Shown here piece after piece: positions 1 through 64,000 of a stretch of DNA of 64,000 nt. The stretch is from NCBI GenBank assembly GCA_027310185.1, contig DAIDBH010000018.1:1-64000 (forward strand), read 5' to 3'. The notes beneath the pieces are model-generated. The model did not search any database. It was given only the letters and a program-made list of their open reading frames with translations, and was not told the origin of the DNA. The first letter of the stretch is position 1. Each line of letters begins with the position of its first letter. Origin of the DNA: Thermoplasmatales archaeon (GTDB taxonomy: Archaea; Thermoplasmatota; Thermoplasmata; Thermoplasmatales; Thermoplasmataceae). The position numbers and the translations under genes were made by a program.

Positions 1-90
1 GATTCGACATAATACCCTGAAAGAAGGGTGAATAGAAGGCTGTCGAAATATCTCCTATTCTAAACAAACACCAACCACTTGGAGGTGGTC
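1..90 (+). ncRNA. Putative 3' part of IS110 bridge RNA
   Basis: Inverted repeats TTCGACA(3-9)/TGTCGAA(41-47), ACCCT(14-18)/AGGGT(25-29), GAATAG(30-35)/CTATTC(55-60) directly upstream of an IS110 ORF; truncated by the window edge. Confidence 0.45.
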
Positions 91-1236
91 AGAATACTGA
101 TTGGAATGGATGTACATAAACGTACCGTATACATTACGGAATTGGATGATGATGGAGACATCATGGAACAGTATGGGATTGGGAATAATATAAATGAATT
201 AGAACAGTTCAGATCAAGATATATTGATCTGAATCCTGAGATTGCACTGGAGGTATCAACAACAGGAAAATATATTGCAGGAAAGCTGAGGGACATGGAT
301 TTCCATGTTCATCTTGCAGATCCTTTCAAATTATCGATCATATTCAAGTCCTCAAAGAAGAATGACAGGGAGGATTTATACAAGCTTGCCAAGTTACTCA
401 GATTGAATGAACTTCCAGAAGTTCATGTACAATCAAGGGAATCTAATCAACTCATATCAATGGTAAGGTACAGGAGATCCATAGGCGAAGATATCACCAG
501 GATAAAGAACAGGATACATGCACTCCTGTCATCACATGGAATTACGTTGAGGCAGACAGACATATTTGGAAGATCAGGTCTTATGGAGATTGAAAGGCAA
601 TCCACAAAGTTAAGTGCATCAGAAAGAACAGTGCTGAATCGCATGCTGTCCTCTGTGATCCATCTCACGAGAGATGCCATTGAAATAGAGGACCAGATGG
701 CCAGGCATGGCAATGTTAGAGATGATGTAAGGTTGCTCATGACAGTTCCAGGAATAAATGTCTATTCTGCAGTTGCAATAGTATCTGAGATAGATGACAT
801 AAGAAGATTCAGTTCAAAGGAGAAGCTTGCATCATATTCAGGCTTAACACCAAGACAGGATCAATCAGGATCAAGAGACATAAGAGGGCACATATCAAAG
901 CATGGCCCTTCTATGCTCAGATTCATACTTGTGACAGCTGTTCATTCTGTGATAAAATTTTCAAGAAGAATGAGGCAGAAGTACATGCATATTGTAAGGA
1001 GGACAGGAATGAAGATGGCAATCATTGCAGTTGCACGCATACTTGCTGAAACAGTATACACCATGTTGTCAAGAAATGTTGAATTCATGGATTCCATGGA
1101 TGAACTTACAGAGAGAAAGATCGCTTCCATGTCCAGCAGGGCAAAGAAGCAGAATCAACCAGAAGACATATCACAGACAATAAAGTTATTAAGATTGCAG
1201 AAGATCGGGAGGATGTCAGGAGAACTTTTTTCATAG
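79..1236 (+). CDS. IS110 family transposase/recombinase (DEDD RuvC-like + Tnp20 domain)
   Basis: N-terminal GMDVHK, E (ALEVS), KNDRED motif; C-terminal LMTVPGI...FSSKEKLASYSGLTPRQDQSG...ISKHG with catalytic-type SG. Confidence 0.95.
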   Translation: MEVVRILIGMDVHKRTVYITELDDDGDIMEQYGIGNNINELEQFRSRYIDLNPEIALEVSTTGKYIAGKLRDMDFHVHLADPFKLSIIFKSSKKNDREDLYKLAKLLRLNELPEVHVQSRESNQLISMVRYRRSIGEDITRIKNRIHALLSSHGITLRQTDIFGRSGLMEIERQSTKLSASERTVLNRMLSSVIHLTRDAIEIEDQMARHGNVRDDVRLLMTVPGINVYSAVAIVSEIDDIRRFSSKEKLASYSGLTPRQDQSGSRDIRGHISKHGPSMLRFILVTAVHSVIKFSRRMRQKYMHIVRRTGMKMAIIAVARILAETVYTMLSRNVEFMDSMDELTERKIASMSSRAKKQNQPEDISQTIKLLRLQKIGRMSGELFS

Positions 1237-1321
1237 AAGTTTTATAATATTTATGTCACGGCATCTCATTAGTCAATCAAAAGGGAAATCATTAAATTTT
1301 GTTACTTAATATGTAAGTTCA

Positions 1322-3328
1322 ATGTGGATAAAAAGCTTGGCAGTATTCAATCACAAATCTATTAAAGATAGTGGGATAGTTAGACTGGAAAAGGGACTAA
1401 CATGTTTGGTAGGAATGACTGGAACTGGGAAAACATCTTTTTTAGAAGGTATCAAGCTTTTAGATCAAAAAGTTATTCCTAAGGAATCAGAACTATTCAG
1501 AGGTTCCGACATTTCTCAGAAATTAACAAATGGGAAAATAAGTGCGTCTGATGTTAAGGTTGTAACTGCTAAATTAGAGTTAGAGGAAAACGATGATAAA
1601 TACCTATCTCTGTTAAGCCAACGGGATAAGAGAATTTCAGATGTTATAACTCTTAATAGATATCTTGATGGTCACTATTCCATTTTTATAGGCAACAATG
1701 AGATAAAGAATTCAGTAGTAGATTCAAATAATATAGAGAAAATAATTAATGAACTGCAAAACAACTTTGTATACGTAACTAATAGAAACTACAACAATAT
1801 AAGAACTCACGAAGGAAATTTTAATGATATACTAAAAGCCTTTAAGAAAACAAATTTTGGAGATGAAAAAGAAAGTGAATTAGCAATCCAATCACTAAGG
1901 AATTCTATAATGACTATTCCAAGAGATCTTCAATATAAAAAGGAGATCGATCTAAGGCTCAAAGAAATTGAAAATGAAATCAACGAAGAGAAAGAGAAGC
2001 TAAGTAAGTCACCATTTCAAGCAATATTGAATAACATACCTAATATATATTATATGGATCATGTGTTTGATTTAGAAGACAGTATATCTTTAGATAAATA
2101 CATAAGTGACCCCTCAATCTCAGAAACTTTTAGTTCTATTGCTTTACTTACACAGGATTTGCTACCAAGTGGTGTCCAAAATGTGAGAACCAAAGATCCT
2201 CAAATAAGAATTTCTTATTTCGAAACCGTTTCCAAAAAGCTAACTGAAGTTATGACTAATCTTTGGAGTCAGCAAAAATATGAATTCAAGGTTGATTCAG
2301 ATAATGTCAATCTAAGATTTTATGTAAAAGACTTGCAAACTAATGCCACTATCTCTGTTTTGGAAGGAAGTGAAGGGTTCAAATGGTGGTTAGCATTCTA
2401 TATGGATATTTCTTCAAAGTTATCTAAATCCTCTAAAATGAGTGTAATTTTATTAGATAACCCAGCGACTAGTCTTCATGATAGAGGGAAAGAAGACATA
2501 CTTAGACTGCTAAAGGAAATAAGCACATCAGAAAATCTTCAACTTGTATATACTTCTCACGAAAGAGCTCTTATTGATCCCTGGAGACCAGAAATTATAA
2601 GATTAGTAGAGAAAAAGACTGATGAAGGAACCAAAATAATAAGTCTTAATGAACCTAAAGAATCAGGTATTTTAACGCGTATTAGAGAATACATCGGTTC
2701 ACCAGCAAGGTATTCCCTATATGGGGGTTCTAGGACTTTGCTTTTTGAAGGAATAACTGATATGGAAATATTCTTGTCATTTAACGAATACTTGGAACGC
2801 AAAGGGGAAAAATATCTGAGTAAAGACCTATACTCAGTGGATGAAATTGGAGGAATATCAAATGTATTAGAATACATAAAATTCTACAAAAAGGCCGGAA
2901 TTGATTTTCTTATAATAGTAGATAGTGCTCAAAAGAGTGATCACGAAGTCCTCGACAAAGTTTCAAATGATGATAAACAAAAATATATTTTGCAAATCAG
3001 AGATATTATAGGAAGGGATGGAGATTCTGAAGACTTAATTGACAAAACTCTCTATCTATCGGCTTTTAACCTTACGGTAGAAAAAGAAGTTCCTTCTCTC
3101 GAATTAAGTTTGTGCAACGAAGGTAAAAAGATCGTAAACTGCTTTATAGATATTGCTGAAAAAAATAATGTAAAATACAATAAGTCGCTAGTGGCAAAAC
3201 AGTTTTGGCATATTTTAAATGAAATTCCCGACAAGTTTGAAAATATTGACAATGAATCATTAAGAATGTCGCTAAAAACTATATCCCGTTTAATAGAAAT
3301 GATAAATGATAAGTTCGATCGAAGGTAA
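1322..3328 (+). CDS. OLD-family ATP-dependent nuclease (ABC-type ATPase + TOPRIM)
   Basis: Walker A GMTGTGKT, signature-like SEGFKWW, Walker B ILLDNP, H-loop YTSH, TOPRIM LLFEGITD...GG...IIVD, C-terminal SEDL. Confidence 0.8.
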   Translation: MWIKSLAVFNHKSIKDSGIVRLEKGLTCLVGMTGTGKTSFLEGIKLLDQKVIPKESELFRGSDISQKLTNGKISASDVKVVTAKLELEENDDKYLSLLSQRDKRISDVITLNRYLDGHYSIFIGNNEIKNSVVDSNNIEKIINELQNNFVYVTNRNYNNIRTHEGNFNDILKAFKKTNFGDEKESELAIQSLRNSIMTIPRDLQYKKEIDLRLKEIENEINEEKEKLSKSPFQAILNNIPNIYYMDHVFDLEDSISLDKYISDPSISETFSSIALLTQDLLPSGVQNVRTKDPQIRISYFETVSKKLTEVMTNLWSQQKYEFKVDSDNVNLRFYVKDLQTNATISVLEGSEGFKWWLAFYMDISSKLSKSSKMSVILLDNPATSLHDRGKEDILRLLKEISTSENLQLVYTSHERALIDPWRPEIIRLVEKKTDEGTKIISLNEPKESGILTRIREYIGSPARYSLYGGSRTLLFEGITDMEIFLSFNEYLERKGEKYLSKDLYSVDEIGGISNVLEYIKFYKKAGIDFLIIVDSAQKSDHEVLDKVSNDDKQKYILQIRDIIGRDGDSEDLIDKTLYLSAFNLTVEKEVPSLELSLCNEGKKIVNCFIDIAEKNNVKYNKSLVAKQFWHILNEIPDKFENIDNESLRMSLKTISRLIEMINDKFDRR

Positions 3329-4107
3329 ATACAGCATTTGTATAATGTTTCAATCTATACAAGAGCATCCAATTGTTTATTAAACGACCTGGTTCATAGT
3401 CAATCTATTTTTAGTCTTATATTTCAGTTTATGGTGAGTACTGAATTTATTCGGTTAAGAATTTTTGAAAGGAACTATAATATGAGAACCTTGGTATATT
3501 TTAAAATTTGACTTATCAAATTCAGATTTTCTATATGAAGGGAGAACGCATAGATACTAAGAATTAAGGACTACACAACAAGTGATACAACAAAAAATAT
3601 AATCCTAAGAAACTAATTAACTAACTCTTGATAATGTTAGGTTATGTTGTAACCATGACCGTAACCATATATCTGTAGAATGTAAGGTTTTCAAAAGGCA
3701 TTCCAAGGTTTATGGCCACTCTATCCTCTAAAAACAGTTAGCTTATACAACTCCAGGACCAAAGTAAACCAATGACTTAGATCAGCGTATATCTTAGTTA
3801 ATTTGTCTATTTCTTACAAATGTTAACAAAGAAATCGCTTAGGGTTAATCATGGTATGGAAAAAATAATTAGACTTGTTGATATTTGAACATCTTAGTTG
3901 TTATTATAAAGATAGAAACGAGGGGAAATTGAAACTAACTACAGAAAGTAAAAGAAGTCATATCTTGGAGGTCCACCGACGGGCCACTTTTTATTTTAAG
4001 AGATTTGTGAAACTATGTTTATTTTATTTGTGGTAATTCAATATTTCGGCTTGACACAACGAGATTTAAGAAATATTATATATTATCATGCGAATAACCC
4101 TATAATA

Positions 4108-4656
4108 ATGAAAAAAGTCCCAAGAACATCATTTTGTATCTTTTGTGGTTCTTCAAACATTGAGGAAGTGAGACTTCGTAGAGATTCTAGTATGTCGCCA
4201 AAGTCTATCAGCATTAAGATAGTGACGGTTGCTTTAACAAAAACAGGGTCTATTGGTTCTAACATGTCACTAACTTCTGAGAGTTATTATTGTAAAACTT
4301 GTCAAAAGATTGATGTATTTAGTAATAATCCCCCAATTAGAGTAGAAATCCCTCAAGAATCTATGAAAAATTTAGTTTTGCTGTTTCCAGATAGTCTCTT
4401 GAGACTGTTTAACTCTATAGGAATGTTAGATAATGAAATTAAAAAGTCAATACTAAGTTTAACGACAAGAATGAAGCAAGTTATAAAAAAATATCAAGAA
4501 ACAGGAGAAAATCCATGTAAGAATGGAAAGAAAGGATTTAAATCAAAGATGTGTGTAAAAGGAAAAAAAATTGAGGTTTATGCGTTAGTCGAAAACGAGG
4601 GTAAAATTACAAGTGTGAGAGTAATGTATGATGGAGGAAGATCATTTTGTCAATAA
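4108..4656 (+). CDS. Hypothetical protein: N-terminal Zn ribbon, C-terminal possibly RelE-like toxin domain
   Basis: CIFC...CKTC pairs; basic C-terminus with helix-helix-NP-strands pattern; start moved from 4015 to ATG 4108 because TTATATAT lies ~25 bp upstream. Confidence 0.45.
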   Translation: MKKVPRTSFCIFCGSSNIEEVRLRRDSSMSPKSISIKIVTVALTKTGSIGSNMSLTSESYYCKTCQKIDVFSNNPPIRVEIPQESMKNLVLLFPDSLLRLFNSIGMLDNEIKKSILSLTTRMKQVIKKYQETGENPCKNGKKGFKSKMCVKGKKIEVYALVENEGKITSVRVMYDGGRSFCQ

Positions 4657-5150
4657 AGATCGAGTTTGATTGGAATAAAATTAAAAAAGAACGGTATGGT
4701 GGAAACAAGCTTACTATACCCGACCTAATAATGGTAATTTTAAGCAACGGTCCAATAAGAGGTAAAATAAAATTGCAAAAAGAAGTATTTTTGGCATGGA
4801 AAGAAGTTTTCACAGAAAATTATGTGACAGATCCTCTGTTTCATCCTGATCAATTCGGTCCGTATAGTCAACTAGTATCAGATTCTCAAGAAATACTTAA
4901 AATGGAAAGTTACATAAAAGTAATTTCGCAAGGCGAGGGCCATCAAACCTTTGTTATTTCTCAAAAAGGAAAACTTAATTTGCAAGAAAATCATATAATA
5001 AATAAAATCCCAATAGAACTATTTCGTAATCTAACGTTAAAGAAAATCGATTGGGATGAGTGGACATCTAAAGGTATAATGACATATATTTATCGAAACT
5101 ACCCGTATTACGCAATAAGAGCAAAGATAAAGGAATTAACATGGGAATAA
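4647..5150 (+). CDS. Panacea/SocA (DUF4065)/YwgA-like winged-helix antitoxin-type protein
   Basis: IRGKIKLQKEVFL...F.PDQFGPYS...ISQKG...YIYRNYP pattern; overlaps both neighbours. Confidence 0.7.
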   Translation: MSIKIEFDWNKIKKERYGGNKLTIPDLIMVILSNGPIRGKIKLQKEVFLAWKEVFTENYVTDPLFHPDQFGPYSQLVSDSQEILKMESYIKVISQGEGHQTFVISQKGKLNLQENHIINKIPIELFRNLTLKKIDWDEWTSKGIMTYIYRNYPYYAIRAKIKELTWE

Positions 5151-6289
5151 ATATAATACCTAAGGAAAGAGATGAAAAATCTGATATCTCCCGGTTAGAG
5201 ATAAAGTACAACCGTGGAAGTGTTGAATCTCCAAATAGATTCATTACCAAGGTTGACATTAATGCGAAGGATAATATTGGGGCAGATATACCACTCACAA
5301 GAACTAGAAAGCTATTTTTGGGAGAAGAATTTATAAATCCATCAACAATAAACTTAATATTAAATAATAATGGATATCTAGGAATAATGCTCGCAAAATA
5401 TCAAAAATTTCTATTACGACTAAGGAACTCAGATCCTTTAAGGTTAATATTTCCAAAATTTACAAAAAATGGAAAAGAAGAGTTCCAAAGCCTTAATAAT
5501 TCAAGTCAAAATCGGGTGATTCATTTCATTTTTCAACTCATTCAAGAACTTTCCAATGGAAATTCAATGTTGGATGGATTTTGCATACAGTACGATATAT
5601 TATCCAAAGAAGCTAGACAGTATTTAGAAAATCAAGATCTTCCGTTTATCCCTGTAGTAGATATGCATGAAGAGAGTAAGATCATAAACAAGCAAATCGA
5701 TGATTATTTGCAGATGAGTTCTTCTACGGTTCCATTTATAGGTTTAACTTATTCAACATTAACTAGAACTAATCTTGCATTTAATAAAGTTATTAGTGTT
5801 ATTGACAAATTACATGAACAAGGTAAAGGTTTTATCACAGTTGATTCACCCAGAGTTTCTGGAGTATATAGCGAAGATCCAGACGTATCTGCTCTTCATT
5901 ATTCAAATTTTGTCTCCAGTGATCTATCTGCGGAAAAATCATATGTAGGAGGCAAAAGTAGTAATTTAAAAATAAAACTTTTTGAAAAAACCGATTTAGT
6001 AGTATCAGAGTTGGGAGTTCTTCATGATCCAAAAGAACATAAAGATGAAATCAATTTTTTAAATGAAGACAAAAAATTAAAAGAGCTTTTAATTAATATG
6101 ATAAGCGGAGAAGGGCATTTGAAAGAGCAAGATAAAGAAAGAGCAAAGAATCTGTCTAGGGTTCATGAAAACGTATTTACAAATTCAGAGTATGAAGAAA
6201 TGAGGAAAAGTCTAATCAATAACGAGTTGAGTTTTTATAGAAGCAAAAAGAGGCGATTAAATCAGTTGCTCTTGAATGAAGGTAGATGA
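5141..6289 (+). CDS. Divergent tRNA-guanine transglycosylase-fold protein, apparently lacking catalytic motifs
   Basis: N-terminal SRLEIKYNRGSVESP resembles TGT (R..L....G.VETP); C-terminal LSRVHE...EEMRKSLINNEL resembles TGT (HN....IR.AI..G.L); no DSGG or CxCxxC. Confidence 0.5.
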   Translation: MGINIIPKERDEKSDISRLEIKYNRGSVESPNRFITKVDINAKDNIGADIPLTRTRKLFLGEEFINPSTINLILNNNGYLGIMLAKYQKFLLRLRNSDPLRLIFPKFTKNGKEEFQSLNNSSQNRVIHFIFQLIQELSNGNSMLDGFCIQYDILSKEARQYLENQDLPFIPVVDMHEESKIINKQIDDYLQMSSSTVPFIGLTYSTLTRTNLAFNKVISVIDKLHEQGKGFITVDSPRVSGVYSEDPDVSALHYSNFVSSDLSAEKSYVGGKSSNLKIKLFEKTDLVVSELGVLHDPKEHKDEINFLNEDKKLKELLINMISGEGHLKEQDKERAKNLSRVHENVFTNSEYEEMRKSLINNELSFYRSKKRRLNQLLLNEGR

Positions 6290-6735
6290 AAATAATGTAA
6301 CAGGATGATAAGCCCAATTTCAGTATATATAAAAATTTTAAAGGGATTTCCCTATCCACAAGTAAAATTACATAGAACTAATCGTTCTATTTAAAAACTT
6401 TTGGCAAAATATAGAAAGAATTTTAAATCAACTGAATTAGATTAATATTTGCTAAATAAATATTATTTAACTCTTAAATCTTCCCATATCTTGGAGATTA
6501 TTAATGATATTTATTCTATCATCTAAGCCTTTTTAGTTGATAAAATCAGATGTCAATTGATATAAACTCTAAAACTTCTTTGAAATATTGTCACTCATAT
6601 ACGTTTGATAGTCATAAGCCTTTTTAACAAACTGAATAATACTAGTATCGACATAGTTGTCAATATTATTAATTCAGCATAAATAAATTTCTTAAACATC
6701 GATATAGTTTTCACTCACGTTTAACTAGTTTCTCT

Positions 6736-9700
6736 CTAAGGAGAAAGTAACTTATTTGTCACCTCAAGGTACCTTCCAGGTATGGGAGTTTGTAATTTCC
6801 ATATTATGTTTATTGGTCTGCTTCCCTCATGGCTGTAGTATTCTACTGGACCTAGGAAAGTATATGGAAATGCACCTGTTTTATCTTCCTTGTTTTCCCT
6901 TACAAATAACAAGATCTTGTTTCCTAACTCATTTTGATTTATATATCTCTTTCCGGTGTTTGAATCCACCGATGTTGTGCTTTGGCTCTGCCAGTGGAAC
7001 AGTGTTTCATTTATGGAGTAATCTTCATAAAGTGTTGTAGGACTATAGTCTTTCTCATTCTTGTTCAATGTAACAAATAGCAGGTCTATGTTCCACTTTG
7101 GAATATATTTTACACCTTCCCTGACATTTTCAGGATTTTCAAAGTCCATTGCTATAAGAATCTGGTCTCTTGTATAATTGCAATGCAGATCCAGAGGGCA
7201 GTCAAATCCAAGATCAACTTGTTTGTCAAGGAAATCTATTTTCTTTAGTCTAAATTCTAACAATTCAATTAATTCTTCAAATAGGTTACTACTTTCTTTG
7301 ATTCTTTCAATAGCTTCTACTGGGGTTTCAAACCCTGAATCCTTGAACGATTTCTTCCAAACTGTATATTGAAACATGTTCAGCATTCTTTGTTCTTCTG
7401 GAGACATTTCACGGAAATCCTGTAAATTCTCAGTCTTGAAAACATGTAACAGGAAATTAATCCATCTCCTTGAATCTATTGAACAAAGCCTCATGAATGC
7501 CTTTGTCATAATAGGCTCCAGATTTTCATGAAAATCTGGTGATGGTCCTGAGTCAGACTTAAGCCTTGAAAAACAGGTCTTTGAATAGATATCTCTCAAA
7601 TCCATATGGTAATATTCTGTAAAATTTTCTAAAGTTAATGGCAGTTCAGAATCAGAAGTAAATGTTTTGACCTTGGAAATCAATTGAGATCTTGATCCGA
7701 CTGCTTGTCTTATGTTTTCTAAAATGAACTCCTGTGCTCTTCTCTCTAGCTGGATATAACATCCCTTTGGCATATCAGGGAACCCTTCAGTGATTTCTCT
7801 TTCTAATCCTCTTGAGCTTCTCGAAAGCAATGCAGTGAATTTCTCCCTAAAATTGTAACTTCTATTTGCCTGCCCAACAAAATCTAGAACTGTCAAACAT
7901 TCTTTTTCATCAGAAATCCTTAAGCCTCTCCCAAGTTGTTGCAAGAAAACAGTAAGACTTTCTGTCGGTCGAAGAAACATGATTGTGTTTATTTGGGGAA
8001 TGTCCACACCTTCGTTGTATATATCAACAACAAACACGAATTTAATCTCACCTTCACTAAGCATCTTTCCAGCGTTTTCTCTTTCTTCATTCGAAGAATC
8101 ACTGTCAATATAGGCGGACTTAATTCCGTAAGAATTGAATTGTTCAGCCATAAATCTGCAGTGTAATTTTGATACACAAAAACCTACGCCTTTCACATTT
8201 TTTATATCATCTACATATTTTGTGAGTGCATCTACAATGTAGCTCACTCTTTCGGTAGAGGATTTGTTTCCATCACTGTATATTTGACTTAGTTGAGTTT
8301 TATCATATCCTCCTTTAATCCATTTTACATTTTTGAGGTCTATGTTATCAGTTATCCCAAAATACTGGAATGGTGAAAGCAATTTTCTATCAATGGCTTC
8401 AGGAAGTCTGATTTCAGCAGAAATGTGATTATCAAAATAAGCTAGAATATCCTGTCTGTCCATCCTTTCTGGAGTTGCTGTAAGGCCAACTAATATCTTA
8501 GGTTTATAATAGCTAAGCAGTTGTTGATAACTTGGAGCTGCGGCATGATGGAATTCATCTATAATAATGAAATCATAATAATCGCTTGTCGTTTTACTTA
8601 TCATCTCTCTTGAATTAAACAACTGAATGGACATGAAAATATGTTCAAGACTACTTGGAATGTTATCACCCACACCCAATTCACCAAAGTTTTGATCCTT
8701 TAGAACACTTCTGAAACATTCCATTGCCTGTTCTAAAATCTCCTTTCTGTGTGAAACAAAAAGGAGGCGATTAGCCTTTCCAGGATTCTGATTCTTATAT
8801 CTTTTGTAATCTAGCGCAGAAATCACAGTCTTTCCTGTTCCAGTTGCAGCAACTATGAGGTTTCTGTATCTACCATGAACTGCTCTTTCTGCTTCCAGTT
8901 TGTCAAGGATATCTTGCTGATAGGCAAAGGGATGTATTTCTGCGATGAATCTTCCTCTATTCTCCTTTCCAACATTCCGTTCTAAATTAATGGCTGAAAT
9001 CAGTTTTGCTTTTTTCTCATTTGAGTAAAGTTCAAAGTCATCAGAATCCCAGTAACTTTGAAAAGTTGCTTTAACTTTATTCATAGTTTCATCCATGTCT
9101 TTCTCAGTGATTTTCACATTCCATTCGAGTCCACTTGATATTGCAGCATTTGAAAGATTTGATGACCCGATATATGCAGTCGAAAAACCAGTGTTTCGAT
9201 GAAATATGTATGTTTTTGCATGCAATCTTGTACGCTTTGTGTCATAGGAAATCTTAATTTCTGGACTTTCATCATCCTGATTTTTAAGTTTACTCAACTC
9301 TTCAATTGATTTTAGATCTGTAGCACCCATGTATGTTGTAGTTATAATCCTCAATTTTCCATTTTTCTGAAAGAATTCTCTTAATTCTTCAATTATTAAT
9401 CTTATACCGCTCCACTTTATGAAAGAAACTAAGATGTCTATTCTATCCGATGATAATATTTCCTTCTTCAATTCGGAATACATACTGGGTTCTCTTTGTG
9501 CTCCTGTAAATAGAGAACTTTGTGATATGGATGTTATGGGTCTTTCCGCATTAATGGCCTTATTTCCTAAGTTCTGATTTTCTTTCTTATCAACGATTGC
9601 TAATAGCTTTTCAATACTTTTTTCATTATCATCAGGAAGATATGGATTGAAGTCTTCGCTTTTTCCCAAGGTGTTCAAAATTTTATTTACTATTTCTATT

Positions 9701-9900
9701 TGGCCTCTAATTCCTTTTCCATTTGTTATTTCTCCTTCAAGTGATTCTTTTATAATTTCCCTTAGGTATGATGTAAGTAGTTTAGAAGATTCGTCACTTC
9801 CTATGTTAGATTTTTCTATTGTATTATCAGTTGAGGCAGCATCTAATTCCCTTTTAATCAGAGAGTTAATCAGTTGTTCATAGATTCCATTCTTGAGCAT
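6736..9900 (-). CDS. PLD nuclease - SF2 helicase - DUF3427 protein (SauUSI-like type IV restriction enzyme architecture)
   Basis: HAKTY...IGSSNLS PLD motif; ATGTGKT, DEFHH, TATPER, QQLGRGLR; C-terminal FHWQSQS...LFVRE DUF3427-type motif. Confidence 0.9.
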   Translation of the reverse strand: MLKNGIYEQLINSLIKRELDAASTDNTIEKSNIGSDESSKLLTSYLREIIKESLEGEITNGKGIRGQIEIVNKILNTLGKSEDFNPYLPDDNEKSIEKLLAIVDKKENQNLGNKAINAERPITSISQSSLFTGAQREPSMYSELKKEILSSDRIDILVSFIKWSGIRLIIEELREFFQKNGKLRIITTTYMGATDLKSIEELSKLKNQDDESPEIKISYDTKRTRLHAKTYIFHRNTGFSTAYIGSSNLSNAAISSGLEWNVKITEKDMDETMNKVKATFQSYWDSDDFELYSNEKKAKLISAINLERNVGKENRGRFIAEIHPFAYQQDILDKLEAERAVHGRYRNLIVAATGTGKTVISALDYKRYKNQNPGKANRLLFVSHRKEILEQAMECFRSVLKDQNFGELGVGDNIPSSLEHIFMSIQLFNSREMISKTTSDYYDFIIIDEFHHAAAPSYQQLLSYYKPKILVGLTATPERMDRQDILAYFDNHISAEIRLPEAIDRKLLSPFQYFGITDNIDLKNVKWIKGGYDKTQLSQIYSDGNKSSTERVSYIVDALTKYVDDIKNVKGVGFCVSKLHCRFMAEQFNSYGIKSAYIDSDSSNEERENAGKMLSEGEIKFVFVVDIYNEGVDIPQINTIMFLRPTESLTVFLQQLGRGLRISDEKECLTVLDFVGQANRSYNFREKFTALLSRSSRGLEREITEGFPDMPKGCYIQLERRAQEFILENIRQAVGSRSQLISKVKTFTSDSELPLTLENFTEYYHMDLRDIYSKTCFSRLKSDSGPSPDFHENLEPIMTKAFMRLCSIDSRRWINFLLHVFKTENLQDFREMSPEEQRMLNMFQYTVWKKSFKDSGFETPVEAIERIKESSNLFEELIELLEFRLKKIDFLDKQVDLGFDCPLDLHCNYTRDQILIAMDFENPENVREGVKYIPKWNIDLLFVTLNKNEKDYSPTTLYEDYSINETLFHWQSQSTTSVDSNTGKRYINQNELGNKILLFVRENKEDKTGAFPYTFLGPVEYYSHEGSRPINIIWKLQTPIPGRYLEVTNKLLSP

Positions 9901-10209
9901 AGTCTTAACATTCTAGCATAAGTTACATTGTATAAATAATGTGTAGTTGGGCATGTCTTAAACAAATACTTGAAAAAATTAATCTTCATAAAGGTTGAAA
10001 ATAATATTGTAATATAAATCTCAATTGTAATTTGCTAAAGTTCTGGCTATTTGAAGAAATTTATCAAATTCTAGGATAAATCATGAAAATATATCACATA
10101 CTATAAAAAACATATTTCCATTTGAAATATAACGCATTACCAAGGGCAAAAACTAATTGCGAATATCTAGTTTAATCGCTCCTAATTTTTTTCCATACCA
10201 ATTATTTTA

Positions 10210-10356
10210 TTAATTTAGTTTTTCTACAACTGAGTCGAAGATGTGACCCACAACTAAGCCGGCTATGGCTCCTGGAATGAAACCGTACTTCTTACCTACT
10301 GCATGGCCTATCATAGCTCCTATAAGGGGGCCAGCTATTTTACCTTTATTTTCCAT
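10210..10356 (-). CDS. 48-aa glycine-zipper small membrane protein (not in ORF track)
   Basis: Hand translation MENKGKIAGPLIGAMIGHAVGKKYGFIPGAIAGLVVGHIFDSVVEKLN; repeated GxxxG; GC-richer than flanks; TATA-like TATTTAAA ~20 bp upstream. Confidence 0.75.
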   Translation of the reverse strand: MENKGKIAGPLIGAMIGHAVGKKYGFIPGAIAGLVVGHIFDSVVEKLN

Positions 10357-10608
10357 GGCACATATAGTGCATCTTTAAATATATACCTATCCTCATAGAA
10401 AATCTTATGCTTATAAAAATAATTCATTCCGAAATTCAATTGATTCAACATAGTTTTTAACAGATAGGTTCAGACAGCAAATGATATATAAAAAAGTCTT
10501 GTCTTGTGAAATGTAGAGAAAATAATTCAGAAATCTATAAGGGTTAAATAGTTTAGAAAATAAGTTAAATGGAGGTTAAATCAAATGATCTTTTGCGTTT
10601 TAATCACC

Positions 10609-11538
10609 CTAAGGAAGTACTAATCCCACTCTAGTAACAATTTTATTATTATTACGCATGTTAACTATCTTATTTATCATTACTCTACCCATACCGAAAA
10701 CACCAATTAATGGATTAAAAGAACTACTCGCTTTAAAGTTATGCCAATCATAAGTCCACGATCTAAAAATCGGTCCATAAACGGTTCTTTCAAAATTGTT
10801 AAAATCATCTTCCCAGAGAGTTGCCCATAAATTACACACAGTATATACTGAGTTATTCATCGGAAAATCTCTAGTACCCAGTGATAGCGAAAGATTCGGA
10901 CCTTGACGTTTTATGTTAATTGATACAAAGACTAAACCACTTTCGCTAATCTTTATTACGTTTTCCCTTCCTTCATTATCTGTGAAGTCTTTCCTTATTT
11001 TTTCATCTTCAACTACATCAAAAATTTTATTAATTTTAGGAACACCAAGATTCTTTGATGATCTGAAAAAATTTTGAATACTTCGAATAATTCTAACATC
11101 CTTTCCATAAAAGAAATCGGTTAGACCTCCAGTTGGGTATTCAATACTATTATTCGTTTTAAGTCCTGAATTAGAGCAGTTGTTATAGCAATCATATAAA
11201 TACTCAAAAGCACCTCCTGTGTATCCAAATGCAGGCCAAACTCTTGAATAGTTGTCATCTTGATTGTGGTCAGTTAGTTTGCTACCGTAATTTTTGTAAA
11301 GGTTGATTGGCAAAGTGTTTTGTATACTCGATCTGTATTTTGGTCTATATGTTATGGAAAGTTTTTCCTGAGCCAAATCTGATCTTTTAAAGTTATTAGA
11401 AGTTAAGAAAATTCCACACGAAATCGTGTTTTTAATTGAATAACCCTGAAAGGAGTAAAGACTTTGTAAGTTACTGCATTTAATACAATTGTTTAAGTGC
11501 TTATTGAGTGAATAATTATATAATTTCATCAAGTTCAT
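10609..11538 (-). CDS. Hypothetical protein
   Basis: 309-codon ORF in very AT-rich DNA; N-terminal CxxC; no firm family. Confidence 0.6.
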   Translation of the reverse strand: MNLMKLYNYSLNKHLNNCIKCSNLQSLYSFQGYSIKNTISCGIFLTSNNFKRSDLAQEKLSITYRPKYRSSIQNTLPINLYKNYGSKLTDHNQDDNYSRVWPAFGYTGGAFEYLYDCYNNCSNSGLKTNNSIEYPTGGLTDFFYGKDVRIIRSIQNFFRSSKNLGVPKINKIFDVVEDEKIRKDFTDNEGRENVIKISESGLVFVSINIKRQGPNLSLSLGTRDFPMNNSVYTVCNLWATLWEDDFNNFERTVYGPIFRSWTYDWHNFKASSSFNPLIGVFGMGRVMINKIVNMRNNNKIVTRVGLVLP

Positions 11539-11604
11539 TAAAATCTTAATAAAATATAAAAGTTTCTAATTAGGAACGAAATTTGGTATACTATCTTATG
11601 ACTT

Positions 11605-12944
11605 TGGTTCATTCCCCTAATTGGAGACAATATTGTCTTATAAGATTTCAAGCTTCCTGAATCTTTTCCATACATTTCCTGTTCATCTCCCCTGGTGTAA
11701 TATATCCTATGGCACTGTGCAATCTCTCATTGTTATAGAAATCCACATACCTTCCGATTGTGGATTTCGCTTCCTCAAGACCTTCAAACTCTAATCTTCT
11801 TATTACCTCCCTTTCCAGGATCGAGTTGAATGGTTCTATGTGTGCATCCTCCTTTGGCGTGGCAGGATGTATCCTCTCATGAGGTATGTTAATCATTCAT
11901 AAGAAATTCTCAACTGTATTGCATATGAACTATGTGCCGTTGTTACTTCTCATGCGTATTCCAGAAACACTCTCCAGGCCTCTCTTATCAAACGCGATCA
12001 TCATTGTTTCCTTAACATCCCTGTCAGTGCAGTGGTATCCAAAGTAATGGCCAGCAATTTCCCTGCTGTAGCAGTCGATCATGGCAAGAAGATATGCATT
12101 CCTCGATTCTCCATGGACCCAGACATACTTTATGTCGAATTCCCACACCCGATCCATTGATGATACATCAACAACGGACTGCACAACTCTTGTAACATGT
12201 CTTCTCCTGTTGTATGAATGGTTGAGAAGATTATTCTCACTCATGAGTCTCCTGACCTTCTTCCCGTTGATGATATATCCGAGCCTGTTCAGCTGTTTTG
12301 CTTTCTTCTTATAACCGCAGCATACGAACTCCCTTGAGAAGAGTTCCTCCATTTCAGTCAGCTGGATCCTGTTACCTACAGCTATGTTTTTTTACGAAAA
12401 TTCCTAAAGTTGAAAGAAGGGTAGTTTCTCCCTCTTTTTGGCGGGAGATATTCATAGGTTTCGCCCTCATAAAATCTGCACCGTGGTATGTGAAAGATAT
12501 TCTCAACGTCACTTATTTCTAAGCCTTTAGTGATATATTCGCCTTCCAATTTCATTATTTCTCACCATCTTTTTTTTAAAGCATCTCTCAGCAGCTCATT
12601 CTCCAGGTCATTCTCTGCAAGGAGTCTCTCCAGTTTCCCATTCTCCTTCATGACCTTCCTTACTCCGGGTTCCATTCTTCTGTAGTGTTGTGTAAGGCCA
12701 TCTGATCTGAAAGTGTCATATGATTCCTTCCACTTTTAGTACGTTCCTGAATCCACGGAATATCTTCTGCATGTCTCAACAACCTTGTTGGTCTCCTTGA
12801 TCTCTTTTATGATTTCAAGTTTTTCTTACGCTCTCCATCTTCGCCTTTTAGTCACTGTTCAACCCAAAACCTTTTCAATTCATCTCTTAATATATATTTA
12901 TCACTATAGTACAACTTTGTCTCATTATTTAAGGGGGCAGACCA
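11605..12944 (-). mobile_element. IS3-family insertion sequence, degenerate
   Basis: Imperfect terminal inverted repeats TGGTTCATTCCCCTAATTGGAGACAA (11605-11630) vs TGGTCTGCCCCCTTAAATAATGAGACAA (reverse complement of 12917-12944), TG...CA ends, 1340 bp, orfA/orfB layout. Confidence 0.88.
11648..12855 (-). pseudogene. IS3 transposase orfA/orfB pseudogene
   Basis: orfA from GTG 12855 (TKRRRWRA*EKLEIIKE...) has in-frame stops; orfB integrase core split (WEFDIKY..IDCYSRE; SNNGT* replacing SDNG; NNERLHSAIGY); A8G slippery run near 12569-12577. Confidence 0.88.
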
Positions 12945-13032
12945 GGAGCTAAGACAGGCTCCTCACAATTTTTAGTGTATTGAGTTATATGTCTCAGGAA
13001 TAGATTAAATACTTTAAAAAAGTATACATCAC

Positions 13033-15774
13033 ATGGAATCTCTTCTTGATGAAATACTGAATAAACCATTTCCTCTATCTGATGTTCAGAAAGATGCAGT
13101 TGAGTCAAATTCCAGATATATCCGAATAATTGCCGGTGCAGGAGCTGGAAAAACAGAAACACTTGCAAGAAAGATACTTTTCTACCTTCTTTACAAAAAC
13201 ATAGAGCCATCAGAAATTGTAGCATTTACATTTACAGAAAAGGCAGCTCAAAGCATGAAGAGCAGGATTCATCAGAGATTGTTACAGCTGGGGAAAAATG
13301 ATCTGCTTAAGAAATTTGGAGAGATGTATGTAGGAACAATTCACGGATACTGCTCCAAATTACTGCAGGAAAAGTATGGCATGTCCGGGTTTTCAGTTTT
13401 AGATGAAAATCAGCAAATGGCATTCATAATAAGAGAAGGATATACTATTGGATTGAATAAGTCAATATATGATAAACACGGTAGCTACTTAAACAGATGC
13501 AAGGTATTTATATCAACTTTAAGCGTGTATTATTCAGAACTGATCGATAAGAGTTCCATCAGTCAAAAGGACGACCATTTCAAAGCAATGCTCGAAAGAT
13601 ATGAAGATGCTTTAAGGACGCATCGTAAGCTGACGTTTGACACACTAATAACCAATGCCATAGCAAAACTGAGTGAATTTGGCAATAAGAACAATATCAA
13701 ATGCCTTATTGTTGATGAATTTCAGGATATTAACCATGCACAGTACGAGTTGATCAAACTTCTATCTAAAAACTCATCCCTGTCTATAGTAGGGGACCCC
13801 AGGCAGAGTATATATCAGTGGAGAGGGGGGAACCCGGAATTCTTTCAGAATTTCATAACTGATTTTAAAGAAGTGAGTACTTATGAAATCAGGGAAAACA
13901 GGAGGAGTCCAAAGGAAATAGTTGATATGTCAAACGCTATTTCCGAAAACTTCTCATCGGTTAAGTTCAGTCAAATGATCTGTTCAAATGGAAAAACTGG
14001 TGTGATAGCAAAAACTAAATTTGAGAATGCTCAGGAGGAGGCAGCGGAAATAGCCGATGAAATACACAGAATTACAGAGAATGGAAATATTTCATATTCT
14101 AATTTCAGCATCCTGTTAAGAAGCATCAGGACTTCAGCTGACCCGCTCATTGATGCACTTAAATCCAGAAAAATCCCTTACATAATAGGTGGTAAGGTCG
14201 GTCTGTTCAAGAGAGAGGAAGCTCGGTCACTGGGAATGTTTATCTGTTGGTTATGGGAAAGGGGATACTGGCAGGATAATGCCAACAATAATGGAAAAGG
14301 GATCACTGGTGAACAGTTAAGAAAAGAGGCCTTAAATTTATGGGAAAATAGCACAAATAGGAAATTGATCGCTTCCGACACAATCATCAAGCTTGATGAA
14401 TGGAAGGATAAGGTTCTGTCTTCCTTCCCATCAGATGATTATGGATATAAGGACATCCTTCACGAATTACTGAATATTTTAGGGTACAAGAAACTGGATC
14501 CAAAAAATGATCTGGATGCAGTTATCATGGCTAATATTGGCTCTTTCAGCAATATATTAGGGGATTTTGAGTCCTCATTCAGACTTGGAGGACGAAGAAG
14601 TGCGTTCTCTAGGGAACTCAGGGATCTCTGTAATTTTTTGAATGGATACGCACAGTTTTCATATGATGAACAACCTTCAGAATCCGAGGTTAAATTGAAT
14701 GCAGTAAATCTAACAACAATTCATCAGGCGAAAGGGCTGGAGTGGCCCGTTGTCTTTTTGCCATCCATGATAAACAGGAGGTTTCCATCCAAGCGTACTG
14801 GCGATCCCAAATCACAGTGGATGGCAGATTTTAGCGAACTTATTCGTACCGACTACTTCGAAAAAGACGACAGTGAGCTGAGACTTCTTTATGTGGCAGT
14901 TACAAGAGCAAGTAATGTTATAATAATGAGTCATTTCCTGAGACATCCCAAAAAAGCTGCAAGTCCAAGCGAATATTTCGAAATAATAGAGAGTTTCTGT
15001 CGCGAAGTTGACAGGATAAATGTCCTTGCCATGGAAAATTATATAAAAGGCAATGAAACTGTTACGGATGATATAGAATCATTTGCAGTAAAGGAACTGA
15101 TTGAATATGAGTTATGTCCATATCATTACAGGTTATCTAAAAGATGGCACTATATTCAGGGAGTCAATACATTCATGGGCTATGGAGAAGCTCTTCACAA
15201 TATAATGCGTGAAACCTCGGAGCGTATAAAAAACGGGGAAAAATATGATGAGGCTCTGGATAAAGCATCCGATGATTTTCACCTTCCTTATGCATCATCT
15301 GATTTGAAGAAAAAACTTAAATCAGGGGCCAAAAAGGAGTTACTCGAGTTCATAAAAGATAATGGAAACTATCTGAAAAACGTTAAGGAAACTGAAATGA
15401 GAATAGAATTTCCAGCCAAAAATGCAACAATAATCGGTAAGGTAGACGTGATACTGGACACCAACAATGGAATGGAAGTGAGAGATTACAAATCATCTGA
15501 AACTGTAATGAAAAATGAACATTCAGAATTTCAGGTAAGGCTTTATGCAAAGGGTTTACAGGAGTTAGGATGGAAAATAACAAAGGGATCAGTAGCAAAC
15601 CTCAAGGATAACGAACTCAAGGAAGTCGAAGTGTCAACAACAAAACTCGATGAGACCCTTAACAAAGCAGAAAAGATAATAGAAAAAATAAAAAACCAGG
15701 AATATGACCCAAACCTTAGTGAATTTTGTGAGATATGTGAATACAAGCAAATTTGTTATAAATATCAAGTTTAA
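13033..15774 (+). CDS. UvrD/REP SF1 helicase fused to C-terminal PD-(D/E)xK (Cas4/AddB-like) nuclease
   Basis: AGAGAGKT, FTFTEKAA, VDEFQD, VGDPRQSIY, NRRS, TIHQAKGLEW, YVAVTRA; C-terminal CPYHY...GKVD...DYKS...QVRLY...CEICEYKQIC. Confidence 0.92.
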   Translation: MESLLDEILNKPFPLSDVQKDAVESNSRYIRIIAGAGAGKTETLARKILFYLLYKNIEPSEIVAFTFTEKAAQSMKSRIHQRLLQLGKNDLLKKFGEMYVGTIHGYCSKLLQEKYGMSGFSVLDENQQMAFIIREGYTIGLNKSIYDKHGSYLNRCKVFISTLSVYYSELIDKSSISQKDDHFKAMLERYEDALRTHRKLTFDTLITNAIAKLSEFGNKNNIKCLIVDEFQDINHAQYELIKLLSKNSSLSIVGDPRQSIYQWRGGNPEFFQNFITDFKEVSTYEIRENRRSPKEIVDMSNAISENFSSVKFSQMICSNGKTGVIAKTKFENAQEEAAEIADEIHRITENGNISYSNFSILLRSIRTSADPLIDALKSRKIPYIIGGKVGLFKREEARSLGMFICWLWERGYWQDNANNNGKGITGEQLRKEALNLWENSTNRKLIASDTIIKLDEWKDKVLSSFPSDDYGYKDILHELLNILGYKKLDPKNDLDAVIMANIGSFSNILGDFESSFRLGGRRSAFSRELRDLCNFLNGYAQFSYDEQPSESEVKLNAVNLTTIHQAKGLEWPVVFLPSMINRRFPSKRTGDPKSQWMADFSELIRTDYFEKDDSELRLLYVAVTRASNVIIMSHFLRHPKKAASPSEYFEIIESFCREVDRINVLAMENYIKGNETVTDDIESFAVKELIEYELCPYHYRLSKRWHYIQGVNTFMGYGEALHNIMRETSERIKNGEKYDEALDKASDDFHLPYASSDLKKKLKSGAKKELLEFIKDNGNYLKNVKETEMRIEFPAKNATIIGKVDVILDTNNGMEVRDYKSSETVMKNEHSEFQVRLYAKGLQELGWKITKGSVANLKDNELKEVEVSTTKLDETLNKAEKIIEKIKNQEYDPNLSEFCEICEYKQICYKYQV

Positions 15775-15842
15775 GTGAAGATGGATTGGAAAATCTATGT
15801 AAGAATATAGTAAATTAAATAGAATGTGACAATATATATAAT

Positions 15843-16445
15843 ATGAATAAACATAATAACTACCCGGTTAAAAACGTTATTATTTTGATTGTTTTACTCA
15901 TCACAACTTGTTTTCTTGCGGAGATTATTTTATTTCTTCTTCTTGGTATTCCTCAACCTCCATTTGTATACAATCTCGGAAGTGTGATGGTACCATACAC
16001 AGGGGTACATCTTACTTATATTGGTTTCATCTTGCCGTTAGGCATTTCAATATTATTCTTTTTAATTTACGCACAGACCTCCCACAAACTAAATCTCAAA
16101 ATAATGTTAGCGTTTGCAACAGTCATGTTGATTTTAGCCATATTACTCTATTTTGTGCCTTCTCTTCAATATATTGAAAAAGGAGTTGGATCACACCAAA
16201 GCATTATTATTTTTATTGTTTCTCTGTTCTGGTTAATTGCAATTATCCTTAAAGACAGAAATGCAGGATTATTATTATCATATCCAATATTTTTCTTGGC
16301 TGGTGTGATCACTGATATAGATTCATTGGCAATTTTTAAATCGCTTTATTTTGGAGGTGCATTTCTTTATGATGGAGATTTTCTTTTTCCGCTTTTATTT
16401 TTTGATATATCCTTCTGGGTATGGATAATCAGGAGAAAAGTTTAA
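15843..16445 (+). CDS. Multi-pass membrane protein (weak DUF1614-like resemblance)
   Basis: About six hydrophobic segments; C-terminal FGGAFLYDGDFL. Confidence 0.6.
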   Translation: MNKHNNYPVKNVIILIVLLITTCFLAEIILFLLLGIPQPPFVYNLGSVMVPYTGVHLTYIGFILPLGISILFFLIYAQTSHKLNLKIMLAFATVMLILAILLYFVPSLQYIEKGVGSHQSIIIFIVSLFWLIAIILKDRNAGLLLSYPIFFLAGVITDIDSLAIFKSLYFGGAFLYDGDFLFPLLFFDISFWVWIIRRKV

Positions 16446-16682
16446 CCTAAAACAGATAATTCCTTGTTCTTTAGAAAATAATTTTGTTCAATAACGCATT
16501 CAAATCCCGCTTTTCGTTAAAATTTGTAACAATTTCGACGAATCAAAAGGAAATAAGACGAAAATGGAAATCGACTATTTGCATCAGCAATCTAAGGTCG
16601 AGGCACTTTTAATATCGTAACAAATTCTGCGCTACGCAAATTATTTAAATCATCAGTTATATGTAAAAATGGTTAAGCTAAA

Positions 16683-17669
16683 ATGTCTAATATTCTAATA
16701 ACTGGTGGGGAAGGGGTTCTGGGTTCATCATTGGCAAATTTCTTTTTAAAGTCTAATAATGAAGTTACTCTAATTGATTTTGTAAGGAAGGAAGAATGCA
16801 CCCGTCTGAAGTCATTTGGTATATTGGATCAGGTGGATTATATCTGGAAATCTTCATTAGACATCAGCGTTCAGGATATTGAAAAAATAGACATGATATT
16901 TGACTGTGCCATTGGGTTTCCAGATAGGCCATTTGGAACAGACTCTCCCCGCTCCGGAATATATGGTAATTTATCTCCCGCCATTGGTCTACTTGAAGCA
17001 GTAAGGCATGCCTCAAATAAGCCAACTCTGGTATATCCAAGCAGTTTTAACGCACTTTACGGATATAGCGGTACCTATAATGAGTTAACACCAATAAATC
17101 CAACCTCTATTTATGGATGGACTAAAGCTGCAGTCGAAACCCTCTATCTTACTTACTATCGATCCTTTGGAATTCCAATTATTATAACAAGGGTCGGATC
17201 AAGTTATGGTGAAATGATGAGAACTGATGAATTAGTTGCCAGGCTCATAATGAAAGGTTTAAGAAGTGAAAAATTTCTATTGAGATCGCCAAAATCTAAA
17301 AGATTATGGACTTACATTGGAGATGTCATTGGTGCTTACGGTGCTTTGGTAAAGCAAAGCGATTATGGCAAATCAGAACAATTCCTCAACGAATTAAAAG
17401 AATTGAATTTATGTTTAAACATAGCAGGGAATTTAGGGGACAAAGTAGTAAACAACGAGGAACTGTCGAGCATCATAGGAGAGATAACTGGATTCAGAGA
17501 CAACATATTGAGTAGTGATAAATATGAACCCGGAGAGTTTCTTAACGGAAATCCCATATCTTTTGGTTTTGATGCAGAGCGCACAAGAAAAATTTTGAAG
17601 TGGAAACCCACTTATTCCCTGAATGAAGGTATTAGCAAAACAACAGAATGGTTCAGAAATAAAATTTAA
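16683..17669 (+). CDS. NAD-dependent epimerase/dehydratase (extended SDR)
   Basis: ILITGGEGVLG Rossmann motif; SS..LYG; YGWTK catalytic YxxxK. Confidence 0.92.
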   Translation: MSNILITGGEGVLGSSLANFFLKSNNEVTLIDFVRKEECTRLKSFGILDQVDYIWKSSLDISVQDIEKIDMIFDCAIGFPDRPFGTDSPRSGIYGNLSPAIGLLEAVRHASNKPTLVYPSSFNALYGYSGTYNELTPINPTSIYGWTKAAVETLYLTYYRSFGIPIIITRVGSSYGEMMRTDELVARLIMKGLRSEKFLLRSPKSKRLWTYIGDVIGAYGALVKQSDYGKSEQFLNELKELNLCLNIAGNLGDKVVNNEELSSIIGEITGFRDNILSSDKYEPGEFLNGNPISFGFDAERTRKILKWKPTYSLNEGISKTTEWFRNKI

Positions 17670-17680
17670 AGGAGGATGAA

Positions 17681-18772
17681 ATGAATAATACGGTCAGTTA
17701 TAATGAAAAATCTGAAATAAAGAAAGACAGGTTGGAAACTTATCCATGGAGGATAACGTTTGACACAAATCCTGATGATTGTAACATGTCATGCATAATG
17801 TGCGAGGAGCACAGTATTTTCAGCCCTTTGAGGAAGGAGAGAATCTTAAAAAACAAACCTCATAGAAGGATGGACTTTGAAATTATAAGGAAAACTGTTA
17901 GTGAAATGGTTAAATATGGATTGGTAGAGGTAATACCATCAACAATGGGAGAACCGCTCCTTTACGAAAATTTTGAAGATATTGTAGATTTATGCAAGCA
18001 AACGGGTGTAAGACTGAACCTGACCACAAACGGAACCTGGCCAAGACTGGGCCCTGAGAAATGGGCACGTCTGATCTGTGAGGTTACAAGTGATGTTAAA
18101 ATTTCATGGAATGGAGCAACTAAGAATACCCAGGAATCAATAATGAAAGGATCACTATTCGATAAGCGCCTCAACGACCTAAAGGTATTTATTGCTACCA
18201 GAGACATGATCGCAGAGTCTACGAAGAAAAGATGCAGGATCACTCTTCAATGTACATTCTTGGAAACAAATGTTAACGAGCTTCCAGACTTCCTGGATAT
18301 GGCAATAGCTCTTGGAGTTGACAGAGTGAAGGGACATCAGTTATGGGTAAACTTTCCAGAGATCTCAGGTTTAGATATGAGAAGGTCAAAAGAATCTATT
18401 GAAAGGTGGAACAATGTTGTGGATAGATGTAATGATATTGTAAGCAGAAGAGTTAATAAATACGGAAACCACATACTACTTGAAAATTTTAACAGGCTTG
18501 AAGTAGGATCGCCAGGAATGATGCCTGGAGAATGGGAATGCCCTTTTTTGGGTAAAGAGGCATGGGTAAATTATGAAGGAAAATTCAACCCATGCTGTGC
18601 CCCCGATGCTGAACGAAAAAAACTCGGTTCATTTGGTAATGTCATGGAAGGAGGTGGCCTGGAATCCATATGGAAAAGTTCAAGTTACAGGAACCTTCTA
18701 AAAAGTTACAGGACAAACAGCATATGTCTGAAGTGCAATATGCGCAAACCTCTCACACTGGTGAGGAAATAA
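17681..18772 (+). CDS. Radical SAM protein with SPASM/twitch domain
   Basis: CNMSCIMC (CxxxCxxC), GEPLL, LTTNGT; C-terminal CPF...PCC...GN...W...CLKC; SD-like AGGAGG upstream. Confidence 0.92.
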   Translation: MNNTVSYNEKSEIKKDRLETYPWRITFDTNPDDCNMSCIMCEEHSIFSPLRKERILKNKPHRRMDFEIIRKTVSEMVKYGLVEVIPSTMGEPLLYENFEDIVDLCKQTGVRLNLTTNGTWPRLGPEKWARLICEVTSDVKISWNGATKNTQESIMKGSLFDKRLNDLKVFIATRDMIAESTKKRCRITLQCTFLETNVNELPDFLDMAIALGVDRVKGHQLWVNFPEISGLDMRRSKESIERWNNVVDRCNDIVSRRVNKYGNHILLENFNRLEVGSPGMMPGEWECPFLGKEAWVNYEGKFNPCCAPDAERKKLGSFGNVMEGGGLESIWKSSSYRNLLKSYRTNSICLKCNMRKPLTLVRK

Positions 18773-18773
18773 A

Positions 18774-20498
18774 ATGAGCGAGTTTAACTCACTGAAGGAT
18801 AAAAAGGAATTAGAAGAGTTATGGGAAGGATCTAAGGTATCAATTGACCTAACACATCACATTTTAAATGGCAACCCCATGTATGGTGAAAGATTTGAGG
18901 AAGTTTTATCATTTCATTCCCCTGGCCTTGCACCTGCCAAGAAAGATCATAAATGGTTTCACATTGATGCACATGGCAGGCCGGTATACAGGGAAAAATA
19001 TGACAGGGTATGGGGGTACTATGAAAATCTTGCGACTGTTTCAAATAATGGTGTATATTACCATATAGATCCAAAGGGAAATTCCGCTTATTCCAACAGA
19101 TTTCTCTGGTGCGGCAATTTCCAGGATAACAGGTGTAGTGTTCAGTACAGTGATTTAAGATTTGGGCACATTCTCGCAGACGGTAAAAAAGCATATGAAC
19201 AAACATATAGATATGCCGGCGATTTCAGAGAGTCATACGCTGTTGTGCAGCTAGATAATGGAATGCATGTCCACATAGATAAATATGGTAAAAGGCTTAA
19301 TGAAAAGGAATTCATCGATCTGACCCCATTCCATAAAGGCATCAGTTGCGCCAGGGATTCGGCTGGCTGGTTTCACATTGATAAAAACGGTGACGGCCTC
19401 TATGATGTAAGGTATGAATACATCGAGCCTTTTTATAATGGACATGCAAAAGTCATTACCAGATATGGAGAAATCAGTATTATTGATGAAGATGGAAGCA
19501 CACTGTCTACAGTAAGAGAACAAATGGAGACTCCACTTCAGGCACTTTCTAATAAAATGGTTGGGTTCTGGAACACAGAACTATTATTTACCATATCCAA
19601 AATGGGCATTATGGACATTCTGCCAGCAACATCCAAGAACGTATCAGAACGTCTTAATCTGGAAGAAAGCAAGGTTGAAAGAATAATGAGGGCACTCTGG
19701 GAGGTAAACCTTGTTTCTAAGGAAGATAATATCTGGAAAACTACAATGGAGGGTTCGCTTTTTAGAAGCGATTCAAGTTATAATGCTAAAGCAGCCATAT
19801 GGAATTGGAGGGAGTTTCATAAAAAACCGTGGGAAAATCTAGGTAGCGCATTGTTTAATGGGGACAAGCACAACAGTGAGGATTCAGGAAAAAAGTTTTT
19901 TGGCAGCATCGAGAAAAATCTCCAGAATCTTAAAATTTATCAGGAAGCGATGGCTTTCTACGCACTGCATGACTATTCACAAATCAGTAACTTAATCCGC
20001 ATAAATGGTGACGAGATTATAGCTGATGCAGGAGGTGGATATGGAATACTGTTATGCCTGCTTAAACAAAAATTTCCCAATATAAGGACCATGCTTTTTG
20101 ACACACCCGGTGTAATAAACTTGGCTAGGAAAAATAATACGAGTTGTAAATTGGAGTTTGTGGAAGGAAATATCTTCGCATCTTTTCCGTTCAAGGCTAA
20201 CGTAATATTTCTATGTAGAGTTCTTCACGACTGGAATGACAAATCTGCTCATATTATACTCAAGAATGCAAGGAATGCATTGCTGGAAGGTGGTTCGATT
20301 TACATTGTTGATCGATTGTTGAATTCAGATTCTCCCAATGGGGGAATGCTGGACATGAATATGCTATGTACAACAGGAGGAAAAGAAAGGTCATTAGAAG
20401 AATTAAGAGACATACTTGAAAATTCAGGTTTTAAAATATCAAATCTCACAACAAACTCAAGATTCGGATTCCTAATAGAGGCAAGGATAGGTGAATAA
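18774..20498 (+). CDS. WG-repeat beta domain fused to class I SAM O-methyltransferase
   Basis: Five to six ~35-aa repeats with HID..G; dimerisation HTH; DAGGGYG, GNIF, RVLHDW, GGKERS motifs. Confidence 0.88.
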   Translation: MSEFNSLKDKKELEELWEGSKVSIDLTHHILNGNPMYGERFEEVLSFHSPGLAPAKKDHKWFHIDAHGRPVYREKYDRVWGYYENLATVSNNGVYYHIDPKGNSAYSNRFLWCGNFQDNRCSVQYSDLRFGHILADGKKAYEQTYRYAGDFRESYAVVQLDNGMHVHIDKYGKRLNEKEFIDLTPFHKGISCARDSAGWFHIDKNGDGLYDVRYEYIEPFYNGHAKVITRYGEISIIDEDGSTLSTVREQMETPLQALSNKMVGFWNTELLFTISKMGIMDILPATSKNVSERLNLEESKVERIMRALWEVNLVSKEDNIWKTTMEGSLFRSDSSYNAKAAIWNWREFHKKPWENLGSALFNGDKHNSEDSGKKFFGSIEKNLQNLKIYQEAMAFYALHDYSQISNLIRINGDEIIADAGGGYGILLCLLKQKFPNIRTMLFDTPGVINLARKNNTSCKLEFVEGNIFASFPFKANVIFLCRVLHDWNDKSAHIILKNARNALLEGGSIYIVDRLLNSDSPNGGMLDMNMLCTTGGKERSLEELRDILENSGFKISNLTTNSRFGFLIEARIGE

Positions 20499-21134
20499 GT
20501 GAAATTTCCTGACTTGAAAATAAACAATGGTGACCATTATGCATTGCTGATAAGGCATGCGGAACGCGGTAATGTAATACCAAATGAAGCCAGCCATACA
20601 ATTAATTTAACCATTAATGGTAAACATGATGCTTTTAACATGGGAATGGAAATGAAAGAAACACTGGGAGATATATATACCAGCCCAATAATAAGATGCG
20701 TTCAGACCGCTTCGTGGATTGTTTACGGTTCCGGGACTAATCGCAGAATTAAGATAAGCAAGAAGCTAGGAGATCCCGGTGCCTGGATTGAGGATGACCA
20801 AATAGCCTTTAAATCTTTCATAGATCTTGGAATTCACAAATTAATAAAGCGATTATTAAACGGGGAGAATGTGCCTGGTATGAAAGACTTCAAGCTTGGA
20901 TTTAGTGATCTGTTAAATTTCATCTCTAAAGAGTTAAAACCCCATAATGGAAATGTCCCTGTGTTCATCTCCCACGATGCAGTCATAGCACCCGTAGTAG
21001 GGTTTGCTCTCAAAACAACCAATCCTGATATAATATTTCCCACATTTTTGGAGGGAACAATAATAATGAGGAATTCATCAGGCTACAAACTCTACTGGCG
21101 GGGAAAGTGGTATCCATTACATTATCCAGATTAG
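20499..21134 (+). CDS. Histidine phosphatase family protein
   Basis: LIRHAER, TSPIIRCVQTA, ISHD motifs. Confidence 0.9.
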   Translation: MKFPDLKINNGDHYALLIRHAERGNVIPNEASHTINLTINGKHDAFNMGMEMKETLGDIYTSPIIRCVQTASWIVYGSGTNRRIKISKKLGDPGAWIEDDQIAFKSFIDLGIHKLIKRLLNGENVPGMKDFKLGFSDLLNFISKELKPHNGNVPVFISHDAVIAPVVGFALKTTNPDIIFPTFLEGTIIMRNSSGYKLYWRGKWYPLHYPD

Positions 21135-22429
21135 CTTCGTGACTCATGCATTAATTTAGTATAAAATTCCATTAGCCTATCTACATGGAATTCAACAGAT
21201 TGTACATCACCGGTATCCGAATAAAGGTATCTTGAATTTCCCAACCTCTTTGCAAGTTCAGGATTTTGGACGAATTTTTCCATCTGCATAGTTAACGATT
21301 TAATGCTTCTGAACTCGAATAGAAGACCATTTCTTTCATTTTCCACATATTCCTTCATGCCACCAGTGGCAGCAGCTATAACAGGCACACCTACCTGTTG
21401 AGCTTCATGTATTACCAGAGGGGAATTCTCCAGCCAAATTGATGGGACTACGATGGCATCAACTTTATTGAACACTTCTTCAACAATTTTATCTCCATTA
21501 AATTCTCCCATCCACTCTATGGAGTTATTTTCATTTTCCGAAACTTTCTCTGATAATTTTCTCAGAAATGTGGTACTATCTGATCGATATCTACCCCAAA
21601 TTCTTAATTTTGCTTTCAATTTCATATTTGCAAAAGCCCTTATCAGATAATCAACACCTTTTGCAGGAATATGAGTGCCAATATACCCAAAAACGAATTG
21701 CTCCTCCTTTTCCCTTATTCTGTTTGATAACTTATTAAGATTGAAACCATAGTCTAGAAGGGAAACTTTACCTGCCTCATGTGGAAAAGATGTTTTGAAG
21801 CTTTCGATCACAGTTCTGGAAGGGGAAATAAACAAATCAACGTCCCTTACCGCATTTCTCGCAAACTCCATTCTGGAATTTACCCAACCTGTCCAATAGG
21901 CAACGTCCTTTCTGTCATCATCCTTGCCCGTAAAATATCGACTGTAACAAATCCGTGCGCATTTACTATCTTCCTGCTCATCACAGGAATTCCATGGTTC
22001 ACCGTTTAAATTCCATTGAAGGAATTGGCCTCTTGGACACATAAGCCAGAAATCATGCAATGTGTAAACAGAAGGGATGTTCATTTTTTTAACCTCAGAT
22101 GGTAGGGAAAGGGAAAGGTGGTTCAGATGCTGAAAGTGTACAATATCTGGCTTGACGGTTTCAAGAATTCCTCTTAGCTTAACATTGACCTCTTCGCTTA
22201 AATATCTATCTTTCGTCCTGGAAAGGTTAATAGTATATCTTACCAGAGCACCATTATTCTCTACATCTCTTCTTAGGTTATACTCAGGTAAAAATGGGCT
22301 TTCTTCCCTACTGAAAATAAAGACTTCATTTCCTCTCTTTAAAAGTTCCTCAGTAATCGTCTTCGTATAGTTCTCAGAACCTGCATTGTACTCAGGTGGA
22401 TAACCATGTATTACCTGAAGGATCTTCAT
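21131..22429 (-). CDS. GT4 family glycosyltransferase with Cys-rich insertion
   Basis: MKILQVIHGYPP..AGSE; HDFWLMCPRG..C..C..C; KGVD; PSIWLENSPLVIHEA. Confidence 0.92.
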   Translation of the reverse strand: MKILQVIHGYPPEYNAGSENYTKTITEELLKRGNEVFIFSREESPFLPEYNLRRDVENNGALVRYTINLSRTKDRYLSEEVNVKLRGILETVKPDIVHFQHLNHLSLSLPSEVKKMNIPSVYTLHDFWLMCPRGQFLQWNLNGEPWNSCDEQEDSKCARICYSRYFTGKDDDRKDVAYWTGWVNSRMEFARNAVRDVDLFISPSRTVIESFKTSFPHEAGKVSLLDYGFNLNKLSNRIREKEEQFVFGYIGTHIPAKGVDYLIRAFANMKLKAKLRIWGRYRSDSTTFLRKLSEKVSENENNSIEWMGEFNGDKIVEEVFNKVDAIVVPSIWLENSPLVIHEAQQVGVPVIAAATGGMKEYVENERNGLLFEFRSIKSLTMQMEKFVQNPELAKRLGNSRYLYSDTGDVQSVEFHVDRLMEFYTKLMHESRS

Positions 22430-23360
22430 GAAATAGAAATTTATAATTACTATAAAATCTTAATCTCCGGTTTATTTAAGGACAATCTATTATTTTTCTG
22501 CTCCAATTTCTATTTTTATCTTTGGATCTGCGAGAATGTGATTAATGAAAAAGTAGAATCTTCACCTCGTATTTGATCATGATTAAATATTCTTTATTTC
22601 TGATTGTATTTTGTGACGGAACCAGATAGAATAGGTCCGATCTAATCAAAATCCATAGGATCTGATATAGTGAGTAGAGCGAATTGCCAATTGTTTCAAT
22701 CCCCTTGTACCATTTATGAAAACACAGCTGTATAAGGTTCTTTACGCGTCCTCCCTTTGAAGGTGCATTCAGTGTTTTGGGAAATCTCAAATTATTGCTC
22801 AACAGTCATGTTAAAAAGCTAATCCGCATTTAAGGGAGCTCCCCTGGATAAAACTTTATTTAATAATTGAAAGGAGGATCAATTTGAGTGCACATTAAAA
22901 TCGCTTATCTGGAAATTCTTAATTATCTTGTGCATAATCTATCTTCCGATCATATTGACTGAAGCTTTACTGTCTCACAAATTGAAAATGAATGACCACT
23001 CAGACCCGTGCGATGACGTAATTGGAATGTACGACTTCTCCGAAGTTCTTTCAGTGTTAACAGGTATCAATTTCTAAAAAGTTTTAAAGGATCACTCGAA
23101 CGAATTAAAAGGATTATCGTTCTATCTATCAGGTAAGAAAGCGGAGTTAAGAGAAGAGAGGTTTTCAGAGAATACAATATCAACCATAGTCACCCTCAAT
23201 CTGATATCTTCCTACTCACTATGGTATGGGTTTAGTAGAGCGAAAGTTCATTCAAAAATTCCTTCCAATAGCTTGAGAGCAAGGATGAGTGAAAATCCAA
23301 AGGAGATAATGAAGATCGCCATTTGTTGAAATATGAGACACCCTATCAATCAAAATTATA

Positions 23361-25001
23361 TCACCTAGCCCTCAGCCAATCATCTTTCATATAAACGTCG
23401 ATATATCCATCCTGAGAAATGCAAAAAACAAAATTCCTTAAATTTTTTTTACTTCCATTAATCATGCATTGATATGCTGAGTAATGTCTTCCTCCACCCA
23501 TGGGTTGGTTTGTGTTCGCCCCAATTTTCTTAAGAAAGTTTGTCCAGTATGATTCGCATTCGGGCTTGTCCACATTAATAATGTTTCCATATCCTTTGAT
23601 AAACAGATTATTATTTAAATCAATATTAAGTCTTGTTATGCCATCTACAGTACACAATTGATAAACCCACCTCCCAATCTTTACTAAATAATCCTCTGAT
23701 GAATTATCTGGATCATATTTGATGGCAAAAGGACTATTGAGGTTATCTCCTATTTTACTTTTTGATTTGTCTAATTTTCCTGTTTCCACTACCGATGCGC
23801 TATCATCAATAATAACCTCTATAGTGGCCCCATGATTATGGTATCCAAGCTGATAAGAAAGTCTCGCAATTCTATATATTGTGGCTAATAAATCCGGGTT
23901 TGCATCTGACGATACACTATCTTGATTTAGTTTTTTTGTTAAAATGGTTGCCTTGTGGTAAAGATCGACATATCTCCAACTTCCAGCAAAGTAATCTATA
24001 ATCGGATCATAATCCATTTGGATTGAAATAGTACCATTTTGTAATAATATGATATTAAGATTTTTTCCATCTTCTTCTGGATCGGGTAATATGTAATCTA
24101 ATCCATAGAGCATTGATAACGGGGCACCTTTGTGATCTGACCAGAAATGATCTATTACTATTGAATCTTCTGATGGCGTCTGCTTGGAAAATTTAAGGAC
24201 TGCCACTCCGCGGCCAAAGCTTTTTCCAGCTTCCTCTAAATCAGATACAAATTCTCTTTCCGGTTTCGATTTCATATTCATTAAAGATGTAATCCTTTCT
24301 TCGAGTTTAGTCTTAAGTTGTTTTCCTTCCAACTCAAAATCGTCATTGGAAGAAGATGAATCATCCTGAGAGAATTGAGCAATAGTATCCCAAGATCCAT
24401 ATATCCCCAAGCTTAAATCTAATGTGATAGGATATTCTTCCACTCTCCTTTCTCTTATATACATTATCCCCTCTATGACATTGCTTATTCCCATCGAAAA
24501 ATTCTTGGTATTATCACTTGTTAGGATTTCGTTTAGACGAGAAACGGTTTTCTTAAAATGTATTTCTGCTGGATTTGTATCCTCAATCAATGATTTATAA
24601 TCTTCTTGCATATTTAAAAGAAATTGATTTAAGAAGGCAAAATATCTTGGTACTGTCAATGAAATCAACTGTCTATAACTCAAATTTTGATTATTATTAG
24701 TCTCACTAAATACTTGTAGCAAAGTGGCAGCTACACCACATGCAGCTGGGTTATTAGAAAATAGATTCCATATGTTATCTGTCTCCAAAAATAAACTATT
24801 TACCATTTTTGTCCTAATTTTGAACATTTTATCATTCACTCCTTGAAGTGAATTCAAAAGACCTGCAAGGAACTCATCTCTTATGCTTTCAATAGTAACT
24901 TCTTTTTCTTCTTTGGTTTGCAACTTACTGAACACAATTTCTCCTGAAAGGCCAAAAATTTGACTAAAAGCATCGTTTAATTTTGATTCGTTGTTAATCA
25001 A
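23361..25001 (-). CDS. Diadenylate cyclase (DisA_N/DAC) domain protein with long N-terminal region
   Basis: C-terminal HGATI...LCTVDGI...GGRHYSA...CISQDGYI corresponds to DAC motifs (GA, DGA, RHR/RHxSA, vSqDG); 4-bp ATGA overlap with upstream gene. Confidence 0.72.
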   Translation of the reverse strand: MINNESKLNDAFSQIFGLSGEIVFSKLQTKEEKEVTIESIRDEFLAGLLNSLQGVNDKMFKIRTKMVNSLFLETDNIWNLFSNNPAACGVAATLLQVFSETNNNQNLSYRQLISLTVPRYFAFLNQFLLNMQEDYKSLIEDTNPAEIHFKKTVSRLNEILTSDNTKNFSMGISNVIEGIMYIRERRVEEYPITLDLSLGIYGSWDTIAQFSQDDSSSSNDDFELEGKQLKTKLEERITSLMNMKSKPEREFVSDLEEAGKSFGRGVAVLKFSKQTPSEDSIVIDHFWSDHKGAPLSMLYGLDYILPDPEEDGKNLNIILLQNGTISIQMDYDPIIDYFAGSWRYVDLYHKATILTKKLNQDSVSSDANPDLLATIYRIARLSYQLGYHNHGATIEVIIDDSASVVETGKLDKSKSKIGDNLNSPFAIKYDPDNSSEDYLVKIGRWVYQLCTVDGITRLNIDLNNNLFIKGYGNIINVDKPECESYWTNFLKKIGANTNQPMGGGRHYSAYQCMINGSKKNLRNFVFCISQDGYIDVYMKDDWLRAR

Positions 25002-26413
25002 TTTATCTTCCTCTCACTCTGATCTTTTTTCAAAATAGATTCTATCCGTCCTTTTAGTGTTGCAACAATAGTGTCTAGTGTCCATAGTTCTCCTCGAAGC
25101 TTGTCTATGCTGATTAAGAAATCATCTCTTAAAGGGCTGTCGACTTCCATCATGTTTAAACGTTGTTTAAAACTCTCAAACTCTTTCCTTTTTTCACTTT
25201 GGAATTTGAATTCTTTATTAATTATGAGTATTTGATCTCTAATATTATCCCATATACCAGAATCAAGGGTTTCGCTTAATATCTTTTTCGAACTTCTTCC
25301 ATTTGATTCATTGAGAACGTGTCCTAAAGCATCTATTAGAAATGATCTGCAAAGAATTGATGTTGCAGTATATCTATGGTCGTGATCAGGTATGTCATTT
25401 GGCCAATCAAAAGTTTTATAAAAAATCTCCCCCAGTCTAATTAAATTTTGTATTTCCAAATCTCTCTGTTTTTGATTATATACTTCCTTTGGTTGGTCAT
25501 CTATTAAATTTCTTACAAAGGTTAGAAAATTATTAGAAGTTAGCGGTTTGATCTTCCTGCCATCTTTAGTTTTTTCGCCTTGCCATCTTCCAACTACTTC
25601 GAACCAAAATGAATCTGGTTCCTCTGAAACTCTCGATACAATCCAACTCGCAATTATATCACCCTTGTCTTGTACATTCTGAATTAGGCTGCAAGCTTCT
25701 ATCTCACTCACATTCTCTATAGAATTCTCTGATCTTTGGCGCTCCAATGCCAAATCAAAGGCTACCGCAACTTTTGCAATTTTTTCACCCCCGCTCAATT
25801 TCTTCTGACCCCTGTTTAAAAATATTGCCATCCCTATTGACTCTATTTGTTCAGCATCAAGGTATATTTTAATTGGTATCATTGGCGATCCTATTGAATT
25901 AGGTCCTATAGACTCTTTCTCTGGAGTATATTTTTTCATTATATTTGACGAGTAATGTTTTGGTGCTGTAAGGCCTTTTTTTGACGAAATATAGTTTTTA
26001 TACTTCTTCTTTTCTTCCTCCTCCTCTTTCTTTTGCAAATCAGATTTAAGTTTAGGGTCTAACTCTATCAGTCCATTAAATCTATGCCTTCCATCGATTA
26101 AATACAAATTCTTTGGTTCCGAAGTTCTGTCTGCACTTTTTTCGAGAATTGCAACAAGTGGCGATAAAAGACCATAAGTACCCATTTGCTCCATTAATTC
26201 GTCTCTGTGTTGCGGGCGCATTGCTCTGGGGTTATACTTATCAGCCTGTGTAATGTCATCAACACAGTCCAATGGAACCATGCCAATAATATAATTAATA
26301 TCCCTTGGATTCGTACCCACTTCTATTTTCTCATTTCCTTCTATATAACGTGTCAATTCGAATGGATGAGAGGTATAAGTTCCAGTTACCCTATTTAATT
26401 TAAATAGTTGCAT
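24998..26413 (-). CDS. DGQHR/ParB-like (DndB/DpdB-like) protein
   Basis: PRAMRPQH, LYLIDGRHR, FLNRGQKKLS motifs typical of DGQHR domains. Confidence 0.8.
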   Translation of the reverse strand: MQLFKLNRVTGTYTSHPFELTRYIEGNEKIEVGTNPRDINYIIGMVPLDCVDDITQADKYNPRAMRPQHRDELMEQMGTYGLLSPLVAILEKSADRTSEPKNLYLIDGRHRFNGLIELDPKLKSDLQKKEEEEEKKKYKNYISSKKGLTAPKHYSSNIMKKYTPEKESIGPNSIGSPMIPIKIYLDAEQIESIGMAIFLNRGQKKLSGGEKIAKVAVAFDLALERQRSENSIENVSEIEACSLIQNVQDKGDIIASWIVSRVSEEPDSFWFEVVGRWQGEKTKDGRKIKPLTSNNFLTFVRNLIDDQPKEVYNQKQRDLEIQNLIRLGEIFYKTFDWPNDIPDHDHRYTATSILCRSFLIDALGHVLNESNGRSSKKILSETLDSGIWDNIRDQILIINKEFKFQSEKRKEFESFKQRLNMMEVDSPLRDDFLISIDKLRGELWTLDTIVATLKGRIESILKKDQSERKIN

Positions 26414-26471
26414 CTTAACTTTAATTAGAATTCTTATAATAATTTTCTTATTCTAAATTCGCACTAAAGAA

Positions 26472-28028
26472 TCATTTCTTGAATTCCAAATCTGATAATT
26501 TCGTCCCCACATGAGTATCAAATTCCTCAAGGATTGGTGCAAATGTTTTATAATATAATCCATTCATCAAAGCGTAGCTATATTCATATTTTTTCCTGAC
26601 AACTTCCATAACAGTTACAGTTTTCATTCTCAAGTTATAGATATGTTTTTCTGAGGTCATATTAGTAAGTCTAAAATCATAAGATAAGATTTCTGGTCTC
26701 ATTTCATCCTTCCAATGAACGGGTCCAAATAATCCACTCATCGTAATAACATCAAAATCTAAGTTTTCTTGAATATTATAATTTTCTCTTATTTCATTTT
26801 TAATTTTTCTATGACTATTGCTTTTGGAATAGGGTTTTTTGGACGAACACTCCAAAATAAGTAGAATATGTCCCCTAGATTTAAATTTTGATAAGGGAAA
26901 TGTATACTCTTTTTTAATTTGTTTTCTCGTTGAAAACGATATACTGCCCATGGTTGTTGGAGAATAATCCACTGCTTTAATTCTGTTCTTTTCCTGATAA
27001 ATGTTGTGTAGAGCTATATAAGCCATGATATCTGATTTAGTATATTCATCAGTCGTTGCTTTATTCAAAAAGATGTTAATTATCTCATTTGCTTCTATTT
27101 CTTTCAGTTTTTTGCAGGCGTAACAACTACACCCTTTTAGTGCCTTCGGATTGAATGATTGATATGAATTGGTCTGTTTGTCGTACCATTTATGGTACAT
27201 TGCAGCTCTGGCATATGTAGAATTATCATAGGAATATTTTATGCGATCCTCAACACGTCTTACAACTTGAGATCCTATCCCAAAAAAATGAACAGACTTT
27301 TCGTCTCCAAAGTCATTCTTTATCAATGTTATAGTATAATTTGCATTATCTATTACCAAATTACGTTGACTTGTTAAAGGAACTTGGCTTCCAAGAGCAA
27401 AATTAATTCTCTCGTCTGAAATATCAACATTTTGTTTCAATTTATTGTAGAAATACTCAATTTCAACTCTATTTCTTCCATGAATCACAAGATAAATTTC
27501 CTTTGTGTTTTCTTTCGAAATGTCTAAAAGTTTCTTTATATTATTTAAATTTAGATATAACTTTTTTTGAAAATCCTCCCGACTATCATATGGAGATATC
27601 GGTATATCCAAGTTACATATTTTATTAGCCCCATATTCACTTTGAAGTTTATATATTCCTTCCTGGTTTGCTTCAACTCCCCACTTTGATAAATCCACCT
27701 TGTCTCCTTGTAGGAACTGATATCCCCCACTATCAACAAAAATCGATCCATTTTTAAAGAATCTATCTGTCTCCTTAGACAAAGAAAGAGGAGAGTCACC
27801 AATCCAACTTTGCCAAGCCCCATCAGAAAGACCATATGCAGTGAAGTGAAATGCTTGAACCATTATTTTAGGTTTTCTAACAGTTTTTGATAGATCAGCT
27901 TTGATTTTCTTCCATATGCCTCCATTTCTATCTAATGGGGGGGGACCCGTCATTAGATGCAGTACTGGATAGAAATCTTTCACATATGGCAAATACATAA
28001 TGACAATAAAACTTTCGCCATTTCTCAT
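26472..28028 (-). CDS. DpdA-like guanine transglycosylase with C-terminal DUF5591/YaaA(DpdC)-like domain
   Basis: VDSGGYQ, NLDIP, IHG, ALGS, VHFFGIG, SYDNS, Zn site CSCYAC...ALHN; tail ILECSSKKPYS...SGLFGPV...YDFRL; no PUA domain seen; defence-type neighbours. Confidence 0.85.
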   Translation of the reverse strand: MRNGESFIVIMYLPYVKDFYPVLHLMTGPPPLDRNGGIWKKIKADLSKTVRKPKIMVQAFHFTAYGLSDGAWQSWIGDSPLSLSKETDRFFKNGSIFVDSGGYQFLQGDKVDLSKWGVEANQEGIYKLQSEYGANKICNLDIPISPYDSREDFQKKLYLNLNNIKKLLDISKENTKEIYLVIHGRNRVEIEYFYNKLKQNVDISDERINFALGSQVPLTSQRNLVIDNANYTITLIKNDFGDEKSVHFFGIGSQVVRRVEDRIKYSYDNSTYARAAMYHKWYDKQTNSYQSFNPKALKGCSCYACKKLKEIEANEIINIFLNKATTDEYTKSDIMAYIALHNIYQEKNRIKAVDYSPTTMGSISFSTRKQIKKEYTFPLSKFKSRGHILLILECSSKKPYSKSNSHRKIKNEIRENYNIQENLDFDVITMSGLFGPVHWKDEMRPEILSYDFRLTNMTSEKHIYNLRMKTVTVMEVVRKKYEYSYALMNGLYYKTFAPILEEFDTHVGTKLSDLEFKK

Positions 28029-28040
28029 AGTATGAGCTGT

Positions 28041-28475
28041 TCACCTTAAACTGTTACCTTTTTTGGACATTTTCTCTAATTCGTTAATTAAATAAACAAC
28101 TAATTTTTCTTTGTCTTTCCATTTGCTTGTTACTTTTGGGAGACCATAACCATTTTCAGATATTATTTTCTTAATTGTTGCTAACTCAAAACCTAGGAGA
28201 TATTCTTTAAATTTTTCTCTTTCGAGTTCTTCAAATTTTGAAAGAATTTCTGTTATTTTTGGAGGAATTTCTGGGTTAGTACCTTTCACACTCCTTTTCT
28301 TTCTGTAGGTGTTATCATTATCTTTTATATGAGTCGAAGAGAGCTCATCTATTAGTATGGAAAGATCCAATGAAACTTCCTCAAGTCTTCTCTTGATACC
28401 CTCAAGCTTTTTAACACTAATGTTTGTTGATTTTTTTCCTTTGGCTTTATTTTCCTGCTCGCTCAAGTATAACAC
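28041..28475 (-). CDS. Small helical hypothetical protein (ParA partner)
   Basis: Overlaps ParA stop; coiled-coil N-terminus; Lys-rich C-terminal KWKDKEKL; true start may be TTG at 28466. Confidence 0.65.
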   Translation of the reverse strand: MLYLSEQENKAKGKKSTNISVKKLEGIKRRLEEVSLDLSILIDELSSTHIKDNDNTYRKKRSVKGTNPEIPPKITEILSKFEELEREKFKEYLLGFELATIKKIISENGYGLPKVTSKWKDKEKLVVYLINELEKMSKKGNSLR

Positions 28476-29313
28476 CTGTTAATTCCTGTATCTCTTCCCT
28501 TATATCACCATATCCTAAAAGTTGTCCGCTTGTTGGACCATTTATCCAATTTGAATCTCTTCTTATTTCAACCTCTCTTTCTAAAATGGCAGAATTTTTT
28601 ATAAATGGATGCAAAACCTCAGGGTAATTTTTAGTTCTAGTCCACACTTCTAAATTGCTAACATATTTTTTATGAGTATTATTATTTGAAGAATACTTAG
28701 AGATTATAATGCCCAATGAGTGTTTTTTTATACTATAAGTTTCACCAATTTCTTTAAGAAGTTCCGGTATTCCGTAAGTAGATAGGTAGTTGGGAATGAC
28801 GGGTATCAGGTAGAAATCGCTTAATCTTAAGCCATTCCTAGAAACTAATCCTAAATTTGGTGGAGAATCAATTATGACGTTTCTATATGCTTTTAATTTG
28901 TATCCGAGCTCCCTGACTAATATCTCTTCTACAGAATCCCTACCCTCCGGATTATTTACAAATTCGTATAATCTCTCTTGTAAGTATGCCAGAGAAGGAG
29001 AACACGGAAGTAGGTCAAGAGTTCCAGTTTTATCTCTCAGTTTACCAATATCTTTGAAGATCACTTTATCAAAATCAAAGAAACTCTTTTTCTCTATATA
29101 ATCCCTAAACAACCTGGTCAAGGTCATATCCTTGTTGTTTTTTTCTCCCCATGCTTCTTCATCTACAAAAGACAATGTCAGATTTATCTGAGGATCAAGA
29201 TCTATTAGCAATGTCTTTTGCCCATAATAAGATGCCATGTATTCTCCAACTAAACCTGCAATTGTTGTTTTTCCAACTCCCCCTTTCATATTTATAAAAC
29301 TCAATTTTACCAT
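28447..29313 (-). CDS. ParA/MinD family ATPase
   Basis: Deviant Walker A MKGGVGKTT, IDLDPQ, IIDSPPN. Confidence 0.92.
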   Translation of the reverse strand: MVKLSFINMKGGVGKTTIAGLVGEYMASYYGQKTLLIDLDPQINLTLSFVDEEAWGEKNNKDMTLTRLFRDYIEKKSFFDFDKVIFKDIGKLRDKTGTLDLLPCSPSLAYLQERLYEFVNNPEGRDSVEEILVRELGYKLKAYRNVIIDSPPNLGLVSRNGLRLSDFYLIPVIPNYLSTYGIPELLKEIGETYSIKKHSLGIIISKYSSNNNTHKKYVSNLEVWTRTKNYPEVLHPFIKNSAILEREVEIRRDSNWINGPTSGQLLGYGDIREEIQELTGVILERAGK

Positions 29314-29320
29314 TTACACA

Positions 29321-29779
29321 TCACCTTGTCAGTAAGTCATTTATCAAACTTGCGTTATACGCTCTTATACCAATAGAACATTGTTCACTATTTAAATTCA
29401 TTCCACTATAAGTTAGGTTGGCTGAACCCATGTAAAAAAAAGTAGATGTTATTACTGCCTTTTTATGCAGGTTATCTTCAATCTTTAAAGTTACATTCTC
29501 GTTGCTTAAGTATTCAGCGAAATTTCTTTCTATGCCCGTATAAGAATCTTTTCGTGTCTTGATCAATAGTTTCAACATCCTAACTTTGCTGATTTCGAAT
29601 AGAAAATTCAGGAACGAACTCAACTGTACGTATTTATTATTAGGTATATTAATTGGAAAATCAGTTAAATATGGTGAAATCACCGTGATCTCCCTTTGCT
29701 CTAGCAGTATAATTTGTGCTAACATGAAAGGAAGCGAATTACAGTTCAACCCATATAACAGATTGGTCTTTGTCTTCAT
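29321..29779 (-). CDS. Phospholipase D-like nuclease (DpdK/DrmC-like)
   Basis: ISPYL; LHKK...GSANLT.SG..N.E single HKD-type motif; overlaps helicase stop. Confidence 0.85.
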   Translation of the reverse strand: MKTKTNLLYGLNCNSLPFMLAQIILLEQREITVISPYLTDFPINIPNNKYVQLSSFLNFLFEISKVRMLKLLIKTRKDSYTGIERNFAEYLSNENVTLKIEDNLHKKAVITSTFFYMGSANLTYSGMNLNSEQCSIGIRAYNASLINDLLTR

Positions 29780-32700
29780 ATATAAATCCCTCCAAACTAG
29801 CTAGCTTTTCCTGATATTTCTCTTCAAACCGACTCTTTGAAATTTCTTTCTTGATCGAACACACATAAAAATTAGCAAGAGTTCGACTAATAGTTTTACC
29901 CTGATCTTCCTTTTCTTCACAACCATTTAAATATAAACAATCAACACATCCATCAGGGCATTGAATTATGTGCTTAAAATCTGGATCATCTGCTAAATTT
30001 ATAAGTTTGTCCCCATCACCTTTTGAGATGGCACCGTTGTAATCTCTGCTTACTTCTTTCGCCTTTCTTTCACTTATTCTTCGCAATTTTAGATTATTTA
30101 TTCTATGATTTAATCCTGATTCGACCATACTGTTTGGTTCTCCCAGTTTGATGTCGATTTGATTGGTCCTACATGTGCTGAATCTTTCAAGTGATTTCAT
30201 AATCTCTGTAGGATCAATATTGATCTTTTCTATGAACGAGTCTATTATGCCTGTATCAGTGTCATTTTCCTCAAAAACGTAAATTGAATTTCCTTCAATT
30301 TTATATTTGAGAAATTCTGTGCTCACTCCAGAAACGAATGATACAGTTTGAAGGTATAGGTGAGCGACACTATGCACATATGAATATAAAATCTCTCCCT
30401 CGGTGAATTTTCGATATTTCTCTAAGAACTTTAGATTTTCTAAATCTATACTTTCGAGGGGTTTTATTCTAAACTCAAGAACCGGCATATTTTCTATCTT
30501 TTTTGCTAAATTAGGTTCAAACCTGAATTCACTTTTCCATCTTTTCTCTTTTTCTTCATCTTTGAAAGTTAAAAACACAGATTCCCCTTTAATAACATAT
30601 GTAATATTAGCAGTTGTCCTGTGTATACCGAAGCTATTACTCTCTTCGTTTTCCTTTTTGTCTAAATATATTTTGGAATTTGGTTCCGAGAAAATTTTGC
30701 TATTTTTTAGTTTTCCTCCGCACTTTGGACAATATCTTTCATGATGATCTCCTATATAGAAACAACGAATGCAGGCGTTAAATTCATTATCTTCATCATT
30801 AGTCATAGAAATGTCTCTTGTCTTTATTTCTAGAGGAACCATATAATATTTTTTAGGATCATTTCCATCATAAAATAGCCTTTCCATTCGTCCATCTAAT
30901 TCTACTGTTACTACGGTACGATCTGACTCAAAATGCCAATCTTTCAATGAATATTCGGTACTTACGTAGTATGCACGGTCATCTTTTACGATAGCTGGCA
31001 ATCTGTGAGGCATATATCTATTAATAAGATCGTGGATAGAAATTGATTCGAGTCTTCCGTCATTATGAGACAATAGAATACTCTCTCCCTTCCCAAAAAA
31101 GTTCTCAGGCACAATATATTTTGGGTATAAATCCATAAGGCTACTCTTATTCGCAGTTTCTTCTTCAGTTTTAACGGACAATGTATACAAGAACCAACTG
31201 TTGTATAGGTACTTTATAATACTCAAAGAGTCCCAAACATCATAGATTTTCTGCAACCATTTGAGACTTGAGATTTCTTTGCCCAAGGAGTACAATCTCT
31301 CTAAATCTTGGGAAATATTGTGTCCTTCTAAAGTTATTATCAAAGGAAGTATTTCATTTAAAATTCTTTCTGTATTTTTGTCTGGATTTAAATAGTAGTT
31401 TATGTCGACAATTATGTCGTTTAAGGGCTTTAATTGAATTCTTTCTATTTTGTTCTTTTCCTTAAATATTACTTCAATATTATTAAGATTCTTGAGAAAT
31501 TCGTGAAGTTTTTCATTAATTTTCTCGTCTAACTTGACTTCCAGAAGTCCAGTTATCCTCGATCTTATCGAATCAAAGGGAGACTCAGCGCCTGAAAAAC
31601 CATCTATTATACGCCTCTTTTCTTCTTCCCTTGATTTATATTGTTTTTCAATTATTCTACCGACTTCTTTTCGTTTATAACTTACGTCTAAAAGTCTTCC
31701 CGCAGTGTTGTCTTCTATAAATATTTTGAAATTTTCTGCTGTGTTATTTAAAAACGAATTAATTAAAGCTCCCGTCTCATCTTTATAGTCTCTATCCACA
31801 TACCTACCAGAGTTTAATTCAATAATAAAATTATTTTTGGCTTTATCCAATACGTTTCTTACCCACCTTGAATATGGGTTATCTGGATTCAAAGGGAGAA
31901 TATATTCTTCATCAAGCATTCTGTCAAGATTATTAAAATAAAATATATCTGTCGAATCCTGTCCTAAAACCATGTAAATCTTAGTGTTCTCTTGCTGTTC
32001 CCTACCAGCTCTCCCTTTCCTCTGAATAAAATTAAATATAGTGTATGGTGGCCTGTATTGAACTATAGTGGATATTTGTTTATCGTCTATGCCCAATTCC
32101 AGAGATGAAGTTGTAAAAACTATGTCGGTTTTGTTAATTTCATAAGTTGAATCTTCCGCCATAGATCTATCGACTTTCAAGACTGATGTTTTTGGTTTCA
32201 TTCCGTTTTGAAAAATAGCTTTTGTAAGTCCAAACCAGCATTCTCCTTCTTTATAAGGTCCAGAAACTTTACAGGACTGAAGATTGCAATTTTTTTCCGA
32301 TCCAACTGGGCATTTATAATCAACAAATTCAGAACTTAAAAATTCTTCTTTGTTGAGCCTAAAATTATATAATTTTTTGTTCCCATCTGCATCCTTAAAA
32401 TTTTTCTCCTGCCTTATCAAGTTATCCCGTGAATCGAAGAATGCCAAAAGTCTTTCCTTTCCATTGAGATTTACGGAGTGACCGAGAAGCATAAGCAGTT
32501 GAATAAGAGTAGATGCTGAGGTACTCCTATTTCTCACTTTCTTAGATTTTATTAAGAAATACTCCTCAATTGGAACTGTTGTTTCCTCATTTTTATTTAA
32601 GTCCATTTCTGACGGCCTAATTTCTAATATGTTATTTTCTCCAGTTAATTTTTTTGCAAAATTGACTGAATTAGGTAAGGTGGCGCTAGAAATAACAAAC

Positions 32701-33686
32701 TTTAATTTCGGATTTTCTCTTTTAAATTCTCTAAGGAAAGCAGAAAGATGAGATCCATAGACCTGGTAGTAAATGTGTGCCTCGTCAAATACTATTGCAG
32801 AGGTTTTTCTTAATATTTCTTCAAAATCCGGTCTAAAAGAGATTGAATTTAATGACTCAAAAGTAGTAATTATAATATTAGGCTTCTCTTTAAGAATTCT
32901 ATCTTTCGATACATAGATTTTTAAGTTCTCTACCCCGCAACTCTTATTTGAACATTTGAAATCATTGATTTTCTCGTTATAATATATCCCCATTATAGAA
33001 CCATTATTACATATTGGGCACTTTCGTTCCTTAAAGATAACCCAAACCTGCTCTTTTATTTCCTTTTTTTCGAACAGATTATTATTATATTTAAAAGTGT
33101 GTTCATCTATAGACCCAATACCTCCGAATAAAATACCAACACTCAAATCCCTATAACCAGAATTTTTAGCATAAAATATGTTTTTAATAAGTCCAAATAA
33201 CTGATCGATAGCTAGAGCAATTCTAGGATATACCAGAATAGAGTGTGAGTTTCTTTCCATTGAATCCCATAGAGAAGGCAACAAAAACACATTTGTTTTT
33301 CCAGACCCTGTCGGTGCTTGTAAAATGACAACTCTATGCGAATCGTCTCCACTGATCATTTCTTTTATTTTCTTTAAACCATTTATCTGAAAGTCCGAAA
33401 ACGTGTAGTCGCTTAAACCAGGCCCATCAACTAATACGGATTTTAAAAATTCATAGAACTTCTTATCATAGCCCTTTAGTTCATCTATAGGTACATGCCT
33501 ATAAGTGGTAAGTTTTACCCTTGCAAATGTTTTCGTTTCATCGACAAGTTCTTTCCCCTTTTCTCCAGGTTCCATCCTTCTCTTAAGTTTAGTTATTATT
33601 TTTGCTAAATCTTCCTTGTTCCCTAATAAGTCCTCAGATTCATTTGCGTATATTATATCCATTTTTGATATTTTTTCGCTACTCAT
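29739..33686 (-). CDS. Large DEAH-box helicase with Zn motifs and DUF1998-like C-terminus (DpdJ/DrmAB-like)
   Basis: APTGSGKT, YPRIALAIDQ, DEAH, SAT, TSSLELGID, QRKGRAGR; CPIC/C..SC, CIRC/CPKC; HSVAH...CPDGCVDCL. Confidence 0.88.
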   Translation of the reverse strand: MSSEKISKMDIIYANESEDLLGNKEDLAKIITKLKRRMEPGEKGKELVDETKTFARVKLTTYRHVPIDELKGYDKKFYEFLKSVLVDGPGLSDYTFSDFQINGLKKIKEMISGDDSHRVVILQAPTGSGKTNVFLLPSLWDSMERNSHSILVYPRIALAIDQLFGLIKNIFYAKNSGYRDLSVGILFGGIGSIDEHTFKYNNNLFEKKEIKEQVWVIFKERKCPICNNGSIMGIYYNEKINDFKCSNKSCGVENLKIYVSKDRILKEKPNIIITTFESLNSISFRPDFEEILRKTSAIVFDEAHIYYQVYGSHLSAFLREFKRENPKLKFVISSATLPNSVNFAKKLTGENNILEIRPSEMDLNKNEETTVPIEEYFLIKSKKVRNRSTSASTLIQLLMLLGHSVNLNGKERLLAFFDSRDNLIRQEKNFKDADGNKKLYNFRLNKEEFLSSEFVDYKCPVGSEKNCNLQSCKVSGPYKEGECWFGLTKAIFQNGMKPKTSVLKVDRSMAEDSTYEINKTDIVFTTSSLELGIDDKQISTIVQYRPPYTIFNFIQRKGRAGREQQENTKIYMVLGQDSTDIFYFNNLDRMLDEEYILPLNPDNPYSRWVRNVLDKAKNNFIIELNSGRYVDRDYKDETGALINSFLNNTAENFKIFIEDNTAGRLLDVSYKRKEVGRIIEKQYKSREEEKRRIIDGFSGAESPFDSIRSRITGLLEVKLDEKINEKLHEFLKNLNNIEVIFKEKNKIERIQLKPLNDIIVDINYYLNPDKNTERILNEILPLIITLEGHNISQDLERLYSLGKEISSLKWLQKIYDVWDSLSIIKYLYNSWFLYTLSVKTEEETANKSSLMDLYPKYIVPENFFGKGESILLSHNDGRLESISIHDLINRYMPHRLPAIVKDDRAYYVSTEYSLKDWHFESDRTVVTVELDGRMERLFYDGNDPKKYYMVPLEIKTRDISMTNDEDNEFNACIRCFYIGDHHERYCPKCGGKLKNSKIFSEPNSKIYLDKKENEESNSFGIHRTTANITYVIKGESVFLTFKDEEKEKRWKSEFRFEPNLAKKIENMPVLEFRIKPLESIDLENLKFLEKYRKFTEGEILYSYVHSVAHLYLQTVSFVSGVSTEFLKYKIEGNSIYVFEENDTDTGIIDSFIEKINIDPTEIMKSLERFSTCRTNQIDIKLGEPNSMVESGLNHRINNLKLRRISERKAKEVSRDYNGAISKGDGDKLINLADDPDFKHIIQCPDGCVDCLYLNGCEEKEDQGKTISRTLANFYVCSIKKEISKSRFEEKYQEKLASLEGFIYEDKDQSVIWVEL

Positions 33687-34197
33687 TTGAAATCATCTTC
33701 TTCAATTCCTCGATCTTCGCTCCAATCTCCTTCCCCTTCTCGGTCAGTTCGATCCTGCTCTCCTGCGGGTACTTGGAGCAGTCTATCTCCTGCCTCACAA
33801 CTTTCATTCTTTCCAGACGTCTTAAAATTTCAGTTGATCCTGGGAGTTTATCATTGATCTCCTTCAAGTTCATTGGTCCGTTCCTGAACAGGTGCAGTAT
33901 GAATGCACAACGGTCGGTTGCTATGAACTCCTTCCCATTAGAAATTGTTTTTAACAATTGCATTTCATTTGAATCCTTCGGATACTCGGGTTGAAGATTT
34001 AAAGTTTTATCTTTCTCATTATCCATTTCCTTATCAATATCCCACGACATTATCCCCGGTGAAACCATTGTCGAAATGTAAAAACTACTCGCGTACCTAT
34101 TAATATAAGTCAAAGTTGACCTGTTATCATATCTTATTTCATTGAAAACTCTTGCACAACTGTCATATTGACATGTTTTTGAAAGAGTATCAATCAT
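33679..34197 (-). CDS. HxlR-type winged-helix regulator with unknown N-terminal region
   Basis: C-terminal GPMNLKEI...LRRLE...YPQESRIELTEKG; 8-bp overlap with helicase start. Confidence 0.7.
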   Translation of the reverse strand: MIDTLSKTCQYDSCARVFNEIRYDNRSTLTYINRYASSFYISTMVSPGIMSWDIDKEMDNEKDKTLNLQPEYPKDSNEMQLLKTISNGKEFIATDRCAFILHLFRNGPMNLKEINDKLPGSTEILRRLERMKVVRQEIDCSKYPQESRIELTEKGKEIGAKIEELKKMISNE

Positions 34198-34410
34198 ATA
34201 AAAGATAATATCTATACGTTAATAATATTATTCATTTTCAAGAAGCTAAAGGTTATCATTGAAGCAAGCTTGTGATTTACTAATCCTTCAATTGGAAAAT
34301 GCCAAAACAGTCAGTACATAACAGACATAATTTTGTAAAGAATTACAAAATCAAAAACTATTCAATTTATGTATATATCAAACCTAAAAAATCACGTTGT
34401 AATAAGAAAA

Positions 34411-35199
34411 TCACAAACTCTCAAAAACAACAGTTGTAAGAGAAGCAGCATTGAATTCAATTTCACTAGAAAGGATTCTTGAACTGAATTTCTCACCAAC
34501 TGCACCCTGGATGAATCTCAGTGGAAGATTGTATCCCTCTGGCGATGCAGCCTTTACTATGTCAGGAGGAGCATTCCATATCATATCCCAGTCGCCATTA
34601 TTGAATGCTGAAATACACAGATCAAGATATTCCATTGCCTTTGGAGGCGTCTCTCCACTTCCATGCTGGAACAGGTCCAGCCTGTGGATCAGTGATCCTG
34701 TTGAGAGAACGCAAAGACTCTTTTTTATGGAAGAGGATCTCATCAGCCTGCCCAACTGCACATGGGCATCCGGACCAATCTCAGGACATATTGATAGTGG
34801 CACTACAGGCACATCAACATCCCTGAAGACATGAACAAGGGGAGACCATGCACCATGATCAAGGCCCCAGTTCCTGACTGACCCAATCCTTATTCTATTC
34901 TCATTTCCAATATTCATGATCTGCTGTGCAAGTTCCGGATCACCAGGTGCCTCATATTTAACACTGTAGAATTCCTGAGGAAAACCATAGAAATCAAAAA
35001 TCTGCTTCAGCTTTTGATCAGAAACTATCCCGAATGAACCTGAGGTCTGGAAATGTGGAGTCACTATGACAACTGCATCTGTGCTGTCCCTGATCTCTTC
35101 ACCCAAATGCCTGAGTGCTGATACTGTCTTTTCATGCTTCACACCGATATCTCCAATAAGCGTAGGTGTATTGGGCAGGAAGGCAACCGTACTGATCAT
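34411..35199 (-). CDS. Extradiol ring-cleavage dioxygenase, LigB/DODA family
   Basis: TPH, DFYGFP, Y.APGDPELA, GLDHGAW, STGSLIH. Confidence 0.88.
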   Translation of the reverse strand: MISTVAFLPNTPTLIGDIGVKHEKTVSALRHLGEEIRDSTDAVVIVTPHFQTSGSFGIVSDQKLKQIFDFYGFPQEFYSVKYEAPGDPELAQQIMNIGNENRIRIGSVRNWGLDHGAWSPLVHVFRDVDVPVVPLSICPEIGPDAHVQLGRLMRSSSIKKSLCVLSTGSLIHRLDLFQHGSGETPPKAMEYLDLCISAFNNGDWDMIWNAPPDIVKAASPEGYNLPLRFIQGAVGEKFSSRILSSEIEFNAASLTTVVFESL

Positions 35200-35417
35200 A
35201 GCCTTTCAGGCAAGAAATAGTAATAGATTTTGTTATTTTCATGCATCATGGATACCAGATTTACTTTACTTTCAATGAGTACAAATAAAAGATTGCAAAA
35301 TAAGTCTTATTGTAATTCTCTGGAAAAAAACTTTGTAAAAAATACTGTCTGAACCATGTGATTCCAAACATTGAATCATGTCATGGTTTCATCTAAAGAA
35401 AGATCATGATGTCAAGT

Positions 35418-35690
35418 CTAGCAGCATGAACCTTCTTTCCCTGATTCCAGCCTCGGTTCCTCGTTTCTCACTTCCTCCAGCCCAAGATCAGAGGTATCCG
35501 GCAGTTTTCCTGTGACTTCCTTTGAAAACAGCAGTTCCCCATCCCTGAATATCTCAAAGGAACCTGTTTTCCCTGGCTGTATCCTTATGCTCAATTCCTC
35601 ATTGTGGGAATTTGCTGCAAGCAGTTTTGATGACAGTTCCATGGCAAGTGGCAGATAACATCCAACGCAGAATTTCATTTCATATTCCAT
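35418..35690 (-). CDS. Rdx (SelW/SelT/SelH-like) redox protein
   Basis: FCVGC...GSFEI..DGELLFSK..G.LP. Confidence 0.85.
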   Translation of the reverse strand: MEYEMKFCVGCYLPLAMELSSKLLAANSHNEELSIRIQPGKTGSFEIFRDGELLFSKEVTGKLPDTSDLGLEEVRNEEPRLESGKEGSCC

Positions 35691-35718
35691 TTTTTCACCT
35701 TTATGACGAATCTATTAA

Positions 35719-36135
35719 ATGTATAATAACTATGAAGTTCGAAGTAATGGAGTTGATACAGTGAACGATAGTAATGAAAAATACTGCACATGTTCCCTGA
35801 ACGGGATCATGGATATACTGGGGAAGAAGTGGGTGATCTTTGTCCTGAACAGCATTGGCAATCATGGGACAGCCAGGTTCAACGGGCTGTACAGGGAGAT
35901 GAAGGGGGTATCACCATCCACCCTTTCAACAATCCTCAGGGAACTGGCAGAGAGGAACATAATAGGAAAGAGGATTTTTGCAGAAGTCCCTCCAAGGGTT
36001 GAATATTCACTGACAGAAACAGGGATGGAACTGAGGCAATCGATCATCCCTCTTTTGAGATGGGCTGCAAAGTATGACACAGAAACACGTCCAAATGACT
36101 GCTGCGATGATAACCAGTATATATTCATAATATAG
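35719..36135 (+). CDS. HxlR family transcriptional regulator
   Basis: ILGKKW, RFN.L, LSTILREL, EVPPRVEYSLT. Confidence 0.92.
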   Translation: MYNNYEVRSNGVDTVNDSNEKYCTCSLNGIMDILGKKWVIFVLNSIGNHGTARFNGLYREMKGVSPSTLSTILRELAERNIIGKRIFAEVPPRVEYSLTETGMELRQSIIPLLRWAAKYDTETRPNDCCDDNQYIFII

Positions 36136-36162
36136 GGAACTGTCACTGAAAGAAGAAATACC

Positions 36163-36801
36163 CTATTTTTTCCTGCTGTTTCTTAGTGACTTGAGGAGAT
36201 ATGCCGGAATGGCCATCACAAGAACCATGTTCGTTTCGTCTTCGTGTTTGTCTTTCGAATCCTCCTTCTTGAAATTCTCAGGGTTATCAATATAATTCAT
36301 GAATGGCTTTAGCTGCTCCACAACCCTTGAATAGGAGCTATCTGAAAGTGAACTGAATGAAAGACTCAACTGGCTGTGTGTACCATCTTCCACAGCCCTC
36401 TTCATGTCCTCATCCGGGACATTCATGATTTCCTGTGCTATGACTTTCAGGTTCAGCGACTGGGACAGGAGGAACGTTGCCATGAGGTTTCTCAACCTGT
36501 CCGGAGACATCTTCTTGAACTCCTCATTCATCTCACCTGCCTTTTTCTCATTGAATGCCTCATCATTGAGGGAGTAATACTTCTCCACATAGTTCTTCCG
36601 CACCACAACATCGGGAGGATTCACGAATCCCTGTTCCTGGAGATCAGAGATCGCCTGGTAGAGATTTGACCTGCTTGTTTTTATATGCTCTGAAATCTGC
36701 GTAACCGTCATTTTTCCTCCTATGGCCAGAAGTGCTATGATGTGGCTCTTTGTCTGGCTTGACATGACGTCAAAGAGTTTTTCCAGTCTATCCTGGGGCA
36801 T
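36163..36801 (-). CDS. Winged-helix (ArsR/TrmB-like) transcriptional regulator
   Basis: MTVTQISEHIKTSRSNLYQAISDL...EKYYSL; divergent from an MFS gene. Confidence 0.8.
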   Translation of the reverse strand: MPQDRLEKLFDVMSSQTKSHIIALLAIGGKMTVTQISEHIKTSRSNLYQAISDLQEQGFVNPPDVVVRKNYVEKYYSLNDEAFNEKKAGEMNEEFKKMSPDRLRNLMATFLLSQSLNLKVIAQEIMNVPDEDMKRAVEDGTHSQLSLSFSSLSDSSYSRVVEQLKPFMNYIDNPENFKKEDSKDKHEDETNMVLVMAIPAYLLKSLRNSRKK

Positions 36802-36851
36802 GTCCTAAGATTTATATATAAGATATAAATCTACGTATAAGGTAAACTTAT

Positions 36852-38087
36852 ATGAATAATCAAAGTATACACGAATCTAACCAGTGGAATAAATTCCTGA
36901 TGTATCTCATGGGGAGGAATATCATCAGAGTTGCCTATTTCATATTCAACATATTCTTCGTGTGGAGGACAATAGTTGCATACAATTCTGTCTTCCTTGC
37001 TGGACTGATTCCTGCATTCTCACTGCTGGGCTACCTGATCATTGTCATACCGGAAGGCCACATCCTGGACAGGCACAACAGGGGAACAGTATTCAGGATC
37101 ACATCATTCCTTCTGGCATTCACATACCTGATCCTTGTTTACAGCGATTCCCTTGCAATTGTGTATGCTGTAGCACTTGTATCATCCATACTCTCATCAG
37201 TAAATTCAGATGCATTCAACACAATACTCAAGGAGACCGTGAAGGAGGAAAAGATCCAGCATGCAGTATCCCTGAGCCAGGGGACAAACGCAATCTCGGA
37301 GCTGACAGGCATCATTGCCGGCGGAATACTCCTCTACCTTCCCTTTGAGTTCCTTGCCATAACACTCTTTTCACTCCCTGTCATATCCATCATCTTCGGC
37401 CTCAGCAGGACGCTGAACAGGTCAGGCATGGTGGATAAATATGGCTTCCGGGGTGCATACCGCATAATTCTTGTTCTTGTTCCATTCCTCATGCTGTCAC
37501 TTCTACTCAATGGCCTGTTCATATCGCTGGATGTATTCGGTTCCGGCCTGATACACATAATACTTCACGGTTCACCCTTCGATTACTCACTTTTTGTTGC
37601 AGCATTTCCCGTCGGTCTTATTATTGGATCTCTTTTCACGGGCAAGCTTTCCTCCATAATATCAAGAACAGGCACAATATCCATCCTCCTTGTTCCACTG
37701 GGAATAGTGCTACTTCTCATTGCAATTTCACGGATCATCTATGTGGACATAGCCCTGGGAATAGTTCTTGGAATAATTGTGATCCTTGTAAACATAGGCC
37801 TGCAGACCATATTCATGAAGGCAATACCTGACGGTGTCATGGGCAGGGTCAACTCATTGGTTACCATCTTTTCCATAGGTGGATCGCCACTCATGGCTGC
37901 AGCTTTCAGCATACTATCAAATTACTTCTACTTCCCATACATCATGGCTGCTGCAGGCATATGTGCAGTTGCAGTTTCACTTCCAGCTTTCAGCATCCTG
38001 AAAAATTTGCCTGAGAAGGTGGCAGGCATTTCAAGAATAATAGAAAAGGAAGGTGAGGCAGGGATAAGTGAGCAGGAATCAGGATAA
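36852..38087 (+). CDS. MFS transporter
   Basis: About 12 hydrophobic segments; GHILDRHNR motif A; MGRVNS. Confidence 0.88.
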   Translation: MNNQSIHESNQWNKFLMYLMGRNIIRVAYFIFNIFFVWRTIVAYNSVFLAGLIPAFSLLGYLIIVIPEGHILDRHNRGTVFRITSFLLAFTYLILVYSDSLAIVYAVALVSSILSSVNSDAFNTILKETVKEEKIQHAVSLSQGTNAISELTGIIAGGILLYLPFEFLAITLFSLPVISIIFGLSRTLNRSGMVDKYGFRGAYRIILVLVPFLMLSLLLNGLFISLDVFGSGLIHIILHGSPFDYSLFVAAFPVGLIIGSLFTGKLSSIISRTGTISILLVPLGIVLLLIAISRIIYVDIALGIVLGIIVILVNIGLQTIFMKAIPDGVMGRVNSLVTIFSIGGSPLMAAAFSILSNYFYFPYIMAAAGICAVAVSLPAFSILKNLPEKVAGISRIIEKEGEAGISEQESG

Positions 38088-38227
38088 AGTTACAATTTTC
38101 TGTACATCCGGTCATTGCTGGTTATTTAAACTCCAGGGAAATATACACATCCCTTCCTGGATCAGTGGCTGCATCTTTCACAATCAAATACTGGAACATG
38201 GTTGTTTCCTGTTAATGAGACTAAACA

Positions 38228-39436
38228 TCAGAATGAAGTTTTAGTCATTGACCTACCAGAGACAATGATAACAATTGAAACAGGAACTACAAGTAATATG
38301 GAAATAAATGCGGTGAAACCCAATCCATAATGAATAATAAGAAAAGGAATGATCAGGACACCAGCCGCTGTAGAAATTCCCCTGAACGTGTAGAGTGAAG
38401 ATGCAGTTCTTCCAAGAAGGTCCTTCCGAACAGAACCCTGAAGATATACATTGAAGAGCATGATGCAAAAATCAAAGAATATACCAGAGGCAACCCAGAT
38501 AGGTATTTCCGCAAATGGATCAACAAACAGGTATGCAGAAACCATCAACAAAATTGTATATGCCATTGCTGAAAAAACAATGCCATACCCGATCCTTTTC
38601 CTCATATTAAGCAGTCCAGAAAACGGTCCTGCAACACTGCCACCCACCATGAAAGATGCATAAAGGATAATGTACCATGAAGAGCCTGATGTGCCCTGCA
38701 GTATAAAGACGGCTGGAGCAAGCCCGAAAAAAGATATCATTGAGAGGTAGATGGCGGTCATAATCAGTGGTTTATGATTAGAAGCAAGATATTTCCAGCT
38801 TGCGAGAAACCCCTTGCTCTCTGTCTTTACAGAATCAACCATGACAAGTGGAATGAATATGCTTACCATGGATGCTGCAGTCATTGCAGCAGAATACAGG
38901 ACTATTGAATCAAAATCTCCAAGAAATATTATGATAACACCTGCCAGAGCAAAGCCCCCAACAGCGTGCGCCCCTGAGATCAGATGGGCATAACCATTCG
39001 CCTTGAAAAATTCTGACTTGCTGACAAGGAAAGGAAGTACCGTATGCCCTGCTGTCCACGCAAAGTTGTCGGATATGGCTATGGCGACTATCACTCCTAT
39101 AAGAATTTCAGGAGTAAGGGATTTCATATACACCATAATCGCCAGAAACATTGAGAATGCTGCGATTGACAAATAGGAAAGTACAAAAATAGTTCTCTTG
39201 TTCCGCACCCTGTCCACAACAGGACCTGTCATGAAAACGAGTGAATATATTCCATACTGGGCAAAAAGGGCTACCCCCACAAAAACAAGGCTTCCAGAAT
39301 AGACATATGAGAATACTGGTATGAAAATGGAATAAATGCTGAAGGCAAGGCTTTTCAATGCAACCTTCAAAAGATAGAGATGAAATCTCCTATTCTTTCT
39401 CAGTGTTAATTTTGCATCATCTTCCATGTAATCCAC
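38228..39436 (-). CDS. MFS transporter
   Basis: About 12 hydrophobic segments; GPVVDRVRNKR; LLGR. Confidence 0.88.
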   Translation of the reverse strand: MDYMEDDAKLTLRKNRRFHLYLLKVALKSLAFSIYSIFIPVFSYVYSGSLVFVGVALFAQYGIYSLVFMTGPVVDRVRNKRTIFVLSYLSIAAFSMFLAIMVYMKSLTPEILIGVIVAIAISDNFAWTAGHTVLPFLVSKSEFFKANGYAHLISGAHAVGGFALAGVIIIFLGDFDSIVLYSAAMTAASMVSIFIPLVMVDSVKTESKGFLASWKYLASNHKPLIMTAIYLSMISFFGLAPAVFILQGTSGSSWYIILYASFMVGGSVAGPFSGLLNMRKRIGYGIVFSAMAYTILLMVSAYLFVDPFAEIPIWVASGIFFDFCIMLFNVYLQGSVRKDLLGRTASSLYTFRGISTAAGVLIIPFLIIHYGLGFTAFISILLVVPVSIVIIVSGRSMTKTSF

Positions 39437-39682
39437 ATTAATCCATTCCCGTAACTGTAATCACTGGAATACCTGAATCCCTTATAAGTTTACAAGGTTA
39501 CTTTCCAGCCTGTTCTTTGTAAATGGTATCATAAGCTCCAAACATCTGGGTTTGCAGGAATCATGGTCATAAATAAAACTTGAAACATTCATGATGAAGA
39601 AATGTTCCCCATTATATCCAACCATGGATGCCATCCAAACTGTAAGGTCACCTTCTTAAGTACCATGACTCAATATTAACAC

Positions 39683-41050
39683 ATGAAAGTTGATGTAATC
39701 ATTATAGGAGCAGGTGGCGGTGCCTATCCAGCCGCATTCAAGCTTGCAGGTTCAGGAAAAACAGTGCTCATGGCAGATCCAAAGGGGGTTCTTGGAGGTA
39801 ATTGCCTGTATCTTGGCTGCATTCCTTCAAAGACTGTCAGGGAACTAATAGAGATAAACGACAGATCAGGGAGGCTGCTCGGTTCCAAAAATCATGCAGA
39901 TTTCAGCTCAATCCAGAAGCACAAGGACGATGTCCAGCAACTGCGTTTTGATCAGCATGACCGGGAAAGGTCTGAGTTCAAGAACCTTGAATTCTTGAAG
40001 GGAAGTGTTAGCTTCACAGGAAGAAACAGTGCAGACGTATCCACAGGGGACGGGAAGGTATCAGTGGAATTTAATCATGCCATCATAGCAACCGGGACCG
40101 TGGTATCAAGGATATCATTCCCCGGTTCTGATCTGTGCATCACAAGCGATGACATATTCTCCTTCGGTACAGGATTCAGGAAAATCCCTGATAAGATGGT
40201 CATTGTTGGCGGAGGATATATAGCACTTGAAGTTGCAGGCATGCTCCACATGCTCGGAACAGAGGTGCACCTTTTCGTCAGGACGGAAACTGTCCTGAGG
40301 AATGTTGATCAGGATCTTGTAAAGATTGCGTATCCACTCATAACACCATTTCGTGTTCACCTGAATACATCCATAAGAGATGTCACCGGAAAGAGGGGAA
40401 AGCTGAAGGTCAACTACACGGAGAACGGGGAGGATATGGAAATGGAAGCCGGAGAAGTCCTCCTTGCCGTAGGAAGGAAGGGCGTGGTTCCCGGTGGGAT
40501 CGATCTCACAGGGGTGAAATACAGCAGCAAGGGAATCATAGAAGTCAGCGACACACTCCAGACGAACATTCCAAATATCTATGCCACAGGTGATATAACC
40601 GGAAGGACACCATACTTTCATGCTGCAGTAAGGGAATCACTTGTTGCAGCCAACAACATAATGGGCACGCATGAGGACAGGATGGATTTCCTCAACGTAC
40701 CTGTTTCCATATTCACGTACCCGCCAGTCTCATATATTGGCATACTGAGGAATGAGGCCAGGGAAAAGGGCATGGATATAGTGGAAACATCCTATGCAAT
40801 GTCAGGAGATGCAAGGGCACAGATGTACGAGGAGCAGGATGGGGAGATAAGGCTGTTCTTTGATAAAAATACTGCCAGGATAGTTGGAGGATGGGTCGTT
40901 GGACTGGATGCACCCGAGCTGATCAACGAGATAGGAACCGCTGTATTCAACTCGCTCACAGCCATGGACATGGCAAGGTTCCCTGATCAGCATCCGACAA
41001 CAAACGAGGGTGTATCAAAGGCAGCGAGGGCATGGAAGGAACCTGAATAA
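39683..41050 (+). CDS. Dihydrolipoamide dehydrogenase-like pyridine nucleotide-disulfide oxidoreductase
   Basis: GAGGG, GGNCLYLGCIPSK, GGGYIALE, ATGD, HPTTNE. Confidence 0.9.
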   Translation: MKVDVIIIGAGGGAYPAAFKLAGSGKTVLMADPKGVLGGNCLYLGCIPSKTVRELIEINDRSGRLLGSKNHADFSSIQKHKDDVQQLRFDQHDRERSEFKNLEFLKGSVSFTGRNSADVSTGDGKVSVEFNHAIIATGTVVSRISFPGSDLCITSDDIFSFGTGFRKIPDKMVIVGGGYIALEVAGMLHMLGTEVHLFVRTETVLRNVDQDLVKIAYPLITPFRVHLNTSIRDVTGKRGKLKVNYTENGEDMEMEAGEVLLAVGRKGVVPGGIDLTGVKYSSKGIIEVSDTLQTNIPNIYATGDITGRTPYFHAAVRESLVAANNIMGTHEDRMDFLNVPVSIFTYPPVSYIGILRNEAREKGMDIVETSYAMSGDARAQMYEEQDGEIRLFFDKNTARIVGGWVVGLDAPELINEIGTAVFNSLTAMDMARFPDQHPTTNEGVSKAARAWKEPE

Positions 41051-41093
41051 TAGGGTAAATAGTTTATTATGCCATGCTGCATCTATTATAATC

Positions 41094-41462
41094 ATGAAGA
41101 TAAATTACCATGAATTCATTAAGCAGGATGAGTCACAGAAGAAGGAAACGCTGGGATCATTCTACCATGATCTGTTAAGCAAGAAAAGGGATGAGCAGGT
41201 TCAAATATTCATCAACTTCCTGGAGAATATTTCAAAGGATACAGACGACGAGCAGTACGAAAATATATGCAGGCTCAGCATGGAAGTTTTCCTGTCACTC
41301 AAGGATGTGAATCTCAGGGATCTGATGGCTGTAAGGCTGGAGGCACAGTTTGAACTCCCAGATGATGACAGGATGGTGGACAGCATGAACCTCCTTAGGG
41401 CAATCGAGTCAATGCCAGAAAAGGATGTACTGCTGGACATGATAAAGAGCATTGAAAGATAG
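41094..41462 (+). CDS. Hypothetical acidic helical protein
   Basis: ORF with host-like codon usage; start moved from 41010 to ATG 41094 to avoid overlap. Confidence 0.65.
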   Translation: MKINYHEFIKQDESQKKETLGSFYHDLLSKKRDEQVQIFINFLENISKDTDDEQYENICRLSMEVFLSLKDVNLRDLMAVRLEAQFELPDDDRMVDSMNLLRAIESMPEKDVLLDMIKSIER

Positions 41463-41664
41463 AGACTGATTCAAGCATCTCTATCATATTCACTTAAGGA
41501 GTTCCCGGATCATAAGGAAAAACAGGACGAATAAAAACAGCAAATAGGATCAAATCCAGAGCCGGTTGACATCCTTTTTGTATGCACCTCAGGGTACACC
41601 TATTCAACCGGTCTTACCCGTAATATAAAATTGAAGACTCACTTATAAATGTTGCATCTGTGAA

Positions 41665-42492
41665 TCATAAGGTAAACATTGATTTGTGTTTTTCATCCCA
41701 TGTCAATCCAAGCATCTCCTCAAGTGCCTGGACTACAGATGAATTATCAGGTAGCGGGTTAACAAGATATGACAGTTCTGAATTCCACTTCATCAGGCTG
41801 GAAGCTACCCTTATCTTTTCCCCAAGTTTTTTTCTGTCAAACTTTTCCCCATTCCTACTCATCTTCTCAATAACCATGGGCTCATCATATTTCACCTTCT
41901 TAAGGAACAGGAGAAAATAGAGATCATATATATCCCTGATCTTGTCCCTCTCAATAATCGATGCAACTTTTTCAGCGGCGATCTCCTCAAGCCTCATCAC
42001 CGGCACCAAGAACACTGGAATATCCTGGTAAGATGGCATCAGATATCTATTTTCTGACTCCATGAAGACATCTTTTCTCAGGCTTATATGAATCCTGATA
42101 TTCTGCATCTCTCCTGGGCTTTCATGAAGAGGTCCTTTTATCCTGAGTTCAAAGTTTATACCTGCAACGATCCCATTTTCACTGTTCCCCCTGTGTTCCA
42201 TCCTGTTTATTGTGTATTGTCGTCCAACACTTTCCATGATATTCTCAAACTTCCTGTTTATCCTCCCCCTCTCCCCGGAACTATTCTCTCCAGTGTATGA
42301 GAAATCTAGATCTTCTGAAAACCTGTTCAGGTTGTAGAAGTATTTCAGCGATGTCCCTCCCTTGAAAATCAGGGTATAATCGAATATCCGGTAAATCTCA
42401 AAGAGCAGAAGTGTAAGGAGATAGTCCTTTTCAAGCTGTCTTGTATCCCTGAATCTACGAGATTGCTCAAGAAGATCACCACGATCAATCAT
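41665..42492 (-). CDS. AbiEii/AbiGii nucleotidyltransferase toxin (type IV TA)
   Basis: EKDY, FKGGTSL, RFSEDLDF, AEK...RDIYD; start moved to ATG 42492, immediately after antitoxin stop. Confidence 0.92.
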   Translation of the reverse strand: MIDRGDLLEQSRRFRDTRQLEKDYLLTLLLFEIYRIFDYTLIFKGGTSLKYFYNLNRFSEDLDFSYTGENSSGERGRINRKFENIMESVGRQYTINRMEHRGNSENGIVAGINFELRIKGPLHESPGEMQNIRIHISLRKDVFMESENRYLMPSYQDIPVFLVPVMRLEEIAAEKVASIIERDKIRDIYDLYFLLFLKKVKYDEPMVIEKMSRNGEKFDRKKLGEKIRVASSLMKWNSELSYLVNPLPDNSSVVQALEEMLGLTWDEKHKSMFTL

Positions 42493-42493
42493 A

Positions 42494-43119
42494 TTACTCG
42501 GCTTCCATGCTTCCCATCTGATCCGCATGATCCAGCAGCAGTCGGAGTTTCTGGTCAATTCTTCCTGAATTCATCCTTTCTGCGTACTGTTCCAGCCTTT
42601 CCATGTTCAACATGGAATCCTGAAGGGCTGCTTCAAAAGCCTCCTTCACATACGAAAAGGGAGGTGTATTCAGATAAAGGGAGTCAAGAATTGCCTTTTC
42701 TACTGAGGCAATATACATATTCTGAATTTTCTGAAACCCAAAAAACCTTTCCCTCTAAACTGTCCTGAACTCAATCCTGTTGTCACCAAGGTTAATTTCC
42801 CTGTGCCTCTTGATTGATATGACACTGTACTTATCTACAATCTGGTCTGTAAGGGAATAGTACTGGAACGCTTAGAAAAGACTTATGTATGAAGGGTAAA
42901 CTACCTGCGACGCAATCTCATAAATATTAACCGGTGCTGTAGATTTTATGAAATACAATCCTCTTTTAATTCTTTCCACCTTCCTGTTGGCAGATAATAT
43001 CTTGGAAACATATTTCCTGGTTTTTTCATGAGCATTGCTGCATCGTTGAGTGTGAAAACAGTCTTCCCGTGTAACTGCAGTCCATCCATAATATCCTGGA
43101 TCCTGTTGTAAGACATCAT
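42494..43119 (-). pseudogene. AbiEi-type antitoxin pseudogene
   Basis: MMSYNRIQ...VFTLNDAAMLMKK / frameshift at A-run 43021-43026 / RKYVSKIL..RIKRGLY..PSYISLF* (42872-42874) AFQYYSLTDQ..RTV* (42755-42757) RERFFGF..IASVEKAILD. Confidence 0.88.
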
Positions 43120-43298
43120 TAGCAACTATAATGTAAGATAATAACTTTTGTGTCACGTTATACCCAGAAATATGGTGATACTGTTACATGAAGTTCATCG
43201 TGACTGTAGCATCTATTCCAATGAGGTCCTGGATGTAAATACCGGTTATTTCCCACCAGATCTGAAATGCACACTTTCCCGTAATTCTCATTCATGCT

Positions 43299-43952
43299 TC
43301 ACTGAAATATATCCTCGAACTGCTTCTTAATGCTGGTAATGAACAGATCCCTTGAGACGGTACCACCAAACCTTGCCCTGTCAAAATCCGTGAACTGTGC
43401 CTCGATGGCATCCAGCTGGTTCACTGAATCTCTAAGTTCTTGCCTCCACTGTGAACTGCCAGTCTCAGGATGGGATACCAGTTCCTTAATCGTCCGGATC
43501 AGGTTTCCTTTGGCCACAATGCTTTCAGGTTCAGGCTTCCTCAGGCATGCTCCATAAAGACCAGATTTAAAGTCCATCCACATCTTCCCTGCATCCTCCT
43601 CACCTGTACCTGTGGCTTCAACATTCCCGAACCTGTATACGTATCCCGGTTTCTCTAGCACCTTTCTTGCATCCTGCAGGAACTCATCCCTGGGATTTGT
43701 GCCATTCCTCAGGCTTCTTCCAATGAGGACAACAATATATGGGGGAAACCATTTCTTTCCGTCCGGCGTCTCATAGGTAGGGTCCGGAAATTCTCCCGCA
43801 TCAGACCATTTAGTGATCATTTCTTCTGTGGTGCCGGATTTCTCCATAACTTCATCCAGGTTAAGGAAACTGCCACTTATCTGCTTCAGGTCTGACTGGC
43901 TGTATGCTTTATTTTCAACTTTTTTTCCATCCATGCTTTGCAATCTGTCCAT
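43299..43952 (-). CDS. DUF6058 family protein
   Basis: SGLYGACL...SIVAK...LD..EAQFTDFDR..FGG..SR pattern. Confidence 0.75.
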   Translation of the reverse strand: MDRLQSMDGKKVENKAYSQSDLKQISGSFLNLDEVMEKSGTTEEMITKWSDAGEFPDPTYETPDGKKWFPPYIVVLIGRSLRNGTNPRDEFLQDARKVLEKPGYVYRFGNVEATGTGEEDAGKMWMDFKSGLYGACLRKPEPESIVAKGNLIRTIKELVSHPETGSSQWRQELRDSVNQLDAIEAQFTDFDRARFGGTVSRDLFITSIKKQFEDIFQ

Positions 43953-44001
43953 GATATGTTAACTGATTCATATATAAGAAAAACATAATATGTGATCAAT
44001 A

Positions 44002-44718
44002 ATGGCTGGAAGTCAAATGAAAAAAATTTCTTCAGCAGATATCAGCAGGATCACAAGGGCAATATCACATCCTGAGAGGGCATCCATAATCGAGGTCCTC
44101 TCAGAAGGGAAGTGCAACGTTACGGGAATCGTGAAGAAGACAGGCATTGCACAGCCAAAGGTTTCCATGCACCTCTCCAGGTTACAGGATGCAGGCATCG
44201 TCGATTCCTCCAGATCAGGAAAGGAGATCACATACTCCATCGTCCCGGAAGCAATGGAAGATCTATCCTCATGGGCAGAGGAGCTTGCCGGGAAGGGGAA
44301 CAGCAACCATATTGACCCTGTGGCAGAACATTTATCACAAGACAGCTTTTCCTATGCAAGATGCTGCTATGACCACCTGGCAGGAAAAACAGGCGTATAC
44401 CTTCTGGAGGAACTTATCAGAAGAAATTGGATCAGGATAGAAAACAGCGAAAAACCAACCTATTCACTCACTGAACCTGGAGAAGAAAGCCTCAGGAATA
44501 TGGGTGTGGATATACCATTAAAAAGGAAGGGCGGGAGGATCTTTGCCTATGGCTGCAAGGATGTATCAGAGAGAAAACTGCATCTTGGCGGCTCCCTTGG
44601 ACATGCCATATTCCAGGACATGATAAGGAAGGGCATAATCCAGAGGTCTCCTGGAACAAGATCACTGAAGGTGAATTCCACTGTAGATGAATGGTTCTCA
44701 GGAAAGAGGATCAGGTAA
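44002..44718 (+). CDS. ArsR/SmtB family transcriptional regulator
   Basis: HPERASI, VSMHLSRL, ARCCYDHLAG, CKD.SERK.HLGG.LG. Confidence 0.92.
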   Translation: MAGSQMKKISSADISRITRAISHPERASIIEVLSEGKCNVTGIVKKTGIAQPKVSMHLSRLQDAGIVDSSRSGKEITYSIVPEAMEDLSSWAEELAGKGNSNHIDPVAEHLSQDSFSYARCCYDHLAGKTGVYLLEELIRRNWIRIENSEKPTYSLTEPGEESLRNMGVDIPLKRKGGRIFAYGCKDVSERKLHLGGSLGHAIFQDMIRKGIIQRSPGTRSLKVNSTVDEWFSGKRIR

Positions 44719-44845
44719 AAGTGATGGAAATAGCATGAGAAATACATATAGACTCTTCATTGGCGATCCTGAAAGATATAGTGGTCATTGTGAAGGAACC
44801 ATTTAATAATTAAATTGCGAGTTCAAGCACTCCCACCATTTCAGA

Positions 44846-47209
44846 TCAGAGCCCATAATGCCTGAATACATAGTTCTTTCCCAGATCGATTATTGCCATC
44901 GAGACGAAGGTAAGTGCAAGGACAAGCAGGACATCAATTATGGGGATGGCAGTAACCAGTATTCCGGCCCAAGAGATCAGGCTGATGAATATTAAATCAG
45001 CAACAGTCGCGGAAAGCAGCCATTTGCTTGGCCTTGAATTCCAGAATCTTCCCCTCTCCCTCACCATGTAGACTGTGAACTGGCCAGAGAAGACAAGCAT
45101 GTCAAATATGAATGTGTGAATCTGATCATTGCTGAGCCCAAGCCTCAAGCCTATGAGCAGGATGGCGAATGATTCCACGACTATGAGTATTGCAAGGCTG
45201 AATGATGATCCAACGAGGGACCGGACATTCCACTTCTCAGGATTTTTCGAGAACCTCACATTATCAGTTGCTATGGACATTGTCACGAAATCGTTTGCAA
45301 AGAGCAGCAGTATGACATCAAAGGGTGTGGTCACGAAGAACCTGAATATGAAGAATGAAGTTGTGAGGAATATGGCAACCTGCACCGTTTTTATGATCTT
45401 GTTCAGCGTGTATGTGAGCATCCTCTGGAAGATCTTCCTTCCGTCTTCAACAGCGCTCACAATATCGGTCAGGCCCTCATGGGTAAGCACTATGCTTGCA
45501 GATGCCTTTGCAACATCAGTGGCTGACGCAACTGCAATACCCACCTCAGCCTGCTTAAGTGCAGGTGCATCATTGACCCCATCACCCGTCATCCCTGTTA
45601 TGTGGCCCTCCTTCTGCAGGATCTTGACAATGGAGAACTTATCCTCAGGAAATACCTCCGCAAAGGCGTTGCAGTCATCGATCTTTGTCTTTCCAGAGAT
45701 CACGTCTGAGATCTTGCTCACATTCTGGCCTATATCAACCTCCCTTGCTATCTCTTCTGCTATGGGCGTTGAATCCCCGGTGATCATCCTTGGGGTTATT
45801 CCCATGGCCTTCAGCTTTCCTATGAGTTCCCTGGAATCGTCCCTTGGGGGATCATGCATGGGTATGAGCCCGCTGAATTTCCATGAACTGCCATCATTCA
45901 CGGCAACTGCGATTGTCCTGTAACCCCTCATGGAGAGCTCCTTCGCCTTTTCCATGACATCATTAACACTTACGCCAGGGCACATGGCTGCAATGACCTG
46001 TGGTGCACCCTTTGTAACCGTTATCATGTGATCAGATGTCTCAACCTTTGCCTCTGTCCTCTTTGTGGCAGGATCGAATGGTGTGAATTCCTTTACCTTG
46101 AATCCATCCATGCTTACTCCTGCCTTTTTTCCAAAACTGATCACTGCAAGATCTATGGAATCCATGCTTGATTCATCTGATGCAAGCATTGCGTACCTTG
46201 TGATCTCCTCCATGGTGGATTCAAAAAGTACAGGCTCCTGTACAGTCAGTTCGTTCCTGGTAAGTGTCCCGGTCTTGTCAAAGCATATGGAATCCATGGA
46301 GGCTGCGTCTTCAACAGCATTCAGCCTTGTCACCAGTGCACCCTTCTTTGAAAGATCGATTGCACCGTATGCCGTGGCAATGGTGAAAGTTGCTGGTAGG
46401 GCAACAGGTATGGATGCAATCAGGACAACCAGTGAAAATGGTACGGCTTCAACCAGCGGAACATTGTAGATGAATGAGAATATGACAAGCCCGATCACCA
46501 GGATTACATCTATGACTGCCAGGTATTTGACAATGCTGAGAATGAGCTTCTCCAGGTGTGATTCGGATTTTGCACTGCTCACAAGTTCCGCTGTATGGCC
46601 GAACAGTGTTTTTGCCCCTGTAGCAACCACAAGTCCTGTGACCTCTCCTTTCTTCACGACGGAACCTGAAAAAATCTCCCCGTCCACTCCTCTCCTGACA
46701 GCATTTGATTCCCCTGTGAGTGCGGACTGATCCACTTCCACACCCCCTCTCTCGATCTTCACATCTGCAGGAACGACGTCCCCCATCCTTATGTGGATCA
46801 CGTCTCCAGGAACAAGTTCCGTGGAGATCATCTGGTCCCATGCTCCATTCCTCAGCACCCTTGTCTTTACGGTGATCCTGCTCCTGAGCATCTCCACAGC
46901 ATCGCTTGCCCTTGATTCCTGGAAATAGCTGACGAAGCTGTTGAATACAAGCAGTGATAAGATGATATATGTATCAAGATCCTTGCCTATGAAAAATGTT
47001 ATAATGGCAGTGATCTCAAGCATCCATGGCACTGGAGCCCAGAACTTCTTCAGGAATTTCAGGACAGCATTCTCCTTCTTTTCCACAACCTCGTTCTTTC
47101 CGTACTGCTTCTGTCTCAATTCGACTTCAGCAGAAGTGAGGCCTGAAGGTGATGAACCAAGCTTGTCGTAGCATTCCTTTGTGGACAGTTTCTCGAACTC
47201 ATTATCCAT
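44846..47209 (-). CDS. Plasma-membrane proton-efflux P-type ATPase (type IIIA)
   Basis: LTGES, IPVALP, DKTGT, KGAP, DPPR, TGDGVNDAPAL. Confidence 0.95.
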   Translation of the reverse strand: MDNEFEKLSTKECYDKLGSSPSGLTSAEVELRQKQYGKNEVVEKKENAVLKFLKKFWAPVPWMLEITAIITFFIGKDLDTYIILSLLVFNSFVSYFQESRASDAVEMLRSRITVKTRVLRNGAWDQMISTELVPGDVIHIRMGDVVPADVKIERGGVEVDQSALTGESNAVRRGVDGEIFSGSVVKKGEVTGLVVATGAKTLFGHTAELVSSAKSESHLEKLILSIVKYLAVIDVILVIGLVIFSFIYNVPLVEAVPFSLVVLIASIPVALPATFTIATAYGAIDLSKKGALVTRLNAVEDAASMDSICFDKTGTLTRNELTVQEPVLFESTMEEITRYAMLASDESSMDSIDLAVISFGKKAGVSMDGFKVKEFTPFDPATKRTEAKVETSDHMITVTKGAPQVIAAMCPGVSVNDVMEKAKELSMRGYRTIAVAVNDGSSWKFSGLIPMHDPPRDDSRELIGKLKAMGITPRMITGDSTPIAEEIAREVDIGQNVSKISDVISGKTKIDDCNAFAEVFPEDKFSIVKILQKEGHITGMTGDGVNDAPALKQAEVGIAVASATDVAKASASIVLTHEGLTDIVSAVEDGRKIFQRMLTYTLNKIIKTVQVAIFLTTSFFIFRFFVTTPFDVILLLFANDFVTMSIATDNVRFSKNPEKWNVRSLVGSSFSLAILIVVESFAILLIGLRLGLSNDQIHTFIFDMLVFSGQFTVYMVRERGRFWNSRPSKWLLSATVADLIFISLISWAGILVTAIPIIDVLLVLALTFVSMAIIDLGKNYVFRHYGL

Positions 47210-47487
47210 TCTACCAGTTCTCCATTACAGAATGGGTTATGGTGAGGGAACCATAATGGAACAAAGTTGAATTTGCAACGCGTTTCTGAATGATCTTTGA
47301 ATAAATTTTATCATGGCCCACCATTCTTCACCTGCCTTTAATATTTCATTATGATATTTTAACTATTGACCTGAGAAATAATGCTACAGGAAACTATTCA
47401 TATCACTCCATGAACAAAAGCTGTACAATTGAATCAGGAAAAATAAGAAATTTCCTGCATTGAAAATCCATTAAGGTTAATCGCAGG

Positions 47488-48048
47488 TCATGCAGTCCTG
47501 TTCCCGAATACACTCATGCCGGCGTCATATCCTTTCTTCAGCATGGTTGTGTTTCTTTCGGTATACCTGGCACCAAAGGCACCACTTACATATTTCATGG
47601 CATCATCAAAATGGATCTTCGGGTCCATGGAACTGATGAATCCAAGAAGGACCATGTTTATGCTTCCATTGGAATCATCACCTGCTATGGCCTGGCAGTC
47701 GACCCAGTAAACCTTCTTCCCATCCACCGTTTCAACAACAACTTCTCTGCCATTTTCATTCATCCTGTTTCCAACACATATGCCGTTCTTCTTCAGCACA
47801 TACATGTTTGAAAGCGCTTCAGTGGTCTTCATCCCGATCAGGACATCCGCCTCATTCTTTGTGAGTATGGGGGACTTTGCACCATCGTACTTTATGTCAG
47901 AGACAACACTGCCACCCCTCTGTGAAAGACCGTGTATTTCCGACATGACTGGGTCAAGCTTCTCATCCATAAGTATGGTGGAAATTGCCTTTGCAAGCGT
48001 GATCACTCCCTGGCCACCAACACCAGCTATCCTGTAGGATCCGGTCAT
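47488..48048 (-). CDS. iorB: Indolepyruvate ferredoxin oxidoreductase beta subunit
   Basis: AGVGGQGVI, HGLSQRGGSV, NMVLLG; ATGA overlap with iorA. Confidence 0.9.
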   Translation of the reverse strand: MTGSYRIAGVGGQGVITLAKAISTILMDEKLDPVMSEIHGLSQRGGSVVSDIKYDGAKSPILTKNEADVLIGMKTTEALSNMYVLKKNGICVGNRMNENGREVVVETVDGKKVYWVDCQAIAGDDSNGSINMVLLGFISSMDPKIHFDDAMKYVSGAFGARYTERNTTMLKKGYDAGMSVFGNRTA

Positions 48049-49895
48049 TGTACCACCTCTATTGCCTTGAATGGACACACATATATGTCAGAACACATCC
48101 CGCATCCGTCACATTCTCCAGGATCAATGAATATGGTTCCATCGGGTTTCTCCTGGATTGCAGGGCAATGGAAATCATCAATGCAGTTCCTGCACAGGCT
48201 GCACTTTTCAGTGTTAATCTGATATTTCAGCCTCTGTGCCTTCTCCTCCCTGTTTATGAGTGCACATTCACCCCTTGTTATGACAACCGTGACACCTGTG
48301 GACTTGAGTGCCTTCATGGTTGTCAGCATGAGTTCCTTCTGGTTGTAGCTGCTTGCAGTAATTACATCCTTCACGCCGCATGCCCTGATCATTTCCTCCA
48401 GCGGGATTCCTGTGAACTCGGTGCCATTCACAACGGCATCCTTCTCAGGTGTTGGTTCCTGTCCAGTCATTGCAGTGGTGCCGTTATCCAGTATGAAGAT
48501 GAGCATGTTTGCCCCTGATCTCACCGCGTTAGCCAGTGCAGTTATGCCTGAATGGTAGAATGTTGAGTCCCCAATGAAGGATACAACCCTCTGGCCTGTT
48601 GCAAGGCTTATGCCTGATCCTGTGGAAATGGAGGCTCCCATGTCAAGCATTGTATCACCTGCAGAATATGGCTCATAATATCCAAGTGAATAACATCCAA
48701 TATCTGATGTTATGACAGTCTGTGGCTTTCCAGCAAGCTTCAATGCTCTCTTGATAGTGTAGAAAGAGGATCTGTGGGGGCATCCGGGGCAGAAATCTGG
48801 CCTTGATGCAGGCTTTGGAATGGATGTAACCTCAGTTTTCATGCCAAGCAGCTTCCTTATGCCGTTCTTCACAATATCAGGATTCATCTCATAGGACCAT
48901 GGCATGTATTCGTCCAGCTTTCCATGTATTACTGCACCACCACCAAGTATGTCCCTGTATGTCCTTATCTTTGTCTCCAGGTACGGATCCAGTTCCTCCG
49001 CTACAAGTATGACATCATTTTCCCTCATGAACTGGGCCGTTATCTCCTGCGGAATCGGGTTTGTAAGGCCGAGTTTCAGCACATTCATCTCTACACCAAG
49101 GGAAAAGATGGCATCTATTGACTGGTTATATGAAGATCCGGATGTGATTATGCCGATCCTGGAATCACCGTATCTCTCGATCCTGTTGAGCGAGGAGAAG
49201 AAGCTGTCATTGCCAAGGAGGGCCATCTTATGCAGCAGCTCATTCTTCAGGATACGGGCATTGGAAGGTATGGCAGTTGTCCTGTTCCTTATGCTCTTTA
49301 TGTCAATATCCTTCTTCTGTGCCTCCTTTATCTCGCCAAGTTCCACAGGAGCCCTCATATGGCTGACCCTTGTGGATGTCCTGTATAAAACTGGGATGGA
49401 ATACTTCTCTGAGATCTCAAAAACATATCTCACAAAGTCCTTGCACTCCTGTGGTGTTGAAGGTTCGACCATAGGAGCGTGGGCAAGATCAGCATATCTT
49501 CTCGAGTCCTGCTCATTCTGTGACGAGAACATTGATGGATCATCAGCCACCATGACCATCATGCCTGCACCCACTCCTGTATAAACAGAACTGACGAAAG
49601 GATCAGAAGCTACATTCAGTCCAACATGCTTCATGAATACAGATGATCTGAGTCCTGCGAGAGAAGCACCGTAGGCCGTTTCATATGCAACCTTCTCATT
49701 GATCGAATACTGGAAATATGACCCGTTCTTCTTTCCATCCCTTGCCATGACGTTTCCAATTTCGCTTGAAGGCGTTCCTGGATATGTCGCCGAAAATCCG
49801 TTTCCATTCTCCAGAAGCCCCCTGGCTATGGCTTCATTACCAAGCATGAGCTTCTTGCTGCCATTTTCAACCCTTAAGGTTTCAGAGAGAATCAT
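48045..49895 (-). CDS. iorA: Indolepyruvate ferredoxin oxidoreductase alpha subunit
   Basis: LGNEAIARG, YPGTPSSEI, KHVGLNVA, SSQNEQD, FCPGCPHR, GDSTF.H, C-terminal ferredoxin Cys motifs. Confidence 0.95.
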   Translation of the reverse strand: MILSETLRVENGSKKLMLGNEAIARGLLENGNGFSATYPGTPSSEIGNVMARDGKKNGSYFQYSINEKVAYETAYGASLAGLRSSVFMKHVGLNVASDPFVSSVYTGVGAGMMVMVADDPSMFSSQNEQDSRRYADLAHAPMVEPSTPQECKDFVRYVFEISEKYSIPVLYRTSTRVSHMRAPVELGEIKEAQKKDIDIKSIRNRTTAIPSNARILKNELLHKMALLGNDSFFSSLNRIERYGDSRIGIITSGSSYNQSIDAIFSLGVEMNVLKLGLTNPIPQEITAQFMRENDVILVAEELDPYLETKIRTYRDILGGGAVIHGKLDEYMPWSYEMNPDIVKNGIRKLLGMKTEVTSIPKPASRPDFCPGCPHRSSFYTIKRALKLAGKPQTVITSDIGCYSLGYYEPYSAGDTMLDMGASISTGSGISLATGQRVVSFIGDSTFYHSGITALANAVRSGANMLIFILDNGTTAMTGQEPTPEKDAVVNGTEFTGIPLEEMIRACGVKDVITASSYNQKELMLTTMKALKSTGVTVVITRGECALINREEKAQRLKYQINTEKCSLCRNCIDDFHCPAIQEKPDGTIFIDPGECDGCGMCSDIYVCPFKAIEVVQ

Positions 49896-50184
49896 GATTA
49901 TAAATACAACATGAAATTATTTCTAATACGAGGCTGACATATAAGGCTAATTCAGCATGATTATGATTCACACGAGTTCTATATTTCATTGAGAAATTCT
50001 ACACCTGTGAGATTTTATGCCATGAGAAACAGTCAATATCTTCCCACAGTATAATCGAAGCATTTGCTCGCATGTGGGTAAGGAAGGAATTATGACTCAA
50101 CAATATGCCTGCTGGAGCGAACCTAAGAGAACTCCCATTTATCAACTCCAGAAAAATTTAAGCCATGCCTGTTCATGTGAATAT

Positions 50185-51777
50185 ATGGCGCACAGGTATG
50201 AATTGACCATAGACAAGATACTGCTAAGTTCTGTGAGAAACAACCCTGATCAGGTCATTTCCTATCAGGGAAGGGAGAACATTACATATGAGGAATTCAA
50301 TGAGAGGGTAAGGAACCTTGCCTCATCACTCCTGAAACAGGGTGTAAGGAAGGGCGACAGGATCGCGGTTATTGACTGGGACACCACAAGATACCTTGAA
50401 GCGTATTATGCCATCCCAATGATCGGTGCAGTCCTTCACACCGTGAATATAAGATATCCTCCAGAGATGATATTCTATTCCATGCAGCATGCAGAGGATA
50501 CGTATGTTATAATAAGGGATGAGTTCGTTCCGCTCATTGCCCAGAACAAGGCCATGTTTTCATTCATCAGGAAGTGGATTGTGTATTCCGAAAAGGGAGA
50601 AATCCCAAAGACTCTTGAACCGGCTGTGAATTTTGACGATCTTGTGCAGAATCATGAGAGGGTGGAACTCCCGGAGATTTCAGAAGACACAGTTGCCACA
50701 ACATTCTACACATCAGGAACAACAGGACTGCCAAAGGGTGTTTCATTCACGCACAGGCAGATAGTTCTTCACGCACTTGCATCAATCGCCGGACTCAGTG
50801 ATCAGCCAATCAACCTAAGAAGCAGTGATGTGATGATGCCCCTTGTTCCCATGTTCCACGTTCATTCATGGGGAATTCCATATTCAACCATTATGAAGGG
50901 TATGAAGTATGTACTTCCAGGAAGATATGATGTTCCACTCATACTGAAGATCATGAAAAGTGAGAAGGTAACAGTCAGTGCAATGGTACCTTCCATAGTA
51001 TACATGATCATAAGCAACCCGGATGCTGCCGAATCACTGAAGGAAAACCACCTGAAAGTGATCGTGGGCGGAGGTGCCATTCCAGCAGGACTTGCGGAGA
51101 AGGCAAGAGCTGCAGGCATAGAAACCATAGCGGGATACGGAATGTCAGAAACTGCCCCGATCCTAACACTGGGAACATACACAAAAAAGGTCTTTGAGAT
51201 GGATGAAAAGAAGAAATCTGAATTCAGGATAAAGACCGGTGTGCCCATAAGTTTAGTAGATCTCAGGGTTGTGGATAAGGAAGGAAAGCAGGTTCCTTGG
51301 GATACAAAGTCCATAGGCGAGATAGTTGTAAGGGCACCCTGGCTCACGCAGGAATATGTGAAGGATAGGGAGGGAACTGAAAAACTATGGAAGAATGGCT
51401 GGATGCACACGGGTGACCTGGCAGTTGTTGACAGCTATGGGTACATCTCCATTGTGGACAGGGAAAAGGATGCGGTGAAGTCAGGTGGTGAATTCATCCC
51501 GACGCTTGTCCTGGAAGACCTGATCAGCACTGCTCCGGGCGTGAATGAAGTTGCCGTTGTGGGCAGGAGCGATGAAAAATGGGGAGAAAGGCCGGTTGCC
51601 TTCCTCACGGTCAATGAAAAATTCAACCTTGAGAATCTGAAGAAACATCTGGAATCATACGTAGAAGCAGGAAGGATAGCAAAATTCTGGCTGCCTGATG
51701 ATTACAAGGTGATAAAGGAATTCACCAAGACAAGCACTGGGAAGATTGACAAGAAGCCATTGAGAAAGAATCTCTAG
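50185..51777 (+). CDS. Fatty acid/acyl-CoA ligase (AMP-binding)
   Basis: YTSGTTGLPKG, GYGMSET, TGD, KSGGE, GKIDKK; start moved from 50074 to ATG 50185. Confidence 0.92.
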   Translation: MAHRYELTIDKILLSSVRNNPDQVISYQGRENITYEEFNERVRNLASSLLKQGVRKGDRIAVIDWDTTRYLEAYYAIPMIGAVLHTVNIRYPPEMIFYSMQHAEDTYVIIRDEFVPLIAQNKAMFSFIRKWIVYSEKGEIPKTLEPAVNFDDLVQNHERVELPEISEDTVATTFYTSGTTGLPKGVSFTHRQIVLHALASIAGLSDQPINLRSSDVMMPLVPMFHVHSWGIPYSTIMKGMKYVLPGRYDVPLILKIMKSEKVTVSAMVPSIVYMIISNPDAAESLKENHLKVIVGGGAIPAGLAEKARAAGIETIAGYGMSETAPILTLGTYTKKVFEMDEKKKSEFRIKTGVPISLVDLRVVDKEGKQVPWDTKSIGEIVVRAPWLTQEYVKDREGTEKLWKNGWMHTGDLAVVDSYGYISIVDREKDAVKSGGEFIPTLVLEDLISTAPGVNEVAVVGRSDEKWGERPVAFLTVNEKFNLENLKKHLESYVEAGRIAKFWLPDDYKVIKEFTKTSTGKIDKKPLRKNL

Positions 51778-51845
51778 GAATTGTATGTTAATAGATTCTA
51801 CATAAAAACCATAAAATTATTTACTGTCTATTCAAATATAATGAT

Positions 51846-53471
51846 ATGCACAGAAAATATGGGTCTGATGGAGTATATCTACAGCATGAAAATTACAATA
51901 TAGAAAAAAGTGGGAAGGGATCGAGAATAATTTATGAAATGAAGCCTGAAAATAATTGCAGGCTTGAAATTCACATTCCCCTCATTAATATTCAATTTTC
52001 ATGGTTCAGCACTTCTGGGAGGAGCAATGGGCTTGAACCAGACTGGAATGGCCAGGTGAAAATAAGGCCTAACATAAACATTCCAATCATTTCATTCTAC
52101 AGCCTGAAAGGATTCAATACATGCACCATTGCATTTTCAGATTGCCTGAACCCCATGGATCTCTCCTACGGAGTAAGCGAGGAGGACAAGGAAATTATAC
52201 TGAAAGTAAAGAGAAGATCACTTGCTTCATTCAACATCATGGTTGACACAGGCAGTGAATATGTGGATGAAGCACTCCTCTCTGCCTCCACATGGATCAA
52301 TTCATACTACAAGAGTCACGAAATTCCAAGGGGAGCAGAATGTATTGTTTATTCTACATGGTATTCAATGCACCAGGATGTGGATCAGGAGGTTGTTGAA
52401 GAAGAGGCCAGAATTGCAAGGGATTTGGGATTTGAATCAATATTCCTTGATGATGGATGGCAGACATCGGATAACAGGAGAGGTTATAGATTCACAGGTG
52501 ACTGGGAATTTGAAAAAACAAAATTTCCAGATCCTTCTGGGCATGTAAGAAGGATACATGAAATGGGCCTCAATTATGTTATCTGGATAGCACTTCCCTT
52601 CATTGGCATGGAATCGAGGGCATTCAGCAAATTCAGTTCCAGGCTTCTAAGGATAAATGAAGGATGGGGAACTGGAATTGTAAATCCTGCGGAAGAGGAA
52701 ACAACAGAATATGTAAAGGGAAGGGTAAGATATCTTTCTGAACTTGGATTTGATGGGCTGAAGGTTGATTTTATAGACTCTATAATTGACCCGGAGGACA
52801 GGGATGAAGTTTACACAAATATACCGGAATTCATTGAAAGAACATTGAGTCCCGCAAGAGGAAAACTCATAGAATTCAGACAGAGATATGTTTCTCCATT
52901 AATGCTTCAGCATGCGAACATGATCAGATCTTCGGACTGTCCGGGAGATCATGTTGAAAACAGGATCAGATCACTTAGCACAAGGATAATATCAGGAACT
53001 GTTCCGGTGCACAGTGATCCACTGATGTGGAGTAATGAAGACTCCATAGAAAACATTGCATTTGCCTTCGTGAATGTGTTGTTCACTGTACCGCAGATAT
53101 CAGTGATGTTGAAGGAACAGAAGAGTGAAAATCTGGTACTGCTGAATAAGTGGATATCTTTCTGGAAGGAGCACAGGTCAACACTTCTTCATGGTATAAT
53201 CAGCATAAGGCATATGGAATTGAACTATGCGGTAGTCACATCCTCTGGAAAAGGTGAAAGAATCACAGTATGTTATTCACCGGTGCAACTCACTTCTGAT
53301 GGAACAAAGGAGATCATCATCAATGCCTCTGGAAGTGATATTATCATTGAATGCCATAAGGAATGCGAATACGTAATTAGGGACTGTAATTTTGATGTCG
53401 TAAGAAGCGGAAAACTTTCCAATGGTATCAATAAGGTTTCATCACCATTCTGTGGTCAGATTTACATGTAA
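51846..53471 (+). CDS. Glycoside hydrolase family 36 (alpha-galactosidase-like)
   Basis: YSTWY, LDDGWQ, GDW...KFP, GLKVDF, IRSSDC. Confidence 0.85.
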   Translation: MHRKYGSDGVYLQHENYNIEKSGKGSRIIYEMKPENNCRLEIHIPLINIQFSWFSTSGRSNGLEPDWNGQVKIRPNINIPIISFYSLKGFNTCTIAFSDCLNPMDLSYGVSEEDKEIILKVKRRSLASFNIMVDTGSEYVDEALLSASTWINSYYKSHEIPRGAECIVYSTWYSMHQDVDQEVVEEEARIARDLGFESIFLDDGWQTSDNRRGYRFTGDWEFEKTKFPDPSGHVRRIHEMGLNYVIWIALPFIGMESRAFSKFSSRLLRINEGWGTGIVNPAEEETTEYVKGRVRYLSELGFDGLKVDFIDSIIDPEDRDEVYTNIPEFIERTLSPARGKLIEFRQRYVSPLMLQHANMIRSSDCPGDHVENRIRSLSTRIISGTVPVHSDPLMWSNEDSIENIAFAFVNVLFTVPQISVMLKEQKSENLVLLNKWISFWKEHRSTLLHGIISIRHMELNYAVVTSSGKGERITVCYSPVQLTSDGTKEIIINASGSDIIIECHKECEYVIRDCNFDVVRSGKLSNGINKVSSPFCGQIYM

Positions 53472-53775
53472 CTCAGCTTTTATTTCCATTGTGATATTGC
53501 ATTTATTTTAAGCACATTAAGTTAATTAAAAAAGATGGGGAGTTCTGTAACTTATTTCATAGATATTTCATGGACTCAGTACTCATTCAAGTTCGTACAT
53601 TTTATAAGGTTATAAACTATACTATTCATCACTTTATGCCTTTTTATCGAAAGCTCAAATTACTATACTGTGAGGGTCCAGTTAAAGTAGAAGTATACAG
53701 AAATGAAATTAAGCTTGTCTAGCAAAAGCTTACGGCTCATTCAAGAATCAGAAAGAATAATCTAGGGGTAAATTG

Positions 53776-55950
<2,175 letters not shown>

Positions 55951-56694
55951 TTATATTCAACTCCAGATTGTTTTTTAATATTGATTTATTATTACATAAT
56001 AATAAGTATAATCTATTTAAACATTATCAACAGACTTCCATGTTTATCTACATCCCTACCTGGAGGATGCACAAGAAGATATTGCTCACTTATTTTTCTT
56101 TCCTTTCTCATTATTTATCTCAATGGCCCCTATAATAACTGTTCTCAGCTTTTCCTTTACAACAGCTTCATTCTGAAAACAATCAACCGCTACCACAGAC
56201 CGTAATCCTGAATACCTGAGGGTGAAGGTTAAGGACATATATTCTGCTTACGTGAATTCTGCAATTGTGATTGTTTCCATGATATTAGCAGTGAACCCGC
56301 CCATTGCAACAATATGGCCGTACAATGAGGGCAGGCTCCATAGGCAGTTATTTCGTTGATCTGTTCCTTTACTATTCTATTCCAATATCCTTCATTGAGT
56401 CACTGATATCAGTACTTTAGATGCTTACATGGTCTTCACTTCGCAGGAGATATGCCGGAATAGATTCATCAGGTGGAATTGGAAACATATTGGTAAAGCT
56501 TCCTGCACTTTCTTTCTTCTGTTGCATTTCAAGATCAATATTAAGGATCTATTTTCTCTCACAATAGTCTAAATCATTATAATTGCCATTTTATTCCTTA
56601 TATTATACTTGATAACAATCAAGAAAATTTCAAACAGCAGATTGATTATACGAAAACCAGTGAAAAAAAATTCATTTTATATGAAAGCGTGGGC

Positions 56695-57054
56695 CTACTG
56701 ACCCACACTTTCTACCTTGTGGAATTTCTTCTCAGAGAATTTCCTGAAGTTTCTGAGTCCCTTTGAGAAATCCAGTGCACTGGGTTTCAGATAGAGGTCT
56801 ATATATTCCACAATGTCCATTTCATTATCCCTTGCTTCCTCTGAGATCTTTGCAACAAGGTATGGAACAACATTCTTTGCCTCCCAAATGGACAGATCAT
56901 ATTTCCTGAAAACTTCAAAGATGTCCTCAGAAATTTCGTCCATCTGGATCATTGTATCCCTTGTTACAACATCCCTTGTGTAGGTGGACTTACTCTCGCT
57001 GGCCAAACCATTCTCACCTTTTTCGGTTTCCTTTATCTCCTTTACTTCTGCCAT
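56695..57054 (-). CDS. Hypothetical protein
   Basis: 119-aa ORF with strong SD (GGAGGTGA) and TATA-like TTTATA upstream. Confidence 0.7.
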   Translation of the reverse strand: MAEVKEIKETEKGENGLASESKSTYTRDVVTRDTMIQMDEISEDIFEVFRKYDLSIWEAKNVVPYLVAKISEEARDNEMDIVEYIDLYLKPSALDFSKGLRNFRKFSEKKFHKVESVGQ

Positions 57055-57237
57055 TTTGTCACCTCCTTTGAGGCAATATAGTAATTTTAAACTTCTATAA
57101 AAACTTATCGCAATTTCGACTTATAATTAATATAATTTTGCTGTTAATTTTTACATTTTACATCCAGTAAAGGCAGGAATGGCAAACACTGAACAATGAA
57201 ACTGATATTGGGTGAATGTTCTCCAAGATCAAGTGTT

Positions 57238-58317
57238 TTAAGATATCTCTAAGAGATCCTTTGGAGGCTTCTGTGTGAGAAGTTCAAAACCATCCTTTTT
57301 TACCAGAACATCATCCTCTATCCTCACACCGCCATATTCCGGGATATATATTCCAGGTTCAACTGTAACAGCCATGTCTTTTTTCAGGCTAAAATCATAA
57401 CCACCAAAGGCTGGATGATCGTGAACCTCCAGACCTATACCATGTCCAACTCCATGCATCAGCCTGCCCTTATATGGAGAGCTGTCTATGATCTCATAGG
57501 ATTTTGCATTGACATCCCTTCCATTCACGCCTTCCCTTATCATCTTCATGCTTGATTGCTGTGCATCATACACTATGCTGTATATTTCCTTCTGTTTTTC
57601 TGTGGCCCTGCCAAATACTGAAGTTCTTGTCGTATCTGCGTGATATCTTTCAAAGGCAGCTCCATAATCAGTAAGGACAAAATCACCGGGCTTCAGCTTT
57701 CTCTTCCCTGGAGAATGGTGTGGTTCCGATGCATTTGGGCCAAAACATACTATGGTGCTGAAAGATGGCTCCGACGCTCCATTTGACATCATCCTGTATA
57801 CCATATACGCAGCCATTTCTGTCTCTGTCATGCCTTCTTTCAGTTGATCCATCGATGATTCATAGATCTCACTGCTTATCTTTGCCGCTTCCCTTAATTT
57901 TTTTATTTCAGTTTCATCCTTTATCATTCTCGCATCTGCAATGTTCTTTGACACATCCACAAGCTCAGCTTTTCCAGTGAGCTTCTTTACGTTATCAAAC
58001 ATATTTACCGTAAGTGAATCCTTGTTAACACCTATTCTTGACTGGCCTTCAAGCTCCTTTTCAATCATCTCATTCATCTGTGCAGAGGATGATGCAACAT
58101 ACACTTCATGGCCTGTTGATCTGGCTGTCTGTTCTTCCAACTGGTATACAAACATCTTAACCCTGTCCCTGTCTGCAACTATTGCCGAACCCTCAAAAAG
58201 TCCGCCATTTACCTGTGAAAGATAGAAAAAAGACTTGTCAATGGCATTTTCTCCACCATTCCTTATAAGGATCTTTTCAACACCATCAAGATTCCTGAAA
58301 ATATCTTTTACTGTCAT
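57238..58317 (-). CDS. Xaa-Pro peptidase (M24 family)
   Basis: EPHH, DYGA..YHADTTRT, HGVGHGIGLEVHD, TVEPGIY, GVRIEDD. Confidence 0.93.
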   Translation of the reverse strand: MTVKDIFRNLDGVEKILIRNGGENAIDKSFFYLSQVNGGLFEGSAIVADRDRVKMFVYQLEEQTARSTGHEVYVASSSAQMNEMIEKELEGQSRIGVNKDSLTVNMFDNVKKLTGKAELVDVSKNIADARMIKDETEIKKLREAAKISSEIYESSMDQLKEGMTETEMAAYMVYRMMSNGASEPSFSTIVCFGPNASEPHHSPGKRKLKPGDFVLTDYGAAFERYHADTTRTSVFGRATEKQKEIYSIVYDAQQSSMKMIREGVNGRDVNAKSYEIIDSSPYKGRLMHGVGHGIGLEVHDHPAFGGYDFSLKKDMAVTVEPGIYIPEYGGVRIEDDVLVKKDGFELLTQKPPKDLLEIS

Positions 58318-58433
58318 AAGGTTGAATACTTCTCTATCTAATTTGCTTTCTCGTCATTTAATAGCGAAGGTCAATGATATACTATCTGGGCAAATGTTTT
58401 TATACACTTATATGGTATTTCAACAGGTATTGA

Positions 58434-60311
58434 ATGAGATTATATTCTGGAATGATCGATAAATTCATTGAAGACACTGTAACAAACCAAATAACTGACA
58501 AATTAAAGAAGGCTTTCTTTGATCAGTTAGGTTATAATCCAACCAATAGCGAAATCTCAGCCTGGCAGAACTCCCTAAGGGCAATTTCAGAAATTCTTCA
58601 ATATTCACATTTCCAAGATCAAGGAATAATTCTGGAATATCAGATGCCAAACAACTCAAAAAGGTTGGACTTCCTAATATGTGGAAACAACAATGAAATG
58701 AAGGAAAAAGCAGTAATTATTGAACTCAAACAGTGGGAAAAAACTATGGAATCGGACGGGGAAAATGAAGTTAGAACATTCATAGGCCAGGGCATAAGGG
58801 AAAAACTTCACCCCTCAATACAAGCTGGCCAATATAAACAATATTTGGAGGATTCCGGGACAGTTTTTTACGAAGGTAAAAACCCAGTAATTCTTGATGC
58901 CTGTGCATATCTCCACAATTATAGCAGAAACGTGGATGATCCTATTTTTTCCACAAAGTTTCAAAACGTTCTCTCTAAATATCCTACGTTTACCAAAGAC
59001 GAAACAGGAAAACTGATAGGATTCATCGGAGCAAGAGTCAATGCAGGAGGTGGCCTTAAAGTTTTAAAAAAAATTGAAGAAAGCTCAAGCCGTCCCAGCA
59101 AAAAATTGATGAATTATGTTTCTAAGGTAATCAACGGAGAACCACAATACACATTATTAGATGAACAGTTAATCGTGTATGATAAAATCCTTTCAGCAGT
59201 TAAGAATGGTATTAAGGATGAAAAGAAAAAGGTAATAATAGTGGAAGGAGGTCCAGGCACGGGAAAATCAGTAATAGCAATAAATGTAATGGCTAAATTA
59301 TCAAATGAAGGTTATATTGTGAATTATGCCACAGGATCAAAGGCATTCACAAAAACATTACGAACCATTCTTGGAAAGAGGATCGAACCATTATTAAAGT
59401 TTTTTAACAGTTATGAATCTGAAAAAAACAACTCAGTCGATGTAATCTTAGCTGATGAAGCGCACAGGCTCTGGCATTTAAACAGAAGCCGGTTCACTCC
59501 AAAAACTAAAAGGAGCAATATACCTATCATCGATAATATAATAAGGGCATCCAGAACTTCAGTATTTTTTATTGACAACATGCAAATCATAAGGCCAAAT
59601 GAAGTAGGAACGGTTAAGTATGTAGAAGAAAATGCAAGGAGAAACCAATGTGATGTTGAATACTATAAGCTTGAAGCACAATTTAGATGTAAGGGCTCAG
59701 ATGCATTTATTAACTGGATAAATAACACGTTGAGAATTGAAAGAACTGCAAACTATATGTGGACTGGTGAAGAGAATTTTGATTTTCGGATTTGTAATAG
59801 CCCCCTGGAAGTGGAAAATCTAATAAAAATGAAGATCGAATCTGGAAAATCCGGAAGACTAACAGCTGGATTCTGCTGGGATTGGTCCGATCCAAATGAA
59901 GATGGGACCTTAAAGGATGATGTTCAGATAGGGGGATATAAGAGACCATGGAATGCCAAAAAAGGTATCAAAAAGCAAGCAGGAACGATTCCAGAGTCTG
60001 ACTTATGGGCTCATATGCAAGAGGGATTTGGTCAGATTGGATGTGTCTATACCGTCCAGGGGTTTGAGTTTGATTATATTGGGGTGATATTTGGTCTAGA
60101 TCTCAAATATAATCTAGATAAGCAGAAATGGGAGGGCCACCCGGAAAATTCTCATGATAAATCTATAAGAAAGAAAAAGAATTTTGAGGAATATGCAAAA
60201 AACATCTACAGAATCTTACTTTCGAGAGGAGTGGAAGGCTGTTATGTGTATTTTCAGGACAAGGACACGGAGAGATTTTTTAAAACCAGAATGGAGAATG
60301 TTGATGCCTAA
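58434..60311 (+). CDS. DUF2075 (Schlafen group 3-like) nuclease-helicase
   Basis: N-terminal EY..P..KRLD...IELKQW; GGPGTGKS; DEAH; QFRC; TVQGFEFDY; LLSRG. Confidence 0.88.
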   Translation: MRLYSGMIDKFIEDTVTNQITDKLKKAFFDQLGYNPTNSEISAWQNSLRAISEILQYSHFQDQGIILEYQMPNNSKRLDFLICGNNNEMKEKAVIIELKQWEKTMESDGENEVRTFIGQGIREKLHPSIQAGQYKQYLEDSGTVFYEGKNPVILDACAYLHNYSRNVDDPIFSTKFQNVLSKYPTFTKDETGKLIGFIGARVNAGGGLKVLKKIEESSSRPSKKLMNYVSKVINGEPQYTLLDEQLIVYDKILSAVKNGIKDEKKKVIIVEGGPGTGKSVIAINVMAKLSNEGYIVNYATGSKAFTKTLRTILGKRIEPLLKFFNSYESEKNNSVDVILADEAHRLWHLNRSRFTPKTKRSNIPIIDNIIRASRTSVFFIDNMQIIRPNEVGTVKYVEENARRNQCDVEYYKLEAQFRCKGSDAFINWINNTLRIERTANYMWTGEENFDFRICNSPLEVENLIKMKIESGKSGRLTAGFCWDWSDPNEDGTLKDDVQIGGYKRPWNAKKGIKKQAGTIPESDLWAHMQEGFGQIGCVYTVQGFEFDYIGVIFGLDLKYNLDKQKWEGHPENSHDKSIRKKKNFEEYAKNIYRILLSRGVEGCYVYFQDKDTERFFKTRMENVDA

Positions 60312-60382
60312 CAATAGATTTGACAAATAGGGACAATCTCATTTTTGAGTAAAGCTAATTTATTGTTAAATGATGTTTCCCG

Positions 60383-60745
60383 ATGGATGAAAACACAACG
60401 GTCAATAACCTGAAGGCTATGGTAAAAGCTTTCGTAGAGGAAAGGGACTGGGATCAGTTCCATAACGCCAAGGATCTTGCAATTGGTGTTTCCACCGAGG
60501 CAGGGGAACTTCTTGACATTTTTAGGTTCAAGTCCAAGGAAGACATGGATGAAATGCTGTCATCAGATGAGAAGAGACAGGAAATAGGTGATGAACTGGC
60601 AGACGTGCTTTACTTCATACTCAGATTTTCTGACAAGTTCAATTTTGATCTTTCAGACGAATTGAGCAGAAAGATGCTTTTAAACGCCAGGAAATATCCT
60701 GCTGAAAAGTCAAAGGGGAGCAACAGGAAATACAATGAAATTTAG
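60383..60745 (+). CDS. MazG-like nucleotide pyrophosphohydrolase
   Basis: ERDWDQFH..KDLA...EAGELL...DELADV...KYP. Confidence 0.92.
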   Translation: MDENTTVNNLKAMVKAFVEERDWDQFHNAKDLAIGVSTEAGELLDIFRFKSKEDMDEMLSSDEKRQEIGDELADVLYFILRFSDKFNFDLSDELSRKMLLNARKYPAEKSKGSNRKYNEI

Positions 60746-60790
60746 AAGATAACTTCACTTACAAAAATGACTTTTTTCTTTATTCAAATC

Positions 60791-61669
60791 CTATTTTTTG
60801 GAGTCATCGTAATAAAAGGTCTCAACTCCCTTTATTCCTGTATCAACCCTGAATATTGAACCTCCGAGGTCATTTGGATCCCTGGGCTGGTTATCGGTGA
60901 GTTTTGCTGAACTTACAAAAAGTTCAGTCATGTTCTTTCCACCGAATACACATGATGTCACATTTGTTGCTGGAAAAATAATCTCGTTCAGTTTCTTTCC
61001 ATTGGAAGGATTCCATCTTGATATCCGGTGGCCTCCCCAGTGGGCAACCCATATCCTCCCCTCAGCATCTATGTTCATACCATCTGGAAATCCAACTTCC
61101 GTGCTGAAATCCACTGCTATCTTTTCATTGGTAAGCTCACATTTTTCATTGTATGTGAAGGATCTGACTTTCCTTGTTGGGGTATCAATGTGGTAAAATG
61201 TCATACTATTTGTATCCCATGCAAGTCCATTTGAAATTGTCTGCCCTCCAAGAACCTTTCTTAACTCTCCTGATTTCGTGTAAACATAGAGTGAAGCCAC
61301 AGGCTCCTTCTCGTTCATGTCCATTGTTCCTGCCCAGTAATTGCCATAGGGATCAACCTTCCCATCGTTGAACCTGTTATTCTCAAGTGAAGTTTCAGTT
61401 TCCGCAAGTACTTTCTCCTTGCCAGTTGAAGTATCAATCGATGTAAATCTATGCCCAATGGTGGCATACATTTTTCCAGATATTGACGGAACAAGAGAAG
61501 ATACCATTCCATCAGTCTTCACAGTCTCTATCCTTCCGCTTGAAAGTTCATAGGATCTGAAAAGATGTCCCTTAATATCAACCCAGTAAACCCTGTTGTT
61601 CCTCTTATCCCAGGTAGGGCCTTCACCAAGAATCTCTGTTTGTTTTGAAATAATCTCTATATTGTCCAT
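60791..61669 (-). CDS. SMP-30/gluconolactonase family protein
   Basis: LGEGPTW, RFNDG, ISNGLAW, PDG..ID.EG, TSCVFGG. Confidence 0.93.
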   Translation of the reverse strand: MDNIEIISKQTEILGEGPTWDKRNNRVYWVDIKGHLFRSYELSSGRIETVKTDGMVSSLVPSISGKMYATIGHRFTSIDTSTGKEKVLAETETSLENNRFNDGKVDPYGNYWAGTMDMNEKEPVASLYVYTKSGELRKVLGGQTISNGLAWDTNSMTFYHIDTPTRKVRSFTYNEKCELTNEKIAVDFSTEVGFPDGMNIDAEGRIWVAHWGGHRISRWNPSNGKKLNEIIFPATNVTSCVFGGKNMTELFVSSAKLTDNQPRDPNDLGGSIFRVDTGIKGVETFYYDDSKK

Positions 61670-62037
61670 AAAACCTTAGAACTTCAATCAATAAAACGTA
61701 TGCGCTTGAAATTAAAATCAAAAATTCATAATATCTTTTAGACACATTCAGTTTGTCAGTAGCCGGTTGAATTTTTAAAACTGATGTTATGGTTTACACA
61801 TCTGCATAACCATAGTACTCACAATAGTATGTTTTATTATATGCAGAAGTAGTATACAATTTGAAAATATAGAGATCTTTTAGTGAAGATCAAATACTAT
61901 CGCTTTGAAGTTTTTAACACTCTTGGAGCATCCAGATTCTTTTTTCAAAATTTGAAATCCTGTGTCTAACCAACTTTCAACTTTTAACAAGATTAAGAAT
62001 ATTAAAGGAAATGTATAAAGTAGTCCTCAATTAACAA

Positions 62038-62925
62038 TCATGTTGTATTATCTCCGCTCCATGACGGACCCTGAACACCACTTGCAGCCTTTTCCACAAG
62101 TTCAATTTCTTCCGGTGTCATCTTCCATCCCATTGATCCTGCATTTTCCCTCACATGGTCAGGATTCGATGCTCTTGGAATGGGATAGACAAAGTCATAC
62201 TTACTGAAAAACCAGTTGAGAGCGATCTGTGGCATGGTCTTCCTTCCATGATTCTTCTCAATTTCACTCAAGACCTCTTTTCCCAGAGATGATTCAGAAG
62301 TTAGCATTCCGTGGGCAAGTGGATAATATGCAAGTATTGCAATTCCATTTTCTCTGCAATACGGAACCAGATCTTTTTCAATATTCCTGTGGGCAACATT
62401 GAAGTTCATCTGTGTTGACCTGATTTCATATTTCTTCATGAATGAAACCGCCTCCTTTGTCTGTTCAAGGTTGAAATTGCTTATTCCTATATGCCTGATC
62501 TTTCCTTCATCCTGAAGATGCTCCAATCCTCTCAAAGCCTCCTTTACCTTGTCAGAACTTGAATGCATGTGCAGCTGGTACAGATCTATGTAATCTGTTT
62601 CCAGTTTTCTCAGGCTTCTTTCACATGATTTTATAACACCGTCGTAGGAGTAATGAAGTGGGAAAACCTTGGTTGCTATGAATAATTCATCTCTCTTCTT
62701 CCCCTTTATAGCCTCTGCAACAAAGGGCTCTGTTTCATATATTTCTGCGGTGTCTATGAAATTAATTCCAGAATCTAATGCAGCTTTTATGGCATTGACC
62801 CTCCTTGCCTTTCCCGGCTTTATTCGCAATGTCTTTGCAAGACCTATCCACTTGAAATCGTAATATGTACCTACACCCATGGGTGTTATCATGGAGTCAG
62901 TGCTTCCAAACTTAACCTTTTCCAT
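62038..62925 (-). CDS. Aldo/keto reductase
   Basis: IDTAEIY, ATK, IDLYQLH, IGISNF, AYYPLA.G. Confidence 0.93.
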   Translation of the reverse strand: MEKVKFGSTDSMITPMGVGTYYDFKWIGLAKTLRIKPGKARRVNAIKAALDSGINFIDTAEIYETEPFVAEAIKGKKRDELFIATKVFPLHYSYDGVIKSCERSLRKLETDYIDLYQLHMHSSSDKVKEALRGLEHLQDEGKIRHIGISNFNLEQTKEAVSFMKKYEIRSTQMNFNVAHRNIEKDLVPYCRENGIAILAYYPLAHGMLTSESSLGKEVLSEIEKNHGRKTMPQIALNWFFSKYDFVYPIPRASNPDHVRENAGSMGWKMTPEEIELVEKAASGVQGPSWSGDNTT

Positions 62926-63005
62926 GGTTGGATGATCTGCATTGTACTTATAAAGGCTTTGAGTATTGATCTACCTTGATCTTACAGTGTAAAAAGAATA
63001 TGTTT

Positions 63006-63680
63006 TTACACATATGATAGAAGCCTGTCCCTGTTATCCCTGAGCCATTTTCTCCTTGCCCTCCAGTCAGGCATGAATTTTTCAACCTCCATCCAGAAAT
63101 TCTTTCCATGGGAGCTGATCTTTGTGTGAACTAGTTCGTGGATGATCACGTAATCAATCACATCCCTGGGTGCCATGGCAAGAATCAGGGTGAACCTCAG
63201 TTTCTCCCTGTTACTGCAGCTACCCCATTTCTGCGTGGCGCTTCCAACTGAAAATGAGGAATAGGTGCAATTCATGATACTGGAAAAATGAACCAGGCGT
63301 TCCTGCAGGTAGGCTTTCAGCTCATTTCTGTAATAGTTCCTGAACACTTGTCTTCCATTATCCCTGCAGTTTTCAGAAAGATGGAAAGTACCATCAAAGT
63401 GCAGGCATCTTCTCCCCTTCACAATTTGAATTTCATACTCATCCCCAAAGAGAGGACGTTTTTCACCGTCCTCAAATTTGGCACTCTTCTTCATCTGTGA
63501 AGCTCTGTCAAATTTCTCCTTGACCCTATCCATCCATTCCTTATTCTTATCAAGGAACGAATCGATCTGAGTTCTGGTTACATAGCTTGACACTCTCAGG
63601 GAGAAAGTACCATCCTTCCTGAGTCTCAGGACCATGTATTTCCTCCTCCTTCTAATCCGGATAATTTCAACATCCATCAT
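63006..63680 (-). CDS. YgjP-like (DUF45) zinc metallohydrolase
   Basis: KWGSCS, IDYVIIHELVH, H...FW. Confidence 0.88.
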   Translation of the reverse strand: MMDVEIIRIRRRRKYMVLRLRKDGTFSLRVSSYVTRTQIDSFLDKNKEWMDRVKEKFDRASQMKKSAKFEDGEKRPLFGDEYEIQIVKGRRCLHFDGTFHLSENCRDNGRQVFRNYYRNELKAYLQERLVHFSSIMNCTYSSFSVGSATQKWGSCSNREKLRFTLILAMAPRDVIDYVIIHELVHTKISSHGKNFWMEVEKFMPDWRARRKWLRDNRDRLLSYV

Positions 63681-63770
63681 GATACATCTTCAGTTTCAGG
63701 TTTGATAAATTCTTGGTAAATATTGTTTTTCTCTATAGTATGACAATATTCAAATTTGAAGAGAATAGGC

Positions 63771-64000
63771 TTAGCTCTCCCTGAAAATCAACTTCATCAA
63801 TTCCGCATAAGTTGAATATGCTTCTCTTCCCCTATCGGTGATTGATACAGAGATGCCTGGACCCTTCCTCCTGAGAACAGTTTTTACTGATACCATACCA
63901 CTCTCCTCAAGTTTTTCCAGATGGTTGCTAAGGCTACCTTTCCCGCAGGAGGTTACTGCCATCAACTCCTTGAGGCTCATCTTACCATTGATTGCAAGTG
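63771..64000 (-). CDS. Winged-helix transcriptional regulator (MarR-like), 5' end outside the window
   Basis: GSLSNHLEKLEESG...ITDRGREAY; frame stays open to the window edge. Confidence 0.8.
   Translation of the reverse strand, partial: LAINGKMSLKELMAVTSCGKGSLSNHLEKLEESGMVSVKTVLRRKGPGISVSITDRGREAYSTYAELMKLIFRES

Follow-up and report, generated by a model that had tools for sequence, protein, structure and literature searches.

A gene at 23361..25001 of the window, by which is meant the whole 64,000-nucleotide stretch of Thermoplasmatales DNA analysed here, codes for a 546-aa protein in which a sequence-only reading had recognised motifs of diadenylate cyclases (DACs). The question raised by this locus is whether the protein makes a nucleotide signal, and for which partner, or whether its fold serves the genes beside it in another way. 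The gene lies on the minus strand, as do all other genes and protein domains whose positions are given below. The open reading frame is real and conserved, with seven close relatives and 39 representative relatives in the family search. Its start is a TTG (25001..24999) sharing bases with the TGA stop of the upstream gene, which encodes a ParB-like protein. An in-frame TGA is found 15 nt upstream of the TTG with no alternative start codon in between, and the alignment with relatives begins at residue 3-4; the TTG is therefore taken as the start. The overlap, previously described as ATGA, is actually a TTGA of 4 nt, and the proposed translational coupling of the DAC-like gene to the ParB/DGQHR-type gene holds on the basis of this stop/start overlap. 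Past the DAC-like gene lies a gene-poor stretch of ~930 bp (22430..23360, no strand assigned), in which a convincing co-oriented gene had been said to be lacking. This is borne out, since only ORFs of up to 86 aa are present, the 86-aa ORF has no family match in Pfam or NCBIfam, and neither an Rfam match nor a terminator-like site was found there. The next co-oriented gene, beyond this stretch, encodes a GT4 glycosyltransferase (21131..22429).

When scanned directly, the DAC-like protein has no match in Pfam, NCBIfam, PDB sequences or PHROGs; the Pfam DAC model does not match it even at E 0.1, and a PADLOC scan gave chance-level matches alone (E > 0.01). Its kinship emerges from its predicted structure and from its family. 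The AF2 model (pLDDT 84.3, pTM 0.90) was compared with the PDB by Foldseek, and all 34 of the matches listed are DACs (CdaA, DacA, CdaM and DisA), with probabilities of 0.93-1.00, TM(target) values of 0.39-0.56 and E-values of 0.017-0.2, no match among those listed being at E 0.001 or better. A profile of the family, searched against PDB sequences, matched seven proteins, all of them DACs (E 0.0066-1.1), and these profile-to-DAC alignments place the HGA, DGA, G-x-RHR-AA and SE/SQ motifs in register. Pfam DAC matches were obtained in 8/38 family members, all with weak E-values; the best (1.5e-4, 21.8 bits), like every other score in the family, is below the gathering cut-off of the model (PF02457, 27 bits). 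It is well supported, in sum, that the protein is a very divergent relative of the c-di-AMP-making enzymes with a genuine DAC fold. Its neighbours in the Atlas also carry DAC labels, which is a lead only.

The DAC (DisA_N)-fold domain occupies the C-terminus (23364..23963, residues ~347-546). Thus, the sequence-only claim of a divergent DAC domain behind ~350 unassigned residues is upheld by Foldseek, the PDB profile search and motif conservation, and the comparison of the C-terminus with DisA_N that was suggested at that stage yields, by AF2 and Foldseek, a DAC fold. In the AF2 secondary structure, the DAC domain is preceded by a middle, β-rich domain of no known family (23964..24215, residues ~263-346), with the family-specific motifs G-R264-G265-V, H290-x-x-A-P294-L-S and G340-x-W342-x-x-x-D346 in invariant or near-invariant columns, and by an N-terminal helical region (24216..25001, residues 1 to ~262), also of no known family, with a conserved R183-E-R-R-V-E-E. 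No Pfam, NCBIfam or PDB-sequence family matches residues 1 to ~350. The possibility that the middle domain is a degenerate second DAC resulting from internal duplication was rejected (hhalign probability ≤1.2%). A BFVD fold search for viral look-alikes gave nothing above a probability of 0.20, and tblastn found no match on plasmids for the DAC-like protein or for P0043 and none on phages for P0043. Longer, fused ("Rosetta-stone") forms of the DAC-like protein were not found, which is weak evidence.

Is such a divergent domain likely to be active? The motifs of the DAC domain are H388-x-H390-G-A, V-D453-G454-I, G503-G-R505-H506 (within G-G-G-R505-H506-Y-S-A) and I-S529-Q-D531-G532. They were counted in 38 family members, which form a long clade (n = 17, including the close relatives of the window protein) and a short clade (n = 21). 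The variant motifs reported earlier (DGI, GGRHYSA and SQDG) are present, and their key residues are invariant in 17/17 long-clade members, so a chance match can be discarded. D453, G454, S529, D531 and G532 are invariant in the entire set (38/38), and R505-H506 in all 17 long-clade members. The residue following D453-G454 is I, L, M or V in 15/17 long-clade members and Ala in 18/21 short-clade members, and the RHR motif ends in Arg in 5/17 long-clade members. Of the short-clade members, 13/21 retain R505 and 2/21 retain H506; given these changes, it is not evident that cyclase activity extends to all members of the family. The domain might, then, be a catalytically inactive scaffold, or a regulator that binds ATP or c-di-AMP and tunes the machine formed by the ParB-like protein and the transglycosylase described below. 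The substitution of DGA by DG[ILMV] in the long clade, the degenerate RHR in the short clade, Pfam DAC scores that all stay under the cut-off, and the inactive DAC-related domains (DACNH) on record according to a recent preprint (10.64898/2026.08.10.743972) are consistent with this option. However, both acidic metal ligands and the Ser-x-Asp-Gly turn have stayed unchanged on either side of a very deep split in the family, which is unusual for a dead enzyme, and the long clade has not lost R505-H506 in a single member. We therefore consider an inactive domain rather improbable.

The DAC-like gene is part of a co-oriented row headed by a gene for an HxlR-like winged-helix protein (33679..34197; Pfam HxlR E 1.3e-5, 25.4 bits, cut-off 20.8). 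It is followed by a gene for a DpdJ-like DEAD/DEAH helicase of 1315 aa (29739..33686), which matches NCBIfam DpdJ at E 1.5e-45 (155 bits vs. a cut-off of 800), PADLOC DpdJ at E 2.8e-47, and Pfam DEAD, Helicase_C and ResIII; DpdF models match this helicase weakly. Next are a DpdK-like protein of 152 aa with a PLD domain (29321..29779; NCBIfam DpdK E 4.9e-11, 42.5 bits vs. a cut-off of 100; PADLOC DpdK E 2.4e-12; Pfam PLDc_2 E 4.6e-6), a ParA/MinD-type ATPase (28447..29313; Pfam AAA_31 E 1.2e-29, CbiA E 7.8e-15), and a 144-aa protein (28041..28475), the gene for which overlaps the end of the ParA-like gene and the product of which has no match in Pfam, NCBIfam, PADLOC or PHROGs. The setting of this operon in the window is that of a defence island.

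Between these genes and the DAC-like gene, two genes remain. The first encodes a 518-aa fusion of a DpdA/arcTGT-like tRNA-guanine transglycosylase (TGT) domain and the ArcS C1 domain DUF5591 (26472..28028). DUF5591 is found above the Pfam cut-off (E 1.9e-8) and TGT below it (E 1.9e-4), the NCBIfam models TgtA, tgt_general and ArcS all score below their cut-offs (30 bits vs. 47.6 for tgt_general), and the matches among PDB sequences are arcTGT (1iq8, E 0.0022) and AF0587 (2q07, E 0.01). The PADLOC DpdA model does not match this protein, and a tRNA-binding PUA domain is absent at the Pfam level. The second encodes the ParB-like protein (24998..26413, 471 aa), which is in a DpdB-like position, DpdB itself being a ParB-like ATPase of the DndB/DGQHR type. 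It was taken for a DGQHR protein in the sequence-only reading; its motif is in fact D107-G-R-H-R111, and the DGQHR model TIGR03187 matches one of its 17 aligned relatives (E 2.1e-4) and not the window protein. The ParB-type fold stands, as the best Foldseek matches of the AF2 model (pLDDT 84.6) are ParB-CDP (6sdk), the N-terminal part of pNOB8 ParB (5k5d), Noc, PadC and sulfiredoxin, with probabilities of 0.84-1.00 and E-values from 4e-3, and the protein matches a ParB-like PHROG at E 3.5e-4; alone, it matches no Pfam or NCBIfam model. Co-folding of its residues 1-450 with the DAC-like protein scored 0.06 vs. a mark of 0.32, which speaks neither for nor against binding.

Which of these neighbours matter to the DAC-like protein can be judged from other genomes. 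From 18 pattern matches in genome contigs, at least two loci outside the window, L001 and L002, both in Thermoplasmata MAGs, were available, and their neighbourhoods were compared with that of the window. The TGT-DUF5591 fusion, the ParB-fold protein and the DAC-like protein occur as a trio at these loci too, the last as a relative from a deep clade: in a quick tree, the deepest split of the family separates the window protein from the L001 and L002 proteins (SH-aLRT 100). In 3/3 loci, the stop of the ParB-like gene and the start of the DAC-like gene overlap by 4 nt, which read TTGA in the window and ATGA in L001 and L002. The ParB-like protein of the window shares 27% identity with its 413-aa counterpart of L001 (E 2e-19), and the fusion proteins are likewise homologous, with 36% identity and their catalytic motifs kept. 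In 3/3 loci, the fusion protein has conserved DSGG, DNSTY, GCSCxxC, LHN and C-x3-[KR]PY-x2-S-x2-H, so that the TGT domain retains its catalytic Asp motifs and its zinc site (CxCxxC) throughout; the last of these motifs corresponds to the ArcS C1 motif given as C-x3-KPY-x2-S-x2-H (PMC10516641). Since the DAC-like proteins of L001 and L002 are 94% identical, this context represents only two independent lineages. Gene linkage nevertheless supports well a conserved core of three genes, the third of which is the DAC-like gene. The earlier functional framing was incomplete in this respect, as it overlooked the upstream fusion gene as part of the same core.

At L001 and L002, no PLD or helicase genes are found beside the trio, which is adjoined instead by a small TIR-like gene; with the TIR-like proteins of these loci, tblastn detected nothing in the window below E 0.2. 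The proposal that the DAC-like protein signals specifically to the PLD protein and the helicase is thereby weakened. The same finding bears on a broader option, i.e., that the gene is a self-standing CBASS-like or guard/decoy gene that targets the PLD/helicase pair, or is toxic alone, with the ParB-like protein as a mere sensor. Its co-orientation with the DpdK-like and DpdJ-like genes in one row, the defence-island setting and the existence of defence DAC systems, as described in two preprints (10.64898/2026.08.10.743927; 10.64898/2026.08.10.743972), would suit such a role. However, besides occurring where PLD and helicase genes are lacking, the family does not display the hallmarks of defence DACs (DACNG/DACNH in 0/38 members, and no S2TM-β or CD-NTase partner among the Pfam matches), and the conserved TGT-ArcS gene is left unexplained. 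A role of this kind thus appears very unlikely.

We tentatively favour, with somewhat less than even confidence, a function of the DAC-like protein as a DisA-like, DNA-coupled nucleotide cyclase within a Dpd-like 7-deazaguanine system. The gene set probably serves to place a modified guanine in DNA. For the trio, we infer the DNA substrate, the base written, the catalysis and its product, the gating by DNA and the ParB-like protein, and the output along the following lines. The product of the first core gene, as a DpdA-like transglycosylase, would swap guanine in DNA for preQ0, after which its ArcS-type C1 (DUF5591) domain would turn the nitrile into an archaeosine-type amidine. The second core gene would provide a ParB-fold NTPase that occupies the DpdB position; in Salmonella, DpdB is described as supplying the ATP hydrolysis that base exchange requires (PMC10164549). 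The third, with its stop/start overlap with the ParB-like gene, would contribute the DAC-like protein. As it retains the metal-binding acids and, in the phosphate-binding motif, Arg-His, this protein is proposed to bind ATP, and paired DAC domains may make c-di-AMP or a related dinucleotide; a non-canonical nucleotide, as suggested in the sequence-only reading, is a further candidate product. Gating of the cyclase would fall to the N-terminal and middle domains and to the DNA-bound ParB-like partner, in the way that DNA gates DisA, and the nucleotide may report the state of the DNA or of the modification machine. Its receiver could lie among the linked restriction/effector genes or in the c-di-AMP network of the cell itself; a cyclic-nucleotide receptor or effector domain was not recognised at the Pfam level in the operon or the window. 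In Haloferax volcanii, dacZ overexpression or c-di-AMP overproduction is reported to be lethal (PMC10249747), and the in vitro products of defence-associated DACs are reported to be c-di-AMP or cUA (10.64898/2026.08.10.743927). Together with the DpdJ-like helicase, the DpdK-like PLD nuclease and the ParA-like ATPase that precede it in the window, the core would constitute a reduced archaeal Dpd-like restriction-modification island.

The fixed place of the DAC-like gene beside modification genes, and not beside the variable effector genes, is no less compatible with modification chemistry than with signalling. The protein might accordingly be a non-signalling catalytic accessory, which uses ATP, through nucleotidyl transfer or through hydrolysis, in DNA base exchange or maturation and makes no second messenger. 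Candidate steps for an accessory would be the activation of an intermediate, the completion of an ArcS-type reaction in place of the radical-SAM partner RaSEA, which is missing from this locus, or the addition of a further group to the base. The DAC-like gene remains linked to the TGT-ArcS and ParB-like genes while the effector genes vary between loci, and it holds the third position in the operon, which is the place of DpdC in bacterial Dpd as described (PMC10164549; PMC5699537). Metal-binding acids that are strictly conserved (38/38) while the RHR motif drifts are as expected for chemistry other than cyclisation. Furthermore, H388 and H390 are invariant, specific to the family and adjoin the active-site strand, and they fall outside the canonical DAC motifs of the PDB alignments. 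Against this, no DAC-fold enzyme with a non-cyclase reaction was found in the literature search, the sequence names no substrate, and nitrile-modifying activity, as described for DUF5591 (PMC10516641), is already supplied, so that no missing step can be demonstrated. An accessory role is thus possible, if on balance unlikely. A doubtful further option is that the DAC fold has been recruited as an obligate DNA-hypermodification enzyme and not for messenger synthesis; it would process the DNA-borne 7-deazaguanine, e.g., by nucleotidyl transfer, or make a non-canonical dinucleotide that licenses the TGT/ParB-like writer. If true, this would constitute a new reaction or role for the DAC fold and an archaeal DNA-modification system of unreported composition; in the version that acts on the DNA-borne base, it would also imply a DNA modification so far undescribed.

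Osmoregulation and DNA-damage checkpoints are known roles of DAC enzymes, to which anti-phage signalling has been added very recently; the modification of DNA with 7-deazaguanines has been described for bacterial Dpd islands and for phages. An archaeal TGT-ArcS/ParB-like DNA-modification core with a DAC-fold protein linked to it would join these two fields. In a literature search that did not cover the 2023 census of DAC architectures, no description was found of a DAC-fold protein paired with deazaguanine DNA-modification genes. Standard DAC models miss the whole family (39 representative clusters in the family search). The trio raises the question of whether archaeosine-type bases occur in the DNA of archaeal genomes, and it offers a clonable three-gene system for asking what a DAC domain does beside a DNA-modifying enzyme.

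How does the system compare with those already known? Among the defence DACs described in the August 2026 preprints (10.64898/2026.08.10.743927; 10.64898/2026.08.10.743972), DS-2C/CdaG, a protein of ~550 aa with the order DACNG-DACNH-DAC that belongs to a CBASS variant, resembles the window protein in size (546 aa), in its C-terminal DAC behind two domains, which are unassigned in the window protein, and in its occurrence in defence islands. However, the Pfam models of DACNG, DACNH, DACND and DACNK match 0/38 members of the window family at E 0.1. Panoptoo/PanDA is described in the same preprints as a minimal PanS/DisA_N DAC of ~150 aa with an S2TM-β or 2TM-β effector, whereas the window protein is 546 aa long and no such partner is among the Pfam matches of the operon or the window. 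The partners of the window protein are TGT-ArcS and ParB-like proteins and not a CD-NTase, and the terms ParB, DndB, Dpd and transglycosylase have no occurrences in either preprint. As a side observation and a lead only, the Atlas neighbours of the DAC-like protein include clusters bearing DACNH/DACNG (scores 0.86-0.93).

DacZ/CdaZ, the housekeeping diadenylate cyclase of archaea, is likewise an archaeal DAC-fold protein. DacZ is recognised by standard DAC models, whereas the window protein escapes the Pfam DAC model and has another N-terminal architecture and genomic context. With DisA, the window protein shares the DAC fold, DisA being among the Foldseek matches listed, and the proposed logic of coupling a cyclase to DNA. 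DisA consists of an N-terminal DAC domain, a helical linker and a C-terminal HhH DNA-binding domain. In the window protein, in contrast, unrelated domains, one helical and one β-rich, precede a C-terminal DAC domain, and an HhH is not found by Pfam; contact with DNA would therefore have to come from the ParB-like partner. DacZ/CdaZ, for its part, is described as evidence that c-di-AMP is in use among archaea of this general group (PMC10249747).

The bacterial Dpd system of Salmonella Montevideo, composed of DpdA/B/C for modification and DpdD-K for restriction, shares with the window a TGT-family enzyme adjoining a ParB-fold protein, DpdJ-like helicase and DpdK-like PLD genes in the same row, and the logic of a 7-deazaguanine restriction-modification island as described (PMC10164549). 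DpdC (DUF328/DUF6884) has no match on any operon protein in Pfam, NCBIfam or PADLOC, and the identification of the DAC-like protein as DpdC was rejected for lack of such a match; separate dpdD, dpdE, dpdG, dpdH and dpdI genes were not detected in the operon with NCBIfam and PADLOC. The window further differs in that all its Dpd model scores are far under the NCBIfam cut-offs, in that Dpd does not include a DAC-fold third gene, and in its archaeal host, dpd islands being reported from eight bacterial phyla in a GATOR-GC survey (10.1101/2025.02.24.639861). The fusion of its TGT to ArcS C1/DUF5591, also foreign to bacterial Dpd, relates the window to the arcTGT/ArcS archaeosine pathway, with which it shares the catalytic and zinc motifs of TGT as well as the C1 motif described for ArcS (PMC10516641). 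Vibrio phage nt-1 is reported to combine a DpdA2 with a protein consisting of the ArcS core, leading to dG+/dPreQ0 in its DNA (PMC6884629). In contrast to both the archaeosine pathway and the phage pair, the window has the two predicted activities in one protein, which is linked to the ParB-like and DAC-like genes.

The target gene lies on the minus strand at 23361..25001 and encodes a protein of 546 aa. Its start codon is TTG, because the 15 nt that separate it from an in-frame TGA further upstream contain no other start codon, and because the alignments of its relatives begin at residue 3-4. The gene overlaps by 4 nt with the stop codon of the upstream gene, the overlap being TTGA and not ATGA as a previous sequence-only reading had it. 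That reading had described the ~930 bp downstream (22430..23360) as devoid of a convincing co-oriented gene and, indeed, the ORFs in this segment encode at most 86 aa without a family, and it contains neither an Rfam match nor a terminator-like site. The next co-oriented gene, located 930 bp downstream of the operon, encodes a GT4 glycosyltransferase (21131..22429, minus strand) with strong generic glycosyltransferase matches; its score for "GT4-conflict" in Pfam is barely above threshold (E 3e-6; 26.9 bits vs. a cut-off of 26). It may be part of the system, e.g., by glycosylating a base.

The target is a real, conserved protein. A word-indexed search yielded 7 clusters with 30-100% identity, one of which is a hypothetical protein at NCBI from a Candidatus Thermoplasmatota MAG, and an exhaustive search of 1.84 billion representatives yielded 39 proteins at E ≤1e-3, including 14 at ≤1e-30. 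Two groups can be distinguished: a long group of ~520-580 aa, for which the alignment spans the whole query, and a short group of ~410-505 aa, for which the phmmer match is limited to residues ~254-404 but which aligns over nearly its full length in A3, an alignment of 38 of the 44 proteins. Omitted from A3 were P0002 and P0004, which are almost identical to the window protein, and the fragments P0020, P0024, P0027, and P0029 (137-303 aa). In a quick IQ-TREE tree, the long (17) and short (21) clades are split with an SH-aLRT of 100.

The Pfam DAC model does not match the window protein even at E 0.1 and, therefore, the protein fails the curated model. Despite this failure, four independent lines agree that the C-terminus is a DAC domain. 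An AlphaFold comparison, proposed earlier as a check on this assignment, upheld it: the AlphaFold2 model, built with 18 sequences, has a pLDDT of 84.3 and a pTM of 0.90, and all 34 matches listed in ranks 1-50 of a Foldseek search of the PDB are DAC domains (CdaA, DacA, CdaM, DacM, DisA). Their probabilities are 0.93-1.00 and their TM-scores, normalised to the Foldseek target, 0.39-0.56; the E-values are just 0.017-0.2, for a query of 546 aa against domains of ~150 aa. Searching all PDB sequences with the A3 profile gave 7 matches at E ≤10, each of them a DAC (E 0.0066-1.1) and aligned in register at H-G-A-[IL]-I, DGA, G-x-R-H-R-A-A, and the S-E/S-Q strand. Weak matches to Pfam DAC are found in 8 of the 38 family members (best E 1.5e-4; 21.8 bits vs. 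a cut-off of 27), and no other Pfam family is matched by more than one member. Neighbours in the ESM Atlas belong to clusters labelled as DAC-domain proteins (scores 0.86-0.93), which is a lead only.

The three DAC-type motifs recognized earlier are present as V-D453-G454-I, G-G-G-R505-H506-Y-S-A, and I-S529-Q-D531-G532. By the register of the A3 profile with the PDB DACs, D453 is the Asp of DGA, and we take D453 and D531 to be the counterparts of the two metal ligands of CdaA. D453, G454, S529, D531, and G532 are invariant in all 38 members, and R505 and H506 in all 17 members of the long clade. At the sequence level, this conservation supports a functional DAC-like domain, and a dead scaffold or sensor is improbable. 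What speaks against a canonical cyclase is that 15 of the 17 long-clade members have I/L/M/V in place of the Ala of DGA and that, in the short clade, R505 is kept in just 13 of 21 and H506 in 2 of 21.

The sequence in front of the DAC domain, previously called unassigned, indeed matches no Pfam family. The first ~262 residues are helical and include a conserved R-E-x-R-x-E-E motif, whereas residues ~263-346 form a small β-rich domain with invariant residues of its own (G265, P294, Y299, G340, W342) and a near-invariant H290. The "sensor" domains of other DACs in Pfam (DACNG, DACNH, DACND, DACNK) are matched by none of the 38 members, and hhalign found no relation between the helical and β-rich parts and the DAC part.

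In the window, the target gene is the last of a co-oriented row. Upstream lie genes for an HxlR-like wHTH protein (33679..34197), a DpdJ-like DEAD helicase (29739..33686; NCBIfam DpdJ E 1.5e-45, 155 bits vs. a cut-off of 800; PADLOC DpdJ E 2.8e-47), and a DpdK-like PLD protein (29321..29779; NCBIfam E 4.9e-11, below cut-off; PADLOC E 2.4e-12). The segment that separates the PLD gene from the TGT gene (28041-29313, minus strand) holds a gene for a ParA-type ATPase (28447..29313) and an overlapping one for a 144-aa protein without a family (28041..28475). Both belong to the row that encodes the ParB-fold protein; a ParA/ParB-like pairing within a restriction-modification-type operon is unusual. 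The next gene (26472..28028) encodes a 518-aa fusion of TGT and DUF5591. In the archaeosine synthase ArcS, DUF5591 is described as the C1 core, which is catalytic and carries the motif PC-x3-KPY-x2-S-x2-H (PMC10516641). The motif reads E-C-SSK-KPY-SK-S-NS-H in the window protein, the TGT half of which retains DSGG, DNSTY, the CxCxxC zinc site, and LHN; its best PDB sequence match is arcTGT 1iq8. The gene directly upstream of the target (24998..26413) encodes a 471-aa protein, which carries DGRHR and not the DGQHR motif attributed to it earlier. By itself, it matches no model in Pfam or NCBIfam. It is predicted to be ParB-like from its AF2 model (pLDDT 84.6), with ParB-CDP, pNOB8 ParB-N, Noc, PadC, and sulfiredoxin as top Foldseek matches (probabilities 0.84-1.00, E from 4e-3), from a match to the PHROG "ParB-like partition protein" (E 3.5e-4), and from sporadic matches among 17 relatives (DGQHR 1, Noc 2, ParB 1).

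A scan of genome contigs matched 18 stretches, two of which were confirmed. These loci, L001 and L002, are from Thermoplasmata MAGs with a GC content of 0.63-0.65, and count as one lineage since their DAC-like proteins (442 aa, short clade, essentially the relative P0039) are 94% identical. Both encode a 413-aa protein homologous to the ParB-like protein of the window (27% identity, E 2e-19), the gene of which overlaps the DAC-like gene by ATGA, and, within 4 nt, a convergent TGT-DUF5591 fusion of 607 and 665 aa, respectively, with 36% identity to that of the window. Directly upstream of the ParB-like gene lies a small TIR-like gene (L001 6135-6683, L002 7643-8149). Its two copies share 78% identity, and it matches Pfam TIR_2 below cut-off (E 1.4e-5) and ThsB in PADLOC (E 2e-4). 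As the DNA similarity between the loci starts at this gene and their flanks differ (transposase/resolvase in one, GT2/epimerase in the other), the moving unit consists of the TIR-like, ParB-like, DAC-like, and TGT-ArcS genes. In this cassette of the short clade, the TIR-like gene is a candidate for an effector or a sensor. Type II N6/N4 DNA methyltransferase genes are found a few kb away (L001 11139-14614; L002 15210-17959), and in L001 the cassette is flanked by a resolvase and a DDE transposase, as would fit a mobile neighbourhood of DNA-modification genes. No DpdJ/K-like gene was detected among the ORFs scanned in L001 and L002, from which the ParA/ParB-like pairing is also absent, and no TIR-like gene in the window. 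Thus, the trio of DAC-like, ParB-like, and TGT-ArcS genes is kept on both sides of the family's deepest split, whilst the presumed effector genes vary. The target and the ParB-like protein have two close relatives each for which the lengths of the longest contigs coincide (15839 and 11287), a weak extra hint which suggests that they share a contig.

There is firm support for a DAC-fold protein that has conserved active-site positions and is tightly linked at the gene level with both a ParB-fold protein and a TGT-ArcS fusion. The earlier idea of a signalling or guard gene that stands alone and has the PLD/helicase as its target is very doubtful. By analogy with DpdA/DpdB and phage DpdA with ArcS (PMC10164549; PMC6884629), the TGT-ArcS and ParB-like pair may write a 7-deazaguanine mark into DNA, first preQ0 and then an archaeosine-type amidine, with DUF5591 as the obvious stand-in for the nitrile-modifying step. 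Tentatively, we favor the DAC-like protein as a DisA-like, ATP-using dinucleotide cyclase gated by DNA or the modification complex via both its N-terminal domains and its ParB-like partner. The dinucleotide would then act on linked restriction/effector genes or enter the c-di-AMP network of the host. Plausibility is lent to such a cyclase by reports that defence-island DACs produce c-di-AMP or cUA in vitro (10.64898/2026.08.10.743927) and that dacZ overexpression kills Haloferax (PMC10249747); given the latter, a dedicated effector would not be strictly needed. The main rival, rather unlikely in our estimate, is an ATP-dependent, non-signalling step of the modification chemistry, favored by the fixed place of the gene beside modification genes and by the retention of the metal ligands in a family in which RHR drifts.

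The GC content is 0.31-0.40 in the first 34 kb of the window vs. 0.41-0.47 at 36-56 kb. The low-GC block (1-34200) is packed with mobile and defence genes and probably represents a defence island, the edge of which is not marked by a tRNA gene. It contains genes for an IS110 transposase (79-1236), an OLD-like AAA_15/TOPRIM ATPase (1322-3328), a PLD-helicase-DUF3427 protein (6736-9900), an rve integrase fragment (11930-12352), and a UvrD and PD-(D/E)XK helicase-nuclease (13033-15774). A convergent row (16683-21134, plus strand) for an NAD-dependent epimerase/dehydratase, a radical SAM and SPASM protein, a WG-repeat and O-methyltransferase protein (574 aa), and a 211-aa protein without a family resembles a gene set for modifying sugars or peptides. 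An imperfect 28-nt direct repeat (5953-5980 and 32858-32885; 79% identity, 26.9 kb apart) is probably due to chance in AT-rich DNA, since one copy lies inside the DpdJ-like gene. Outside the island, the higher-GC part contains two more genes of defence type, an AbiEii-type nucleotidyltransferase toxin gene (41665-42558, minus strand) and a Schlafen-group-3-like helicase gene (58434-60311, plus strand).

In full-text literature, the combination of DGQHR and diadenylate cyclase was not found, although the family may have been listed before, nor was DisA/ParB/TGT with conflict systems; 7-deazaguanine with diadenylate gave nothing related, judging by title and abstract. A text search of two August 2026 preprints on defence DACs found no mention of ParB, DndB, Dpd, or transglycosylase. 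In Salmonella, DpdA is reported to insert preQ0 into DNA, which requires ATP hydrolysis by the ParB-like DpdB, and DpdC then turns preQ0 into ADG (PMC10164549). DpdC is given as DUF328 (PMC5699537, PMC12839542) or as DUF6884 (10.1101/2025.02.24.639861); as no protein of the operon matches either, the target is not DpdC. It also falls outside DisA, DS-2C/CdaG, and Panoptoo/PanDA, since it lacks their defining architectures. In its working, the window system most resembles a Dpd system to which a component like DisA or like a defence DAC has been added; it agrees just partly with the definition of Dpd.
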